Below, one piece after another: positions 1 to 64,000 of a stretch of DNA of 64,000 nucleotides. Under the pieces are notes generated by a model, which was not told the origin of the DNA, did not search any database, and saw only the letters and a program-made list of their open reading frames with translations. The DNA is from an uncultured Spirochaetota bacterium (GTDB lineage Bacteria > Spirochaetota > Spirochaetia > SZUA-6 > CAVTHK01): the NCBI GenBank assembly GCA_963734495.1, contig CAVTHK010000007.1, positions 128,001-192,000 on the forward strand. Reading direction: 5' to 3'. Made by a program: the position numbers and the translations under genes. Within the stretch, counting starts at the first letter, position 1; each line of letters opens with the position of its first letter.

Positions 1-443
1 ACGAGGTCCTTGACCAGGTCGCGGAAGTCCACCCTCTCCTCCGCAGTGAAGAAGAACACCAGCTTCGGCTCCATGAGGAGCTGGTGGGCGCCCACGAGCT
101 TCATCTGCAGGTTGCGCTCCGCGATCTTGTCCTGGCAGACGGCGAACGCGCTCTCGGCCTTCTTGCGGTTGCGCGATTCCTTTTCGAGGTCGTCGACGTC
201 GGCCTTGCGATCGATCTTCAGGATCTCCTGCGTGGCCACCTCGGCGAGGCCATTGACCGTGCCCAGCACGACGCCGAGCGCCTTGCCGTAGCGGGTGGGC
301 ACGATCACGTGGTCGCCCCTCGATATCGCCTCGTCGGACACCGTGTACTCGACGGCGCTCGAGTGCAGCACCTTGACCCTGTACACGGGCGACCCGGCGA
401 GCGCCGCGCGGCCGGTCCGCGCGCCTGTTTCATGCTCTTTCAT
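1..443 (-). CDS. ricT: PSP1-domain protein RicT/YaaT (truncated at window edge)
   Basis: Own translation from ATG at 443: ...GDHVIVPTRYGKALGVV...ERNLQMKLVGAHQLLMEPKLVFFFTAEERVDFRDLVKDL, the PSP1 signature. Absent from the ORF track because it runs off the edge. Confidence 0.85.
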   Translation of the reverse strand, partial: MKEHETGARTGRAALAGSPVYRVKVLHSSAVEYTVSDEAISRGDHVIVPTRYGKALGVVLGTVNGLAEVATQEILKIDRKADVDDLEKESRNRKKAESAFAVCQDKIAERNLQMKLVGAHQLLMEPKLVFFFTAEERVDFRDLVKDL

Positions 444-447
444 CGTC

Positions 448-926
448 TTACGTCACGAGGTCCACGAGGAGGCCGCGGATCTCGTCGATCCGCCGGAGGA
501 TCTCCATCTGATCAGCCTGGCCGGCCAGGACCGCCGACGCCAGGCTCTCGAGCTTCCGGTCGATCACCTCGACCACGGTGAACTTCTTGCGCTTGAGGAT
601 GTTCCCGCCGGAAACATGCTCCTCCACTTCGAGGGCGTGCTTGACCACGTAGGCGAGGAATCGTTTGACGGATTCCCTGAACACCCTGATGTTTTCCAGA
701 GACTGCGATTCGTGCAGCCGCTCTCCGCTCTCGTTGACCTCGTCGAGCAGCTCTTCGAGCGCCTCGCCGGCTTCGGGCGAGTCCAGAAGGCTCGAGAACT
801 CCGCCTCGCGCCGCGCTCGGAGGCGCGCAGCAGAGAGCCGCCGACGCGGCGTCTCTTCTCGACCTTCTTTCGGCGCTCCGGCTCGCGGTGCGGGAAAGCG
901 GAACCCAGCGAATCTACCCGATCCAT
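448..926 (-). CDS. YaaR family (DUF327) protein, split by one indel near 810
   Basis: N-terminus from ORF 564..926 joins frame EFSSLLD...LEELLDEVNESGERL...FRESVKRFLAYVV...RIDEIRGLLVDL (DUF327 C-terminal motif). Confidence 0.75.
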
Positions 927-957
927 TGCTTCCCCACCCGAGAGGAGGGCCCCGGCC

Positions 958-1398
958 TCAGCGGCCGGCGACGCTCTCGATCTCGCGCCTGCCGGCGCCT
1001 GCGGCCCGCCTTGCGCCCGCGGGTTTCGCCTCCGGCATTTCGGGCTGCTCCGCGAGCCCCGTCACGAGGCAGGTGCCGTTGAGGATCACTCCCTCTTCCA
1101 CGACCAGGCGCGGCGCGTGGATGTTGCCCATGAGCATGCCGGTCGACAGGATGATGACCCGGTCGGTGCAGTAGATGTTGCCGAGCACCACGCCGCCGAC
1201 GACGACGGTCTCGGCGTAGATGTTGCACCGCGCGCGGCCGTTGAGGCCGACCAGGATCTTTCCGGGGGTGCGGATCGTCCCCATGAAATCGCCGTCGATC
1301 CGCAGCAGCCCGTTGACTTCGAGCTCGCCCTTGAACCGCGTGCCCTCGCCGATGATGGAGTTCAGCAGGGTGGAGTCTGCTACGTGGTTGTCGCTCAT
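958..1398 (-). CDS. Bactofilin (polymer-forming cytoskeletal protein, CcmA family)
   Basis: SIIGEGTRFKGELEVNGLLRIDGDFMG...GNIHAPRLVVEEGVILNG beta-helix motif. Confidence 0.92.
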   Translation of the reverse strand: MSDNHVADSTLLNSIIGEGTRFKGELEVNGLLRIDGDFMGTIRTPGKILVGLNGRARCNIYAETVVVGGVVLGNIYCTDRVIILSTGMLMGNIHAPRLVVEEGVILNGTCLVTGLAEQPEMPEAKPAGARRAAGAGRREIESVAGR

Positions 1399-1401
1399 GA
1401 T

Positions 1402-2442
1402 CTACTTGCTGAAGGACTTTTCCACCAGAGGGCTCTTGATGTCAAGGAAGGCCATGGGGTCGACGATCTGCGTGCCGATGTGCACCTCGTAGTGCAGGTG
1501 CGGGCCGGTCGAGAGGCCGGTGTTGCCGATGTAGCCCAGGATCTGGCCCCGCGACACCGTCTGTCCCTGGCGCACGGCGAACCGACTGAGATGGCCGTAC
1601 ACCGTCGTAAAGCCGTAGCTGTGGCGCACGTCGACCCGGTTGCCCAGGCCGTTGGGCTCGAACGCGATGGCCTGCACCTTGCCGTTGGCGGTGGCCAGAA
1701 CGGGCGTTCCGGGGCTCCACGCGATGTCGACGCCGTTGTGCAGGCGGAATGCGTGGGTGAACGGCTGTTCTTCGGGCCCGAAGACCGCCGTGATGTTGCC
1801 CTTGCCTCCGCTCACAGGCCAGAGCGTCGGGATGTCGACGAGCAGATCCTTCTGCGCCTTGAGCAGACCCGACATCTGCTCCAGCGGCGCATCTATGCTC
1901 GCCAGGTAAGCCCGGAGGCGCCGGAGCTCGCTGATCTCGCGCGAAGTGCCCTCCTCGAAGGACTCCGCGCCTAGGAACGAGGAGAGGTCGCCGCCGCGGC
2001 CGCCCTTGGAGTATTGCTCCGCCTCGTCGGGGCCGAGGTACTGCAGCAGCCCTCCCATCTGGTAGCGGAACTGCTTCCAGACGCGCTCGAGATTGATGAT
2101 CTCCTCCCGGAGCGTGTCCAGGTTGGTCTCGGCTGTGTTGAGGCTGGCCGACACGCGCGTTATCTGCCGGCTCGCGCTGGTGAAATGCGTCGAGAGCAGG
2201 AAGAACGCGACGATGAGGACCACGAGCAGGGCGAACAGGAAGACAAGGGAAAAGACCGATATGTGGAAATTGAAGATCTTCTTCTCGGAATGCGGGATGA
2301 ACATGACCGTGAAGCGCTGCCGGCCCTTGCGGAAGATGAGGCGAAAGAACGCGAGGACCGATCCGAAAAACGCCCGCAGACGACCGGAGAGGTCGTTGAC
2401 GACATCCTTTTCGAATTTCTTATAGTCATGAGCAGGCGACAC
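1402..2442 (-). CDS. M23 family metalloendopeptidase with N-terminal TM and coiled coil
   Basis: HNGVD, YGHL and STGPHLHYEV motifs; TM segment; GTG start at 2442 with upstream GGGAG RBS. Confidence 0.9.
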   Translation of the reverse strand: MSPAHDYKKFEKDVVNDLSGRLRAFFGSVLAFFRLIFRKGRQRFTVMFIPHSEKKIFNFHISVFSLVFLFALLVVLIVAFFLLSTHFTSASRQITRVSASLNTAETNLDTLREEIINLERVWKQFRYQMGGLLQYLGPDEAEQYSKGGRGGDLSSFLGAESFEEGTSREISELRRLRAYLASIDAPLEQMSGLLKAQKDLLVDIPTLWPVSGGKGNITAVFGPEEQPFTHAFRLHNGVDIAWSPGTPVLATANGKVQAIAFEPNGLGNRVDVRHSYGFTTVYGHLSRFAVRQGQTVSRGQILGYIGNTGLSTGPHLHYEVHIGTQIVDPMAFLDIKSPLVEKSFSK

Positions 2443-2513
2443 GAGGTTCTCCCGTGGCAGTCTGGAGCCCGCAGGCGCCGTGCAGCCTGATACGAACCCC
2501 CAGTTTGAGCGAC

Positions 2514-2542
2514 ATACTAACAAACGCCCCCACGCTTGTCAA
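2514..2542 (-). promoter_or_regulatory. sigma70-type promoter for the M23-bactofilin-yaaR-ricT unit
   Basis: Minus strand TTGACA-17 nt-TAGTAT with TGn extended -10. Confidence 0.7.
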
Positions 2543-2606
2543 ACCGAGCTCTCCCCGCCGCCACGGCGCGACCCCGTCCCCACCTCCGACGCGGTCAGGT
2601 CAAAGG

Positions 2607-2635
2607 TTGACTTCCAGCACGCCATGGGCTATCAT
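2607..2635 (+). promoter_or_regulatory. sigma70-type promoter for tatD
   Basis: TTGACT-17 nt-TATCAT. Confidence 0.6.
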
Positions 2636-2692
2636 CGTTCAAAACTACCGGACGACGCCGCTTCTTCTAATATCGTCAAGCACTGGAGTGAT

Positions 2693-3466
2693 ATGCAGCT
2701 CTTCGACACGCACGCTCACATAGGGCTGATTCATGAAGACCCGATCGAGCAACTCATAGTAGTTCAGGAAGCCAAGCAGGCCGGCGTCGCCAGGATCCTC
2801 AGCATCGCCAACAACCTGCGCGACTTCCAGCAGGTGTACGAGAATCTGCGAACGGCGGACCATGTCTACTACGCGGTAGGGGTGTCGCCGTCCGAGGTGG
2901 TGAACCCCGGCGATGACTGGGAAGCCCGTATTGAAGAAGGCGCCCGCCGCGACAGAGTGCTCGCCATCGGCGAGACGGGCCTGGACTACTATCGCAAGTT
3001 CGGGAGCCGGGACTCGCAGATCGAGCTCTTCATCCGGCAGCTCGACATCGCGCATCGTCTCGACAAGCCGGTGGTCATCCACAACCGCGAGGCCGGGTCC
3101 GACGTCCTCGAGATCCTCAAGGAGAGGCTGCCCCGAAGGGGCGGAGTGCTCCACTGCTACTCCGAGGGCTGGGACTACGCGCGAAAGGCTCTGGATCTGA
3201 ACCTCTACATCTCGTTCGCCGGGAACGTCACGTACCGCAACGCCCGCAACCTGCACGAGACGGCCAAGAACATGCCGATCGAGCGCATGCTGATGGAGAC
3301 GGAGGCGCCGTTCATGGTGCCCTCGGCTCAGCGGGGCAAGCGCAACCGCCCCTCGTTCCTGGTCGAGACGGCCGTCTTCCTCGCGGAGCTCCGCGGGATG
3401 ACGCCGGACGCGCTGGCGGAGACGGTGTTCGCGAACTCCAACCGCCTCTTCGGATTGCCGGCCTGA
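2693..3466 (+). CDS. tatD: TatD family deoxyribonuclease
   Basis: FDTHAH, AIGETGLDYY, VVIHNRE, GVLHCYS and ETEAPF motifs; ATG at 2693 after GGAG. Confidence 0.92.
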   Translation: MQLFDTHAHIGLIHEDPIEQLIVVQEAKQAGVARILSIANNLRDFQQVYENLRTADHVYYAVGVSPSEVVNPGDDWEARIEEGARRDRVLAIGETGLDYYRKFGSRDSQIELFIRQLDIAHRLDKPVVIHNREAGSDVLEILKERLPRRGGVLHCYSEGWDYARKALDLNLYISFAGNVTYRNARNLHETAKNMPIERMLMETEAPFMVPSAQRGKRNRPSFLVETAVFLAELRGMTPDALAETVFANSNRLFGLPA

Positions 3467-3480
3467 GCGCGGTCGACGGC

Positions 3481-3595
3481 CTGGCGCTTGTACCTCCATG
3501 TGCGCGCCAGGCCCGGGACATCACCATGCCGCCTTGCCCGGGCGCTCTACGTCCCCGGTGAGTACACCGGGCCAAGGCGCCTGCAGCGCCCGGGC
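3481..3595 (+). repeat. Structured intergenic repeat (GAGTAC-loop hairpin family), copy 1
   Basis: Outer stem GCCCGGGCGCT(3536)/AGCGCCCGGGC(3595) enclosing CCCGGTG-AGTA-CACCGGG and CCAAGGCGCCTGC; related copies at 15879-16155. Confidence 0.65.
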
Positions 3596-3661
3596 CCGCG
3601 ACCTCCCCGTCGCTTGACCACCGTCGGCGTCGGGTGGTAGATACTAGGGCGGGGAGATTCT

Positions 3662-5056
3662 TTGGGTCAGATCAGGCACTTCTGCGGGATCGCGGGCCTG
3701 AGGTCCGATAGGCCGATCAACGTTCCGGAGAAGCTCTTCTACCTCCTGTTCTCGCTGCAGCACCGCGGGCAGGAAAGCTGCGGCATCTGCTACGAGCGCG
3801 ACGGCCGCCTCGTCACGTACAAGGACGTCGGGATGGTCTCGGACGTCCTGTCCAAGTACCTCGGCGGGCCGCACCTGTCCCGCGTCGGCATCGGGCACGT
3901 GCGCTACTCCACCCAGGGGACCAACAAGATCGAGAACGCCCAGCCGATCACGATCCAGAGCAACAAGGGCGCCTTCTCGCTCGCGCACAACGGCAACATC
4001 TCGAACTCCACGGCGCTGCGCCGCGAGCTGTTCGAGGCCGGCTCCATCTTCCAGGGCAGCTCCGACACCGAGCTCATCCTCCACATGATCGCCCGCTCGC
4101 GCGAGGCGACCTTTCACGAGGCTCTCATCGAGGTTCTGGGGCAGCTCGAGGGCGCCTTCAACCTCATCGTGATTCACGAAGGCAGTCTGTACGCGCTGCG
4201 CGATCCCGGCGGCTTCCGCCCGCTCGTGGTCGGGGAGAGAGAGGGGCAGTTCGTCGTCGCCTCGGAGACCTGCGCCCTCGACATCCTCGGCGTTCAGGAG
4301 CGGCGGGAGGTGGAGCCCGGCGAGCTGCTCGTCATCGACGACCGGGGCATCCACTCGGAGCGCTTCGCCGTGCCGCGGCCGCGGTCGGCCTGCATCTTCG
4401 AGCTCATCTATTTCGCGAGGCCCGATTCGATCGTCTTCAGCCAGTCGGTGCACCTGGCGCGCGAGCGCATGGGCGCCGCGCTCGCCAAGGACGACCCGTT
4501 CCGGACGGACATGGTGATCTCGGTGCCCGACTCGGGGACGAGCGCGGCGCTCGGCTACTCGAAGGCGGCCGGGATCCCGCTCGAGTTCGGCTTCATGCGC
4601 AATCACTACGCCGGCCGCACATTCATCCAGCCGACGACCCCGGCCAGGGAGCTCGGCGTCCGGATGAAGCTGCACCCGGTGCGCGAGGTCGTCCAGGGCA
4701 AACGGGTCACGATCGTGGACGACTCCCTCGTGCGGGGCACCACCGCCAGGATCATCGTCAAGCTCCTGCGCGAGGCCGGGGCGCGCGAAGTGCACTTGCG
4801 CCTCTCGGCCCCCGAGCTCGTCAACCCCTGCTACTTCGGCATCGACATCCCGACCCGCGAGGAGCTTATCTCGAACCGTTTGAGCCCGGAGGAGATCGCG
4901 CGTGAGATCGGGGCGGATTCCGTGCGCTTCCTCTCCCTGCGCGCCCTGCTCGCGTGCTTCGACGAGTCCGATGGCTTCTGCCACGCCTGTTTCAGCGGGC
5001 GTTACCCCATAGCCGTGGAGGGGAGCGATGCCAGACATGCCGCCGCGAAGCTATAG
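3662..5056 (+). CDS. purF: Amidophosphoribosyltransferase
   Basis: Short propeptide then CGIAG; LQHRGQE, GHVRYST, AHNGN, VDDSLVRGTT (PRPP loop); C-terminal CHACFSGRYP. Confidence 0.96.
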   Translation: MGQIRHFCGIAGLRSDRPINVPEKLFYLLFSLQHRGQESCGICYERDGRLVTYKDVGMVSDVLSKYLGGPHLSRVGIGHVRYSTQGTNKIENAQPITIQSNKGAFSLAHNGNISNSTALRRELFEAGSIFQGSSDTELILHMIARSREATFHEALIEVLGQLEGAFNLIVIHEGSLYALRDPGGFRPLVVGEREGQFVVASETCALDILGVQERREVEPGELLVIDDRGIHSERFAVPRPRSACIFELIYFARPDSIVFSQSVHLARERMGAALAKDDPFRTDMVISVPDSGTSAALGYSKAAGIPLEFGFMRNHYAGRTFIQPTTPARELGVRMKLHPVREVVQGKRVTIVDDSLVRGTTARIIVKLLREAGAREVHLRLSAPELVNPCYFGIDIPTREELISNRLSPEEIAREIGADSVRFLSLRALLACFDESDGFCHACFSGRYPIAVEGSDARHAAAKL

Positions 5057-5996
5057 GGAGGCCGGGGTCGACATCGATCGGGCCGACAGCCTGGTCGATT
5101 TCATCAAGGGCCTGAAGTCGCGCGCGATCTCGTCCCAGATCGGCGGCTTTTCGGGGGCCGTTCCCCTCAGCCTGAAAGGCATCAAGGACCCGCTCCTGCT
5201 CACCACCTGTGACGGCGTCGGGACGAAGCTGCTCGTGGCCAGGCATCTCGGCCGCTACGATACCGTCGGCATCGACCTCGTCGCCATGTCCGTCAACGAC
5301 CTGGCCGTCTGCGGCGCGGATCCCATTTCGTTCCAGGACTACATCGCGTGCGGCCGCCTCGACGAAACGATCCTGGAACCGGTCCTGCGAGGCATCGCGG
5401 CCGGGTGCGAGCTGGCCGATTGCCCTCTCACCGGCGGCGAGACCGCGGAGCTGCCCGGGATGTACGCGGACGGCGACATCGACCTCGCCGGGTTCTGCGC
5501 GGGCGTCGTCGACCGCTCGGCCCTCCTGCCCCGGCTTTCGGAGATCCGCGAAGGGGACGCGGTCCTTGCCATCCCGTCGACGGGCATCCACTCCAACGGG
5601 TTCTCGCTCGCGCGCAAGGTCCTGGACCCCGACACCGAGTGGGCCGAGCTGCTCACACCGACACGCATCTACGTGCGGGAGCTGCGCGCCCTGCGCGCGA
5701 CGGGCGCGCTTCTCGCCGCGGCCCACATCACCGGCAGCGGGTTGGAGGGCAACATTCCGCGCGTGCTTCCCCCGGGGCTCACCGCCGACCTCGACTACAG
5801 GTGGCCTGTCCCGGAGGTTTTCGGACGCATCCAGCGCAAGGGGCGCATCTCCGACGAGGAGATGCGGCGGGTGTTCAACCTCGGGCTGGGCATCGTGCTG
5901 GTCACACCGGCGGCGTCCGTCCCACGCATGCACCAGGCCGCGGAAAAGGCGGGCTTCTCTCTGCTGGAGGCCGGCCGCATCGCGGCAGTTCGATAG
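5028..5996 (+). CDS. purM: Phosphoribosylformylglycinamidine cyclo-ligase (AIR synthetase)
   Basis: SYREAGVDID, DGVGTKL, GGETAELPG, GIHSNGFSLARK, HITGSG. Confidence 0.95.
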   Translation: MPDMPPRSYREAGVDIDRADSLVDFIKGLKSRAISSQIGGFSGAVPLSLKGIKDPLLLTTCDGVGTKLLVARHLGRYDTVGIDLVAMSVNDLAVCGADPISFQDYIACGRLDETILEPVLRGIAAGCELADCPLTGGETAELPGMYADGDIDLAGFCAGVVDRSALLPRLSEIREGDAVLAIPSTGIHSNGFSLARKVLDPDTEWAELLTPTRIYVRELRALRATGALLAAAHITGSGLEGNIPRVLPPGLTADLDYRWPVPEVFGRIQRKGRISDEEMRRVFNLGLGIVLVTPAASVPRMHQAAEKAGFSLLEAGRIAAVR

Positions 5997-6051
5997 GACC
6001 GGCGGGGTCCGGCTTCGCGCCGCCGTTCGGTCAATTCTGGAGGTACGCACA

Positions 6052-7305
6052 TTGAGGGCACTCATAGTCGGATCGGGCGCGCGCGAGCACGCCCTGGCCT
6101 GGGCCTTCTCGAAAAGCACGCGGCTCTCGGCCCTCTACATAGCTCCCGGCAACGCGGGCACCGCGGAGGTCGGCACGAACATCCCTGACCTCGACCCGCT
6201 CACCTTCAGGTCCGTGGTCGACGCGTGCAGGGAGCACCAGATCACCGCCGTGATCGTAGGTCCCGAGGACCCCCTGGCTGCCGGCCTGGTGGACGAGCTC
6301 ACGGCTTCGGGGATCCCCGTCCTCGGCCCCCCGCGCCGGGCGGCGCAGCTGGAGGCGAGCAAGGTCTTCTCCAAGCAGTTCATGCAGCGCCATCGGATCC
6401 CGACGGCCGCGGCGGCCACGGTGACGAAGCGCCAGGATCTGGAGGCGGCGCTCGAGCGGCTGCAGGGCACCGCCGTGCTCAAGCAGGACGGCCTGGCGGC
6501 GGGCAAGGGCGTGCTCGCCTCCGACGACAGGTCCATGCTCTATGAGTTCGGCAAGGAGGCGCTGGAGAAGGGTCCTGTGCTCGTCGAGGAGTTCCTCGAG
6601 GGATACGAGCTGTCGGTCTTCGTCCTGATGGACGGCGACAACTTCTCCCTGCTCCCGCCATGCGCCGACTTCAAAAAGGCGGGCGAGGGAGACACGGGTC
6701 CCAACACCGGCGGGATGGGCTCCATCTGTCCCGTGCCGTGGGTCGAGAACGCGGTGATCAACGAGATAGAGACCCGCGTCGTGATGCCCACGCTCGCTGG
6801 CATGAAGGAAGAGGGGCTCGCCTACAAGGGCATCCTCTACTGCGGGCTGATGGTCACGAAGAAGGGTCCGAGGGTCCTCGAGTACAACGTGCGCCTCGGC
6901 GACCCCGAGACGCAGGCCCTCCTCCCGCTGATCCAGTCGGATTTCGGGAACCTCGTCGACGCGCTCCTCGGCGGAACGCTCATCAAGTTCGGCATTTCGT
7001 TCAAGCCGCTCGCCGCCACGGCTGTCGTGGTCGCCAGCGCGGGCTACCCCGGACCCTATCGGAAAGGGGTGCCGGTGGAGGGCGTCCCGCAGCCCGGCGA
7101 GAACGAGGGGCTCCTCTTCCACGCCACGACGCTCGCGGATCGCCTGGGCCGGCTCCTGACCGGCGGGGGCCGTTGTTTCACGGTGGTAGGCCTGGGGAAC
7201 GACACCATGAGCGCCACGGAAAAAGCCTACGCCCTGGCACCGCAGGTCCGCTTCGAGGGCGCCTGGTTCAGGCCCGACATCGGCCGCAAGCTGTACGCGG
7301 AGTGA
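6052..7305 (+). CDS. purD: Phosphoribosylamine-glycine ligase
   Basis: GSGAREHALAW, APGNAG, DGLAAGKGV, GDTGPNTGGMG, EYNVRLGDPETQ; TTG start after GGAGG. Confidence 0.95.
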   Translation: MRALIVGSGAREHALAWAFSKSTRLSALYIAPGNAGTAEVGTNIPDLDPLTFRSVVDACREHQITAVIVGPEDPLAAGLVDELTASGIPVLGPPRRAAQLEASKVFSKQFMQRHRIPTAAAATVTKRQDLEAALERLQGTAVLKQDGLAAGKGVLASDDRSMLYEFGKEALEKGPVLVEEFLEGYELSVFVLMDGDNFSLLPPCADFKKAGEGDTGPNTGGMGSICPVPWVENAVINEIETRVVMPTLAGMKEEGLAYKGILYCGLMVTKKGPRVLEYNVRLGDPETQALLPLIQSDFGNLVDALLGGTLIKFGISFKPLAATAVVVASAGYPGPYRKGVPVEGVPQPGENEGLLFHATTLADRLGRLLTGGGRCFTVVGLGNDTMSATEKAYALAPQVRFEGAWFRPDIGRKLYAE

Positions 7306-7323
7306 TTCGCGCGCCGGGCGGCG

Positions 7324-8112
7324 CTACCGCGCGTCCGTCGGCGGCTGTTTGCCCGCGCCGGCGGCGCGCGGCTTCCGGCTCGCAGCGCCCGCGGCGTGCT
7401 TCTGCTGGCGACGCACCTCGTACATGAGGATGGCCGCGGCCACGGACACGTTGAAGGAATCGACGTGCCCGGAAGCCGGGATCCCCAGCAGCCGGTCGCA
7501 GGATTCTCTGACCAGCCTGTGGAGACCGCCGCCCTCCGCGCCCAGCGCCAACGCGACGCGGCCGCGAAGGTCGACGCCCGCGGGGTCTTCCCCCCCGGCC
7601 TCGGCCCCGTAGACCCAGAAGCCCGCCTCTTTCAGGGTGGCGACAGCCTGGGCGAGATTGGCGACCGAGACGATCGGCACCCACTCGACGGCGCCGGCGC
7701 TGGTCGTGCGGACGGCCTGCGTTTCGTGGGCGCTGCGACGGTGCGTCGTCACGATCGCGTCCACTCCGAAGAGGTCCGCCGAGCGCACGATGGCGCCGAG
7801 ATTTCTCGGATCGGTCACGGTGTCCATCAGCAGGACGAGCGACTGCTCGCCCGAGCGCGCGGCAACCTCCCGGAGCGAGGCACCGGGCCGGGCGCCCTCG
7901 GGGGCGAGGAGCACGATGCCCCTGTGCTCATCGCGCGGGGCGTGCCGGTCCAGCTCCCCGAGCGCAACCCGCTTGACGGCGATCCCCCGCCGCCCGGCCA
8001 GCTCCGCGAGCCGCTCGATCCTCGGCGAGGTGCGGCCGACGAGCAGGACCCCGCCTGCCCCGCCGCGGTCCAGTGCCGCCTCGATCGCATGGTAGCCGGT
8101 GATCGGCGTCAT
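7324..8112 (-). CDS. rlmB: 23S rRNA (Gm2251) 2'-O-methyltransferase, TrmH/SpoU family
   Basis: VTDPRNLGAIVRSA, LGAEGGGL and DSFNVSVAAAILMYE SPOUT motifs. Confidence 0.9.
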   Translation of the reverse strand: MTPITGYHAIEAALDRGGAGGVLLVGRTSPRIERLAELAGRRGIAVKRVALGELDRHAPRDEHRGIVLLAPEGARPGASLREVAARSGEQSLVLLMDTVTDPRNLGAIVRSADLFGVDAIVTTHRRSAHETQAVRTTSAGAVEWVPIVSVANLAQAVATLKEAGFWVYGAEAGGEDPAGVDLRGRVALALGAEGGGLHRLVRESCDRLLGIPASGHVDSFNVSVAAAILMYEVRRQQKHAAGAASRKPRAAGAGKQPPTDAR

Positions 8113-8534
8113 TTTCTCTTCGTGTAGTCCTTGATCACGTCCATGATCCCGTCGAAGTCGCTGTCGCGCTCCATCTTCTCGATGTAAAGGCCGTCTTTGA
8201 GGTAGACCCGCAGGTCGATCTTCCCGTCGAAGTTGCTGTCGACTTCCCGGCGCTTGAGCTTCCCGCCTTCATAAAAATAGAAGTCATCCATCGCGCCGTC
8301 CAGGTTGTAGTCGTATTCCTCGGTTTCGAGGCGGTCGGCGCCGGCGTACTTGACCAGAGCGTCGACGCGGCCGTCGAAGTTGGTGTCGGCCCGGTACTCC
8401 ACCAGCTGTCCGTTGGCGATCACGAACCAGTGGTCGGGCTTGCCGTCGCCGTTTTCGTCGCTCGTGCGAAGCTCAGTGGCCAGAGCGGAGGCCGCGGCGA
8501 GGACGAGCCCGAGGCCGATGATGACCTTCCTCAA
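8109..8534 (-). CDS. Secreted protein with five DxN/DxDGxxD calcium-binding-like repeats
   Basis: Signal peptide; DENGDGKPD, DTNFDGRVD, DYNLDGAMD, DSNFDGKID, DSDFDGIMD; AAGGAG RBS before TTG. Confidence 0.75.
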   Translation of the reverse strand: MRKVIIGLGLVLAAASALATELRTSDENGDGKPDHWFVIANGQLVEYRADTNFDGRVDALVKYAGADRLETEEYDYNLDGAMDDFYFYEGGKLKRREVDSNFDGKIDLRVYLKDGLYIEKMERDSDFDGIMDVIKDYTKRK

Positions 8535-8661
8535 GATGGCTCCTTTCTGCGGGCGGTCTGCCCTGGATGTCCGGAGACGCCGGTCCCCGACGCACTCATA
8601 TGATCGACAGTCGTCCCCATTAGGAATAGCGCGCGAGAGGCGCGCGGAGCGAATCGCCTCC

Positions 8662-9030
8662 TCAGGGAAGAAGGTCGAGGAGCATCCGGTAGAGCTCCGG
8701 GCTCGCGTGGGCCCGCGCGCTCTCCATGAGCGGCGGGATCTGCTTTTCTATCTTGCGGTAAGCGATCACGCTGCGCGACGGGTCGTAGCGGCGCAGCTGT
8801 CCCTTGATCCGCGTGACCGATGGCCCGAATCGTTTCATGTAGCCCGCGACCGCTTCGGCCGCCCGCTCGCGGTCGCCGACGGGCGTCCGCTCGATCAGCC
8901 GCTCGACCGCGGCCACATGCCGCGCGAGCTGCCGCTCGGGGTCCCCGGGCGACAGCGGCTGCACGAGCAGCCCCAAGCCGATGCCCACCGCGAGATAGAT
9001 CCTGCCTGCCCCGTCCAGCACCTCAGCCAC
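8662..9030 (-). CDS. Hypothetical protein (122 aa), coupled downstream of mrfB
   Basis: Start overlaps the stop of the upstream gene; normal amino-acid composition compared with the overlapping shadow ORFs. Confidence 0.6.
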   Translation of the reverse strand: MAEVLDGAGRIYLAVGIGLGLLVQPLSPGDPERQLARHVAAVERLIERTPVGDRERAAEAVAGYMKRFGPSVTRIKGQLRRYDPSRSVIAYRKIEKQIPPLMESARAHASPELYRMLLDLLP

Positions 9031-10135
9031 TTCGCCCTACCTTGCCGAGCAACCGTCGCCGCCGCCGCTCGGCGTCGTCGCGCCGCAGCTCGACGACCTC
9101 GTCCCACGCCGAGTCCAGCCAGGCGAGGGCGCGCTCGGGCGTGCGCAGCTTGTGCTCCGCGTACTTTGCCAGCTCCACCGCCGCATAGGCGCTGCGGCTC
9201 GCGACCATCCGTTCCCACACATCGACCGCGCTGTCCCAGTCGCGTCGCCGCTTGTAGTGCTGCCCGAGCAGGCGCCCCGCCTGCGCGTCGCCCGCCTCGA
9301 GGCCTCGGCGCAGCATCTCGACGCCGCGCTCCTCTCCCCGCTCGAGGAGCCACGCGCCGAGCGCGGTGACGTCCACGCCCTCGGGTTCGAGACGCCCCTC
9401 GGCCAGCGCCTCGATGTGGCCGACCAGACGCACCATGGCGAGAAGGTCCAGCCGGTTGTGCTCGAACACCAGGGGCATGCGCCCCGGCTCCGACCGTCGC
9501 AGGTACTCGAAGTAGGCGTCGGGCACCTCGGCGCCCGGGATGTCATCGACGCGCTCCAGGCCGAGCACGGCCTCCCCCACCGCCGCCAGGCTGCACTCCG
9601 GCAGCACCCTGCGCCATAGCCTGCGGGCGGGGTACAGCAGGTCGATCTGGTCCGAGAACGACACCTCCAGGCCGACCAGCGCGAAACGGGAGCGCAGCAG
9701 GTACGAGTCGAACCCCTTGCCGTTGTACGACACCAGCGTCCGGGCCTGCCCGCCGAGCCGGTCCGCGAGGGCCTCGAGAAACTCGGGCTCGCCCGGGAAA
9801 TCCGAGAGGAACAACTGTTCCATCTCGACCTCGTCCCCATCGGTCGTGGCCAGACCGATCAGGAACGCCAGGGTTCCCGCGCCTCCGGACAGGCCCGTCG
9901 TTTCCGTGTCGTAGAACAGGAGGTCGCCTGCGCTTCGCTCGCGGCGCAGAGCCCGCAGTCGAAGGTCGCCCGGCAGCCCTCCAGGGACCCGCTCGACGCG
10001 TCGCCAGGTCCACTGCCCGATCCGCTCCCACTCCTCCCCCGGCGGGCAGAGCGATGGGACGGCGGGTGCCCGCCGCGGAGCGGGCGCGGACCTGGCGACG
10101 AGGTACCCGAGCCTGCGGGCCAGGCTGTCGCTCAC
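9023..10135 (-). CDS. mrfB: YprB/MrfB-like RNase H-fold (DEDDh) exonuclease with C-terminal TPR
   Basis: FYDTETTGLSGGAG, SYNGKGFD, HNRLD; C-terminal helical ELAKYAEHK. Confidence 0.85.
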   Translation of the reverse strand: MSDSLARRLGYLVARSAPAPRRAPAVPSLCPPGEEWERIGQWTWRRVERVPGGLPGDLRLRALRRERSAGDLLFYDTETTGLSGGAGTLAFLIGLATTDGDEVEMEQLFLSDFPGEPEFLEALADRLGGQARTLVSYNGKGFDSYLLRSRFALVGLEVSFSDQIDLLYPARRLWRRVLPECSLAAVGEAVLGLERVDDIPGAEVPDAYFEYLRRSEPGRMPLVFEHNRLDLLAMVRLVGHIEALAEGRLEPEGVDVTALGAWLLERGEERGVEMLRRGLEAGDAQAGRLLGQHYKRRRDWDSAVDVWERMVASRSAYAAVELAKYAEHKLRTPERALAWLDSAWDEVVELRRDDAERRRRRLLGKVGRSG

Positions 10136-12423
10136 CTTGCCGCTCCCAGCAGGGCGCCGAGGAATTCGCGCAGCCCCTGCTTCAGGCTCTCCCCCTCGTC
10201 AGCCTCGGGGGGGCCGATGCACGAAGGGCAGCCGTCGCGGCACGGGCAGCTCCCGACGACCTCGAGGCACGCCGCGAGGATCGCGTCGAAGCTCTTCTGG
10301 AAGCCCTCCGCGAGCCCCGTCCCGCCCGGGTAGACGTCGTACACAAAGAGGCAGGGCTCGGCGAGCTCGGGGTCGCGCAGCCTCTCCGCCATGCCGATGT
10401 CGCGCGGGTCGCAGAGGAGAAAGACCGGCGCCACGTTCTGCACGACGTACCCCAGCCTCCGCATGAGCGCACCCTGGCGCTCCTCGGGAAGCCCGGCGAA
10501 CAGCGCGCCCGACTTGAGGCGCGCCGGGAACACCAGCACGATGCTGCGCGTATGCATCTCGTCTTCGGGAAGGCTGATCTCGCCGTACCCGATGTTCTCG
10601 TGCGTCCTGAACTTCAGCTTCTTGAACTTGGTTACGACGCTGCGCACGAGGATGTCGCCGATGACGAGCTCCACCCCCAGCCGCTCCTCGGCCTGGTCGC
10701 GGTGCAGGAGCTTGATGTCGCTCTTCACGATGGAGTCGGTGTAGTAGTTGACGCGCGACTCCTCGACCGTGCACCGGCGGTTGGCGAGATCGAGCTGCTT
10801 GACCACGTACTGCTCGCCCATGTGGATGTAGATCGCGTTCTCGTACAGTTGCCGCTTGGCCCCCCACAGGTCCATCTCGCCGATCACCTGGTCGCGGCCT
10901 CCGGTGGAATCGATGATGATCACGTTCTCGGGCGTGCTCGTGCGCAGGCTGACTTTTTCCGCCGGGTAGGACCGGTCGGACCAGTACCACTTGTCCCGCG
11001 AGAGGCGCACGACCCCGGCCTCCTCGAGGTGCGCGAGCAGAGGCGCCATCTCCTGCTGGGAGCGCTCCCCGTCGCTCCACGGCAGCTCGAAGACCGCGCA
11101 CTTGAGCTGGTCGAGCACGATGTACACGTTGTCCGGGTCGATCCAGCCCGATTCCGGGGACTGCGCGAAGAAGTACTCGGGATGGCTGATGATGTACTGG
11201 TCGAGCGGCGACGCCGAGGCGATCAGCACCGAGAGGCTCACGGAGCTGCGCCGCCCCGCGCGGCCGGCCTGCTGCCAGGCCGAAGCGAACGATCCCGGGA
11301 ACCCGGCCAGGATCGACGCGTCGAGCCCGCCGATATCGATGCCGAGCTCGAGGGCGTTCGTCGATACCACGCCGTCGATCGTCCCCTCGCGCAGCCCGCG
11401 CTCGATGCTCCGCCTCTCGTTCGGCAGGTACCCGCCCCGGTAGGAGGCCACGTGCAGGCCGTAGTCGTCGGTGTAGAAGTTGCGCAGGCTCTCGCGGATG
11501 TAGGAGGCGATCAGCTCCGTGCGGATGCGGGAGCGGGCGAACACGATGGTCTTGACGCCGCTCCTGATCAGGCGGCTCGCGAGGGCCTGCGACTCGAGCA
11601 CCGTCCCGCGCCGGATGCCCTGCACGGGGTCGACGAGCGGCGGGTTGTAGAGCACGAAGTGGCGCGCGCCCGACGGGGCGCCGTTCTCGTCTACGAGCGC
11701 GGTCTCCCGCTCGATGATGCGCTCGGCGAGCTCGCGAGGGTTGCCGATCGTCGCCGAGCAGCAGATGAACACGGGATCCGAGCCGTAGAACGCCAGCACC
11801 CGCTTGAGCCGGCGGACGAGGTTGGCGAGGTGCGAGCCGAAGACTCCGCGATAGGTGTGCACCTCGTCGATGACGACGAAGCGCAGCGCCTTGAGGAACT
11901 TGATCCACTTGGGGTGATTGGGGAGGATCCCGGAGTGCAGCATGTCCGGGTTGGTGATCACGATCTGGCCCTGGTCGCGCGCGGACATCCGGATCGAGGC
12001 CGGCGTGTCGCCGTCGTAGGTAAAGACGCGCAGCCCGAGCTCGCCAAAGAGCACCATCTCGTTCAGCTCGGACTGCTGATCCTGGGAGAGCGCCTTGGTC
12101 GGGAAGAGGTACATCGCCCGCGCGTCGGGCCGCTCGAGAAGGGTCTGCAGCACAGGAAGGTTGTAGGAGAGCGTCTTGCCCGAAGCGGTCGGGGTGACGA
12201 CGACGATGCTGCGGCCGGCGCGGACATGGTCGTAACAGGAAGCCTGGTGGCTGTAGAGTCTCCTGATGCCGTGTCGCTCCAGCGATTCGCGGAGGCGGGG
12301 GTCGAGATCCCGCGGGAAGTCCGCGTAGCGCCCCGACCGCGCCGGAATGGTCTCCCAGTGGGAGACATTGGCCATGAATCGCGGATCCCTGCGCAGGGAT
12401 TCCACGACTTCTTCGAGCACCAA
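10132..12423 (-). CDS. mrfA: YprA/MrfA/Hrq1-family SF2 helicase with DUF1998 Zn domain
   Basis: TPTASGKT, DEVH, SATIGNP, STNALELGIDIG, QQAGRAGR; C-terminal CPCRDGCPSC. Confidence 0.92.
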   Translation of the reverse strand: MVLEEVVESLRRDPRFMANVSHWETIPARSGRYADFPRDLDPRLRESLERHGIRRLYSHQASCYDHVRAGRSIVVVTPTASGKTLSYNLPVLQTLLERPDARAMYLFPTKALSQDQQSELNEMVLFGELGLRVFTYDGDTPASIRMSARDQGQIVITNPDMLHSGILPNHPKWIKFLKALRFVVIDEVHTYRGVFGSHLANLVRRLKRVLAFYGSDPVFICCSATIGNPRELAERIIERETALVDENGAPSGARHFVLYNPPLVDPVQGIRRGTVLESQALASRLIRSGVKTIVFARSRIRTELIASYIRESLRNFYTDDYGLHVASYRGGYLPNERRSIERGLREGTIDGVVSTNALELGIDIGGLDASILAGFPGSFASAWQQAGRAGRRSSVSLSVLIASASPLDQYIISHPEYFFAQSPESGWIDPDNVYIVLDQLKCAVFELPWSDGERSQQEMAPLLAHLEEAGVVRLSRDKWYWSDRSYPAEKVSLRTSTPENVIIIDSTGGRDQVIGEMDLWGAKRQLYENAIYIHMGEQYVVKQLDLANRRCTVEESRVNYYTDSIVKSDIKLLHRDQAEERLGVELVIGDILVRSVVTKFKKLKFRTHENIGYGEISLPEDEMHTRSIVLVFPARLKSGALFAGLPEERQGALMRRLGYVVQNVAPVFLLCDPRDIGMAERLRDPELAEPCLFVYDVYPGGTGLAEGFQKSFDAILAACLEVVGSCPCRDGCPSCIGPPEADEGESLKQGLREFLGALLGAAR

Positions 12424-12450
12424 CAGCCCCCTCCCAGCCGCAGGTTGTTG

Positions 12451-12480
12451 TTGACCGGTTTTTGGATTATAGCATAGAAT
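12451..12480 (+). promoter_or_regulatory. sigma70-type promoter for the glgC operon
   Basis: TTGACC-18 nt-TAGAAT, then GGAGG and TTG at 12504. Confidence 0.55.
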
Positions 12481-12503
12481 CTTCCGACGGAGGCAAGCCC
12501 CGT

Positions 12504-13769
12504 TTGGAAGTCCTTTCGATCATCCTCGGCGGCGGCAAGGGCACGCGCCTGTACCCGCTGACCAAGGAGCGGGCCAAGCCGGCCGTGCCGTTCGCGGGCA
12601 AGTACCGCCTCGTCGACATTCCGATTTCCAACAGCATCAACTCGGGCCTGAGGCACATCTACGTGCTCACTCAGTACAACTCGGTGTCGCTGCACAGCCA
12701 CATCGCGCAGACCTTCGTCTTCGACTCCTTTAGCGGGGGGTTCGTCCAGATCCTGGCCGCCCAGCAGACTCTCGACCATTCCGACTGGTACGGCGGCAAC
12801 GCCGACGCCGTCCGGCACAACATGACGCACTTCCACGGTCACCGGCCTGACCACTTTCTCATCCTCTCCGGCGACCAGCTCTACCGCATGGACCTGGCCC
12901 GACTCCTCAAGGCGCACGTCGAAAGCGGCGCCGACGTCACGCTCGCGGCCAAGCCGGTCCCTCGCCAGAGGGCGGCAAACATGGGGATCCTCGCGTGCGA
13001 CGCCACCGGTCGCGTCGTGGATTTCCGCGAGAAGCCCGGCGAGGACGACGACATCGAACACCTGCGCGCGCCGGCCAAGCTGCTCGAGGGGCAGAAGCAG
13101 GCGCCTTTCCTGGCCTCGATGGGGATCTACGTCTTCCGCTACGGCCGGCTGAGGCAGGCCATCGACAACGCGATGGCGGACTTCGGGAGCCAGGTGATAC
13201 CCGCGTGCATCCGCAGCATGAACGTGCGGGCCTACGTGTTCAGCGGGTACTGGGAGGACATGGGGACCATCGCCAGCTTCTACGACGTCAACATGAGCCT
13301 CACTTCGCCCAACCCGCCGTTCGAGTTCTACGACAGCGATCGGCCGCTGTACACGGTGAGGCGCAACCTGCCGTCCACTCGCATCTACGGGAGCTCGATC
13401 GAGCGCTCGCTGGCGGCCGACGGATCGATCATCGACCACGCCCGGCTCGCCGACTCGCTGATCGGAATCCGCGGCGTCATCGGGCCCGACGTCGACCTCG
13501 AGGGCGTCTACTGCATGGGCGCGGATTACTACGAGCGGGCGGAGGACCGCGCCGAGAACCGCAAGGCCGGCGTTCCCGACATCGGGATCGGGCGAGGCGT
13601 CAGGATCCGCAAGGCGATCCTGGACAAGAACGTCCGCATCGGCGACGGAGTGCGCATCGGCGTCGACGAGCGCCCGCGGTCCGACGGCGACTACGAGGGG
13701 TACTCCGTGCGCGGCGGCATCATCATCGTGCCCAAGAACGCCGCGATCCCTCCCGGCACGGTGATATGA
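12504..13769 (+). CDS. glgC: Glucose-1-phosphate adenylyltransferase
   Basis: ILGGGKGTRLYPLTKERAKPAVPFAGKYRLVDIPISN, LSGDQLYRMD, FREKP, ASMGIYVF, GYWEDMGT. Confidence 0.96.
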   Translation: MEVLSIILGGGKGTRLYPLTKERAKPAVPFAGKYRLVDIPISNSINSGLRHIYVLTQYNSVSLHSHIAQTFVFDSFSGGFVQILAAQQTLDHSDWYGGNADAVRHNMTHFHGHRPDHFLILSGDQLYRMDLARLLKAHVESGADVTLAAKPVPRQRAANMGILACDATGRVVDFREKPGEDDDIEHLRAPAKLLEGQKQAPFLASMGIYVFRYGRLRQAIDNAMADFGSQVIPACIRSMNVRAYVFSGYWEDMGTIASFYDVNMSLTSPNPPFEFYDSDRPLYTVRRNLPSTRIYGSSIERSLAADGSIIDHARLADSLIGIRGVIGPDVDLEGVYCMGADYYERAEDRAENRKAGVPDIGIGRGVRIRKAILDKNVRIGDGVRIGVDERPRSDGDYEGYSVRGGIIIVPKNAAIPPGTVI

Positions 13770-15109
13770 AGGACGCTCCCGTGAGCGAGCGGAACAGGAT
13801 CCTGCGGCACCTGGACGAGGACTACACGCGGCCGTACCGGGATCCGATCTGGCAGCACATCTACCTCTCCGAGCCGCTGCTGGCGGTCACGGCGACTCTC
13901 CCCTTCCAGAAGCTCACCCGGATCAAGCAGCTCGGGCCGACCTACCTTGTTTACCCGGGGGCGACTCATACGCGCTTCAGCCACAGCCTGGGCGTCTTCA
14001 ACCTGGCCAGGCGCATGATCACGCAGCTCGTCAAGAAGGACCAGTCCGGGACGCACACGCTCGACGGCGTCAAGGCCTTTCTCTGCGCGGCGCTGCTCCA
14101 CGACCTCGGCCACTACCCGTTCGCCCATTCGCTCAAGGACCTCGCGGTCAAGCCGCATGAGCAGCTCACGGGCGAAACCATCCTCACACGGCCGGAGATC
14201 GCCCGGACCATCGAGGAGGAGCTGCGCGTCCCCGCGTCCTGGGTCGCCGCGATCGTGGACCAGAGGCTGTCGTGCCGGGCGACGGTGCCCATCCCGCTCT
14301 ACCGCAACCTGCTTTCCGGCGTCCTCGACCCGGACAAGCTGGACTACCTGAACAGGGACGCCTATTTTTGCGGGGTGCCTTACGGCGTGCAGGATATCGA
14401 CTACATCTTCGACCAGATATGCCCCCACCCCGAAAAAGGGCTCGCCGTCTCGCGCCAGGGCCTGGGGTCCGTGGAGAGCGTCCTGTTCGCGAAGTACCTC
14501 ATGTATCGCAACGTGTACTGGCATCGCACGGTGAGGGTGATCACCGCCATGATCAAGAAGGCGATCCTGATGGGTCTGTCGACCCGCGTCATCGGCCCCG
14601 CCAGCCTCTATGGGATAGACGACAGCGAGTTTCTCGCCATGATGTCGTCGGCCTCGTACCCGCCGTTCGAGCTGGCCCGCATGGCGTTCAGCAGGCGCTT
14701 GTACCGCGTCGTGGCCCGCGCGCCCTTCGTGCCATCGAGCCCCTTCCATGCCGGCCTCGAAAAGCTCGAACTGAGGCTGGAGTACGAGGCCTCCCTCGCC
14801 GCGGCCGTGACGCGTGCGGTCGGCCGCGAGGTCATGCCCGAGGAAATCATCATCGACGTGCCGGAGAGGCAGTCCTTCGAGATCGATCTTCCCGTCAGGG
14901 ACGAGGGGGACTGGGTGCCCTACGAGCGGTCAGGCACCGTATTCAGCGAAGCGGTCGTGCAGGGCTTTTCCGGCTCGCTGCGCTACCTGGCCCTGCTCTG
15001 CTCCGACCGCGACGACGTCGCGTCCGCTCTCGCGGCGCTGCAGCCCCTTTCCCCGGATCGGCGCGACTTCGTCGCCGAGCCGGCCGGGCCGCAGGGGGAA
15101 CCGGCTTGA
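13766..15109 (+). CDS. HD-domain phosphohydrolase (YwfO/SAMHD1-like dNTP triphosphohydrolase family)
   Basis: RIKQLG..VYPGATHTRFSHSLG, LLHDLGHYPFAH, DPDKLDYLNRDA; ATGA overlap with the glgC stop. Confidence 0.88.
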   Translation: MKDAPVSERNRILRHLDEDYTRPYRDPIWQHIYLSEPLLAVTATLPFQKLTRIKQLGPTYLVYPGATHTRFSHSLGVFNLARRMITQLVKKDQSGTHTLDGVKAFLCAALLHDLGHYPFAHSLKDLAVKPHEQLTGETILTRPEIARTIEEELRVPASWVAAIVDQRLSCRATVPIPLYRNLLSGVLDPDKLDYLNRDAYFCGVPYGVQDIDYIFDQICPHPEKGLAVSRQGLGSVESVLFAKYLMYRNVYWHRTVRVITAMIKKAILMGLSTRVIGPASLYGIDDSEFLAMMSSASYPPFELARMAFSRRLYRVVARAPFVPSSPFHAGLEKLELRLEYEASLAAAVTRAVGREVMPEEIIIDVPERQSFEIDLPVRDEGDWVPYERSGTVFSEAVVQGFSGSLRYLALLCSDRDDVASALAALQPLSPDRRDFVAEPAGPQGEPA

Positions 15110-15561
15110 CCCGCAGGCAGAAGGTGATGCAGGAGCGGATCCGCCGGGTCCGCTTGCTGTTCCGAGAAGCCGGCTACCGCACCAGCGGGGCGGAGCAGTC
15201 GGACGAATCCTACAGCGCGACGTTCACGGGGCCCAAGGGGGCCGAGGGCGGCCTGTTCATCGACAGGGACAGCCGGTTCCTGGAAATCGGCTACACGTTC
15301 TCGTTTTCACCGTCGCTCTCGGAGTTCGTCAAGGAGCGGCTGGAAGAGATCATGCGGGTGGCCTACGAATACGGCTGCTACCCGAATATCGTGGCCGGCA
15401 AAGGGGAGATCGTGCTCTCGGTCTTCAGCAAGATCTATTTCTCGGGCCTGAACTACTACTCGCTGCGCGACAGCCTGCTCGACTTCAATCAGTGCGTCGA
15501 AGCCATCACCGACATCGTGGACATCGAGCACCGCGACGCGGAGGCCGGACAGTCCGAGTGA
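15106..15561 (+). CDS. Hypothetical protein, possibly YbjN/chaperone-like fold
   Basis: Overlaps the HD gene stop (TTGA; alternative ATG at 15127); typical codon usage. Fold guess is inference only. Confidence 0.65.
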   Translation: MTRRQKVMQERIRRVRLLFREAGYRTSGAEQSDESYSATFTGPKGAEGGLFIDRDSRFLEIGYTFSFSPSLSEFVKERLEEIMRVAYEYGCYPNIVAGKGEIVLSVFSKIYFSGLNYYSLRDSLLDFNQCVEAITDIVDIEHRDAEAGQSE

Positions 15562-15571
15562 GGGGGGACGG

Positions 15572-15799
15572 CTACCTCGCGGCTTTCAGCAGCGTGCGGA
15601 GGCCGCGGGCGCTGACCCGGATCCTCCGCTTGATGCCGTCGATGTAGACGGTCTTCTTGTGAAGGTTGACCTTGAACTTGCGGTGCGTGGTCACGCCAAT
15701 GTGCTGGCCGGCGCCGCCCTTCTTCTTCAACATACCCTTGCGCGGGACGTTGTGTCCGAATCGGGTCTTCTTGCCCGTGATCTCGCAGGTTCTGCCCAT
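15572..15799 (-). CDS. rpmB: 50S ribosomal protein L28
   Basis: MGRTCEITGKKTRFGHNVPRKG...TTHRKFKVNL...IRVSARGLRTL. Confidence 0.93.
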   Translation of the reverse strand: MGRTCEITGKKTRFGHNVPRKGMLKKKGGAGQHIGVTTHRKFKVNLHKKTVYIDGIKRRIRVSARGLRTLLKAAR

Positions 15800-15833
15800 C
15801 AATGTGCTCCCGTGTAAAGTCAGACGGCGGCTG

Positions 15834-15862
15834 AACCTACCGTTTTGCCGCGAAAAAGTCAA
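15834..15862 (-). promoter_or_regulatory. sigma70-type promoter for rpmB
   Basis: Minus strand TTGACT-17 nt-TAGGTT. Confidence 0.6.
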
Positions 15863-16201
15863 GGACAGGGACGTCCTTGCCCGGCACAGCCATGCGCCCT
15901 GGTCCGGCGTACTCGCCGGAGAGGGCGATAGTGCCGGGCTGGAACACGGATGTTCTTGCCCGGGCGCGCCAGGGATGGCGTGGCGCCCAGGCTGGGACAG
16001 GGATGTCCATGTCGGCCTCGGGCGAGCGGGTCCCCCGCGAGTACGCGGGGCCAAAGCGCCTGCGCTCAGCCCGGGGCTTCCGACATCCGTGTCGGCCTCG
16101 GGCGAGCGGGTCCCCCGCGAGTACGCGGGGCCAAAGCGCCTGCGCTCAGCCCGGGGCTTCCGACATCCGTGTCGGCCCCGGGCGAGCACATCCCTGTGCT
16201 C
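15861..16201. repeat. Composite palindromic repeat region: GAGTAC-loop units plus seven C-ANGGAN-G hairpins
   Basis: Plus-strand hairpins at 15861, 15942, 15965 and 15995; minus-strand at 16080, 16160 and 16184; GAGTAC hairpins at 15903 (-), 16033 (+) and 16113 (+). Confidence 0.8.
16010..16187. repeat. 80-bp tandem repeat, 2.2 copies
   Basis: 16010-16089 is identical to 16090-16169; a partial third copy 16170-16187 has one mismatch. Confidence 0.95.
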
Positions 16202-16487
16202 AGTAGTGCTCGGAGAGGATCTTCGCGTCGCTCACCCGGCCCGGGATGTTGTTCTCCACGAAATGAAGGATGCGGTTCATGACCTGCTCCCCCAGCTTGC
16301 GCGAGTTGGAGACGTACGCCGCTCCCAGCTCGGCGAACGACAGCGACTCCTGAAGGTCGACCTCGGCGATCGCCACGCGGAAGCGGTTGCGGATCTTTTC
16401 CTTGAGGCTCGACACCACCTGGCGCTTGTCCTTGAGCGAAGTGCTGCCGGGGATCTCGATGATGACGCGAATCAGGGAAACGACCAT
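16200..16487 (-). CDS. DUF503 (YlxP) family protein
   Basis: SLKDKRQVVSSLKEKIRNRFRVAIAEVDLQE motif. Confidence 0.88.
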   Translation of the reverse strand: MVVSLIRVIIEIPGSTSLKDKRQVVSSLKEKIRNRFRVAIAEVDLQESLSFAELGAAYVSNSRKLGEQVMNRILHFVENNIPGRVSDAKILSEHY

Positions 16488-16670
16488 GCAGCGACCTCAC
16501 CCGCAGGCGCGGCGGCCGAAGAGCCGCGCCCCTCGGCTCGAGTCTGCGCGGCCGCCGCACTGAGGCGCGGATCCGTGGCTCGAGCCGATTTCGTCTGGAT
16601 AGGGGGCCCCGCATGTGGCAATATACACCGTAGTTCGCCCGTTGATCACGCGAAACCGGCGAGAGGCTCG

Positions 16671-19600
16671 ATGTCGCGCTCGTGGCCCGTGCTCATTTTC
16701 CTGTGGTGCGTGGCGACGGCCCCGGCGCAGGAGGCTCCCCCGCCGCTGCCCGAAGAGGCCCCGGAAGCGCTGTTCCAGACCACGATCGGGTCGAGCGACG
16801 TCGAGATGTTCCTGGACGGGTCATGGAGCGCGGCGGCCAGCGGAGTCGTCGGTTTTCTCCTGCGCTCCGGCGAAGGGATCCAGCCGCTCGACGCCTTCCC
16901 CTCCCTGCCCCTCGGCTTCGACTTTACCCAGGTGCCCGAGCTCACCTTCTCAGTGTGGCTGCAGAAGCACTACTTTGTCGAGTTCACCGTCCTCGGCAGC
17001 TTCGAAGACAACGCCTTCCGGGCGGGCTACCAGAGCGACGACGGGCTCCTGCGCAGCCTGGTCGTGGGCAACCGGGACATCGCGATCGATCCCTACCCGT
17101 ACCTGACCGTGCCGGAAACCGGCGACTCCAGCCTCGGCGCCGAGGCCACGCTGGTCTCGGGCGCGAGCCGCCACGAGTTCCTCGTCCGCTTCGACAACAA
17201 CTCCAGCGGCAAGAAAGTGTTCGTGGGGAAGAATGAGGTTGAAGAAGTTCGCATCCCGCTGCCGGCGTACGAGCAGGGCCTTCGGCTGCGGCTGCCGGAT
17301 TCGGGAGTCGACGGCCTGCGGCTGTACCTCGAGGACCCCGACGGCAGCGTCCCCGGCGGCGACGGCAGGCGCTACCGGCTCGCGAGCACCGACGACGCCA
17401 TCGCCGACGCGGTGACGGGCATCATCACGCTGAAGCAGAAGCCCTTCGGCCGCGTGCTGGTCTACTACACCAAGGGCGGGCTCGCGGTGGGCGACCCCGG
17501 CCTCGGTCAGAACGCGATCGCGACCGTGAATGGCGGCTCGACGGGCGCGGTCGATCCCGATGTGCCCCGCCAGTTCTTCTTCGCCGATGCGGCGCCGCTG
17601 TGGCCGGGCGGGCCGCTCGCCTCGAGCCTGCAGGTCTCCATCGAAGGGCGCACGGCGCTGCTGCTGCGCGATCGCGGCGTCTTCTCGCTCTTCGACGTTC
17701 AGGGCTCCTACCTCGTGAGCCAGACGCTGCCGCAGGAGCTGTGGCGGGTGATCGCGAAGGTCGTCGAGCGCGACGGGTACGAGGCGCGGGGCACGCAGCC
17801 CGGCGCGACGCTGCGGGTCGACCCCGACCTCCAGAGGCTGGTACTCACGCTCGCTACGGACGCGAGGGATTTGCGCAATCTCTACCCTCTGCTCGGCGAG
17901 GATGCGACCGGGGCGCGTCTCTACGGCCCGTTCCGCGACGATTCCGCCGGGCTGTACAGCCGCGAGATCCTGCTCCAGATCCTCACGCCGATCACGACGT
18001 ACGTGCTGGAGTCCGACATCCTCGCCGGGTCGGTGTCAGTGACGCGCAACGGGAACCCGGAAACGCGGTTCACCGTCGAAGCCAAGACGGGCGTCATCAC
18101 CTTCGTGTCGCCGATCGGCCCCTCGGACAGGCTGGAGATCACGTACAAGAAGAAGGGCGCCCTGCTCGACAACGGCGACCTCGTCCTCGCCTGGGGCAAC
18201 CGCTTCCCGCTGAGCGACCCCTTCGAGGCCGAGCTGGCCGCCGGCTTCCGCTGGAACGCGCTCCCGGGCGCCTACTCCGAGAAGCCGTTCACCCGCACCG
18301 GCGCGGTCCTGCTCTCGGGCGGCATCCAGGGCAAGCTCGACAACTTCGATCTCGATGTCGAGGCGGCGGTCTCGTACGCGCACCCCGACACGACGGGCCG
18401 GCTGCGTCTGGCCGGCATGGAGGCGAGCGGGCTCGACCTGTCGCTCGACGAGAACCTGGCGCTGCCCGCCTCGCGCGCCCGGCGCGCGGCCGCGAACGAC
18501 GAGACTGGACAACCGCGGCAAGCTCCTCTACAAGGACTACCGCGACTACGGCCTGCTGGGGTCCTTCACCCTTCAGGGCCCGGATTGGAGCATCCCTTCG
18601 AAGCAGGTCTTTCCGTACGAGACCGGCTCGAAGCCAGGCCCGTACAACGTCGCGGGCGGCTCGACCGACGACATCGACAAGAGCCTGGTGCTCGACTTCG
18701 ATCTGCAGGCCGGGCAGTGGGCGGGCTTCGAAATCCCGGTCCTCCCGGGCCAGCCCCTTCCCGATCTGTCGAGCATCGACGCGCTCATCACCGAATACAA
18801 GATGCTCGAGCTCAGCCCAGGCGCCTCCGTCGACGTGGTGGTGCAGATCGGAGACGTCGCCGAAGACGTGGACGGCGACAAGATCCTGGACGAGGAGGCG
18901 TCGGCTTCGTCGACAGGATTCCTGTTCAACGACAGCGGCAACGGCGTGGTCCTTCTCGTCGGCGGCGGTCCCAAGGGCGAGGGCAACGAGCGCAAGGACA
19001 CGGAGGACCTGGACGGCGACCGGTTCCTGCAGACGCTGGACGGGTTGCTGGTTTCGGGTACTGCCGAGACCGCGCTGGGCACTGCGACCGGGTGGAGAAT
19101 CGCGCGCCGGCTCTTCAGCTCCGACGACCGAAAGAACCTGCGCCGGAGCCGGGCCATTCGCGTCTACGTGAGCGCCGGCGCAGCGGCGGCGAAAGGCCGC
19201 CTTCTCATCGACAAGCTCTTCCTCGCGGGCTCGACGTTCGCCGTCACGGCCAGCACGGACGGCACCACCGCCGTGCGCGAGGTGGCGGAAAGGCTCGCCG
19301 CGTTCCCGCCCGCCAAGTCACTCGAGGAAACGTTCAGGGCCGTCGTGAGGGACGTGTTCCACGCGGGCGGCGAGACGCAGGATGTGCTCGAGATCCAGAC
19401 CGGAACCTCGCAGGAGTGGACCGTGCGAGGATTCACCACCACGGGAACGGAAGGCGCGCGCTACGGCGAGGTGGTGCACTACCTGCGGGTTCGGCAGTGG
19501 AACCCGGGAGCGCCCCTCGCATTCGCGCTGCTCGACGACGAGGGCAAGGGGATCCGCTGGAGCTTCACGCCCACGGCGTCCGACGCATGGCACGAGGTGC

Positions 19601-21522
19601 GGGTAGACACGGAGAAGCGGCGCCTCACGATCGACGGCTCCGTTCCGACGGGAGCCAGCGTTACCGTGGATTCGCATCGCTCTCTGGTGCAGTTCCTCAT
19701 TCTGTCGCAGGGCGGAAACGGATCGAACGGCTGGGTCTACGTCGACGAGCTGCACATGGCGTCGCCGATCGGGAGCATCGGCGCGGCCGTCGGCGTCGAC
19801 ACGGAGCTGCGCGTCCCCGGGCCGCTCGTACGCGTCGGCGGAGTGCCGGTGGTCTCCGACCTGCGGGTGCGCGAGATCGCCAGCACCGTCACTCCCGGAT
19901 TCTCGCCGCTGTACGGCCGGCCGACGCCAGCCTGGGGCGGCTCCTCGCGGACGGAGCTGGGGATGGCGCTGCCGGCGAGCCAGCTCGACACGCATTTCGT
20001 GGTCGATTGGACCGACGCGGAGGCGACCATCGGCGGCGGACACACCCTGCAGACGATCGTGGGCCCCGTCTCGGTCCTGGACCGCTTCGACCTGAGGGCT
20101 CCCGGCCCTTCCGCGGCATTCGACCGGGAGAGCCGCGTCCGCGTGGCTCCCGTGCCCGGGACCGCGTTCGACGCGGGCGCGCTGGCCGCCACGAGCGAGG
20201 ACCGCCTGACGCAGACCTGGACCGGGACGATCACCTCGGCCGCCGGCCGTGCCCGCGGGAGCCTCGTGACCGATCTCGGGCTCTCGACCCTCGACTACGT
20301 GCACCGCGAGCGCGGCTACTTCGACTCCTGGGTCCTGGGCTACCGCCTGTATGCGCCCGTGACCGCGCCGCTGCTCGAGCGCACGTCGCGCGCCGCTTTG
20401 GAGCTGGCGCTCGAGCCCATGCCGGTCGGGCTCACGCTGCAGCTCACGCCCTCGACGCGGAGCGTCCCTTTGGGCGACGGGCGCGAGCAGCGCGACGGGC
20501 TCACGGCGCGCCTGGCGGCCCCGATGGCCCTCGACGACAGGGGCACCATCCTCACGGCGTCCTATCAGCGCGAGATGGAGATCACAGCCACTCAGACCCG
20601 AGTGGGCGGCTTCGACGCGGACTGGACCGAGTTCGCCGCGGACCTCGCGGCCCAGAGCTACTTGACCTCGGGCATTCCTCTCTGGGAGCTGTACGCGAGC
20701 GACGAGGACTTCCAGGAGGCATCAGCGGACGCGACGTCGGCGCTGTACAAGCCTCAGGTCCAGCTCGAGCTCGAGCGCAGGCCCGGCTCGCGCATCGCCC
20801 ATCTCTTCATCCCGACCAGGCTGGACGCCAGCGTGGCGAGGGACCTCGAGAAGGAAGGCGCGCTCTTCTCGTCGCTGTACGTCTACTCCATCGCGTACCA
20901 GACCAATGCGATCAACCTTTTCGGCCGCCTGGGAGCCTACCCGACCTTTTCCTTCTACGACCTGGACGAGATCTCCAACAGCATCAGCCTCGCCCTCAGC
21001 TACGACCGGAACGAGACCCTGCAGAGCGGCGACATCCGCCTCGACTCGCTCGTCGGGCTGGAAGGCGGCGCAGGCAACCAGTTCACGGTTTCGAACCGGC
21101 TCTCCATCACAGGCACCACCTTCGACAACGTCGAGAACACTACCTCCGCGAGCTACACGTGGTTCGTGCGGCCGGAGGGCGGCGTGCCGCTGCCGCTTCT
21201 CGGAAAGGACATCACGCGCGAGGCATTCTACGCCCACGACGAGTCCCTGGAGCTGACCACGACGTGGGGCTCCAGGCCCGCGACGGGACTCGTGCGCCAC
21301 CGTACCGAGATCCGGATCCCGGGACACGGCTACATCGCGGCCACGGCGGCCCTCGGCGTCGACTTCGAGAAGTTCCGCGCCGCGAGCGGATACGGCTACG
21401 ACCGGGTGACCCGCTTCGCCGCGCAGGGCGGCATCGAGGCTCTGATCCGCTTCGGCTCCGGGGAGCCGAGGCGCGAACGCGAGCCCGCGCCGCGACGCGC
21501 GCAGGAGGGTCGTCCCCCGTAG
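16671..21522 (+). CDS. Large (~1600 aa) outer-membrane protein resembling T9SS translocon SprA/Sov; indel near 18470-18500
   Basis: Signal peptide; the frame of ORF 15666 continues in the frame of ORF 18355; motifs FDFTQ, LVVGN, GSVSVTRNG, NRGKLLY, GPYN, QIGDVAEDVDGD, DTEDLDGD; amphipathic beta-strands at the C-terminus. Confidence 0.7.
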
Positions 21523-21590
21523 CGCGCCCGCGCGGTCTGGAAGTGCGAGGCAATGGGTCTATATTCTGATTAGCTTCCCCGGAGGTGTTC

Positions 21591-22934
21591 ATGAGCAGGA
21601 TTTTCCTCGCGCTCGCCTTCGCGATTGTCGTGTGCCTGGCTCCGGCGGCGGCGCAGGAGCAGGGCGGAGGGCTCAACTTCGCGCTGGGCCTCGGCCTCGG
21701 CGTCGAGACGTTCGGAGACGAGACCTGGCAGAAGATCTCTCTGACACCCGACCTGGCTTTCGGCAAGTTCGGCATCGGCATCGACGTGACCGTCCACTAC
21801 CGCTTCCAGAACAGCGAGTTCACGGTCCTGGCCGATGACTGGGCCCCCGATCCGTTCACTTTCCAGGAGACGCTCAGCCTCTATCTCGCGAAGTTCCGCT
21901 ACGTGCGCTACGGCCTCAAAGGCGATCCCCTCTTCGTCAAGCTGGGCTCGATCGACGACGCGACCCTCGGCAACGGCTTCATCATGGGCAACTACGCGAA
22001 CACGCTGTTTCTCCCCGAGCGGCGCGTGTTCGGGCTGAGCCTCGACGTCGACGGGCGGCTGTTCAGCTTTCCCTACGTGGGCATGGAGACCTTCGTGGGC
22101 GATCTTTCGGCGTTCGACGTCATGGCGGCGCGCCTCTACGTGAGGCCGCTCGCCGGAACGCAGATCCCGGTGCTTCGCGACCTGCAGCTGGGGACCACGT
22201 TCGCCGCGGACTTCGATCCCTACCGCTACTCGAGCTCCGTCGAGGAGGCCGCGGCGCAGCTGGCCGGGATCGACACGAGCGACGCGAGGATCTACGTGGC
22301 CGGGGTCGACTTCCGCCAGCCGCTCCTCGACTCCGCCGCGTTCAGCCTCGCCGTTTTCGGCGACGCCGTCACGCAGCGGATGGACGCGTACGGCGGGATG
22401 CTCGGCGTGGGCGGGCGCGTCATCAAGATCTTCACGTACGGGGCGCAGATCCGCTTTATCGGCGACAACTTCGTTCCCGTCTACTTCGACTCCGTCTATG
22501 ACATCACGCGCGCCCAGCGCTATGCCCTCACCGAAGGCGCGATGAGCACCCCCGGCTTCGTCGGTTGGTTCGCATCGATCGGGACGAGCCTTCTCAACGA
22601 CAGCATCGTGTTCAATGTCAGCCTCGACGGCCCGTTCGGCGAGGTCGACCCGAACAACGACGCGAGCTACCTGAACTCCAAGCACCTGACGGGGATGTTC
22701 GCCGTGGCCGAGGGCCTCCTGCCGGGCTTTTTCTTCGACGCGTCGTACGACAAGCTGCTGATCGACACCTGGAGCGACGTCTTCGAGTCGAACGGCGCGA
22801 CCGCCAAAGCGCGGGTGAACTACCGCTCCGGCCCCGCCGTGATCTCCTTCTTCTACCTGCTCAAGTACAACTCCAACGACTGGAACGACCCGGAAGTGAG
22901 CTCGGGGCTCGAGACCCTCGTTCAGCTCAAGTAA
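21591..22934 (+). CDS. Putative beta-barrel outer-membrane protein
   Basis: Signal peptide (AAA/QE), alternating hydrophobic strands, paralogous to the C-terminal part of the next gene; GGAGG RBS. Confidence 0.7.
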   Translation: MSRIFLALAFAIVVCLAPAAAQEQGGGLNFALGLGLGVETFGDETWQKISLTPDLAFGKFGIGIDVTVHYRFQNSEFTVLADDWAPDPFTFQETLSLYLAKFRYVRYGLKGDPLFVKLGSIDDATLGNGFIMGNYANTLFLPERRVFGLSLDVDGRLFSFPYVGMETFVGDLSAFDVMAARLYVRPLAGTQIPVLRDLQLGTTFAADFDPYRYSSSVEEAAAQLAGIDTSDARIYVAGVDFRQPLLDSAAFSLAVFGDAVTQRMDAYGGMLGVGGRVIKIFTYGAQIRFIGDNFVPVYFDSVYDITRAQRYALTEGAMSTPGFVGWFASIGTSLLNDSIVFNVSLDGPFGEVDPNNDASYLNSKHLTGMFAVAEGLLPGFFFDASYDKLLIDTWSDVFESNGATAKARVNYRSGPAVISFFYLLKYNSNDWNDPEVSSGLETLVQLK

Positions 22935-22947
22935 GGGAGGCACGACC

Positions 22948-25116
22948 GTGAAGCTGTCGCGAATGTCGATCGTACTGGTCCTCGCCCTTGCCGCGTCTGC
23001 CGCCTTTGCACAGAACCGCGTGGTCCTCTCGTTCTTCGAGGACAAGAGCGGCGAGCTGCGCATCGTCGGCCCCAAAGGCGAGCAGGAAAAGAGCTCCGGG
23101 CAGCTGTCGTTCGGCGACGAGGTGCCCGTGGGATGGACCGTCGTCACCGGCAAGGACGACAGCGTCGAGCTCACCATGCCGGGCAACGGAACCATCGTCA
23201 AGCTCGCCGAGAACACCAACTTCAAGATCGAAGCCCTGCAGGGCAGCGGCGGCGCGACGAGCAACGACTTTGCCCTCGGCTTCGGCAAGCTCCGCGCCGT
23301 GGCCGCGCGCACGAAGAGCGACAGGTACAACGTGCGCGGGCAGACGACGGTCTGCGGCGTGCGCGGGACCGACTTCGGCATGAGCATCGAGGTGGGCATC
23401 GAGCAAGCCTTCGTCTTCAAGGGCGCCGTCGACTTCAAGAAGCTCGCCGGGGGCCCTTCGCTCGTGATCAACGCGGGCGAGTTCGCCAACGCCCTCGCCG
23501 CCTCGTTCGCGGCCGCCCGCATGAGCTCGGCGCAGGCCGCCGCGCTCGAGAGCCAGCTCAGGTTCACGAAGCTCGACCCGGCCTCGGTGCCCCAGGTCGC
23601 GGCTGCGGAGACTCCCGTCCAGCCGGCGCCCGAGATGCCGCCCAAGCCCGAAAGCAAGCCGGCCCAGGGCGGCTTTATCGACACGCTGCTCGGGGCGCTG
23701 GGAATCGAGATCGGGTCGCTGACCATCGGCGACCAGACCTACGCCAAGGCCGTCATCTCGCCCACGATCTCACTGAACAAGCTCAAGATGCAGCTCTACC
23801 TGCCCGTCATCTACCAGGACGACCTGTTCAACCCCAACAAGTGGTACAAACCCCGCGGGAACGACGAGTGGTCGTTCGGCATCGACCAGGGGAACGACTG
23901 GGCGGACATTGCGGGAGATTTCTTCGGCGACCTCGCGCTCAAGTTCAAGTACCTTCAGTATGGGGACCAGCGCGATCCCTTCTTCTTCAAGATCGGGAAC
24001 CTCAACACGTTCACGGTCGGCCACGGCCTGATCATGCGCAACTACGCCAACGACGCGGAGTTCCCGGCGGTCCGGCGCGTCGGTCTCAACGTCGGCGCGG
24101 ACTTCAGGACGGTCGGCTTCGAGGCCATCGTGAACGACCTGGCCGACATCCAGATCGCGGGAGCCCGCCTGTATCTCCGGCCGGCGCCCGGCACGTTCCC
24201 CCTGGCGTTCGGCGTGAGCGGCATCGTGGATCTCTACCCCGCGCGCGGCCTCGGGGAGTCGCCCGCCGTCCCCGGCAGCGACTGGAAGGACGTCATTGGC
24301 GACCCGATGCTGATCAACGCCGGCCTCGACCTCGAGTACGCGCTCATCGAGCGCGACATGCTCTCGGTCGTGCTGTTCGGCGACATCGCCGGCCTGATGC
24401 CCTACTACCGCAAGGACGGCGTGGGGCCCTACGCGGGGATCAGCGAGGGCCTGGCAACCGACACCCTGATCGTCGACGGAAAGCTCCGCAACTACGGCTG
24501 GATCGCGGGAGCTCTCGGCAACGTGGGGCCTCTCGACTGGCGCGGGGAATACCGCTACTACACCGGCGCTTTCGTGCCGGAGATCTTCAACAATATCTAT
24601 GACAAGGAGCGCGGCCGCTACGCCCAGAACATCGCGCTGTACTCGACCGACCCGGCCGCAGACCAGTTCGACGCGCTGACCATGGGCATCTACGGAGAGG
24701 CTGGCTGGACCTGGGAGAAAGTCTTCTCGTTCAGCGCGGGCTACTTCTGGCCCTTCACGGTCGACGGGGGGAGCTGGAAGCCCGCCGAGATGGACTACCT
24801 CCACATGCAGGCCAGGCTCGAGCGCGGCGTCATACCGTTCGTCAACGTCGCAGCCGCGATCGCGTACGACCGCTACTACTTCGTCCCGATGCTGCTGAGC
24901 GGCAGGGGAAGCGACGGGAACACCTACCGCCTGTTCGACGCCAACACGGTCGTCACGAGCACGCTGTGGTACGGCATCAGCAAGACGGTCGACCTGGTGT
25001 TCATCGCCACGACCTCCCTGGCGCGCGACGCGTACGGCAACATCCTCTACCAGGACGACGGCACGACGCCGGAACTGGCCACTACCATCAGCATCGAGAC
25101 CCAGATACATTACTAG
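22948..25116 (+). CDS. FecR-domain protein fused to a putative beta-barrel domain
   Basis: FecR motif VKLAENTNF...TTVCGVRGTDF...VFKGAV; Pro-rich linker; C-terminal aromatic beta-signal TISIETQIHY. Confidence 0.75.
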   Translation: MKLSRMSIVLVLALAASAAFAQNRVVLSFFEDKSGELRIVGPKGEQEKSSGQLSFGDEVPVGWTVVTGKDDSVELTMPGNGTIVKLAENTNFKIEALQGSGGATSNDFALGFGKLRAVAARTKSDRYNVRGQTTVCGVRGTDFGMSIEVGIEQAFVFKGAVDFKKLAGGPSLVINAGEFANALAASFAAARMSSAQAAALESQLRFTKLDPASVPQVAAAETPVQPAPEMPPKPESKPAQGGFIDTLLGALGIEIGSLTIGDQTYAKAVISPTISLNKLKMQLYLPVIYQDDLFNPNKWYKPRGNDEWSFGIDQGNDWADIAGDFFGDLALKFKYLQYGDQRDPFFFKIGNLNTFTVGHGLIMRNYANDAEFPAVRRVGLNVGADFRTVGFEAIVNDLADIQIAGARLYLRPAPGTFPLAFGVSGIVDLYPARGLGESPAVPGSDWKDVIGDPMLINAGLDLEYALIERDMLSVVLFGDIAGLMPYYRKDGVGPYAGISEGLATDTLIVDGKLRNYGWIAGALGNVGPLDWRGEYRYYTGAFVPEIFNNIYDKERGRYAQNIALYSTDPAADQFDALTMGIYGEAGWTWEKVFSFSAGYFWPFTVDGGSWKPAEMDYLHMQARLERGVIPFVNVAAAIAYDRYYFVPMLLSGRGSDGNTYRLFDANTVVTSTLWYGISKTVDLVFIATTSLARDAYGNILYQDDGTTPELATTISIETQIHY

Positions 25117-25118
25117 GC

Positions 25119-26894
25119 ATGACTGACGGAGGAAAGGGAGCGCCCGAGGGGCGCTCCCCGGCTCCGCAGCGCCGCGTCCGTCCGCTCCGGGAGGAGGTGG
25201 CGCGCAAGATCGCAGCCGGCGAGGTGATCGACCGGCCGTATGCGGTCGTGCGGGAGCTGCTGGACAACTCGCTGGACGCGGGCGCGCGGGAGATCACGCT
25301 GCGCCTCGACGAAGGTGGTTTGTCGCGCATCGAGGTCGCGGACGACGGCGAGGGGATCGCTCCCGACGACCTCGAAGTGTGCGGCCTGCCCCACTCCACT
25401 TCCAAGATCTCCGAAGAAGAGGACCTCTATCACATCTCCTCCCTGGGGTTCCGGGGCGAGGCGCTCGCGAGCATCGCCGCCTGCGCGCGGCTGGAGCTCA
25501 CGAGCCGGACGGCGGGCGAGGCATCGGCGCGGAGGCTCCTCGTCGACGGCGGCCGCAGGAGGCCGCTGGAGCCCTGCCCCGGCCGGCAGGGCACCCACGT
25601 GGGCGTGTCCGACCTCTTCTTCAACATGCCCGCCCGCCGCAAGTTCCTCAAGGCCGCCTCGGCCGAAAGCGCGCTCTGCCGCACGGTGTTCGAGGAGCGC
25701 GCCCTCGCCTTTCCCGCGACAGCCTTCCGCCTGTTCCTCTCGGGAGAGCTCAAGGCGTTCTTTCCGGCCGCCACGGCGCTGGAGCGCGCGCGCGCGGTTC
25801 TCGGGCGCTCGATCGACGACGCGTCCCTGCTTGACGAGATCGAGGCGCGGGGCGACTCCTTCTCGCTGCGCATCGTCCTCGCGAGGCCCGAGGCGGCGAG
25901 GCGCGACCGAAGGCTCCTGCAGGTCTTTGTCAACCGCCGCCGCATCCAGGAGTTCGCGCTCGTCCAGGCGGTGGAGTACGGCTACGAGGGGTACGTGCCG
26001 GGCGGTCTTCACCCGGTGGCTCTCGTCTTTGCGCAGATCGCGCCCGAGCTCGTCGATTTCAACGTTCACCCGGCCAAGCGCGAGGCGCGCATCCGGATCC
26101 TGCCGGAGATCCACAAGGCGGTCGCCGCGGCGATCAAGGCACACCTGCCCCGCTACGCGCTGCGGGCGCCCGAGAGAGCGGCGCGGCCTTTCGAGCCCGA
26201 GGGCGAGCGCTGGCTGCCGCTGGCCCCCGGCGCGGCCGCGCCGCCGGCTGCCGCGCGCGCGCGTTTCGTCGAAGAGGTCCTGTCGCGCCAGGCCGGCGAG
26301 GCGGCCGCCGGCGCCCCCGCGGCCGCGCCGCCCGTGCCGGGCGAGGTCCCGCCGCCCCGGTATCTCGGGCAGGTCTTCGGGTTGTTCCTGATCGTCGAGT
26401 GGGGCCAGACGGTCTACCTCATCGATCAGCACGCGGCTCACGAGCGCATCCTCATGGACGAGATGCTCGCCCGCGAGAAGCGCAGGCAGGAGCTTCTGCT
26501 GCCGATCTCCTTTGAGGCTTCCGCCGACGAGGCCCGCAGCCTCGCCGAGCGCGCCCCGCTGCTCGAGCGGCTCGGGATCGCGGTCGAGCGCAGCGGCGCG
26601 GGCACCTGGGAGGTGACCGGGCTGCCGCCGGAGTTCGAGGCGGTCGAGGCGGGCGACCTCGTGCGGTTTCTCAAGAGCTTCGAGCGGTCCCCCGAAGTGC
26701 TCGAGCGCGAGATCCACAGCCTCGCGGCCTGCCGCATGGCGCTCAAGGACGGCGACGCGGTGGACGCGGTTACGGCGGCGGAGCTGGCGCGCGCGGCGCT
26801 GGCCCTGCCCGACGCCCGTTGCCCGCACGGCAGGCCCATCTGGTTCGCCCTGAAAAGGAGCGAGCTGTTCCGCCTCGTCGGGCGAGTGATCTGA
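25119..26894 (+). CDS. mutL: DNA mismatch repair endonuclease MutL
   Basis: KIAAGEVIDRP, GFRGEALASI, VDFNVHPAKRE, DQHAAHER, ACR, CPHGRP. Confidence 0.96.
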   Translation: MTDGGKGAPEGRSPAPQRRVRPLREEVARKIAAGEVIDRPYAVVRELLDNSLDAGAREITLRLDEGGLSRIEVADDGEGIAPDDLEVCGLPHSTSKISEEEDLYHISSLGFRGEALASIAACARLELTSRTAGEASARRLLVDGGRRRPLEPCPGRQGTHVGVSDLFFNMPARRKFLKAASAESALCRTVFEERALAFPATAFRLFLSGELKAFFPAATALERARAVLGRSIDDASLLDEIEARGDSFSLRIVLARPEAARRDRRLLQVFVNRRRIQEFALVQAVEYGYEGYVPGGLHPVALVFAQIAPELVDFNVHPAKREARIRILPEIHKAVAAAIKAHLPRYALRAPERAARPFEPEGERWLPLAPGAAAPPAAARARFVEEVLSRQAGEAAAGAPAAAPPVPGEVPPPRYLGQVFGLFLIVEWGQTVYLIDQHAAHERILMDEMLAREKRRQELLLPISFEASADEARSLAERAPLLERLGIAVERSGAGTWEVTGLPPEFEAVEAGDLVRFLKSFERSPEVLEREIHSLAACRMALKDGDAVDAVTAAELARAALALPDARCPHGRPIWFALKRSELFRLVGRVI

Positions 26895-26927
26895 ATCGGG
26901 CCTGCCCGGTGAACGCGCGGGCTCGGG

Positions 26928-28898
26928 CTACAGCTTCGCCAGCAGCGCCTCGGCTTCGGCCCTCTGGCCGTAGTCCGGCTTCTTCCTGAGAAGCGTCTCG
27001 AGCAGGTTCTTCGCCGTGGCCTTGTCGCCCTGCTTGACCAGCAGCTTGGAAAGCTGGAAGTAGGCATCCCAGTACGTCGCGTCGATCTTGATCAGCTCGG
27101 AGAACGCGCGGCTCGCGTCCGCGTCGCGGCCGGTTTCCAGGTACGACAGGCCCAGGTTGTACCTGGGGTCCCTCGCGTCGCCCTTGAGCGAGATGGCCTT
27201 GAGGAAGTAGCTGATGCTCTGCTCGTGAAGGCCTTTGTGCATGTACACGTTCCCCAGGTTGTTGTTCACCAGGTAGTTGTTGGGCGCGAGCTGATACGCC
27301 CTCGTGAGCAGCTGCAGCGAGTTGTCGTAGAGCCCCTTGCCGTCGTACAGCCCCCCGAGGTTGATGAGCGGCTCGGGATAGGTGGGATCGAGCGTGACCG
27401 CCTGCGAGTAGAGCCTGATCGCCTCGTCGGTCCTGCCCCTCCGCTCCTGGACCACGCCGGCCTGGAAATTGTAGAGGGCGGAGCCGGGCTCGAGCTCCAC
27501 GGCGCGCGAGGCGTACGCGAGCGCGTCCTCGTACTTGCCCTGCGCAACGAGGGCCTGTGACATGTTGAACTGCGTGATGCTGCTCTGCGCATCCTGGGCC
27601 AGAGCCGTGCGCAGGCGGGATTCCGCTTCGGCGGCCCTGCCGAGCGTCAACAGGGTAGTCCCCGCCTTCCTGTAGTAGCCCGGCTCCTGAGGATTGATGC
27701 GGCTCGCCTGGTCGTACGCGGCGACCGCGCCCGCGAGGTCGCCCTGCTGGCGGAGCACCTCGCCGATGTAGTACTGCACCACGTCGTCGTTGCGCTCGAG
27801 CGCGGCGGCCCGGCGCAGCGAGGCGAGCGCGCGGGAGGGCTGGTTGAGCACCATGAGCGTGCGACCGAGCCGGAAGTGAGCCGGGTAGAAATCATCCTTG
27901 GCGTGGATCGAGGCCTCGAACGACTGCTGCGCGTCGCCGTACCTCGACGCGTTGTACTGGGCGACGCCCAGATTGTACAGAAGAAGGTAATCGTTCGGCT
28001 TGAGCCGCGCCGCCTCCTTGAGCTCGGTGATCGCGGCATCCCAGTTCCGCTGGTCCAGGTAGATCTGCCCGAGCGTCTTGTGCGGCACCCAGAGCGCCGG
28101 ATCCTTTTCGATCGCCTTGTTGGCGTTGTAGACCGCCTGCTCGACATCCTGCGGGTTCTTCGGGTCCTCCAGGTACCAGGCTTCGCCGGTGTACGCATAG
28201 GCCTGCGCGGAATCGGGGTCGAGCGCGAGCACGTCCTTGTAGGTCCTGCGCGCGCCCGGGTAGTCCTTGGCCGCCATCTGCCGGGCCGCGCGGTCGAGCA
28301 GCTCGTTGATCTTGCGCACCCGCTCCGCCTCGGCGGCGTTTCTCTCCTTGGCCGGGTCCGCCTTGACGACCTCGACGACGGGGGGCGGCGCGGCCGGCCC
28401 TTGCGCCTTGCCCTCGCGGGGCTCGGTGCGCTGGATGCGGTCGACGATGCGGGCGAGGTCCTGCTCGCCGCGCTTCGCCTGCGCCTCGCGCTCCTGCCGG
28501 GCCTGCTCCTCCGCCCGGGATTCGGCAGCGCGCTTCTGCTCGAGGATGCGCGCCTGGGCCGCGATCGCATCCTTGTTGCCCGCATCCTTGAGCAGGACCT
28601 GGTCGATGATGTCGAGCGCGCGGCCGTACTCGCCCTGCCCCGCGTAGCGCTCGGCGAGCGCCAGCGCGTTGCGCGGCGTCGGTGCCGCCGCCCGTGGCGC
28701 GCGCCGCCGCCAGGAGCCGCGGCCCGTAGAAGACGCCCCCGGCGCCGAGGCCGAGCAGCAGCAGGACGACGACGGCGAGGAGGGCCCACCGCGAGGCCGA
28801 CCGCCTTCTCGGGCTCGGGCGGCGTCGCGCCGCGGCGCGGCGGCGCCTCCGCGGCGGACGGCCGCAGGCTTGCGCGGGTTCGAAGGCTTTCTGTTCAT
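26928..28898 (-). CDS. Membrane-anchored long TPR-repeat protein (compensating indels near 28790 and 28680)
   Basis: More than 12 TPR-like repeats; TM helix WALLAVVVLLLLGLGAGGVFYG lies in the adjacent frame at 28790-28700. Confidence 0.8.
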   Translation of the reverse strand: MNRKPSNPRKPAAVRRGGAAAPRRDAARAREGGRPRGGPSSPSSSCCCSASAPGASSTGRGSWRRRAPRAAAPTPRNALALAERYAGQGEYGRALDIIDQVLLKDAGNKDAIAAQARILEQKRAAESRAEEQARQEREAQAKRGEQDLARIVDRIQRTEPREGKAQGPAAPPPVVEVVKADPAKERNAAEAERVRKINELLDRAARQMAAKDYPGARRTYKDVLALDPDSAQAYAYTGEAWYLEDPKNPQDVEQAVYNANKAIEKDPALWVPHKTLGQIYLDQRNWDAAITELKEAARLKPNDYLLLYNLGVAQYNASRYGDAQQSFEASIHAKDDFYPAHFRLGRTLMVLNQPSRALASLRRAAALERNDDVVQYYIGEVLRQQGDLAGAVAAYDQASRINPQEPGYYRKAGTTLLTLGRAAEAESRLRTALAQDAQSSITQFNMSQALVAQGKYEDALAYASRAVELEPGSALYNFQAGVVQERRGRTDEAIRLYSQAVTLDPTYPEPLINLGGLYDGKGLYDNSLQLLTRAYQLAPNNYLVNNNLGNVYMHKGLHEQSISYFLKAISLKGDARDPRYNLGLSYLETGRDADASRAFSELIKIDATYWDAYFQLSKLLVKQGDKATAKNLLETLLRKKPDYGQRAEAEALLAKL

Positions 28899-29581
28899 TG
28901 CTTGATGTCGAAGTCCTTTTCCTTTTCCTCGAGGATCCTGTCCGACTTGGTGGAAAGGTTCCGGGCGTCGTCGGAGGCGTTCTTCAGAGCGTTGAGCACC
29001 TGGTCCATCAGCGCCCTCTCGCGCTCCTTGCGGTCGCGCTCCTCCGCGTCCTTCTGCTGCAGGAACGCGGTAAGCCGCCGGATCATCTCCTCGACGTCCG
29101 GCCGGTGCCGCGACTGCGGGGCCACCTGCAGGTACATCGTGTAGTCGGCGAGGGCTCCCTGGTAGTTCTTGAGGTTGACGCGGGAGTTGGCGCGATTGAG
29201 CCACGGTTGCGGAAGCGTGTCCTTGAGGGCGATCGCTTGCCCGTACATCTTCTCCGCCTGCTGCGAGGTTCGCCCCGGCGGAAGTAGTTGTCGCCTATGT
29301 TGAGGTAGAAGACCGGCTTGAGGTCGCCCGGCGAGCGGCAGCCCTCGCTGGAGAATGCCGATCGCCTTGTCCGCGTCGCCGAGCTGCTCGTAGACGATGC
29401 CGAGGTAGACGTAGATCTTCGCGTTCGTCGGCTCGGCGGCAAGCGCCTCCTCGAGCAGGGCGCGCGCCTGCACCGGCTTGTTCGCCGCGTAGAGCTTTTC
29501 GCCTTCCTCGAACGAGGTACCGGCTCTCGCGAGCGCCGCCGCGACCGCTGCCAGCCACAGGACGGCGAGTCTCGTCTTCAT
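28895..29581 (-). CDS. Secreted TPR protein (compensating indels near 29335 and 29270)
   Basis: Signal peptide MKTRLAVLW; TPR motifs; the middle segment reads DLKPVFYLNIGDNYFRRG in an alternate frame. Confidence 0.75.
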   Translation of the reverse strand: MKTRLAVLWLAAVAAALARAGTSFEEGEKLYAANKPVQARALLEEALAAEPTNAKIYVYLGIVYEQLGDADKAIGILQRGLPLAGRPQAGLLPQHRRQLLPPGRTSQQAEKMYGQAIALKDTLPQPWLNRANSRVNLKNYQGALADYTMYLQVAPQSRHRPDVEEMIRRLTAFLQQKDAEERDRKERERALMDQVLNALKNASDDARNLSTKSDRILEEKEKDFDIKQ

Positions 29582-29667
29582 CGCCCCTCCCCCACCCAAG
29601 TATAGCGCGCCCGGCCGCGGGCCGCAGTCGGGGCCGCGACCGGGGCCGCGACCGCACGGGTTTCGGT

Positions 29668-29696
29668 TTGACTAAACCGCTCGAACCGATTACTGT
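29668..29696 (+). promoter_or_regulatory. sigma70-type promoter for the phosphoesterase operon
   Basis: TTGACT-17 nt-TACTGT. Confidence 0.55.
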
Positions 29697-29809
29697 AGCC
29701 GACGCGCGCTGACCGTGGTCCTGGTCCCCATTCTAATGCTCGGTAGCGGGCCCTCTGTCTTGATCATAATGCCGGTCCAGGCGCTTGGGGCGGAGCGAGG
29801 CGGGGCTGC

Positions 29810-30487
29810 GTGAAGATCCTCGGCGTGGCCGACCACATCGACCCTATCGTCTACTCCAGCGCCATCCGCGAGCGCTTCGGCGACGTGGACCTGGTCATCG
29901 GCGCCGGCGACCTTCCCATGGACTATCTGGACTTCATCTGCACGACCCTGGGCAAGCCCCTGGTCTTCGTGTTCGGCAACCACAACCTCACCGGTTTCCA
30001 CGACTTCAACCCGTCGGCCGACTCCTACGAGAAGAGCAGCAGAGCTGGACGCTCGGGAAGCTGCACGGCCCCGGCGGTCTGTATATTGACCGCAAGGTGA
30101 TCCGGATCAAGGGGCTTCTGATCGCCGGGACTCGGCGGGAGCCCCTGGTACAACGGGGGCGACAACCAGTTCAGCGAGCGGAGCATGTTCTTGCGGGCGC
30201 TCGGCCTCGCTCCGCGGCTCGTCTGGAACAAGCTCAGGCACGGCCGGTACCTCGACGTGCTCGTCACTCACGCCGCGCCGTTCGGCGTGCAGGACGGCAC
30301 CGATCGCGCGCATCTCGGCTTCAGGACCTTTCTCTGGATCATGAAGAAGTTCAAGCCCCGCTACCTCATCCACGGTCACGTGCACCTCTGGGACCGAAAC
30401 CAGCCGCGCGTCTCGCGATTCCACGAAACCACGGTGGTCAACGCGTACGATCACGTTGTCGTGCCATCCCGGAGAGGAGCCCGATGT
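29810..30487 (+). CDS. Calcineurin-like metallophosphoesterase (at least two indels; end approximate)
   Basis: Across three frames: KILGVADH, GAGDL, VFGNHN, IAGLGGSPWYN, VLVTHAAP, LIHGHVH. Confidence 0.8.
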
Positions 30488-31402
30488 CCGATCTTGATTT
30501 CCGCCGCATGGCGGACGCCGACTTTCAGAAGGCACGATCCCGCCAGTTGTTCTCGAGGCTGCTATCGATCCTCCAGGGCCAGAGGGACGACATGCTGTCG
30601 TTCCACGACGTGCGCACGATCCTCAGGCCCCGGTCCGAGACCTACCTCGGGATGCGGACGGTGCCGGTGGCGAGGATCGTGGGCAGCGAGGGCCGCTACC
30701 GCGACTTCAACCGCTCGTTCCTGCCGCGGCGCCAGCACCTGAAGCCGCGATGGACGAACGTCGACCTCGCTCACTACCGCGAGGTCAACCTTCCGCCGAT
30801 CACGCTCTACGAGATCGGCGGCATCTACTTCGTGCGCGACGGCAATCACCGGGTGTCGGTGGCGCGCACCCGCGGCGTCGAGTTCATCGACGCCGAGGTC
30901 GTGTCGCTGAACGCGGAGATCAAGCTCGAGCCGGGGGTGACCGACGAGGACCTGCGGCGCAAGGTCCTCGAGTTCGAGCGCAAGCGCTTCTTCGAGAGCA
31001 CGCGGCTCGACGAGCTGCGGCCGGGATGCGACCTGGAGTTCACGGCCGACCGGCCGCTACGACGAGATCATCATGCACATCAACGGGCACAAGTACTTCA
31101 TCAACCAGGACAAGGAGTACGAGATCCCGTTCGAGCAGGGGATGCTCTCGTGGTACGACACGGTGTACCTGCCCATCGTGGCGATCATCAAGGAGCACAA
31201 CGTCCTCTCGAGGTTCCCCGGCCGCACCGCGGCTGACCTCTACGTCTGGACGGTGCGTCACTGGGACGAGCTCAAGCGCAGGTACGGACCGCGCTACCAG
31301 ATGAAGGACGCCATCCTCGATTTCTCGCAGCGCTACGGCCAGGGGTTCTGGGAGCGGATCCGCAAGACCGCGGCCGCGCTCTTCGGGCGGCGCCCGCGGT
31401 AG
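30484..31402 (+). CDS. ParB/Srx-like domain protein with DUF4032-like C-terminus (indel near 31050)
   Basis: IVGSEGRYRDFNRSFLP, LPPITLYEIGGIYFVRDGNHRVSVAR; C-terminal SWYDTVYLP...FPGRTAADLYVW. Confidence 0.75.
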
Positions 31403-31403
31403 G

Positions 31404-32050
31404 CTACCGCGGCGGGTTCTCTCGGCGGTAGGGGCCCGAGAGCAGACCGACGCGGCGCGCGGGGTCCGCGACGTAGACGTAGTAGGTGCCCACCCTGTCC
31501 CAGACCACGCCCGCCGGCGGCGCGGCCGCCACCAGCTCTCCACCCGCGGAGAAGGCCCAGATCCAGGCGTTCGGCGGGTCGACAGCCACGCGTCCGCCCT
31601 GGTCCCGAGCGCGCGGAAAGCGCAGATCGCTGACGGACGCGGCGTCGAGACGCACCTGCCGCTCGACGGTCTGGCCCGAAGCATCCTGAAGGACGACCCG
31701 GTACGAACCGGTCGGCACCTGCCAGCCGACGGCAGCGCCAGCGAATAGGTCCCGATCCACCCGCCGCCCGCGTTCTGCCACGATCCGCTCGGGATCTCCC
31801 AGAAGAGGTCCTTCGCGTCGTTGATCAGGTAGACGTCTGACAGGTCATCGTTGCCGTCGGGATCCGACGCCTGCAGGTACAGCCGCAGCCGCGCCTCGAT
31901 CGAGCCGCTCGCGGGATCACGAACGTAGATGGGCTTGAGATCGACCTGACCGATTTCGGGTGGCTTGCCGGTGCATCCCGCGAGCCCGGCCGCCGCCAGC
32001 GCAAGCGCGGCCAGCGCCGCCGGCGCCAGTGCGAGCCCGGCGGCTCTCAT
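31404..32050 (-). CDS. Putative lipoprotein (indel near 31740)
   Basis: Lipobox LAG-C; continues in ORF 31404..31781 (PTGSYRVVLQDASG). Confidence 0.65.
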
Positions 32051-33144
32051 CGTCCAAGCACCTTTCTGAGGGCGCGCAGGAACCGCTCGTTGTCCTGCGG
32101 CCGTCCCACTGTCACGCGGACGTGCCCGGGCAGCCCGAAGCCGGCGCCTGGCCGCACGATGACGCCCTCGTCTATGAGCCGGTCCACGACGGCCCTGTCG
32201 TCGCCCCCCACCCGGACCACGACGAAGTTCGTGTGGCTCGGCACGTACGCGAGCCCCATGGCGTCGAGCTCTCCGTAGAGCTTCCGCTTGCCCGCGGCGA
32301 CCATGGCCAGAGTTTCCCGGTAGAACTCCTGGTCCTCCAGCGCCGCCGCTCCCGCCTTCTCGGCGGCCACCGAAACGTCGAACGGCGGGCGAACCTTGTA
32401 CAGGGTCGCGACCAGCTCGGGCCGCCCGATCCCGTAGCCCAGCCGCAGCCCGGCGAGGCCGTAGGCCTTGGAGAAGCTGCGGATGCAGAAGAGGTTCTCG
32501 GCGCCGGAAGCGATCCGCTCGACCGCTCTTGGGGCCAGCGAGAGATCGGCAAAGTCGCGGTAGACCTCGTCGTAGGCCACGAACACGCGGGGCGGCAGCC
32601 GGTCGTGGAGCGCCCGGAACGCGGCGTCATCGAACATCGTGCCCGTCGGGTTGTTCGGGTTGCAGAGCCAGATGATTCGCGTGCGGTCGGTGACGGCCCG
32701 CTCCATGTCGTCCAGATCGATGGAGTAGCCGTCCATGCGCGTGATCACCACACGGGCGCCCATGATGCGCGATATGATCTCATAGCATGAGAAGGTGACC
32801 CGCGGGATGATCACCTCGTCGCCCTGCGCGAGCAAGGCCATCCCGAGCGCGTAGATCACGCTGTCGGAGCCGTTGCCCGTGATGATCTGCTCGAACGGCA
32901 CCCCGGCGTGACGCGCGAGCGCGACCCGCAGGTCCGGGGTGCTCACCTCCGGGTACTGGTAGGCGGACCGGGCGTGGGCGAGGAGCGCGTCCAGCGCCCG
33001 GGGAGACATGCCGAGGGCGTTCTCGTTGGACGCCATCTTCACGACGTCCACGAGCCCGCGCTCGCGCGCGACCTCGGCGACCGACTTGCCCGCGACGTAG
33101 GGCTTGATCGCATCGACCCCCGGATTCAGCCGCTGTCCCGCCAT
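32047..33144 (-). CDS. hisC: Histidinol-phosphate aminotransferase
   Basis: VKMASNEN, GNGSD, CNPNNPTG, DEVY, RSFSKAYGLAGLRLGY. Confidence 0.93.
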   Translation of the reverse strand: MAGQRLNPGVDAIKPYVAGKSVAEVARERGLVDVVKMASNENALGMSPRALDALLAHARSAYQYPEVSTPDLRVALARHAGVPFEQIITGNGSDSVIYALGMALLAQGDEVIIPRVTFSCYEIISRIMGARVVITRMDGYSIDLDDMERAVTDRTRIIWLCNPNNPTGTMFDDAAFRALHDRLPPRVFVAYDEVYRDFADLSLAPRAVERIASGAENLFCIRSFSKAYGLAGLRLGYGIGRPELVATLYKVRPPFDVSVAAEKAGAAALEDQEFYRETLAMVAAGKRKLYGELDAMGLAYVPSHTNFVVVRVGGDDRAVVDRLIDEGVIVRPGAGFGLPGHVRVTVGRPQDNERFLRALRKVLGR

Positions 33145-33146
33145 GA

Positions 33147-35861
33147 TCAGACTTCCTGCTGCTCCCCGCGCCGCCTGCCGGCCGCCGCCGGCGCCTTGCG
33201 GCCCCTGCCGCCCTTGCGGCCCGTGCCGCGCGCCGGGCGCCGTGCCGCCGCGCGTTCCCCGTCCTCGCTCACCTTCCACGCGCCGTCGCTGAAGTGCGCC
33301 GCCCACCCCGACGGCTTGCCGTCCTTGACCCCGACCAGGTAGTGCTCGCGCTGCTTGCGGCTGAAATGCACGGCCACGGGATTGCCGTGAGAGTCCTGGC
33401 GGGGGGCATCCGCGAGGTAGCGGTACTTCTCGGCCAGCTCGTCCCTGTGGCGCGCGAGGTCCTCGACGAGCGGGCTGCGCGTCTCACGCGATCTCGGGAA
33501 CTCGCTCGAGGCCAGAAAGAGCCCGGCGGCTCCGTCGCGGAGCACGAAGTGGCCCTCCGATTTCTCGCACTTGAGCTCGGGCATCGGCACGGGGTCCGCC
33601 CGCGGCGGGGCCGGCTCGCCGTTGCGCAGCAGCTTGCGGGTGTTCCGGCACGCGGGGTAGTTGGTGCACGCAAAGAACTTGCCGAAGCGGCCCGTCTTGA
33701 GCTCCATGTTGCTTCCGCACTTCTCGCATTGGATGACGGGGCCGTCATAGCCCTTGATGCGGAAGCGGCCTTTCTCGATCTCGAAGCCGTCGCAGTCGGG
33801 GTTGTTTCCGCAGATGTGCAGCTTGGTGGTCTCGTCGATGAGGTAGCTGTCCATCGCGGTCCCGCATTTGGGGCACCGGTGCCTGTGGAGAAGCGCCCGG
33901 GCCTCCTCTTCGGCCTCGTCGTCTCCGACGTGCTCGACCTCGTCGCCGCGGATCAGGTTGACGGTGTTCTTGCACCGCTCCTTTGGCGGCAGGTCGTAGC
34001 CCGAGCAGCTCAGGAACACGCCGGTGCGCGCCGTGCGGATCATCATCGGCCGCCCGCATACGCTGCACGGGATATCGGTCCTGGTCGGCTCCGAATGCGC
34101 CATATCGGACGAAGCGCGGCTCAGGTCCTTCTTGAACCTGCGGTAGAAACCATCGAGCGCCTCTTTCCAGTCGAGCTTGCCTTCGGCGATGCCGTCGAGC
34201 TCCTGCTCGAGGCTTGCGGTGAAACCGTAGTCGAGGATCTCGTCGAAAAAGCCGAGCAGCCGTTCCGTGACGACGTCGCCCATCTTCTCCGCGTAGAAGC
34301 GGCGGTTGTCGAGGCGGACGTAGCCCCGCTCCTGGATCGTCGAGATGATGGAGGCGTAGGTCGAAGGCCTGCCGATCCCCCGCTTCTCCAGCTCCTTGAC
34401 CAGGCTGGCTTCTGAGTAGCGGGGAGGCGGCTTGGTAAAGTGCTGCGAGAGGTCGAGCGAGAGCAGCTTGAGCTTCTGTCCCGCGTCCAGCGCGGGCAGC
34501 ACGACGTCGTCGGTCTCCTTGCCGCCCAGCGGCAGAACGCGCGTCCAGCCGTCGAACAGCATGACCCGGCCGTTGGCGCGCAGCTCGTAGTCGCCCGCGG
34601 TGATCAGCACCACGGTCGCGTGGTATTCGGCCGCCTTCATCTGACAGGCCACGAAGCGCCGCCAGATCAGCTCGTAGAGCCGGACGGCGTCGCGATCGAA
34701 GCCTTCGACGCCGGCGGGGAGGACCTTGACGTCCGAGGGCCTGATCGCCTCGTGCGCCTCCTGCGCTGATTCGCCCGAGCGGTACACCTGCGGCTGGTCG
34801 GGGAGGTAGCGCGCGCCGTGGGCGCTCTCGATGTAGGCGCGCACCGCCGCCACGGCCTCGGCCGACAGGTTGGTCGAGTCGGTGCGCATGTACGTGATGA
34901 GCCCCGCCTCGTAGAGCCGCTGGGCCAGCGTCATGGTCTTCTTGACGCTGAAACCGAGCCCGATGCTGGCCGCCTGCTGCAGCGTCGACGTGATGAGCGG
35001 AGCCGGCGGGTTCTTGCGAGTCGGCTTGTCCTCGCGCTTCGCGACGACGTATTCGGCCGCCTCCAGCCCCTGCCTGGCCGCGGCGGCCTCATCGGCATTG
35101 CGCGGCTTGAACGCCTTGCCGAAAGCGCGGGTGACTTTGGCGGGGAAGCGCTCCTTGCCGGATGACAGCTGCGCCGCCGCCTCCCAGTACTCCTCGGGGA
35201 CGAAGGCGTGAATCTCTTTCTCGCGCTCCGTGATCAGGCGCACGGCGACCGACTGGACGCGCCCGGCGGACAGACCGCGCGCCACCTTCTGCCACAGCAG
35301 CGGCGACAGCATGTAACCGACGACGCGGTCGAGGAAGCGGCGCGCCTGCTGCGCGCGCACCCGGTTGATGTCGATCGAAGAGGGCGCGGCGAACGCCTCA
35401 GTGATCGCCTTCTTCGTGATCTCGGAAAAGATCACGCGGCGGTACCGGTCTTCGGCCCCGCCGATGGCTTCGCGCAGGTGCCACGCGATCGCCTCCCCTT
35501 CGCGATCGAGATCGGTCGCGAGGTAGACGAGATCGCTCTTCGCCGCGAGGCTCTTGAGCTCCTCGAGCACCTTCTCCTTGCCGGGCACGATCTCGTAACT
35601 CGCCTGCCACCCGCCCTCCGGGTCGATTCCCATGCGCCGCACGAGCGCGTCGCGGGCGCGGGCCGACCTGAGGGCGCGGCGCTTGGCCGCGGGAAGGCTC
35701 TTGTCGATCGGCTTTGAGGGCGCAGCTCTCCTGCCCGTTCCGCTCGCCGGCAGATCGCGGATGTGTCCCACGCTCGATTTAACGAGGTAGTCCTTGCCGA
35801 GGTATTTGTTGATCGTCCTGGCCTTTGCAGGTGATTCGACGATCACCAGCGATCGAGGCAT
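33147..35861 (-). CDS. topA: Type IA DNA topoisomerase I with C-terminal Zn ribbons
   Basis: [40 protein letters not shown] (catalytic Tyr), GIGRPSTYA; Cys4 ribbons. Confidence 0.97.
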
Positions 35862-35894
35862 TGATGTCCCCCCACCCAGCTTGGTTGGCCACAG

Positions 35895-35924
35895 AAGATA
35901 AGGCCCCCGTTCGAGAAGAGTCAA
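35895..35924 (-). promoter_or_regulatory. Putative sigma70 promoter for topA
   Basis: Minus strand TTGACT-18 nt-TATCTT. Confidence 0.45.
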
Positions 35925-36025
35925 GGGACACGATGTGCCCCGTAGGCCCGAGCCTGCTCCGCAGGCTCGGGGTGGCCCGGCCGCGCCGGCGCGCTCTGGC
36001 CCGGCGCCGTGTGCGGCAGAATGCG

Positions 36026-36820
36026 TTATGCGGTCGCCATGGACCAGAGCTCGCGGATGCGGTCCAGCGACTCGGCCGAGTCGGAGAGCGGCGAGTACTC
36101 GAAGCCCACCGTCCCCGCGTATCCGCGGTCGCGTATCCTGCGCAGCAGCGCGAGCCAGTCGAGCTTTCCCGTGCCGGGCTCGTGGCGCCCCGGCACGTCG
36201 GCGACGTGAAAGTGGCCGATGCTGGCGATGTCGCGGTCGATGATCGAGGCCAGGTCTTCGCCCATCACCCCGAGGTGGTACAGATCGCAGAGCACCTTGA
36301 GCCGGGGATGGCCCACCTCCCGCACCAGCGAGACCGCAGTCGCCATATCCTGAAGGAAATATCCCGGGTGATCGATCCGCGTGTTCAGCGGCTCGAGAAC
36401 GAGCGACAAGTCTTCGGGAACGGCCTCGACCGCCCGCCGCAGCCCGTCCCGCAGGTTGGCGTACTTGCGCTCGGCCGGCAGCGTATCGAACGTGGCGGTC
36501 ACGCGCCCGCCCTCGCCGAGCTCGTTGGAAAGCAGCATCAGGGTCGAGCAGCCGAGAGTCCGCGCCGCCGCGACCGCATCGCGGAGATCGTCGAAGAACG
36601 CCTTGTGCGTTTCCGCCGCGATCAGGCTTCCCCTGCGGTGCCCGCTGAAGTTGGCCACCCGCACGCGGTGGTCCGCGCACGCCGCTGCCAGGGCCGGCAG
36701 GTCCTTGTCGCGCCACCCCCAGAATTCGACCGACGAGAACCCTGCGGCCGCGACGCGGCGGATTTTTTGAGTTGGGCTCAATTCCTGAAAGATCATCTCG
36801 AAACAGATCACCGCTTCCAA
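36026..36820 (-). CDS. Hydroxypyruvate isomerase (Hyi/OtnI) family TIM-barrel protein
   Basis: [47 protein letters not shown]. Confidence 0.88.
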
Positions 36821-36874
36821 GCTTCCCTCCCGAAGAGACGGCAGGCTGCCTTCATTATTATCTCATAAAATGCC

Positions 36875-36902
36875 TTGATCTTCCATAATCCGCCTTTATA
36901 AT
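36875..36902 (+). promoter_or_regulatory. Putative promoter in the AT-rich divergent hyi/deoR spacer
   Basis: TTGATC-16 nt-TATAAT within an AT-rich island. Confidence 0.5.
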
Positions 36903-36918
36903 ATGATGCGAGGCCAAG

Positions 36919-37677
36919 GTGCTGCAACTCGAGAGGCAGCTCAAGATCATGAACCTCATAGGCCAGCGTCAGGCCGTGACCATCGTCGACCTCGCGCGGG
37001 AGTTCGACGTCTCGCAGAACACGGTCCGGCGGGACCTTCAGGCACTGGCGGACAAGGGGTTCCTCAGCCTCACGCACGGCGGAGCGGTGCTGAACCGCCA
37101 GGCCCCGATGGGCGTTCCGCTCGCGCAGCGCGAGGTCAACCACATCCAGGAGAAACGCGCGATCGGGCTCAGGGCCGCGGAGATGGTGGGCGAAGGCGAG
37201 GCCGTCATCCTCGACGCGGGCACCACGACGGAGCAGATCGCCATCGCGCTCAAGGATCGGGCCGCGCTCACCATCATCACCAACGCCATCAACATCGCGG
37301 CGCACCTGCGCACCGCCGCTGGTGTCACCGTGGTGCTCACCGGAGGCGTCCTCAACGACGTCACCGGCTGCGTGGCCGGCTTTCACGCCGAGCAGTTCCT
37401 GGGCCAGTTCCATGCAGCCAAAGCCTTCATCTCGGCCGGCGGCGTGACGGTGGACACCGTCACGAACACGAATGCCTTCGAGGTGCAGATCAAGCGGCGC
37501 ATGATGGCCGCGGCCGAGCAGTCATTCCTCGTGGTCAGCCACCACAAGCTCGGCCGGACCTCGCTCGTCCCCTTCGCGCGGCCCGGTGACTTCAAGGCCA
37601 TCCTCACCGACGCCCAGGCCGATCCCGAGATCGTCGCGCGCCTGCGGGAGCTCGGCACGGAGGTCGTCCTTTGTTGA
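36919..37677 (+). CDS. DeoR/GlpR family transcriptional regulator
   Basis: FDVSQNTVRRDL HTH; LDAGTT, IITNA, LTGG. Confidence 0.93.
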   Translation: MLQLERQLKIMNLIGQRQAVTIVDLAREFDVSQNTVRRDLQALADKGFLSLTHGGAVLNRQAPMGVPLAQREVNHIQEKRAIGLRAAEMVGEGEAVILDAGTTTEQIAIALKDRAALTIITNAINIAAHLRTAAGVTVVLTGGVLNDVTGCVAGFHAEQFLGQFHAAKAFISAGGVTVDTVTNTNAFEVQIKRRMMAAAEQSFLVVSHHKLGRTSLVPFARPGDFKAILTDAQADPEIVARLRELGTEVVLC

Positions 37678-37685
37678 AGGATGCC

Positions 37686-38420
37686 ATGTCGAAGGCCCTC
37701 ACCCTCAAGGCCTGCGCCTTCGATCTCGGCAACACCCTGGTCGACGACGTCGCCGCGTTCGAGGCGGCGGTGGCCGAGACCGACGCCTGGCTCTGCGGCC
37801 GCGGGCTCATCGGCGAGCCCGGGTCGTTCGCGTCGACCTACACCGGCGTGAACCGCGGCTCCCACGAGCCGTTCGTGAGTCACACCTACGGCGAGCTCGC
37901 CTATTTCGCGCGGACCTTCGCGGCCCTCGGGGTCTCCGGGCTCGCCCCCGAGGAGGCGCTGGCGGCCTACCGGCGCTTCGTGACCGCGCGGTTCGCGCTC
38001 GAGCCGGAGGTGGAAGGCGCGCTGCGGTGGCTGCGGGAGCGGGGCTGCAGGATCGGGCTCGTGAGCAACGAAAGCGTCGCCCGCATCAATGCCTTCATGG
38101 AGAAGACGCACGGCGATGCCCTCTTCGACGAGATCATGGTCTCCGAGGCTGTCGGCCACGAAAAGCCGGACCCGGCGATCTTTCGCGAAGCCCTGCGGCG
38201 TCTCGGCGTCGAGGCGCCTCAGCTCGTGATGTTCGGCGACAACGAGGTGGCGGACGGCGCCTGCCGCGAGCTGGGCATCCGCTTCGTTCTGGTGACGGGC
38301 TTCAGGCGCACGGGGTGGCGATGGGAGCGAGGGAAGCCGCACGAGCCGGACTACGTGATCGAGCGCGTGGACCTGCCGTCGCTCGCGCGCGCTCTCTCGG
38401 CTCTCGGGGACGGCTCGTGA
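37686..38420 (+). CDS. HAD family hydrolase
   Basis: FDLGNTLVD, LVSN, EKPDPAIF, MFGDNEVAD. Confidence 0.87.
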   Translation: MSKALTLKACAFDLGNTLVDDVAAFEAAVAETDAWLCGRGLIGEPGSFASTYTGVNRGSHEPFVSHTYGELAYFARTFAALGVSGLAPEEALAAYRRFVTARFALEPEVEGALRWLRERGCRIGLVSNESVARINAFMEKTHGDALFDEIMVSEAVGHEKPDPAIFREALRRLGVEAPQLVMFGDNEVADGACRELGIRFVLVTGFRRTGWRWERGKPHEPDYVIERVDLPSLARALSALGDGS

Positions 38421-38502
38421 GGGAGGCCGGGGGCGCCGGCGCACGGAGGAGTGAGGAAGAATCGCGTTGCGATTTTCGAGATCCGTAGCGAGGAGGAGCT
38501 CA

Positions 38503-39813
38503 ATGAACAAGTCTCTCCTGTTCGTGGTGGTCCTGGCGTTGCTCGGGACCGCTGCCCTGTTCGGCTCCGGGCAGAGGCCGGCCGAGACCTCAAAGGAGCC
38601 GATCACCATCACCGGGATGGTCCGGGATTACAGCATGAAGTTCGACGCGCCCTGGACCACCGCCGCAGCCGCGCTGCAGAAGAAATATCCGAACGTGAAG
38701 GTGGAGCTCGAGGGCCTGCCGTACGACAACCAGCGCGAAAAGGTCCTGATCACCGTGGCCGCCGGCAAGGGCCCGGACATCGCGCAGGTGGACTGCATCT
38801 GGCTCGGCGAGTTCGCGAGCAACAAGATCATCACCGACGTGAGCGCCCGGCTGGACGCGGACCCCGCGCTGCGCGACGACTACGTCGACACGTTCCGGGA
38901 GTCGGCGAAGTGGCAGGGCAAGAGCTACGGGATCTGGCTGTGGACCGACGTCCGCATGCTCGCCTACCGCAAGGACTTCTTCAAGCAGGCGGGCTTCGAC
39001 CCGGAAAAGGCGCCGAAGACCTGGGGCGAGCTTCGTGAGTACGCGCGCAAGCTCAACAGGCCGGCCGACGGAGTCTGGGGATACGCCTTCCCGGCGTTCT
39101 CGACCGACCACACCGCGGACCGCTTCTACCCCCTCCTCTGGCAGGGCGGCGGCAACATCCTCAGCCCGGACTACACGAAGGCTGCCTTCAACAGCGACGC
39201 GGGTGTCGCTGCCTTGCAGGCCCTGGTCGCGCTCATGAACGTCGACAAGGTCAGCCCGAAAGACCTGCTGGGCATCAGCGAGTCGGACCTGAGCAAGGGC
39301 TACGTCGCCGACAAGTACGCCATGATGATCAAGGTCGGGGAGTTCTGGGCAGACTACAAGGCCAAGGGCCTGACCGTGGACCAGTACAAGGCGATGCAGG
39401 GCGTGGCGCCGCTGCCCATTCCCGAAGGCGGAAAGCCCGCGACCGGGTCGGGCGGGTGGATCGCAGGCATCACGCGCGATTCGAAGCACGCCGACCTGGT
39501 CTGGGAGTACCTGAAGATGGTGGTCGACCCCCAGAACATGGCGAAGTTCTGCATCGCCAACGCAAGCCTCCCGGTCCGCAAGTCGATGCTCGCCATGGCG
39601 GGAGACTTCAGCCAGGCCATCCCATACTACAACGTGGCCGCCCAGGTGCTGCCCACGACGCACTTCAGGCCGCCGATCCCCGAGTACACCAAGATGTCGG
39701 CCGAGCTCGTGACCGCGATCCAGAAGGCGCTTTCGCTGCAGGCGCAGCCCAAGGAAGCGCTGGACCAGGCGGCAAAAAAGGTCGACGATATCCTCGCCAC
39801 CCGAAAGTGGTAG
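38503..39813 (+). CDS. Carbohydrate ABC transporter substrate-binding protein
   Basis: Spirochaete-style signal LFGSGQRPAE; GKGPDI, YRKDFFKQAG, PKTWGEL. Confidence 0.9.
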   Translation: MNKSLLFVVVLALLGTAALFGSGQRPAETSKEPITITGMVRDYSMKFDAPWTTAAAALQKKYPNVKVELEGLPYDNQREKVLITVAAGKGPDIAQVDCIWLGEFASNKIITDVSARLDADPALRDDYVDTFRESAKWQGKSYGIWLWTDVRMLAYRKDFFKQAGFDPEKAPKTWGELREYARKLNRPADGVWGYAFPAFSTDHTADRFYPLLWQGGGNILSPDYTKAAFNSDAGVAALQALVALMNVDKVSPKDLLGISESDLSKGYVADKYAMMIKVGEFWADYKAKGLTVDQYKAMQGVAPLPIPEGGKPATGSGGWIAGITRDSKHADLVWEYLKMVVDPQNMAKFCIANASLPVRKSMLAMAGDFSQAIPYYNVAAQVLPTTHFRPPIPEYTKMSAELVTAIQKALSLQAQPKEALDQAAKKVDDILATRKW

Positions 39814-39821
39814 GCACGTAG

Positions 39822-39847
39822 GGCCCCGGGGCGCCTGCCCCGGGGCC
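39822..39847 (+). terminator. GC-rich stem-loop after the SBP gene (mRNA stabiliser or partial terminator)
   Basis: Perfect 11-bp stem GGCCCCGGGGC-GCCT-GCCCCGGGGCC; no strong U tract. Confidence 0.55.
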
Positions 39848-39863
39848 GCTCCCTTGTACCGAC

Positions 39864-40748
39864 ATGCGACGAAAGGCTCTCGCAGGATACCTCTACATCT
39901 CGCCTCTTCTTCTGGGAGTCCTGCTGTTCTCCCTCTACCCCATCGTGCAGGTGATCTGGATGAGCCTCCAGGATATCGAGCTCGCCAACCTGCGCGAAGG
40001 CACGTTCGTGGGCCTGCGGAACTACACGCGCATCTTCGCCATGGAGGACCCGTCCTTCCTCGAGGTGCTGCGGATCACGTTCGCGTTCGTGGGCGCCTCG
40101 GTCGTCCTGCACATCGTGCTCGGCCTGGGCCTCGCCCTGCTGCTGAACATCCCGTGGGTCCGGGGCCGCAACTTCTTCCGCAATCTCTACATGGTGCCGT
40201 GGATCACGGCGGGCATCATGGTCGGCTACACCTGGAGCTTCCTCTTCGAGCCGCGGGCGGGGATCCTCAACTACCTGATGAGCCTGGCGCACCTGCCTGC
40301 CCAGTCGTGGACCGCGGACCCGCTCCTCGCCCTGCCCTCGATCATCGCGGCCAACGTCTGGCGCGGCGTCCCCTACAGCCTGATCATGCAGACCGCCGGG
40401 CTGCAGAGCATCAACACGGAGCTCTACGACGCCGCGGTCGTCGACGGCGCCTCGCAGCCGCAGATCCTCGCCAGGATCACGCTCCCGCTGATCAAGGAGT
40501 TCCTGCTGCTGAACCTGGTGCTGGACACGGGGCTCACATTCCATGTCTTCGACACGATCTTCGCCATGACCGCGGGGGGACCGCTGCACCGGACGGAGAC
40601 CTTCTCCATAAACATGTACCTCAGGGCCTTCAAGTTCGGCGAGCTCGGGATGGGGTCGGCGATCGGGATGGTGCTCCTGCTCATCAGCCTCGTCCTCGCG
40701 CTCATCTACATGCGCTTCTTCCGCGGGAAGGCGGACAGGCATGGGTAA
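39864..40748 (+). CDS. Carbohydrate ABC transporter permease
   Basis: FVGLRNY; EAA loop ELYDAAVVDGAS; TM segments. Confidence 0.92.
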   Translation: MRRKALAGYLYISPLLLGVLLFSLYPIVQVIWMSLQDIELANLREGTFVGLRNYTRIFAMEDPSFLEVLRITFAFVGASVVLHIVLGLGLALLLNIPWVRGRNFFRNLYMVPWITAGIMVGYTWSFLFEPRAGILNYLMSLAHLPAQSWTADPLLALPSIIAANVWRGVPYSLIMQTAGLQSINTELYDAAVVDGASQPQILARITLPLIKEFLLLNLVLDTGLTFHVFDTIFAMTAGGPLHRTETFSINMYLRAFKFGELGMGSAIGMVLLLISLVLALIYMRFFRGKADRHG

Positions 40749-41586
40749 GGCCCGCAGGATCGGCGCGCGCGCCGTCGTCTACCTGGTGCTGCTGCTCTAC
40801 GCAGTCATCACGATCCTCCCCCTCTACTGGGTCTTCAGCACGACGTTCAAGAGCGCGGGCGAGGCGCTGCAGTATCCGCCGACGCTGATCCCGACGCGCC
40901 CCACGCTCTCGAACTTCGTGGAGATCTTCAGCAGCTCGAAGGTGTTCGGCGTCCGCCCCTTCGTCAACAGCGTCGTCATTTCCCTCGGCGCCTCCCTGCT
41001 GACCGTCGTGGTGAGCTTTCTCGCGGGCTACGGATTCTCGCGCTACCGATTCCCCGGACGCGACGTGCTCCTCGTCTCGATGCTGTTCATCAACCTGCTG
41101 CCGCTGCTCGCCACCATCGTGCCGCTGTTCCGTCTCTTCTCGCTGTACGGGCTCTACGACACCTACCTCGGCCTGATCCTGCTGCACGGCCTGCGGACGG
41201 CCCCGTTCACCGCGTGGCTGATGAAGGGGTACATCGACACGCTGCCCCTGGAGCTGGAAGAGTCGGCGCTGCTCGACGGCTGCTCGCCCGCGGTGGCGAT
41301 GGGGCGCATCATCCTGCCGCTCGCGACGCCGGGGCTCGCGGCCGTGGCGGTGTTCGGGTTCCACACGGCGTGGAACGACTTTACGGCCGCTCTCATCCTG
41401 ACCACCAGCCGGAACGTCAGGCCCTATACGATCTCGCTCTACAGGTTCGTCGGCGAGCAGGGGCAGGTGGCGTGGAACCTGATCTCGACGGCCGCCTTCA
41501 TCTCGGTGGTCCCGGTGGTGATCAGCTTCGCCCTCTTCCAAAGGTACTTCGTGACCGGCCTGACCGGAGGGGCGCTGAAGTCGTGA
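40741..41586 (+). CDS. Carbohydrate ABC transporter permease
   Basis: ELEESALLDGCS; FQRYFVTGLTGGALK. Confidence 0.92.
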   Translation: MGKARRIGARAVVYLVLLLYAVITILPLYWVFSTTFKSAGEALQYPPTLIPTRPTLSNFVEIFSSSKVFGVRPFVNSVVISLGASLLTVVVSFLAGYGFSRYRFPGRDVLLVSMLFINLLPLLATIVPLFRLFSLYGLYDTYLGLILLHGLRTAPFTAWLMKGYIDTLPLELEESALLDGCSPAVAMGRIILPLATPGLAAVAVFGFHTAWNDFTAALILTTSRNVRPYTISLYRFVGEQGQVAWNLISTAAFISVVPVVISFALFQRYFVTGLTGGALKS

Positions 41587-41681
41587 GCAACGGCACTCGC
41601 AGCCGCGATGCCCTCGAGCTCAACGGCGCTCGAACAAAGCGGGGCGCCCCGAATCGTGACGCTGAAATCGTGAGGTGACCC

Positions 41682-42431
41682 GTGAATGCAATGGAGTCGC
41701 TGCTCGCTCAGCTTCCGCCGCGCTCGCTCTTCCCCGATGAGATGCCGCGCTACCCGAACCTCTGGTTCCTCGTCGACCCGGCGCTCGCGCTGCGGGGCGA
41801 GTACAAGAACGCGGTGCGGATGCTCGTGCACGCGCTGGAGGGGCAGATCGGCCTGAAGGACACGTTCGTGCAGGACGTGGCCAACCACAACCTCGCGCAC
41901 ATGCTGGCCGTCCCGGGCGAAGGCAGCGACTTCCAGGCCCGCCTGTGGCCGCTCGAGCCCTGCAGGCAGGCGGGCGATCCGCAGCGCGGGCACGGCCACC
42001 AGGTTCACGCGCGCTTCTACGTCACGCCCCTGATGCGCGCGGGCAGGACGCGCGCGCCTTACGCGCTTCCCGGCCTGCCGGGCGGAAGCCGCGAGCTCTT
42101 CGCCATTCCGGCGAGCGTCCACTACGAAGTGTCGACGGAGGATCCGCTGCACCCCTACGAGGACTCGTGCCCGATGTGCGGCATCACGGGGGAGTACGCC
42201 GTGCCCGTCGACCGGTCGAGCCAGGACTACTGCGTCAAGATCCACGACCCGCTCGGCGTCGAGCTGCTCGCGCACGGCACGCTGCGCGGGCAGCCTGCCA
42301 TCGACGCCGAAGGCGGACTGGTCCCCTGCCTGGAGAACCTGGAGGGACCGTGGACATGCGCGATCGAAGAAGCGAGCCAGGGACGCGGGGAGCCGCAACG
42401 GCTCGCCTGCGTGCTCCTGCTGCGGAGGTGA
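41682..42431 (+). CDS. Hypothetical protein with CPMCG motif
   Basis: GAGGTG RBS, coding-like codon bias, CPMCGITGEY and DYCVKIHDPLG. Confidence 0.65.
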   Translation: MNAMESLLAQLPPRSLFPDEMPRYPNLWFLVDPALALRGEYKNAVRMLVHALEGQIGLKDTFVQDVANHNLAHMLAVPGEGSDFQARLWPLEPCRQAGDPQRGHGHQVHARFYVTPLMRAGRTRAPYALPGLPGGSRELFAIPASVHYEVSTEDPLHPYEDSCPMCGITGEYAVPVDRSSQDYCVKIHDPLGVELLAHGTLRGQPAIDAEGGLVPCLENLEGPWTCAIEEASQGRGEPQRLACVLLLRR

Positions 42432-42463
42432 AACCGGCGTGACACGCCGCGATGGCCCGCGCT

Positions 42464-42685
42464 TCAGGGCGTCCTGAGCCCCGCGCTGTAGCCGATGCGG
42501 CGCACGATCTCGGGAATCGCCGCCAGCACTTCGCTCTCCACCTCCCCCGCGTAGTCGACTTCGACCGTCGCCTCGTTCACGTCGACGTGGACGTCGCGGA
42601 CGCCAGCGAGCTTCCGTCCGAGGTGCTCGATGGCGTACGCGCACGACGGGCAGGTGGCCCCATCCAGGTCGAAGACGGCCTTCAT
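42464..42685 (-). CDS. Heavy-metal-associated (HMA, CopZ-like) protein
   Basis: DGATCPSCA (variant GMxCxxC); C-terminal IGY. Confidence 0.8.
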   Translation of the reverse strand: MKAVFDLDGATCPSCAYAIEHLGRKLAGVRDVHVDVNEATVEVDYAGEVESEVLAAIPEIVRRIGYSAGLRTP

Positions 42686-42790
42686 GACAGGTTGAAGGTA
42701 ACCTCGCCGCCCGGCTCGCGGCAAACCGCCGGGCGCGGCCCAGCCGCCCCCGCCCCGGCAGGGCGACCCTTGACGGCGCCGCGCCGATTT

Positions 42791-42820
42791 CGTTAACCTG
42801 CGTCCATATCTATGTTAACG
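42791..42820. promoter_or_regulatory. Candidate BirA operator overlapping the birA -10 box and start codon
   Basis: CGTTAAC-N16-GTTAACG palindrome; TTGACG -35 at 42770. Confidence 0.7.
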
Positions 42821-43759
42821 TATGGCAACGGCAGCCGCGGACGGGTCCTGGCGCGGCTCAAGGCGTCGCGCGACCCGCAGTCCGGCGAGTCTCTCTCCGC
42901 CGATCTCGGGATCAGCCGGGTGGCGGTCTGGGGGCACGTGCAGTCTCTGCTGGCCCTCGGCTATCCCATCGAGACCGGAAGGCGGGGATATCTCCTCGCG
43001 GCGGCCACGGATCTCCTGCTGCCGTGGGAGGTGCCCGGGTTCTCCCGGCGCATCGCGTGGATCGCCGAAACCGACTCGACCATGGACGAAGCGCGGCGGC
43101 TCGCCGTGCGCGGCGCGGCCGGCGCCCCGGTCATCGTGGCCGAGAGGCAGACCCGGGGCCGGGGCCGCAACGGCAGGCGGTGGAGCTCCGCGAGCGGCGG
43201 GATTTACGCGACGTTCCTGCGGCGGGATGCCTACCCCGCGGCCCTCGTGCCGCGCATCACGCTCGCGGCCGCGCTCGCCGTGGCGGACAGCCTCGAGCGG
43301 GTGTGCGGCGTGCGGCCCGCGCTCAAGTGGCCGAACGACGTCCTGCTCGGCGGGAGGAAGGTGGCGGGCGTGCTCGTCGAGGCCGACACCCGGGCCGATC
43401 GACTGCGCTGGTTCTCGATCGGTGTGGGCATCAACGTCCGCAACAGCACCGGGGTGGCCGGCGCAGGCTCGGTCGAGCAGGCGGCGGGCCGCCGGGTGGA
43501 GCGCGCCGCCCTGCTTGCGGCCGTGTGCCGGGAGCTGGACCGCCGGCTGGCGGGCGCGGCCGATGCGCCGTTGACGGAAGAATGGAACCGGCGCAGCTCG
43601 ACGCGCGGCAGGACCGTCGAGGTCTCGACCGTGCTCGGCCGCGTCCGCGGCCGGGCGACGGGCGTCGATGAATGGGGTGCGCTCGTGGTCCGGCGCGCGG
43701 ACGGCGCGCTCCTGCACGTGCCGTCGGGCGACTGCGTTCACGCGAAGGAGGCACCCTGA
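42812..43759 (+). CDS. birA: Bifunctional biotin-protein ligase/repressor (group II)
   Basis: N-terminal HTH (SGESLSADLGISRVAVW), QTRGRGRNGRRW, KWPND, KVAGVL. Confidence 0.93.
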   Translation: MLTYGNGSRGRVLARLKASRDPQSGESLSADLGISRVAVWGHVQSLLALGYPIETGRRGYLLAAATDLLLPWEVPGFSRRIAWIAETDSTMDEARRLAVRGAAGAPVIVAERQTRGRGRNGRRWSSASGGIYATFLRRDAYPAALVPRITLAAALAVADSLERVCGVRPALKWPNDVLLGGRKVAGVLVEADTRADRLRWFSIGVGINVRNSTGVAGAGSVEQAAGRRVERAALLAAVCRELDRRLAGAADAPLTEEWNRRSSTRGRTVEVSTVLGRVRGRATGVDEWGALVVRRADGALLHVPSGDCVHAKEAP

Positions 43760-44295
43760 TGGATCGGTCCTCGCCGCGAAGCCTCGTTCTGGCGTCGATC
43801 ATGGCCGCGCTGATGGCCGCGGGAGCGTTCGTCGCGATCCCCATAGGCCCCGTACCGATCGTGCTGCAGAACTTCTTCGTCCTTCTGGCCGGGCTGCTGC
43901 TCGGACCGGCCTGGGGGGTCGCCTCGGTGCTGGTGTACCTCTTTCTCGGCGCTGTCGGGCTTCCGGTCTTTGCCGGCGGCAGCGGCGGGCTCGCGCACTT
44001 CGCGGGCCCCACCGGCGGCTACCTCGTGGGCTACGTGCCCGCGGTCGCGCTGACCGGCGCCGTGTCGCGGGCGGGCAGGAGCGCGGTCGCCGACGCCTGG
44101 GCCGCGACGCTGGGCGCCCTCGTCGTGTACGCGGTCGGGGTCCCGTGGCTCGGCCTGGTAGCCCATCTGACTCCCGCCAGGGCCGCGGCCGTCGGCCTGC
44201 TGCCGTTTCTGCCCGGCGACGCGCTCAAAGTCGCCCTGGCCGTTGGGGTCGCGCGCTGGGCGCGGCCGCTCGCCGCCGACGCGAGCCGCCGGTGA
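43759..44295 (+). CDS. bioY: Biotin ECF transporter S component
   Basis: GPVPIVLQ, GLPVFAGG, GPTGGYLVG, PFLPGDALK. Confidence 0.93.
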   Translation: MDRSSPRSLVLASIMAALMAAGAFVAIPIGPVPIVLQNFFVLLAGLLLGPAWGVASVLVYLFLGAVGLPVFAGGSGGLAHFAGPTGGYLVGYVPAVALTGAVSRAGRSAVADAWAATLGALVVYAVGVPWLGLVAHLTPARAAAVGLLPFLPGDALKVALAVGVARWARPLAADASRR

Positions 44296-45035
44296 GCCTG
44301 ATCGAGCTGCGGGGCGTTTCGCACCGGTTCGCGGACGGCAGGCTCGGGCTGGACTCGGTGAGCCTGGCGATCGAGCCCGGCGAGTTCGTCCTGGTCGCGG
44401 GCCGCAACGGGTCGGGCAAGACGCTGCTCGTGCGGCACATGAACGGCCTGCTCGCTCCCACCTCCGGCGAGGTCGTCGTCGACGGCGTGCCGGTGAGGAA
44501 AGACCGGCTGGCCGCCAGGAAGCGAGTGGGCATGGTCTTCCAGGACGCCGACGCGCAGATCGTGGGGGAGACGGTGTACGAGGACGCGGCGTTCGGGCCG
44601 CGCAACCTCGGGCTGCCCGAAGAGGCGGTGCGCCGGCGCGTGGCCCGCGAGCTGGCGCGCATGGGTCTGGCCGACCGCGCCGACAGCCCGCCGCACCTGC
44701 TGTCCGGAGGCGAGAAGCGGAGGCTTTCCGTCGCTTCGGTGCTCACCATGGAGCCGGCGGCGCTCGTGCTCGACGAGCCGCTGGAGGCGCTCGACTACCC
44801 GGGGGCCGTCGCGGTGCTGAGGGCTCTCGCGGACCTGCACCGGCAGGGCTGCACGCTCGTGGTGGTGACCCACGACCTGGCGCAGATCGCCGCGCACGCG
44901 ACCCGGCTCCTGCTGATGGAGCGCGGCCGCCTGGCCCGCGACGGCACTCCGCAGGGCCTGCTGCCCGAAGTCGAGGGCTTCGGCGTTCACAGGCCGCCGC
45001 CCGGCGATCCGCTGACGTGGGTGCGCGATGGCTGA
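44292..45035 (+). CDS. ECF transporter ATPase (BioM/EcfA)
   Basis: GRNGSGKT, VFQD, LSGGEKRR, VLDEP. Confidence 0.88.
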   Translation: MSLIELRGVSHRFADGRLGLDSVSLAIEPGEFVLVAGRNGSGKTLLVRHMNGLLAPTSGEVVVDGVPVRKDRLAARKRVGMVFQDADAQIVGETVYEDAAFGPRNLGLPEEAVRRRVARELARMGLADRADSPPHLLSGGEKRRLSVASVLTMEPAALVLDEPLEALDYPGAVAVLRALADLHRQGCTLVVVTHDLAQIAAHATRLLLMERGRLARDGTPQGLLPEVEGFGVHRPPPGDPLTWVRDG

Positions 45036-45750
45036 GCGCCCGTTCCTCGGCTACCGTGCCGGCCGCTCGCCCGTGCACAGGATGGACGTGCGGCTCAAGC
45101 TCGGCCTCACGACGCTCGCAACGGCCGCGGCGGGCGCGGCCGGGCCGGCGGGTCTCGCCGCGCTCGCCGCGGCCACGTGCGCCTTCTACGCGGCCGCGGG
45201 CTTCGCCCCGGCGGTCAGCGGGCTGCGCGCCCTGCTGCCCCTTGCCGCGATCGTCGTGGCAGGCCGCGCGCTCGCGGAGCCGGGAGGGGCCGGGCTCCTG
45301 GAGGGCCTGCTCTACTCGGCGCGCCTGCTGCTGATGGCGCTGCTCGGCTCGCTCCTCGCCTCGTCCACCACCGTCGCCGCGCTCAGGGCGGCCTTGGCCT
45401 GGCTCCTCCGGCCGCTGCACCGCGGGCTCGGAACGCGCGCCGCGGCGATGGCGGGCCTCGTGATGGCGTCGCTTCCCCTCCTCGGTCGGGAGGTCGAGCT
45501 GGTGCGCCTGGCCCGCGCGGCACGGCTCGCCGAGAGGGCGCGCCCGATGCGGGAGCGGGCGCTCTCGCTGCTCCGCCCTCTCGTGCGGAGGAGCCTGCTC
45601 AGGGCCGACACCCTCGCCGCTGCCATGGAGGCGCGCTGCTGGTCCGACGCCGCGGCCGGACCGCCGCTGCCTGCGCCGAAGCCATGGGAGTGGGCGGCCT
45701 TTGCCGCATCCGCGGCCGCGATCTGCGCGGCCGCCTTGATCCGGCCCTGA
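45028..45750 (+). CDS. ECF transporter transmembrane component (BioN/EcfT)
   Basis: SPVHRMDVRLKL; AMEARC motif. Confidence 0.82.
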   Translation: MAERPFLGYRAGRSPVHRMDVRLKLGLTTLATAAAGAAGPAGLAALAAATCAFYAAAGFAPAVSGLRALLPLAAIVVAGRALAEPGGAGLLEGLLYSARLLLMALLGSLLASSTTVAALRAALAWLLRPLHRGLGTRAAAMAGLVMASLPLLGREVELVRLARAARLAERARPMRERALSLLRPLVRRSLLRADTLAAAMEARCWSDAAAGPPLPAPKPWEWAAFAASAAAICAAALIRP

Positions 45751-45753
45751 CGA

Positions 45754-47047
45754 TCAGACGCCCGGGCGCAGGAGCCGCAGCGCGTTCTCGATCACGCGCT
45801 CCCCCCCGAAGCCGCCGGCCTTGGTCACGAGCGGAAGCCCGTCCCACTGGCCGCCGAGAGCGATCCCCGCGGGCACGAACGGCTCGGCCTCGGCCTCGAT
45901 CCGGATGCCTGCGATCCCGAGGGTGCGGCACGCGTTGAGGGCCGTGTCCCCCCCGAAGAGCACGAGGCCGCCGGGCCGCGGCCCCGCGAGCAGCCGGGCG
46001 AGGAGCGCCGAGAGCGCGGCCTGCACGCGGCCGCTCGCCTCCGCCATCGCGCGCGCGTCGCCGCCGTGCGCGGCAAGGATCTCGGCCTTCCCGGCACCCG
46101 CCGCGTCCACCACCACATCGGATCCCGCGCGCACGGCCTGCTCGGCGAGCCGCGCCACCCGCTCCAGCTCCGCCTGCCGCTCGCGCCCGTCGGCCGCGCC
46201 CCCGTCGAGCGGCAGCAGCACGGCGCGCCCGTCCGCCGCGGCCCGCCGCACCTGCTCCTTGGAGACGCGCGAGGGGGACCCCGAAAGCACGATGATGGGA
46301 GCGCGAGCCGCGGCGGCCCGCCGCCGCCCCGCGGCTGCGGGCCCACCCGCTTCCCGGGCGACCAGCGGCCGAAGCTGATCGAAGAGCCCCGCGGACCCGC
46401 AGGCGAGGCAGCCGGCGCCGGCGTAGACGGCAGCCGCGATCGCGGCGAGGTCCGCCTCGCTTTCGGCGTCGGCGACGACGATCCGCGAGCCGCGCTCCCG
46501 CAGCTCGCGCAGGCTCGCGGGGAGCTCCGCGCCGCGCACCGTATCGAGCCCGAGAAGGGCGACGGGATGGACCGACTGCCGTCCGATGAGCGCCGCGACG
46601 CGCGAATCGGGAAGCGGCGAGAACGGATCGGAGGCAAACTCGGTCTCGGCCAGAGGGGTCCCGTTCACGAACGCGACTCCGCCGCGGATGACCCGGCCGT
46701 TGTACGGCAGGGCGGGCGCCACGACGACGGTCTCGAACAGCGCCCGCGGCGAGCACCGCGTCGACTTCAGCGCCGAGATTCCCGCGCAGCGTGGAGTCGA
46801 TCTTCTTGTACAGGAGCCTGGCGCCCGCCCTCCGCAGCGCCGCGATCGCCGCGGCCACCGCCGCGGTTGCCTCGGCCGCGGACACGTTGCGGCTCTCGGT
46901 GTCCAGAACGACGAGGTCCAGGGTCGCGCCCAGATCAGCCAGCCGCCCGGGGTCGAGGCAGACGCCGACGCTCAGCCCGACGCCGAGCATCCGCACCCCC
47001 GCATCCATGGAGCCGGTCAGGTCGTCCGAGAGCATCCCGTAGCGCAT
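45754..47047 (-). CDS. Four-carbon acid sugar kinase family (DUF1537, DtnK/OtnK/DenK); indel near 46745
   Basis: SDDLTGSMD, DTESR, YKKIDSTLRGN, APALPYNGR, GGDTA, TKAGGFG. Confidence 0.87.
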
Positions 47048-47112
47048 GGCCGCGAGTCTATCTGTTTCCGGTCGCTTGCGCAGCCTCCCCGATCGCGGTA
47101 CACCATCACGCG

Positions 47113-48018
47113 ATGGAGCCCTTCTTCGTCGTGAATCCCGTCTCGGGCGCGGGGCGGACCCACCGCCTCTGGCAGAGGATAGGCCGCGGTCTCCCCTTTG
47201 CCCTGACGCGCGGCCCGGGCCACGCGACGGAGCTGACCGCGGACGCCCTGGCGCGGGGCGCCGGACTGATCGTGGCGGTCGGAGGCGACGGCACGCTCAA
47301 CGAGACCCTGAACGGTTTTTTCGAGAACGGCCGGCCGCGGAGGCCGGACAGCGCGCTCGCGATGCTGCCCAGCGGCACCGGGGGCGATCTCGCGCGCACG
47401 CTCGGGCTCGCGCACGTGCCGGCGGAGCGGATGGTCGCCGGGCTGCGCAGGGGCAGGCTCGTGCGGCTCGATTGCGGCCTCGCGCGCTTTCGCGGAAAGA
47501 CCGGACCCGTCGAGCGCAGGTTCCTGAACGTCGCGAGCGCGGGTTTTTCCGCCCTGGTCGCCCAGAAGGTCAACACGAAGTCGAAGGTCTTCAGCGGCAA
47601 GCTCTCGTTCTTTTCCGCCGTGCTGAGCACCCTGGCCGCGCTCCGCAACGAAACCATGTCCATCCAGGTGGACGGAGCGACCCTCTACGAGGGCCCGGTG
47701 TTCTTCGCGGCGGTGGCCAACGGGCGATTCTTCGGCGGCAAGATGATGATCGCGCCTCATGCGGAGCCCGCGGACTCCCTCTTCGATGTCGTGCTGGTCA
47801 CCCGCTTTTCCCGGCTCGACGTCCTCCGTCACATCGGAAGGATCTACAAGGGCACGCACCTCTCGCTTCCGCAGGTCAAGTGGGGGCGCGGAAGACGCGT
47901 CGTCATCCGCTGTGCGGCCGAGGCGCCGCTCGAGATGGACGGCGAGCAGCCGGGCGCGCTCGACGCGAGCTTCGAGATTCAGCCCGGCGCGGTCCCCTTT
48001 CTCCTGCCCGCGACCTGA
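47113..48018 (+). CDS. Diacylglycerol/lipid kinase (YegS/DAGK) family
   Basis: VNPVSG, GGDGTLNE, PSGTGGD, NGRFFGG, EMDGE. Confidence 0.9.
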   Translation: MEPFFVVNPVSGAGRTHRLWQRIGRGLPFALTRGPGHATELTADALARGAGLIVAVGGDGTLNETLNGFFENGRPRRPDSALAMLPSGTGGDLARTLGLAHVPAERMVAGLRRGRLVRLDCGLARFRGKTGPVERRFLNVASAGFSALVAQKVNTKSKVFSGKLSFFSAVLSTLAALRNETMSIQVDGATLYEGPVFFAAVANGRFFGGKMMIAPHAEPADSLFDVVLVTRFSRLDVLRHIGRIYKGTHLSLPQVKWGRGRRVVIRCAAEAPLEMDGEQPGALDASFEIQPGAVPFLLPAT

Positions 48019-48140
48019 GCGCGCGCCTCCGAGCCGGCGGCGCATCGGCATCGACCTCGCTGTAACCTTTTCGCAGTGCCCTGCAGCCCGCCGTACCCGG
48101 CAGGTTGATAATGCCTGACTCGGGCGCTACCCTTGCCTGC

Positions 48141-51100
48141 ATGAGGAACCTCCTGTTGCGGGCGGGCATCGCGCTCTCGCTCACGCTGCCCTTGTTCGCC
48201 CAGTACGAGCCGCCTAACGGGACGGTGCGCATCGACGAGTTCGTCTCCCCGCTCCTGCTCTCCGGCGCCGGCGACGTGGCCACTTTCGAGCCGCCGGCGA
48301 GCGACGTCCTGAACCCCGCCACGTCGGGCGCCACCCAGCGGACGACCGTCGACCTTTCGTACGTCACGCTCGCCGGCCTCGGCGACGAGTCCGGCCTCGG
48401 CAGCGCGCTGAACGTCGGGCTCACGAAGCCGACCCGCGTCGGCGTGTTCAGCGGGAGCGCGAACTTCCGCGCCGCATCCTTTGCCGACGTGGACTGGGGC
48501 TCCCTCGCCTCGCTGAATCTCTCCTTCGCCAAGGACCTCTACCCCAACCTCCTGGTCGGCGTGGGCCTCGGCTTCACGTACGGCACGCAGACCAACGCGG
48601 ACTGGGCGCTCGGGCTCGATCTCGGGTTCCTCCACCTCGCCGGTGACGTGGGCCCGTTCCGCGACCTGAGGTGGGGCGTCGCGCTGCGCGACATCGGCAA
48701 AGGCTTCGAGCCCGATCCCAATCACGACCCGTACCCGGCGCCGTTCACGCCCGCCATCGGGGCGCAGGCCACGATCGTGCGCACAGACGGGTTCGCCCTC
48801 GGGGCGGGCACCGATCTGAGCTTTGCGGGCTTCCGCGACGTCGGCATGGCGGTCGGGCTCGAAGGCGCGATCCGCGACACGGTCTTCCTCCGCGCGAGCT
48901 ATCTCTTCGATTCGGCCGAGGCCCTGGGCGTTCTGCCTTCACCTTCGATCCCTCTGTCTTTCGGCGCCACCGTGAAGATCAAGACGGCGCTCAAGGAGAA
49001 CATCGACTTCCTCGACATCACCAAGCGCGGCTGGAACCGCAGCGAGGTGCGCATCAACCTTTCGGCGACGCCCATGCCCGGCGATGTCTGGGCCTTCGGC
49101 GTCGGGGTGAACATCCCGCTGGGCGTGGTCGACCGCAACCCGCCGAAGATCTCCCTCGGGGCTCCTCCCGAGGTCTACATCTCGCCCAACCAGGACGGCG
49201 TCCAGGACGATTTCGTGACGCCGCTCTCGATCCAGGACGAGCGCTACGTGCAGGGCTACCGCTTCGTGATCGACGATCCGGCGGGTCGCGCGGTGCGGAC
49301 CATCCTCAACAAGGACGAGCGGCCGGAGAACGTGACGTTCAAGAACATCCTCGCGAGGCTCTTCTACGTAAAGAGCGGCATCCCGGTCCCCGACACGCTG
49401 CGGTGGGACGGGCTCTCGGACCAGGCGCAGCTGGTGGCCGACGGCCGCTACAGCTACTACGTCGAAGCCTGGGACGACAACGGCAACCTGGGCAGGAGCG
49501 AGACCAAGACGATCGTGGTCGACAACACCCCCCCGACCGTCAAGGTCTCGGCACCGTACCTCATCTTCTCGCCCAACGGCGACGGCAACAAGGACACCCT
49601 CCCGGTGGAGCAGAGCGGCTCGCCCGAAGACCTCTGGAGCGGAACGGTGCGCGGCTCGGCAGGCGAGACCGTGGCGACGCGCGAGTGGAAACAGGGTCCG
49701 CCGCTTCCGTTCGAGTGGGACGGCCGCGCGTCCGCCGGCGCGCTGGCCCCTGACGGCGTCTACGCATATCACGTCGAGGCCACCGACCGCGCAGGCAACC
49801 GCGGGTCCGGCGACCTGCCCAACATCATCGTGAACACGCAGGCGACCCCGATCACGCTGTCCGTAGACGGCGCCTTCTTCTCGCCCAACGGCGACGGGAT
49901 CAAGGACACCATCGACCTCGCGCCCGGCGTCCCGGTCGTGAGCGGCATCGAGAGCTGGACGCTCCGCATCGAGGACGGCTCGGGCGCGGCGCGCAGGGTC
50001 TATTCAGGCGAAAAGCAGGCGCCCGGCACCATCCGCTTCGACGGCCGGGACTCTTCGGGCGCGACGCTCGCGGAGGGCGCCTACCGCGGCGTCCTCGAGC
50101 TGCGCTACGCCAGCGGCAACAGGCCCGTCGCCGCGTCGCCGGCATTCACCATCGACCTCACCGCGCCGACGGTCTCGGTCCGCGCAGACCTCGACGTCTT
50201 CTCGCCCAACGGCGACGGCAACAAGGACGTCGTGACGATCTACCAGGAAACCAGCGAGGAGGTCGGCTGGGCCGGCATCATCCGCGACGAGCGCGGCAAC
50301 GTCGTGGATCGCCTGTTCTGGCGAGGCCGGGCCGAAACGCCGGTGACGTGGGACGGCCGCGGCAGCGACGGCAGGCTTCTTCCCGATGGCCTCTACACCT
50401 ACATCCTGCAGACCACGGACCGCGCGGGCAACTCGGCGGCGTCGGCGCCCGTGAAGATCCGGATCGACACCGAGGAGACGCCGGTCATCCTCACCAGGGA
50501 CCTCGCGGCCTTTTCGCCGAACGGCGATGGGAGCCGGGACCGCGTCGCCATAGTCCCGCAGCTCCGCCGCGCGACCGACATCGATTCCTGGCAGCTGCGA
50601 ATCCTGGACGCCTCGGGCCGCGCCTTCCGCTCGATCGAGCGGAAGGGCGAGGCGCCGTCGCGCTTCGAGTGGGACGGCCGCACGGACGCGGGCGTACGCG
50701 CGGGCGACGGCGAGTACGTCGCCGAACTCACCGTGCTCTATGCCAACGGCAACAGGCCCGTGGCGCGGACCGCGCCGTTCGCCATCGACACGGTGTTCCC
50801 GCAGATCGAGCTGTCCGCTGACCGCCTGCTGTTCTCGCCCGACGGCGACGGCAGGGCCGACGTGGTGCGCATCACGCAGAAGTCCAGCACGGAGGCGCTC
50901 TGGGAAGGCGATATGCGGGCCGCCAACGGCGACGTCGTCCGCAGCTGGTTCTGGAAGGGTGTCGCGGGGAACTTCGCGTGGGACGGGAAGGACGAGAACG
51001 GGAACGCGGTCCCCGACGGCGCGTACACCTACACCGCCCGCAGCACCGACGCGGCGGGCAACAAGACGGAGCGCGGCATCCAGCGGATCGTGGTCGACAG

Positions 51101-52154
51101 CCGGCCTACGCCGGTCTTCGTGACCGCCGGCTCGAGCGGCTTCTCGCCGAACGGCGACGGGTTCCGCGACACGATCACCTTCAATCTTTACGTGAACCTG
51201 GCGCAGGGCATCGAAGGCTGGCAGCTCGCGCTGTCGCAACCCGGCGGAAACCCGGTCAAGACGTTCAGCGGGACGTCGACCGTCCCCGCCCAGGTGACCT
51301 GGGACGGCAAGGGCGCGCCCGAGGGGCTCTACAGCGCGAAGTTCACCGTCCAGTATCTCAAGGGCAACCAACCGGAGGCGAGCACCGCGCCCTTCCGGCT
51401 CGACGTGTCGCCGCCCAGGGCTGCGATCACCGTGAGCCCGAGGCCGTTCTCGCCCGACAACGATGGAGTGGACGACGAAGTCAAGCTGGGCCTGGACGTC
51501 GATGATCCCTCGGGGATCCAGGCCTGGGCCCTCGAGATCCTGGACCCGACGGGAAAGGTCTTCCGGAAGTATTCGGGGACGGGCAAGCCGGCGCCGCAGA
51601 TCATCTGGGACGGCCTGTCGCCGGGCGGAGAGCTCGTGCAGGCTGCCGAGGACTACCCGGTGAGGCTGGCCGTGTCAGACGGCCTCGGCAACACGACCAC
51701 CGTCCAGTCCGTGATCCCGGTGGACGTCCTGGTCATCCGCGAAGGCGACAAGCTCAAGATCCGCATCTCGAGCATCACGTTCGAGGCCAACACCGCGAAC
51801 TACCTCACGGTCGAGCCGGACAAGGTCGAGAAGAACCTGAGGACCCTCAAGAGGCTCGCGGAGATCTTCGAGAAATACAAGACTTACGACGTGCGGATCG
51901 AGGGCCACGCGGTCAACCTGAGCTGGGCGGACCCCGTCGCGGCCGAGCGCGAGGAAAAGGATGAGCTGGCGCCTCTCTCGCTGGCCCGCGCCGAGGCGGT
52001 CAAGGCCGCGCTCGTGGACCTCGGGATGGACCCGAAGCGGATCACGACCGCCGGGCTGGGGGGCCGCTTCCCGGTCGTGCCCCACGGCGACCTCGAGAAC
52101 CGATGGAAGAGCCGGCGCGTCGAGTTCGTGCTGGTGCGTCCGGACCGGCGATGA
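48141..52154 (+). CDS. PorV/FadL-like N-terminal barrel + 8 FlgD-Ig/CHU_C-like repeats + OmpA_C domain
   Basis: Signal peptide; LNPA hatch-like motif; eight (F/I)SP(N/D)xDGxxD...(W/F)DG repeats; IEGH...LSLARAEAVK...RRVEF. Confidence 0.8.
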   Translation: MRNLLLRAGIALSLTLPLFAQYEPPNGTVRIDEFVSPLLLSGAGDVATFEPPASDVLNPATSGATQRTTVDLSYVTLAGLGDESGLGSALNVGLTKPTRVGVFSGSANFRAASFADVDWGSLASLNLSFAKDLYPNLLVGVGLGFTYGTQTNADWALGLDLGFLHLAGDVGPFRDLRWGVALRDIGKGFEPDPNHDPYPAPFTPAIGAQATIVRTDGFALGAGTDLSFAGFRDVGMAVGLEGAIRDTVFLRASYLFDSAEALGVLPSPSIPLSFGATVKIKTALKENIDFLDITKRGWNRSEVRINLSATPMPGDVWAFGVGVNIPLGVVDRNPPKISLGAPPEVYISPNQDGVQDDFVTPLSIQDERYVQGYRFVIDDPAGRAVRTILNKDERPENVTFKNILARLFYVKSGIPVPDTLRWDGLSDQAQLVADGRYSYYVEAWDDNGNLGRSETKTIVVDNTPPTVKVSAPYLIFSPNGDGNKDTLPVEQSGSPEDLWSGTVRGSAGETVATREWKQGPPLPFEWDGRASAGALAPDGVYAYHVEATDRAGNRGSGDLPNIIVNTQATPITLSVDGAFFSPNGDGIKDTIDLAPGVPVVSGIESWTLRIEDGSGAARRVYSGEKQAPGTIRFDGRDSSGATLAEGAYRGVLELRYASGNRPVAASPAFTIDLTAPTVSVRADLDVFSPNGDGNKDVVTIYQETSEEVGWAGIIRDERGNVVDRLFWRGRAETPVTWDGRGSDGRLLPDGLYTYILQTTDRAGNSAASAPVKIRIDTEETPVILTRDLAAFSPNGDGSRDRVAIVPQLRRATDIDSWQLRILDASGRAFRSIERKGEAPSRFEWDGRTDAGVRAGDGEYVAELTVLYANGNRPVARTAPFAIDTVFPQIELSADRLLFSPDGDGRADVVRITQKSSTEALWEGDMRAANGDVVRSWFWKGVAGNFAWDGKDENGNAVPDGAYTYTARSTDAAGNKTERGIQRIVVDSRPTPVFVTAGSSGFSPNGDGFRDTITFNLYVNLAQGIEGWQLALSQPGGNPVKTFSGTSTVPAQVTWDGKGAPEGLYSAKFTVQYLKGNQPEASTAPFRLDVSPPRAAITVSPRPFSPDNDGVDDEVKLGLDVDDPSGIQAWALEILDPTGKVFRKYSGTGKPAPQIIWDGLSPGGELVQAAEDYPVRLAVSDGLGNTTTVQSVIPVDVLVIREGDKLKIRISSITFEANTANYLTVEPDKVEKNLRTLKRLAEIFEKYKTYDVRIEGHAVNLSWADPVAAEREEKDELAPLSLARAEAVKAALVDLGMDPKRITTAGLGGRFPVVPHGDLENRWKSRRVEFVLVRPDRR

Positions 52155-52272
52155 CCGGCTGCGCCCTGCCCGGCGGCGGGGCGCGGTCCGCCCGGCACCG
52201 AGGTGCCGTCAGAGCTTGACGGGGAACCCGTAGCTCACGCCGAAATCGTCAACCTTGCCCGCCGCCCCGAAG

Positions 52273-53355
52273 TCAGACGATCTCCAGGGCATCGCGGGGA
52301 GGCAGCGCCGGGAAGGGCGCGGCCGGCAGCGTCTGGTACCAGAACGCCACCGAGGAGATGTCGTCCTGCAGCGGCAGGTAGCGCCTCCCGCTGCGCCAGC
52401 CCAGCGCCTGGATCGTGACGCGCAGGTCACGCTCGAAGCGGATCGGGTCGACGACGTGCCAGCGGTAGAGGCTGAAGCGCTGCTGCGAGCGGTAGAGGCC
52501 GTCTGGCCTCTGCACCTGCGACAGCCCGGAGTACGGCGTGGTGAACTCGCGGTATCCGCCCTGGTCGGCCCCGACGTCGAAGTTGTAGGCGCCGCAGAAG
52601 TAGTCCTCGGTGCCCGTGCCGCAGATCGTCGGGAACTCGCCGTCGCCGTCCATGTGGAACTTGATCTCGCCTTCGCCCCACCAGCCCGAGTTGTTGACGC
52701 CCCATGCCATCGCCGTCCCGACGTAGTGCCCGCGCCCTCGCACGCCGTCGACGATGGTGTAGACGTCCTTGTACGGAAGCGGGTTCGCCCTCCGGAACTG
52801 CGCGTGGAAGTACGCGCAGTCTTCGGGCACCTCGGTGAGCGTGTAGTCGACCTGGTAGTAGAGCGTCGTCTCCTCCTGGCCGATGTTGGTCATGGTGACG
52901 CGGGCGCCCTTGCGGAACGGCATCTCCCAGTATGAATTGAAGGCGCGCGCCGGGTTGACGCAGACCGCGAGCGAGGAGATCTGCGCGTACGAGCCCCAGC
53001 CGCACGCAAAGAAATCTCCCACCGGGCACTCCACCGAAGGCTGCCGCAGCCCGTCCCAGTAAACACGGAGGATGTTCTCGCGCCAGACGCCCTTCATCGT
53101 CATCCAGAGATGCTGGAGCGCGCCCGAGCCTTCGATGGCCGCAAGCGTGAAAGTCTCGCCGGGCTTGATGCGGACCGACGGCGAGATCTTCCAGCCGCGC
53201 CCGAGGTCGCGAGCGCAGGCGGCGCCGGTGCCCTCGGTCGCCATCCCGCCCCCGCCCTTCTCGCCCGTGAAGTTCTCGGGGCTGATCGAGCGGCTCTTCG
53301 CTGCCGAGAGCCGGCTCAGGTTGCCCATGTGCATGCCGAGACCGTCGAAAGACAC
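52273..53355 (-). CDS. DUF2961 / glycoside hydrolase family 172 protein
   Basis: [60 protein letters not shown]. Confidence 0.88.
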
Positions 53356-53416
53356 AACGACCTCCTTGCGCGCTCGAGGCGGTGCCGACCGCTTCTGCCG
53401 CGCCCGTGCGCGTCGA

Positions 53417-55211
53417 CTACGCTCTGGCGGCCTTGAGGCGCTTGTCGAGCGCGTCGAGCTCGTCGAGCCAGCTCTTTGGGGAGCTTGGCGCCGAAGGTGG
53501 CGAAATGCTCGCGGATCGAAGGCACCTCGTCCCTCCAGCCCCTTACGTCGACGCGCAGGATCTCTTCGACGTTTGCGCGGGGGATGTCCAGCCCCTTCAG
53601 GTCGAGAGCGTCCGCGGTCGGGAGGTTGCCGATCGGGGTCTCCACGGCCTTGCCGCGGCCGGCCACCCGATCGAAGATCCAGGCGAGCACGCGGCTGTTC
53701 TCGCCGTACCCCGGCCAGAGGAACTTGCCCTCGGCGCTCTTGCGGAACCAGTTGACGTAGTAGATCCGCGGCAGCTTCGCGCCGGCGCGCTCTCCGATCC
53801 GCAGCCAGTGCGCGAAGTAGTCGCCCATGTGGTAGCCGCAGAACGGGAGCATCGCAAACGGGTCGCGGCGCAGCTCGCCCACCTTGCCGGCCGCGGCGGC
53901 CGTCTTCTCGCTCGCCATGATGGAGCCGAGGAAGGTCCCGTGCCTCCAGTTGAACGCTTCGGTGACCAGGGGGACGACGCCCGCGCGGCGCCCGCCAAAG
54001 AGGAACGCGCTGATCGGCACGCCCTTCGGGTCCTCCCACTCCTTCGCGATGACGGGGCACTGGCGGGCGGGAGTCGTGAAGCGCGCGTTGGGGTTTGCGG
54101 CCTTGCGGCCGCAGCCGGGCTGCCAGGGCCGGCGCAGCCAGTCGACGAGCTGCGGCGGCTCTTCCCGCGTCATCTCCTCCCACCAGACGTCGTAGTCCGG
54201 CGTGATGGCGCAGTTGGTGAAGATCGAGTTCCTGGCGACCGTGAGCAACGCGTTCGGGTTGGACTGCATGCTCGTTCCCGGGGCGACGCCGAAGAAGCCC
54301 GCCTCCGGGTTGATCGCGTGGAGCTGGCCGTCGGCGCCGAACTTCATCCAGGCGATGTCGTCGCCGATCGTCTCGACCTTCCAGCCGTCGATCGTCGGGT
54401 TCATCATGGCGAGGTTGGTCTTGCCGCAGGCCGATGGGAACGCCGCGCTGATGTACTTGACCTCTCCCGCGGGGCTCGTGAGCTTCAGGATCAGCATGTG
54501 CTCGGCGAGCCAGCCTTCGTCGCGGGCCTGCACGCTCGCGATGCGCAGCGAGTGGCACTTCTTGCCGAGCAGCGCGTTGCCGCCGTAGCCGGATCCGTAC
54601 GACCAGATCTCGCGGGTCTCGGGGTAATGCGTGATGTACTTGTTCTTCGGATCGCAGGGCCAGGGCGAGTCGTCGCCGGCGCCGTCGAGCGGCGCGCCGA
54701 CGGAGTGGAGGGCGCGCACGAACTCGCCGTCCGAGCCGAGCACTTCGAGCACCCTGGTTCCTACGCGCGTCATGATGTGCATGTTCGCCACGACGTACGG
54801 GCTGTCGCTGATCTCGACGCCGACGTTGGCGATCGGCGAGCCGACGGGGCCCATGCTGTACGGGATCACGAACATCGTCCGGCCCTTCATGCAGCCGGAG
54901 TACAGCTTGCGCAGGTTCGCCTTCATCTCCTCGGGATCCGCCCAGTTGTTGGTGGGGCCCGCGTCATCCTTGTTCTTCGAGCAGATGAACGTGCGGTCCT
55001 CGACCCGCGCTACGTCGCCCGTGTCGGAGCGGACGAAGATGCTGTTGGGCCGTTTCTTCTGGTCGAGCCAGATGGCCGTGCCCGCCTGCACCATGAGATT
55101 CAGCATGCTCTGGTACTCCTGCGGGGAGCCGTCGCACCAGTGGATGCGGTCTGGCTGGCACATGGCCGCCACTTCCTTGACCCATTCCTGAAGACCTTTG
55201 TGCGTCGCCAT
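53417..55211 (-). CDS. pckG: GTP-dependent phosphoenolpyruvate carboxykinase (indel near 53469; corrected stop at 53417)
   Basis: [53 protein letters not shown]. Confidence 0.95.
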
Positions 55212-55454
55212 CTATCCTTCCTTGACTTGGCGTGTCGGCCGCGGACGTGGGTGCGCGTCCGGTCGCCTGAGGCGCGGCCGCAGGCATGTTCTGACGCACG
55301 CGCAACTTACACCGGACCGCGACGGCGAGGCAAGGGACAGCGACGCCACGCCCGGGCCCGCGCAGCCCGGGGAGGTCCCGGGCCCCGAAGGCCGCGGCCG
55401 ACAAAGCACGAGCGGCCTTGAACCTGTGGTGCCACGAGGCCTAAGATCGCGACC

Positions 55455-56195
55455 ATGTTCGAATTCGGGCCATGGGCCTGGGTCGTGGTCGTCATCGGAA
55501 GCTTCTCGATCGGCCTTGGAAAGACCGGGATCCCCAGCATCAACCTGTTCTTCGTGCCTGTGATGGCCCAGCTTCTTCCGCCCAAGATGTCCACCGGCTT
55601 CCTGCTGCCGATGCTCATCGTCGCGGACTTCTTCGCCATCGCCTACTACCGCCGGCACGCCGACTGGCGATACCTCGCGCGGTTTCTGCCCGCCGCGATC
55701 GTCGGCGTGCTGATCGGCTTCGCGGGGCTGAGCCTGGTGAGCGACAGCGCGCTGCGTCCGGTGATCGGAGGCATCGTGCTGCTGATGCTCGCGATCCAGG
55801 CGTGGCGCGACTTCCGGCACGGGGGCGACATCCCCGTCCCGCGCACCCCGTGGTTCTCGATCGTCATGGGCCTCATCGCGGGGATCACGACCATGATGGC
55901 CAACGCGGCGGGCCCCGTGATGGCGATCTACCTCCTCACGATGCGGCTCCCCAAGGAGCGCTACATGGGGACCGGCGCGTGGTACTTCTTCATCATCAAT
56001 CTGATCAAGGTGCCTCTCAGCGCCTCGCTCGGCCTGATCACATGGGAGACGCTCCGCGTCAACGCGCTTCTGGTTCCGGCGATCGTCCTGGGCGCGCTCC
56101 TGGGCGTCCGGCTCCTCAAGGTCCTGCCGCAGAAGGCCTTCCGCGTGGTCGTCCAGGTGGTCGCCGCGGCGAGCGCGATCAGGCTGATCGTGTGA
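55455..56195 (+). CDS. Sulfite exporter TauE/SafE (TSUP) family membrane protein
   Basis: GLGKTG, LPMLIVAD, TTMMANAAGP; about 8 TM segments. Confidence 0.85.
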   Translation: MFEFGPWAWVVVVIGSFSIGLGKTGIPSINLFFVPVMAQLLPPKMSTGFLLPMLIVADFFAIAYYRRHADWRYLARFLPAAIVGVLIGFAGLSLVSDSALRPVIGGIVLLMLAIQAWRDFRHGGDIPVPRTPWFSIVMGLIAGITTMMANAAGPVMAIYLLTMRLPKERYMGTGAWYFFIINLIKVPLSASLGLITWETLRVNALLVPAIVLGALLGVRLLKVLPQKAFRVVVQVVAAASAIRLIV

Positions 56196-56234
56196 GGCGG
56201 GCGCGTTGACGGACGCGGGCCGGGGCGGGCGCCG

Positions 56235-56775
56235 CTACTTGACGATGCGCAGGATCGCCTTGAAGCGCTCGCCCTCCGCGACGCGCACGAGCTCGTAGAG
56301 CGCCATCTCGACTCCCGTGACCGCGATGCCGAGGTCGCGGATGCGTGCGAGCGCGAGGTCCCTGTTCTCGGCCGTGCGGGATGAGACCGCGTCGGAGACG
56401 ACGTGCACCTCGTAGCCCCGGGCTGAAAGATCCATGGCCGTCTGGTAGACGCAGATGTGCGCCTCGATCCCGGCGAGCAGGACCTGGCGCCTGCCGGAGG
56501 CCTCGAGGCGGGCCATGAACTCGCCGCTGTCGCAGCAGCTGAAGCACATCTTCGCGATCGGGGCGAGACCCTCGAGCGCCGCGGCGACCGGCGCCACCGT
56601 GGCGCCGAGCCGCTGCGGGTTCTGCTCGAGCCAGAGCACCGGAAGGTCGAGCGCCCGGGCACCGCGCGCGAGGCGCTGCAGCCCGTCGAAGAGGCGTTCG
56701 CGCTCGTGCATGACCGCGGCGAGCTTGTCCTGGACGTCGACGACCACGAGCACCGCATCGTCTGCTTCTGAGCAC
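56235..56775 (-). CDS. Isochorismatase/YcaC-like hydrolase (indel just after the GTG start)
   Basis: LVVVDVQDKL, EQNP, KMCFSC, GIEAHICVYQT; GGAGG RBS before GTG at 56775, one base out of frame. Confidence 0.85.
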
Positions 56776-56860
56776 GCGGGAGCCTCCCGTACCAGTCGGT
56801 TGCCGCGCAAGCGGAAGCGGTAATATAGTACACCGACTCTTCGGTGAACAAGGATCGCCT

Positions 56861-57303
56861 TTGACGGACAGAGCTCACTCCCTCGAGGCCTGGCAGGGCG
56901 GAACGCCTCGCGTTCGCGAGCGCCGGCAGGTGGCTCCACCCCCTGCTGGAGCTGGAACGATTCCTCCTCGCATCGCCGATCGACCCGGCCACGCTGGTGC
57001 TTCACGACAAGATCGTCGGGCAGGGCCGCGGCCCTGCTGATCATAAGGCTGCGGATCCCGGAGGTGCGCGCCGGTCTCCTCAGCCGTCTGGGCGAGCGCG
57101 CGCTGCAGACTGCGGGCGTGCGCTACAGCTTCGCCGAGCTCGACGGACCGCATCGACTGCCAGACCGAGGGGATCCTCGAGAACGTCGACGACCCGGAGG
57201 AGGCGCACGCATCGTGGTCGAGCGGGCCCGTGAGGCGGACGCGAGAGCGCGCGCGGCCGCGGAGGCCCCCGCCTCGCGCGCCGCCGGCCCGGGCGCGGCC
57301 TGA
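56861..57303 (+). CDS. DUF1893-like protein, fragmented by about 4 indels
   Basis: Stitched reading: GRWLHPLLELE...LHDKIVGRAAALL...AGLLSRLG...YSFAEL...IDCQTE...DDPEEA; AAGGA RBS. Confidence 0.65.
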
Positions 57304-58017
57304 TGAAGCTGGGCGCCCCGCGCGGGCCGCGGCCGGGCCTCTCTTCGGAGCTTGCCGTCGAGATGCGAGCGGCCACCGTGCTGCGGGCCGGGCGCCGCGT
57401 CCTCGGCCCGGTCGACCTGACCGGTGCTGCGCGGAGAGCGCCTCCTCGTGGCGGGGCCGAACGGTGCGGGCAAGACCACGCTCCTGCAGGCGCTCCTCGG
57501 CCTGCTTGTCCCTTCGTCGGGGGCGATCAGCGTCCTCGGGATGGCGGTCGGCTCGGCCGAGTGGCGCAGGGAGCGGCGGCGCGTCGGCTACGTGAACCAG
57601 GAATCCGTTCAGACGACCCTCCCGATCACGGCGCGCGAAGTCGTCGAGATCGGGCTGTGCGCCGCGCCGCCCGGCGGGGCCGAGAAACGGCAGCGGATCC
57701 TCCGCTCCATGGAGCGCGCCGGCTGCGCGCCGCTCGCGCCGCGCTCGTTTCGCGAGCTGTCCGGGGGCGAGAAGCAGAGGGTCTCCCTCGCCCGGTGCCT
57801 GGCCCAGGACCCGGAGCTCGTGCTGCTCGACGAGCCGGCCGCGTCTCTCGATCCCGCTGCCAAGGACGACCTCCTGCGGCTGCTCGAGCGGCTGAACGAG
57901 GAATGGGGGCTGACGGTCCTGATGGCCACGCACGAAGCCGCTCATCTCGAAGAGAGCGCGTGGCCGGTGCTCAGGCTCTCCGACGGGCGCGTCGAGGCGA
58001 GGAGCCTGCGCACGTGA
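57303..58017 (+). CDS. Metal (Zn/Mn) ABC transporter ATPase (indel near 57421)
   Basis: GPNGAGKTT, GYVNQ, LSGGEKQR, LLDEP. Confidence 0.85.
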
Positions 58018-58823
58018 ACCCCCTGGAGGCGCTGCGGCTCGCGCCGATCGCGCGGGGCTTTCTCGTCCTCGCGCTGGCCGGGGCGCTGTTCCCGCTGACC
58101 GGAGTGTTCATACTCAGGCTCAACCTGATCACGCTGCGCTTCACGCTGATGCACGGGACCCTGCTCGCCGGCGCGCTCGCGCTGGCCCTGGGGGCGGACC
58201 CCGTGCTCCTCAGCATCGCCGTCAACCTCGCGCTCATCCTGGCCATCGCCGGGCTCGGCCGCCGCAGCGGACTGGGGACCGGGACGCTCACGACGTTCCT
58301 CATGGTGCTCACGGTCGGCCTGGCCTTCGTGGTCATCTACCGCTTCAACGTCCCCGCCAAGGACACGCTCGCGATCCTCTGGGGCAATCTCTTCGCGATC
58401 ACGCCGGCGGAGGCCGCGGCGACGGCGGGCTTTGCCGCCCTCACCCTCGCCTTCGTGCTCGCGTTCTACGGGGGGCTGAAGGCCATTCTGTTCAGCCGCG
58501 AGATCGCCTTCGCGTCCGGAGTGAACGAGCCGGTCCTGTACAACGCCGTGCTCGCGCTTGCGGGCCTGACGGTCGCATTCGCCGTGCGGCTCATCGGCGC
58601 TCTCCTGCTCGACGCGCTCCTCCTGCTCCCGGCCATCGTCGCCTCGTTCTACGCGCGCAGCACGCGGGCCCTGTTCGTGTACGCCTGCGCCGCCGGCTTC
58701 GCGTCGAGCGTCGTCGGCTTCGTCGCGAGCCTGGTCCTTGACGTGCCGGCCAGCTCCGCGGTTACGATAGTGGCGGCGCTCCTGCTCGGCTTCGGATTCC
58801 TGACGCGGGGGAGGGTCTCATGA
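58014..58823 (+). CDS. Metal ABC transporter permease (ZnuB/TroCD family)
   Basis: TLMHGTLLAG, ILWGNLF, IGALLLDALLLLPA. Confidence 0.85.
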   Translation: MNPLEALRLAPIARGFLVLALAGALFPLTGVFILRLNLITLRFTLMHGTLLAGALALALGADPVLLSIAVNLALILAIAGLGRRSGLGTGTLTTFLMVLTVGLAFVVIYRFNVPAKDTLAILWGNLFAITPAEAAATAGFAALTLAFVLAFYGGLKAILFSREIAFASGVNEPVLYNAVLALAGLTVAFAVRLIGALLLDALLLLPAIVASFYARSTRALFVYACAAGFASSVVGFVASLVLDVPASSAVTIVAALLLGFGFLTRGRVS

Positions 58824-59609
58824 GAGCGCGCATCGTCGCATGGGTGCTGGCGCTGCTCGCCTCGGCCGGCTCTGACAGCGCCGGCGCAACCGGCGCAGCA
58901 GTCCGGGCCGGCGGCGGCGGGTCGGACGCTGCGCGTCGTCGCGAGCACGGCATGGACCGCCGCGTTCGCGCGCACGGCGGGCGTGGCCGAAGTCCGAGTC
59001 CTTGCTCCCTACGAGATGCAGCATCCCCCCGAGTACGAGCTCAAGCCGTCCGACGTTTCCGCCGTCGCGAACGCCGACCTCGTGATCTACGCGGGCTACG
59101 AGCGCGCGGTGCCGCGGATCGTCGAGGCGGTCGGCGGACGGACCATCGCGCTCCTCAAGGTGGGCACCGACAACAGCCTCGCGACGATCCGAGCGACCGT
59201 CACCGCGATCGCGCGCGCCGCGGGGACCGAGGCCGAAGCCGCCCGCAACCTCGCGGCCGTGGAGGCATTCTACGACGAGTGGAAGCGCGAGCTCGCCTCG
59301 CAGGGGCTGGCCGGCGCGCCGGTCCTGGTCCACGCGATGCAGCGCCCCCTCGCCGTCGAGCTCGGCTTCCGGATCGAGGGCGTCTTCGGGCCGGCCCCTC
59401 TCGAGGCCGCGCAGATCCGCGGCCTCTCGCAGTCGAGCGTGCGCCTCGTGATCGACAACGGCCACGACCCCGTGGCCTCGCCCCTCAAGGAGACGATCCG
59501 CGGCGCGCGGTTCGTCGAGCTCATCAATTTTCCCCCGCGGCAGGGGACGATCATCGACCTGCTGGCGGAGGACCGGGCGCGCCTGCGGGCGGCGGCGGCA
59601 AAGCCGTGA
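58820..59609 (+). CDS. Metal ABC transporter substrate-binding protein (indel near 58880-58920)
   Basis: Signal peptide in ORF 58820; LRVVASTAW...HPPEYELKPSD...ADLVIYAG in ORF 58983 frame. Confidence 0.75.
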
Positions 59610-59815
59610 GCGAAGGCAAGGTCAGGCGGGACCGCCTGGAGGAGCTCAAGGAAAAGCTCAACAAGGTGAAGGTCTACTACAGCGTGCCCAACCCGCGTTC
59701 GGACTACCAGATGGACATCCAGGAAGCGGGCGACGACTTCGGCTGGATGGTCTACGAGATCGAGCGGCTGCGGGCCGAGCTGGCGAAAAGGGGCCGCGGC
59801 CCGGGCGACACTTAG
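59606..59815 (+). CDS. Small hypothetical protein (69 aa)
   Basis: GTGA overlap with the SBP stop; strong codon bias; VSEGKVRRDRLEELKEKLNKVKVYY...WMVYEIERLRAEL. Confidence 0.6.
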   Translation: MSEGKVRRDRLEELKEKLNKVKVYYSVPNPRSDYQMDIQEAGDDFGWMVYEIERLRAELAKRGRGPGDT

Positions 59816-59828
59816 GGGTGCGGCCGGC

Positions 59829-61669
59829 TCACGACACCGCAAAGACCTTCTGCTGCTCGCAGATGCGCCGGTAGAACCCGTCCTGCTTCGCGAGGTCGGC
59901 GTGCCGGCCCTGCTGCGTGATCGCTCCGTCCTCGAGCACGATGATCCGGTCGCACTCCATCGCCGTGGCCACGCGCTGGGTGATGATCAGGCTCGTGCGC
60001 CCCGCGAGCACCTTGTTCAGGGTCATGCGGATGCGCGCCTCCGTCTTCGCGTCGAGGGCGCTCGTCGTGTCGTCCAGGAGGAGCACCTCGGGGTCCGTGA
60101 GGAGCGCGGTCGCGAGGGCCAGCCTCTGCTTCTGCCCGCCCGAGAGGGTCACGCCGCGCTCACCGACGATCGTCTCGTAGCCGTCCGGCAGCTCCCGGAT
60201 GAATTCGTCGAGCTCGGCCTGCGCCGCGGCGCGCCGCACTTCCACGGGCGTGGCATCGAGCTTTCCGTACATGATGTTCTCGGCCATCGTGCCCGTGAAG
60301 ATCGTGGGCTCCTGCTGCACCAGGCGCACGTGGCGCCTCAGGGAGGCCTGGCTCGCCTCGATGATGTCGACGCCGCCCACCGAGATGCGGCCCTCCTGCG
60401 GATCGTAGAAGCGCAGCAGCAGGAGAAAGACGGTCGTCTTGCCCGCTCCCGACGGGCCCATCAGGGCGACCCGCTCACCGGGCGGGATCGTGATGTTCAC
60501 GTCGCGGAGCGCCGGCTCATTCTGCTCGGGATACGTGAAAGTGACCTTGTCGAGGCGGATCTCGCCCCGCATCCCCTCGAGGGCGATTTTGCCGGGCTCG
60601 ACCTCGACCTTTGTCTCGAGGATCATCAGCACGCGGCGCGCCACGACGAAGAGCGCCTGGATCTGCGTGACCTGGGTCGTGATCTGGTTCACCGGGTTGA
60701 AGAGCGGGTTGAGCGCGCCGATGAATGCGAGGGCCGCGCCCGAGCGTCGTGGTGCCGGCTTTGACCTGGAGGATGGAGAAGTAGATCATCACGCCCGTCG
60801 TCACGGACACGATGACGCCCGCGACCAGCACGAGCAGGTGGTTGTACGTCACGGTCCGCATCTGGATGCGGGCGCCGTCGAAGACCTTGCGCGCGAACGT
60901 CCGCACCTCGCCCTTTTCCCGGGCGAAGCTCTTGGCCACGCGGACGGCCGCGATCCTCTCCGCCGCGAGCGCGTACATCGCCGAGTTCAGCCTTCGCGAA
61001 GCGATGTTCGTGCTGCGGATCCTCGGTCGGAGAAAGTAGAAGGCGAGCGCGTAGAACGGCAGCACCGCGATCACGACGGAGGCGAGCGGGGCATCCAGGT
61101 AGAAGACGACTCCCAGCCCCAGGACGAGGCGCACGGATCTGCAGCATGAGCCCCACGGACTCCGCGGTCATCCACTGACGGATCACGTTCACGTCATCGA
61201 GCAGGCGCGACATGATCCGGCCTGTCGGGTGGCGCTCGAAGTAGCCGAGATGCAGCGCCTGGAGCTTTTCGTGGAGGTCCTTGCGCATGCCGAAGACCAG
61301 GCGGCGGCCGGCGTCGATCACCAGCCAGTGACGAAACCAGTGCGCTATCAGAAAGACCACCCAGATCGCGGCGATTACCCACAGCCACTTCCAGAAGGCG
61401 GGCATCTGGCCCGCGACCTCCTCCGGCCTGATCCCGCCCGGAAGGCGCAGCACCACGTCCACGAGGTACTTGCCCGCGAGGGCAAAGGCGAAGGGCTGGG
61501 CGGCCGTGAGCACGGTGCAGACGAGGGCGAGCAGGATGCTCGGCGCCGACGGCGCGAGGTAGCGCCTCCAGATCGTGCCGAGGTCCTTCCACGGGGTGAG
61601 CTTGTAGAACTCGATCTCCGCGAGCAGCTTCTCGATGACTCGGTTGATCCGCGCGTCCTGCCGCTTCAC
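59829..61669 (-). CDS. ABC exporter ATP-binding/permease subunit (indels near 61135 and 60735)
   Basis: TMD fragments plus GPSGAGKT, LSGGQKQR and LLDDTTSALD (degenerate Walker B). Confidence 0.85.
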
Positions 61670-63411
61670 GCCGGCACCCCCCTCAGCTCGCCGAGGAGCT
61701 CGCGGTAGAGCCTGCGGTAGAGTCCCCCTTCGATTCCCATGAGCTGCGCGTGCGTCCCCTGCTCGACGATCGCCCCCTTGTCCATGACCACGATCAGGTC
61801 GGCGGACGTGATGGTCGACAGCCGGTGCGCGATGACGAAGCTCGTCCTCCCCTTGAGCACCCGCACGAGCGCTCTCTGGATCAGGGCCTCCGAGTGGCTG
61901 TCGAGGGCCGAAGTCGCCTCGTCCATCACGAGGATGGCGGGCTCCTTGAGGATGGCCCGCGCGATGCTCACCCGCTGCTTTTCGCCGACGGAGAGCTTGA
62001 CGCCTTCGCTGCCGATCAGGGTGTCGAAGCCGTCGGGCAGGCTCATGGCCAGCTCGTAGATCTCCGCGGCCCGGGCCGCCCTCTCGATCTCGTCGCGCGT
62101 CGCATGAGGCGCCCCGTAGGCGATGTTGTAGGCGAGCGTACCGTCGAATACCACGGGGTCCTGCAGCACCACGCCGAACCGGCTCCTGAGCTCGCGCACG
62201 TCCATGTCGCGCACGTCGACGCCGTCGATCGTGATCCGGCCGCCCTGCACGTCCCAGTGCCGCATCAGCAGCGACACCATGGTCGTCTTGCCGCAGCCCG
62301 TCGGCCCCACCAGCGCGACCGTCGTGCCGGGCTCCACGGCCAGGCTCAGCCCCCTGTACAACGGGCTCTCGGGGTCGTAGGAAAAGCGCACGTCCGCGAA
62401 TTCGACCCGCCCGCGCACGTGCGCGAGGCGGACCGGGTGCGGGGGCGACACGATTTCCGGCTCCTCCGCGAGGAGCTCCGTGATCCGCCGCACCGAGACG
62501 AAGGTCTCGGCGAGCTGGCCCGCCATGTTCGTCAGGCGCGTGACGGGATCGATCGACATCCAGACGTAGGCCGTGATCGCGAGGTAGTCCCCGTACGTGA
62601 TGCTTCCCCTGAGCACCATCATGGCCGCAAGCCCGGAGATCAGGGTCGATCCGCCGGCAGCGATCACGGTGCACAGCGTGCTCAGGCTGACCGAGGCCAT
62701 GCGCGTGTCGAGCTGCTTCTCGAGCCCTTCCGAGGTCCGCTGGAGGAACAGCGAGTTCTCCCAGTCCTCCCGGTTGTAGATCCTCACCTGCCGCACGCCC
62801 GAAACGGTTTCCTCCAGCCTGCCCGCGACCTGGTCGAAGATCAGGCGATAGCTTTCGGTCGAAGCCCGGATGCGGCGCGAGAAGATCTTGTACGCCACGA
62901 AGTAGAGCGAGAGCAGGCCGCAGAGGATCGCGGCGATGGAGACCGAGAGCGTGAACATGACCGTGAGCGAGAACAGGAAGATGATTCCGTCGACGACCAG
63001 GCGCACCGTGTCCCCCGCGAGCAGGCGCTGCAGAGTGTTGGCGTCGTCCATGATCTTCTGCACGGTGGTGCCGGCCGAGTTCTGGCCGTGATAGCGCAGG
63101 GTCAGCGAGAACACGCGGTCGTACATCGCGATGCGGACGTCGGAGATGAAGCGGCGGGCGACCACCATGATCTGCTGCGTGTTGACGTAGCGGACCAGCT
63201 CGCCGACCGCGGGGACCGCGATGATGAGCGCCACGGCGCCGGCCAGCTTCTCCCACAGGGCCGGGGTCACGACCTGGTCCATGAGCCTGCGGATCAGGAG
63301 GGGCGGCATGACGTTCAGCACGGTAAAGGCGCCCATGCCGAGAAGAGCCACCGCGAAGCTCGTCCGGTAGGGCCTGAGGAATCGGTAGAGAATGGGCCTC
63401 GCTCTCATCAA
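61666..63411 (-). CDS. ABC exporter ATP-binding/permease subunit
   Basis: TMD plus GPTGCGKT, LSVGEKQR, MDEATSALD, IAHRLST. Confidence 0.9.
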   Translation of the reverse strand: MMRARPILYRFLRPYRTSFAVALLGMGAFTVLNVMPPLLIRRLMDQVVTPALWEKLAGAVALIIAVPAVGELVRYVNTQQIMVVARRFISDVRIAMYDRVFSLTLRYHGQNSAGTTVQKIMDDANTLQRLLAGDTVRLVVDGIIFLFSLTVMFTLSVSIAAILCGLLSLYFVAYKIFSRRIRASTESYRLIFDQVAGRLEETVSGVRQVRIYNREDWENSLFLQRTSEGLEKQLDTRMASVSLSTLCTVIAAGGSTLISGLAAMMVLRGSITYGDYLAITAYVWMSIDPVTRLTNMAGQLAETFVSVRRITELLAEEPEIVSPPHPVRLAHVRGRVEFADVRFSYDPESPLYRGLSLAVEPGTTVALVGPTGCGKTTMVSLLMRHWDVQGGRITIDGVDVRDMDVRELRSRFGVVLQDPVVFDGTLAYNIAYGAPHATRDEIERAARAAEIYELAMSLPDGFDTLIGSEGVKLSVGEKQRVSIARAILKEPAILVMDEATSALDSHSEALIQRALVRVLKGRTSFVIAHRLSTITSADLIVVMDKGAIVEQGTHAQLMGIEGGLYRRLYRELLGELRGVPA

Positions 63412-63453
63412 TGGGAAAGGGCGCAGGGGAAACAGGGCTCCCGGCGCGCTGCC

Positions 63454-63482
63454 ATCATAGCCACGGCGTCCGTAAGGGTCAA
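63454..63482 (-). promoter_or_regulatory. sigma70-type promoter for the ABC exporter pair
   Basis: Minus strand TTGACC-17 nt-TATGAT. Confidence 0.65.
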
Positions 63483-63511
63483 CGCCGCGGCCGGGTTCCA
63501 GCGCCTCTGAG

Positions 63512-64000
63512 TCAGCGCAGGGGCTCCCGCGGGTCGACCCTGGGTCCGTTCTCCGTCGACCGCACGACGCGAGGGACCGCCCAGCGGACCGCGTTTGCGA
63601 GGACCTTGAGCACTTCCGCCTGGTAGTAGATGGGGAACGTCTCGTGGCCGGGCCTGAAATAGAAGATCCGGCCGTGTCCCCGGTGGAACGTGCACCCGCT
63701 GCGGAACACCTCCCCGCCCTGAAACCACGAAATGAAGACCACCTCGTCCGGCCGCGGAATGTCGAATCGCTCGCCGTACATTTCCGTGTGGGGGATCTCG
63801 AAATACTCGCCTATGCCCTCGGCGATCGGGTGTCCGGGCTCGATGTTCCAGAGCCGCTCCTTCTCCCCCGCTTCTCGCCATTTGAGCGAACAGTTGGTGC
63901 CCATGAGGGACCGGAAGATCTTGGAGAAGTGGCCCGAGTGCAGCACGATCAGGCCCATGCCCGAGAGGACCCGCTGCTTCACGCGCTCCACGATCTCGTC
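63512..64000 (-). CDS. thuA: ThuA (trehalose utilisation) family protein, 5' truncated
   Basis: [37 protein letters not shown]. Confidence 0.88.

Follow-up and report, generated by a model that had tools for sequence, protein, structure and literature searches.

In an uncultured Spirochaetota bacterium (GTDB lineage Bacteria; Spirochaetota; Spirochaetia; SZUA-6; CAVTHK01), a single chain combines a 14-stranded FadL/PorV-fold barrel, eight Ig-like domains and an OmpA_C-like domain, and we consider it probable that this product is an outer-membrane-to-peptidoglycan tether of defined length, best read as an OmpA analogue on a FadL-fold barrel. Its gene lies in a stretch of 64,000 nucleotides (the window; assembly GCA_963734495.1, contig CAVTHK010000007.1, positions 128,001 to 192,000). 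An initial annotation, made from the letters and open reading frames of the window, had proposed an envelope-spanning tether joined from three type IX secretion system (T9SS)-related modules; the tether idea is our best reading as well, and the T9SS connection is taken up below.

One reading frame encodes barrel, repeats and OmpA_C domain

The ORF list and translation give one frame of 1337 aa (ATG at 48141, stop at 52152-52154), with a third-position GC of 0.92 that is high, as usual for coding sequence here. A Pfam scan of the protein matched FlgD_ig (E 2.2e-46, 7 stretches), CHU_C (E 7e-35, 5 stretches) and OmpA (E 1.8e-9, residues 1234-1321, 38.2 bits against a cut-off of 27.2), all three above Pfam cut-offs, and returned no match on residues 1-335. 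With the model of the barrel described below, the single ORF and these domains bear out the annotated plan of barrel, eight repeats and C-terminal OmpA_C. The features of the gene are:

48141..52154, + strand: whole barrel-rod-anchor gene, 1337 codons plus stop (ORF list, translation, third-position GC 0.92)
48141..48203, + strand: Sec signal peptide, residues 1-21, ending ..LFAQ (read from the translation; cleavage site inferred)
48204..49130, + strand: FadL/PorV-fold domain, residues 22-330, hatch at ~22-66 and 14-stranded beta-barrel with strands at 68-327
48312..48320, + strand: hatch motif NPA, N58-P59-A60 (conservation of at least 90% across 44 aligned barrels)
49137..49526, + strand: Ig repeat 1, residues 333-462, unique and barrel-proximal, with a ~22-aa insertion (repeat HMM envelopes, eight-repeat alignment)
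49527..51407, + strand: Ig repeats 2-7, residues 463-1089, three a-b pairs (pairwise scores; FlgD_ig and CHU_C matches)
51408..51728, + strand: Ig repeat 8, residues 1090-1196, unique and anchor-proximal (repeat HMM envelopes, repeat alignment)
51729..52151, + strand: OmpA_C-like domain with a non-canonical pocket (Pfam OmpA match at residues 1234-1321)

Behind the signal peptide, a conserved Y-x-P-P opens the mature protein, where the family consensus is AYxPPxGG.

The N-terminal domain has a FadL/PorV fold

The AF2 model of the barrel (pLDDT 90.9) shows 14 strands with the N-terminal hatch inside the barrel, and its best Foldseek matches are 8gl6_F (E 1e-9) and 6h3i_F (E 1.1e-7), chain F being PorV in both entries, as we take it. 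The motifs from which a PorV/FadL-like barrel had been annotated (LNPA, LSFAKDL..LLVGVG, ALGLDLG, WGVALRDIG, GLEG..FLRASY) are all present in the translation, and model and Foldseek search agree with that assignment. By ESM features, too, no named family lies nearer than the PorV-domain clusters (0.97, 191/256), a lead only, and the PorV HMMs NF033710 and PF19572 found no match in the protein or in this 83%-complete genome. In FadL, the NPA hatch motif serves transport. By the offset of a structural alignment, in which model residue 26 aligns to FadL residue 1, the conserved N58-P59-A60 of the hatch would correspond to FadL N33-P34-A35. With this transport-linked motif conserved, anchoring may not be the barrel's sole role, and it could still transport hydrophobic molecules also.

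A rival reading of the product, which we hold to be unlikely, makes it primarily a FadL-type uptake channel for hydrophobic nutrients, whose rod and OmpA_C domain would only fix it in place or link it to acceptors in the periplasm. The FadL-type Pfam model (presumably Toluene_X) was not among the matches of the query at E up to 1, nor did 25 stand-alone homologues (E up to 0.1) or 47 barrels (E up to 10) match such a model; moreover, a transporter would leave unexplained a conserved, discrete eight-domain rod with a wall-binding end. At ~310 residues, the barrel is smaller than those of the FadL/TodX/TbuX channels (~420), carries a long periplasmic extension that they do not, and is at most a putative transporter. 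FadL-fold barrels are furthermore known in structural roles, namely PorV and BamG (PMC12611786, excerpt). Uptake and tethering are compatible with each other. The T. pallidum FadL orthologues TP0548, TP0859 and TP0865 share an NPA/NAA hatch and a periplasmic C-terminal extension, which there is a small helical TPR-like bundle in place of an Ig rod and OmpA_C (PMC8407342); we detected no sequence-level relation between their barrels and the one described here.

The Ig-like repeats come in discrete, even numbers

The expression [FIL]SP[ND]xDG finds exactly eight motifs, at residues 347, 476, 580, 687, 791, 898, 1001 and 1103, each followed 50-75 residues downstream by [WF]DG; their spacing is 102-107 aa, save for a first interval of 129 aa. 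On the repeats, the CHU_C model PF13585 scores 119.5 bits (cut-off 27) and TIGR04131, which models the T9SS C-terminal domain (CTD) of type B, 64.3 bits (cut-off 35). The claimed eight repeats of CHU_C/FlgD type are therefore present, with both models above their cut-offs. A repeat HMM was run on 80 ORFs, 61 of them complete, and among these complete genes four repeats occur in 2, eight in 49, ten in 3, twelve in 7 and an odd number in none. Since the HMM recovers eight repeats here and in 49 of the 61 complete relatives, the pattern lies far beyond chance.

Pairwise scores divide the internal repeats into two alternating groups: repeats 2, 4 and 6 are mutually alike (206-230), as are repeats 3, 5 and 7 (169-219), whereas all other pairs score 57-129. 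Repeats are positionally orthologous one to one in two of the three eight-repeat orthologues compared, and in the third all but repeat 5 are. The four-repeat forms retain repeats 1, 2, 7 and 8, while forms with 10 and 12 have extra internal repeats that best match repeats 2-6 and that, in the 10-repeat forms, are a duplicated 2-3 pair. Rod length changes as internal units of two domains are lost or gained.

The CHU_C-like domains serve as structural Ig modules inside the chain and are no C-terminal sorting signal: a T9SS type B CTD is a single copy at the extreme C-terminus, where it acts with a cognate PorP/SprF to signal secretion, and here eight internal copies are followed by OmpA_C. Their internal position had been thought unusual. 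In this family it is not, because internal copies are the rule across its at least 860 protein clusters.

The anchor domain has a divergent pocket

The closest solved relative of the OmpA_C domain is 5jir_B (E 1.5e-8), which we take to be the T. pallidum Tp0624 structure (PDB 5JIR). Across 66 family members the pocket motif reads G-H-A-[V/N] ... E-L-x-P-L-S-x-x-R-A. Compared with the canonical peptidoglycan-binding motif TD(x)7NxxLSxxRA, which supplies Asp, Asn and Arg (PMC5104382, excerpt), the Asp of TD is replaced by V, N or A in 64 of 66 members (2 more lie outside the tabulation) and the Asn by Leu in 66/66, while the Arg of LSxxRA is retained in every one (66/66), leaving the pocket without two of the three canonical residues. 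Tp0624 has likewise lost the DAP-binding Asp and kept the Arg, and it failed to bind DAP in its authors' hands (same excerpt); its motif is TAD(x)6[E/Q]xxLSxxRA, as against GHA[V/N] ... ELxPLSxxRA with a longer insert here, and its N-terminal domains are unrelated and include no barrel. Because canonical residues are missing and Tp0624 showed no DAP binding, wall binding stays a putative function, which the divergent pocket might nonetheless perform. The annotated C-terminal OmpA_C is thus confirmed by Pfam, and of the proposed three-module tether the joining of barrel, Ig repeats and OmpA_C in one chain holds, with the pocket counting against peptidoglycan binding. OmpA_C occurs in only four frames of the genome, two of which are the barrel-rod-anchor protein and its 10-repeat paralogue.

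Split genes point to a periplasmic rod

Some genomes carry the gene in two parts, divided at the barrel/rod linker. All three split loci examined (L087-L089) have a 349-356-aa barrel gene followed by a 1038-1059-aa rod-anchor gene encoding eight Ig domains and OmpA_C; the stop of the first and the start of the second overlap or nearly abut, and the two are translationally coupled. Short barrel-only frames number 19 among the matches listed. A signal peptide of its own, lacking a lipobox, heads the split rod-anchor protein, so that the rod would lie in the periplasm; the same topology is expected of the fused form, since a barrel with an even number of strands finishes on the periplasmic side. 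Complex prediction for a split barrel with Ig domains 1-2 scored 0.51, a weak pass (best of three controls, 0.00), against a benchmark in which 116 of 157 solved complexes and 2 of 215 mismatches reached the mark, with only 18 of the solved complexes and both mismatches at 0.60 or under. The runs shared at least 98% of contacts, with partner pLDDT of at least 82, and tentatively suggest that the split barrel contacts Ig domains 1-2.

This topology bears on a further reading, in which the product is a surface adhesin like Leptospira Lsa66 and its Ig repeats bind host or substrate polymers outside the cell. The best NCBIfam match is indeed Lsa66_OmpA (E 1.3e-83, residues 838-1216), and Lsa66 (LIC10258; NF053608) also has FlgD_ig-type repeats followed by OmpA_C; binding to laminin, fibronectin and plasminogen has been reported for it, as has its detection on intact cells (PMC3130794, excerpt). 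We find this reading scarcely credible. The score of 281.4 bits falls short of the cut-off of 700, so the protein is no Lsa66 equivalog, and the match covers profile positions 95-488 only, that is, the Ig-OmpA tail; Lsa66 has no barrel domain matching the one here. Whatever stands between a 14-stranded barrel and a following OmpA_C falls on the periplasmic side, the split forms carry a plain Sec signal peptide and have no way through the outer membrane, and those relatives that have names are MAGs and isolates from the environment, with no host-associated organisms among them.

Family distribution and gene neighbourhood

Named records returned for the family are from Spirochaetota only, and sources give it only generic names. 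No member of the barrel family turned up in three large spirochaete families that were sampled (0/45, 0/38 and 0/6) or in a closed 1.1-Mb genome of family f2; with these families yielding none, it is no universal spirochaete tether. Neighbours of the gene are an ECF transporter, a lipid kinase and PEPCK, in a synteny common to the closest relative only, and this neighbourhood gave no support for an envelope role.

FlgD_ig being the strongest Pfam match, the rod might instead be a periplasmic scaffold of the endoflagella, contacting or confining filaments with no measuring of wall distance. Treponeme flagella do sit between outer membrane and wall, the peptidoglycan of T. pallidum lying farther from the outer membrane (PMC5104382, excerpt). 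This role seems very improbable to us, given that FlgD_ig is a generic Ig module, that no flagellar genes lie near the barrel-rod-anchor gene, and that the barrel family was not found in the three large families above.

The SprA-like gene and the T9SS question

A second gene of the window is relevant to the proposed T9SS context:

16671..21522, + strand: SprA-like giant outer-membrane barrel gene, in two frames (frame shift between ~18475 and 18502)

Its orthologues are uninterrupted, at 1610-1617 aa. The 18355-21519 product models with a pLDDT of 81, and SprA chains take the top four places in its Foldseek search (E 8e-16 to 3e-13), the match after them being at 1.3e-6; SprA_N clusters are nearest to the gene product by ESM features (0.90, 201/256). 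SprA sequence models gave no match to it. HMMs for SprA_N, SprA, PorV, PorP_SprF and GldM had no match in the 83%-complete genome, where GldK-like matches were below cut-off only; the SprA and GldM HMMs matched in no control genome either. The T9SS setting that the initial annotation gave to its three modules is only partly borne out: the HMMs find no T9SS core gene. The fit it saw with the SprA-like gene stands as regards that gene's structural matches and weakens on linkage, the gene being within 6 kb of none of 79 relative loci. Across 301 genomes the two families co-occur loosely: both are present in 118, the barrel only in 36, the SprA-like gene only in 19 and neither in 128. The SprA-like product is a possible partner candidate of the barrel-rod-anchor protein.

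These data also speak to a T9SS-related module, in which a PorV/PorP-like barrel would dock on the SprA-like barrel and, anchored to the wall, hold CHU_C-like domains in the way that PorP holds type B CTDs, the wall anchoring being as in the proposed PG1035-PorP-PorE complex. In its favour are the PorV matches of the barrel in Foldseek and ESM comparisons, the repeat scores above CHU_C and TIGR04131 cut-offs, the modelled SprA-like product with its SprA matches and SprA_N neighbours, and the 118 genomes with both families and 128 with neither. In F. johnsoniae, type B CTD proteins have PorP/SprF barrels as partners encoded next to them, much as barrel and partner are neighbours in the split loci here, and the wall-anchored complex proposed for P. 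gingivalis likewise has a barrel, a barrel-binding CHU_C-class domain and an OmpA_C wall anchor (PMC12618676, excerpt). That complex, however, comprises three proteins, and its CTD sits at the cell surface, where it serves as a secretion signal (same excerpt), whereas here one chain (or two) has eight internal copies on the periplasmic side, PorP_SprF is unmatched and the HMMs find no T9SS. Compared with PorV of the T9SS, the barrel is fused to rod and wall anchor, is unmatched by PorV HMMs and belongs to a genome in which HMMs find no T9SS core genes. We judge the module improbable, and equally so the broader proposal that many spirochaetes keep a motor-less T9SS-like module of a SprA-like barrel and a wall-tied, CHU_C-gripping 14-stranded barrel.

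A probable modular tether for the spirochaete envelope

We return to the tether as our preferred reading. Upon Sec export, the 14-stranded FadL/PorV-fold barrel would insert in the outer membrane, the eight Ig-like domains would form a periplasmic rod, and the terminal OmpA_C-like domain would bind peptidoglycan non-covalently, a putative step. Ig domains are typically 3.5-4.5 nm long, from which the rod, if extended, is estimated at ~30 nm. Domain number would then set its reach, altered only by whole two-domain units, and the rod may act as a spacer or ruler. As in E. coli OmpA, one chain carries an outer-membrane barrel at its N-terminus and a PF00691 domain at its C-terminus, which implies a membrane-wall link; unlike OmpA, the barrel has 14 strands of FadL/PorV fold in place of 8, an Ig rod of ~860 residues replaces the short linker, and Asp and Asn of the canonical motif are missing from the pocket. 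OmpM and split SLH-plus-barrel tethers also combine a barrel and a wall-binding domain, fused or in two adjacent genes, and differ in their SLH domain, porin barrel and absence of an Ig rod (bioRxiv 10.1101/2021.05.31.446380, excerpt). In the same excerpt, a survey that took OmpA to be PF00691 plus any barrel calls it the sole tether system of Spirochaetes.

We found no description of the barrel-Ig rod-OmpA_C architecture in open-access papers and bioRxiv. Most spirochaetes have ornithine in place of DAP (PMC5104382, excerpt). This family offers a concrete, testable candidate for the tie between their outer membrane and a wall that is thin, distant and of ornithine type, on the far side of a periplasm housing rotating flagella. 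Its rod is modular, and domain number could set envelope spacing. In enterobacteria, lipoprotein length has this effect. The family adds another case of a FadL-fold barrel in a structural job, the natural fused/split pair could be used in mapping the hold of a 14-stranded barrel on a CHU_C-class domain, and SprA-like barrels are placed outside the phyla known for T9SS. Were the motor-less module true, the PG1035-PorP-PorE arrangement of Bacteroidota would here be a single polypeptide, and the pairing of shuttle barrel and CTD-like domain would be older than the T9SS itself.

Domain architecture of the barrel–rod–anchor protein

The protein under study is encoded by one uninterrupted gene:

48141–52154, + strand, single ORF of 1337 codons with a third-position GC content of 0.92

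A motif scan of the product revealed eight [FIL]SP[ND]xDG motifs, each followed by a [WF]DG and spaced by 102–107 aa, apart from a first interval of 129 aa. Pfam assigned FlgD_ig (E 2.2e-46, seven stretches) and CHU_C (E 7e-35, five stretches) to the protein, with Big_13 also among the matches, and placed OmpA at residues 1234–1321 (38.2 bits against a cut-off of 27.2), while residues 1–335 gave no Pfam match. The initial annotation had described a PorV-like barrel, eight repeats resembling T9SS (type IX secretion system) C-terminal sorting domains and a peptidoglycan anchor; its account of the single ORF, the motif pairs and the C-terminal OmpA_C domain was accurate, and the repeats indeed match CHU_C/FlgD. 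The top NCBIfam match, the Leptospira adhesin model Lsa66_OmpA, scored 281 bits, where the cut-off is 700, and covered the Ig-OmpA tail only. A promoter and terminator scan of 47800–52500 gave nothing above shuffled sequence, with no promoters and three terminator-like sites (1.8 expected), all within the gene itself.

The N-terminal domain is predicted to adopt a FadL/PorV fold

Searching residues 1–335 against 1.84 billion representatives returned 291 relatives at E ≤0.001, including 89 at E ≤1e-30; many belong to proteins of 1320–1400 aa, others to proteins of 1530–1900 aa or to stand-alone proteins of ~340–375 aa. None of 25 stand-alone homologues had a Pfam match above cut-off (five gave sub-threshold matches to other barrel families), none of 47 aligned barrels scored above cut-off for any family (E up to 10), and a barrel profile found only chance-level matches among PDB sequences (E 0.24 and 1.5). 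An AlphaFold2 model built from 44 sequences (pLDDT 90.9, pTM 0.84) shows an N-terminal segment with short helices followed by 14 strands, and PorV chains of the T9SS translocon rank first with FadL in Foldseek (E 1e-9 to 1e-7), in agreement with the barrel proposed initially. The closest neighbours of the domain in ESM features are 23 unnamed Spirochaetota clusters (0.98), followed by PorV-domain clusters (0.97, 191/256 features). Residues N58-P59-A60, conserved in at least 90% of the aligned barrels, correspond by alignment offset to the NPA hatch motif of FadL, which is described as essential to its conformational change (PMC8407342). Taken together, the missing family matches, the 14-strand model, the structural neighbours, the NPA motif and the ESM features argue that the domain is a new sequence family which has the predicted fold of FadL and PorV but matches the sequence models of neither. 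As NPA is conserved, the barrel may in addition have retained transport of hydrophobic compounds.

The Ig rod changes in two-domain steps

Alignment of the eight Ig units revealed two alternating subtypes, with repeats 2, 4 and 6 alike (scores 206–230) and repeats 3, 5 and 7 alike (169–219), while repeats 1 and 8 are each unique. In three orthologues with eight repeats, the correspondence is one-to-one in two and holds in the third for all repeats except repeat 5. Four-repeat forms retain repeats 1, 2, 7 and 8, and forms with 10 or 12 repeats carry additional internal repeats whose closest counterparts are repeats 2 to 6, the additional pair being a duplicated 2–3 pair in two 10-repeat forms. 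We examined 80 ORFs (79 loci of relatives plus the paralogue in the window's genome) and scored as complete the 61 that were clear of locus ends and carried the terminal RRVE-type motif, leaving 19 partial. The complete ORFs contain four (2), eight (49), 10 (3) or 12 (7) repeats, and the matches listed in the wider search fall into length classes near 1322–1363, 1527–1549, 1673–1786 and 2243–2265 aa. The repeat subtypes, the orthologue correspondence and the even counts together suggest that the rod is ancient and positionally differentiated, and has changed only by two-domain steps.

An acidic S-P-[ND]-x-D-G-x-x-D motif opens each Ig repeat (49137–51728), near the inter-domain junction; metal binding by this motif might stiffen the rod.

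The C-terminal OmpA_C domain has an altered pocket

The best solved sequence relative of the C-terminal domain is 5jir_B (E 1.5e-8), which we take to be T. pallidum Tp0624. The canonical OmpA_C motif is TD(x)7NxxLSxxRA, with critical Asp, Asn and Arg residues; according to the same source, the Asp has been lost from Tp0624, DAP binding was not found for it, and ornithine replaces DAP in most spirochaetes (PMC5104382). Among 66 members of our family, 64 have V, N or A in place of the Asp (the other two were not tabulated), within G-H then A-[V/N], the Asn position is Leu in 66/66, and the Arg is kept in 66/66. The domain is a real OmpA_C whose pocket appears to be adapted to something other than DAP.

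A further OmpA_C protein was observed elsewhere on the same contig, ~155 kb past the window end:

1829–4093 of locus L090, − strand, frame of up to 755 aa

Its C-terminal OmpA_C domain scores 60.8 bits and the preceding ~650 residues have no Pfam family; the product is possibly another wall-linked envelope protein.

Distribution, paralogue and a split form

Relatives are encoded in 210 stretches of a species-representative genome collection, and the best 79 of these all come, judged by record title, from Spirochaetota MAGs, most matching over residues 1–1333. Matches at E ≤1e-10 comprise at least 860 clusters (clustered at 90% identity), which bear generic names only ('FlgD immunoglobulin-like domain containing protein', 'OmpA family protein', 'gliding motility-associated C-terminal domain-containing protein'). 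The barrel family occurs in 154 of 301 sampled genomes of the phylum and was absent from three large sampled families (0/45, 0/38 and 0/6). The window's neighbouring genes recur at only one of the 79 loci (L004). The window's genome also encodes a paralogue whose barrel is 43% identical, and whose additional repeat pair duplicates repeats 2–3:

L003 2699–7393 (contig 11 of the window's genome), paralogue with 10 Ig repeats, 1564 aa

Among the matches listed, 19 have frames of only 345–416 aa. Three such loci examined, in genomes of the same class, all proved to be split into two translationally coupled genes:

L087 7717–11891, barrel gene then rod-anchor gene
L088 4104–8407, barrel gene then rod-anchor gene
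L089 7885–12071, barrel gene then rod-anchor gene

In each, a barrel gene of 349–356 aa precedes a gene of 1038–1059 aa encoding eight Ig domains and OmpA_C, with the barrel stop and rod-anchor start overlapping or nearly abutting. The split point is exactly the linker between barrel and repeat 1, and the rod-anchor product carries a separate Sec signal peptide without a lipobox. The split form would be a natural fission, or the ancestral unfused state, at a domain linker. This natural occurrence in fused and split forms, with a separate signal peptide in the latter, indicates that barrel and rod-anchor are two distinct modules belonging together, and that the rod-anchor is a periplasmic protein. 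Complex prediction for a split barrel with Ig domains 1–2 lends weak support, scoring 0.51 against 0.00 for the best of three controls. For comparison, 116 of 157 solved complexes attained the mark, as did 2 of 215 mismatches; at scores ≤0.60, only 18 of the 157 attained it, along with both mismatches. Contact agreement between runs was at least 98% and partner pLDDT at least 82.

Relationship to the T9SS and the SprA-like gene

The initial annotation had also proposed a T9SS setting, with a SprA-like gene of the window as partner. The genes concerned are:

16671–21522, + strand, SprA-like gene in two frames, with the shift between about 18475 and 18502
21585–22934, + strand, gene of 449 aa with a weak NCBIfam match to the Leptospira membrane protein ImpL63
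22900–25116, FecR-domain gene, after the 449-aa gene

Orthologues of the SprA-like gene are uninterrupted, at 1610–1617 aa with no Pfam domain, and the frame shift is likely an assembly error. Apart from the ImpL63-like match, neither its parts nor the downstream neighbour matched anything in Pfam or NCBIfam, and its profile found no match among PDB sequences. The 449-aa gene is conserved at this position in two further genomes (L084 and L085, about 30–1070; 47% identity). The nearest ESM clusters of the SprA-like gene are SprA_N (0.90, 201/256; recognition under the usual mark). In Foldseek with a model of its C-terminal 1055 residues (pLDDT 81), SprA chains are the four best matches (E 8e-16 to 3e-13, TM 0.27–0.29), whereas the next match stands at 1.3e-6, with LptD at about 1e-4. 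The gene is probably a remote SprA relative, judging from this mixed evidence.

This resemblance gives fold-level support to the SprA-like part of the proposal, but the T9SS reading as a whole is supported only in part. HMM searches of the window's genome, which is 83% complete at 5.38 Mb, found no SprA_N, SprA, PorV (two models), PorP_SprF or GldM, with SprA and GldM controls that matched in no control genome; GldK-like matches were far under cut-off (104 vs 350 bits). The SprA-like gene adjoins relatives of the barrel–rod–anchor gene in none of 79 loci, and in closed genomes the barrel and SprA-like genes lie hundreds of kilobases apart. The SprA-like family profile was found in 137 of the 301 genomes (frames of about 1100–2100 aa). 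The expected co-occurrence is partly borne out, both families being present in 118 genomes and neither in 128, but the barrel alone occurs in 36 and the SprA-like gene alone in 19. Co-absence mostly concerns whole lineages, and one genus (g8) has the barrel in 12/12 genomes and the SprA-like gene in 7/12, one of those without it being a closed genome. The link between the two families is loose.

A candidate tether for the spirochaete envelope

The best-supported reading, which we hold to be rather probable, is an OmpA-type tether built of different parts: it would work like OmpA, but without OmpA's 8-stranded barrel and canonical pocket. Precedents for a structural role of FadL-fold barrels are PorV and BamG (PMC12611786). 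For the whole chain, the nearest functional analogy is the proposed PG1035-PorP-PorE complex, which unites a type B CTD protein with a barrel and with an OmpA_C protein, the barrel and CTD partners being encoded by adjacent genes; it differs in that its CTD functions as part of a T9SS at the cell surface (PMC12618676). The FadL orthologues of T. pallidum, as described in PMC8407342, have a different periplasmic extension. The tether survey of bioRxiv 10.1101/2021.05.31.446380 would have included the family under 'OmpA', leaving it undescribed.

The barrel's even strand number, and export by Sec alone in the split form, lead us to infer a periplasmic topology for the Ig rod. In the tether reading, the FadL-fold barrel would serve as outer-membrane anchor, the eight-domain rod would reach across a wide periplasm and the OmpA_C domain, tuned to the spirochaete wall, would presumably bind it. 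The conserved, even and stepwise repeat number fits a spacer, perhaps acting as a ruler. So long a reach would make sense in a spirochaete, since in T. pallidum the wall is reported to lie farther from the outer membrane, with the flagella between the two (PMC5104382).
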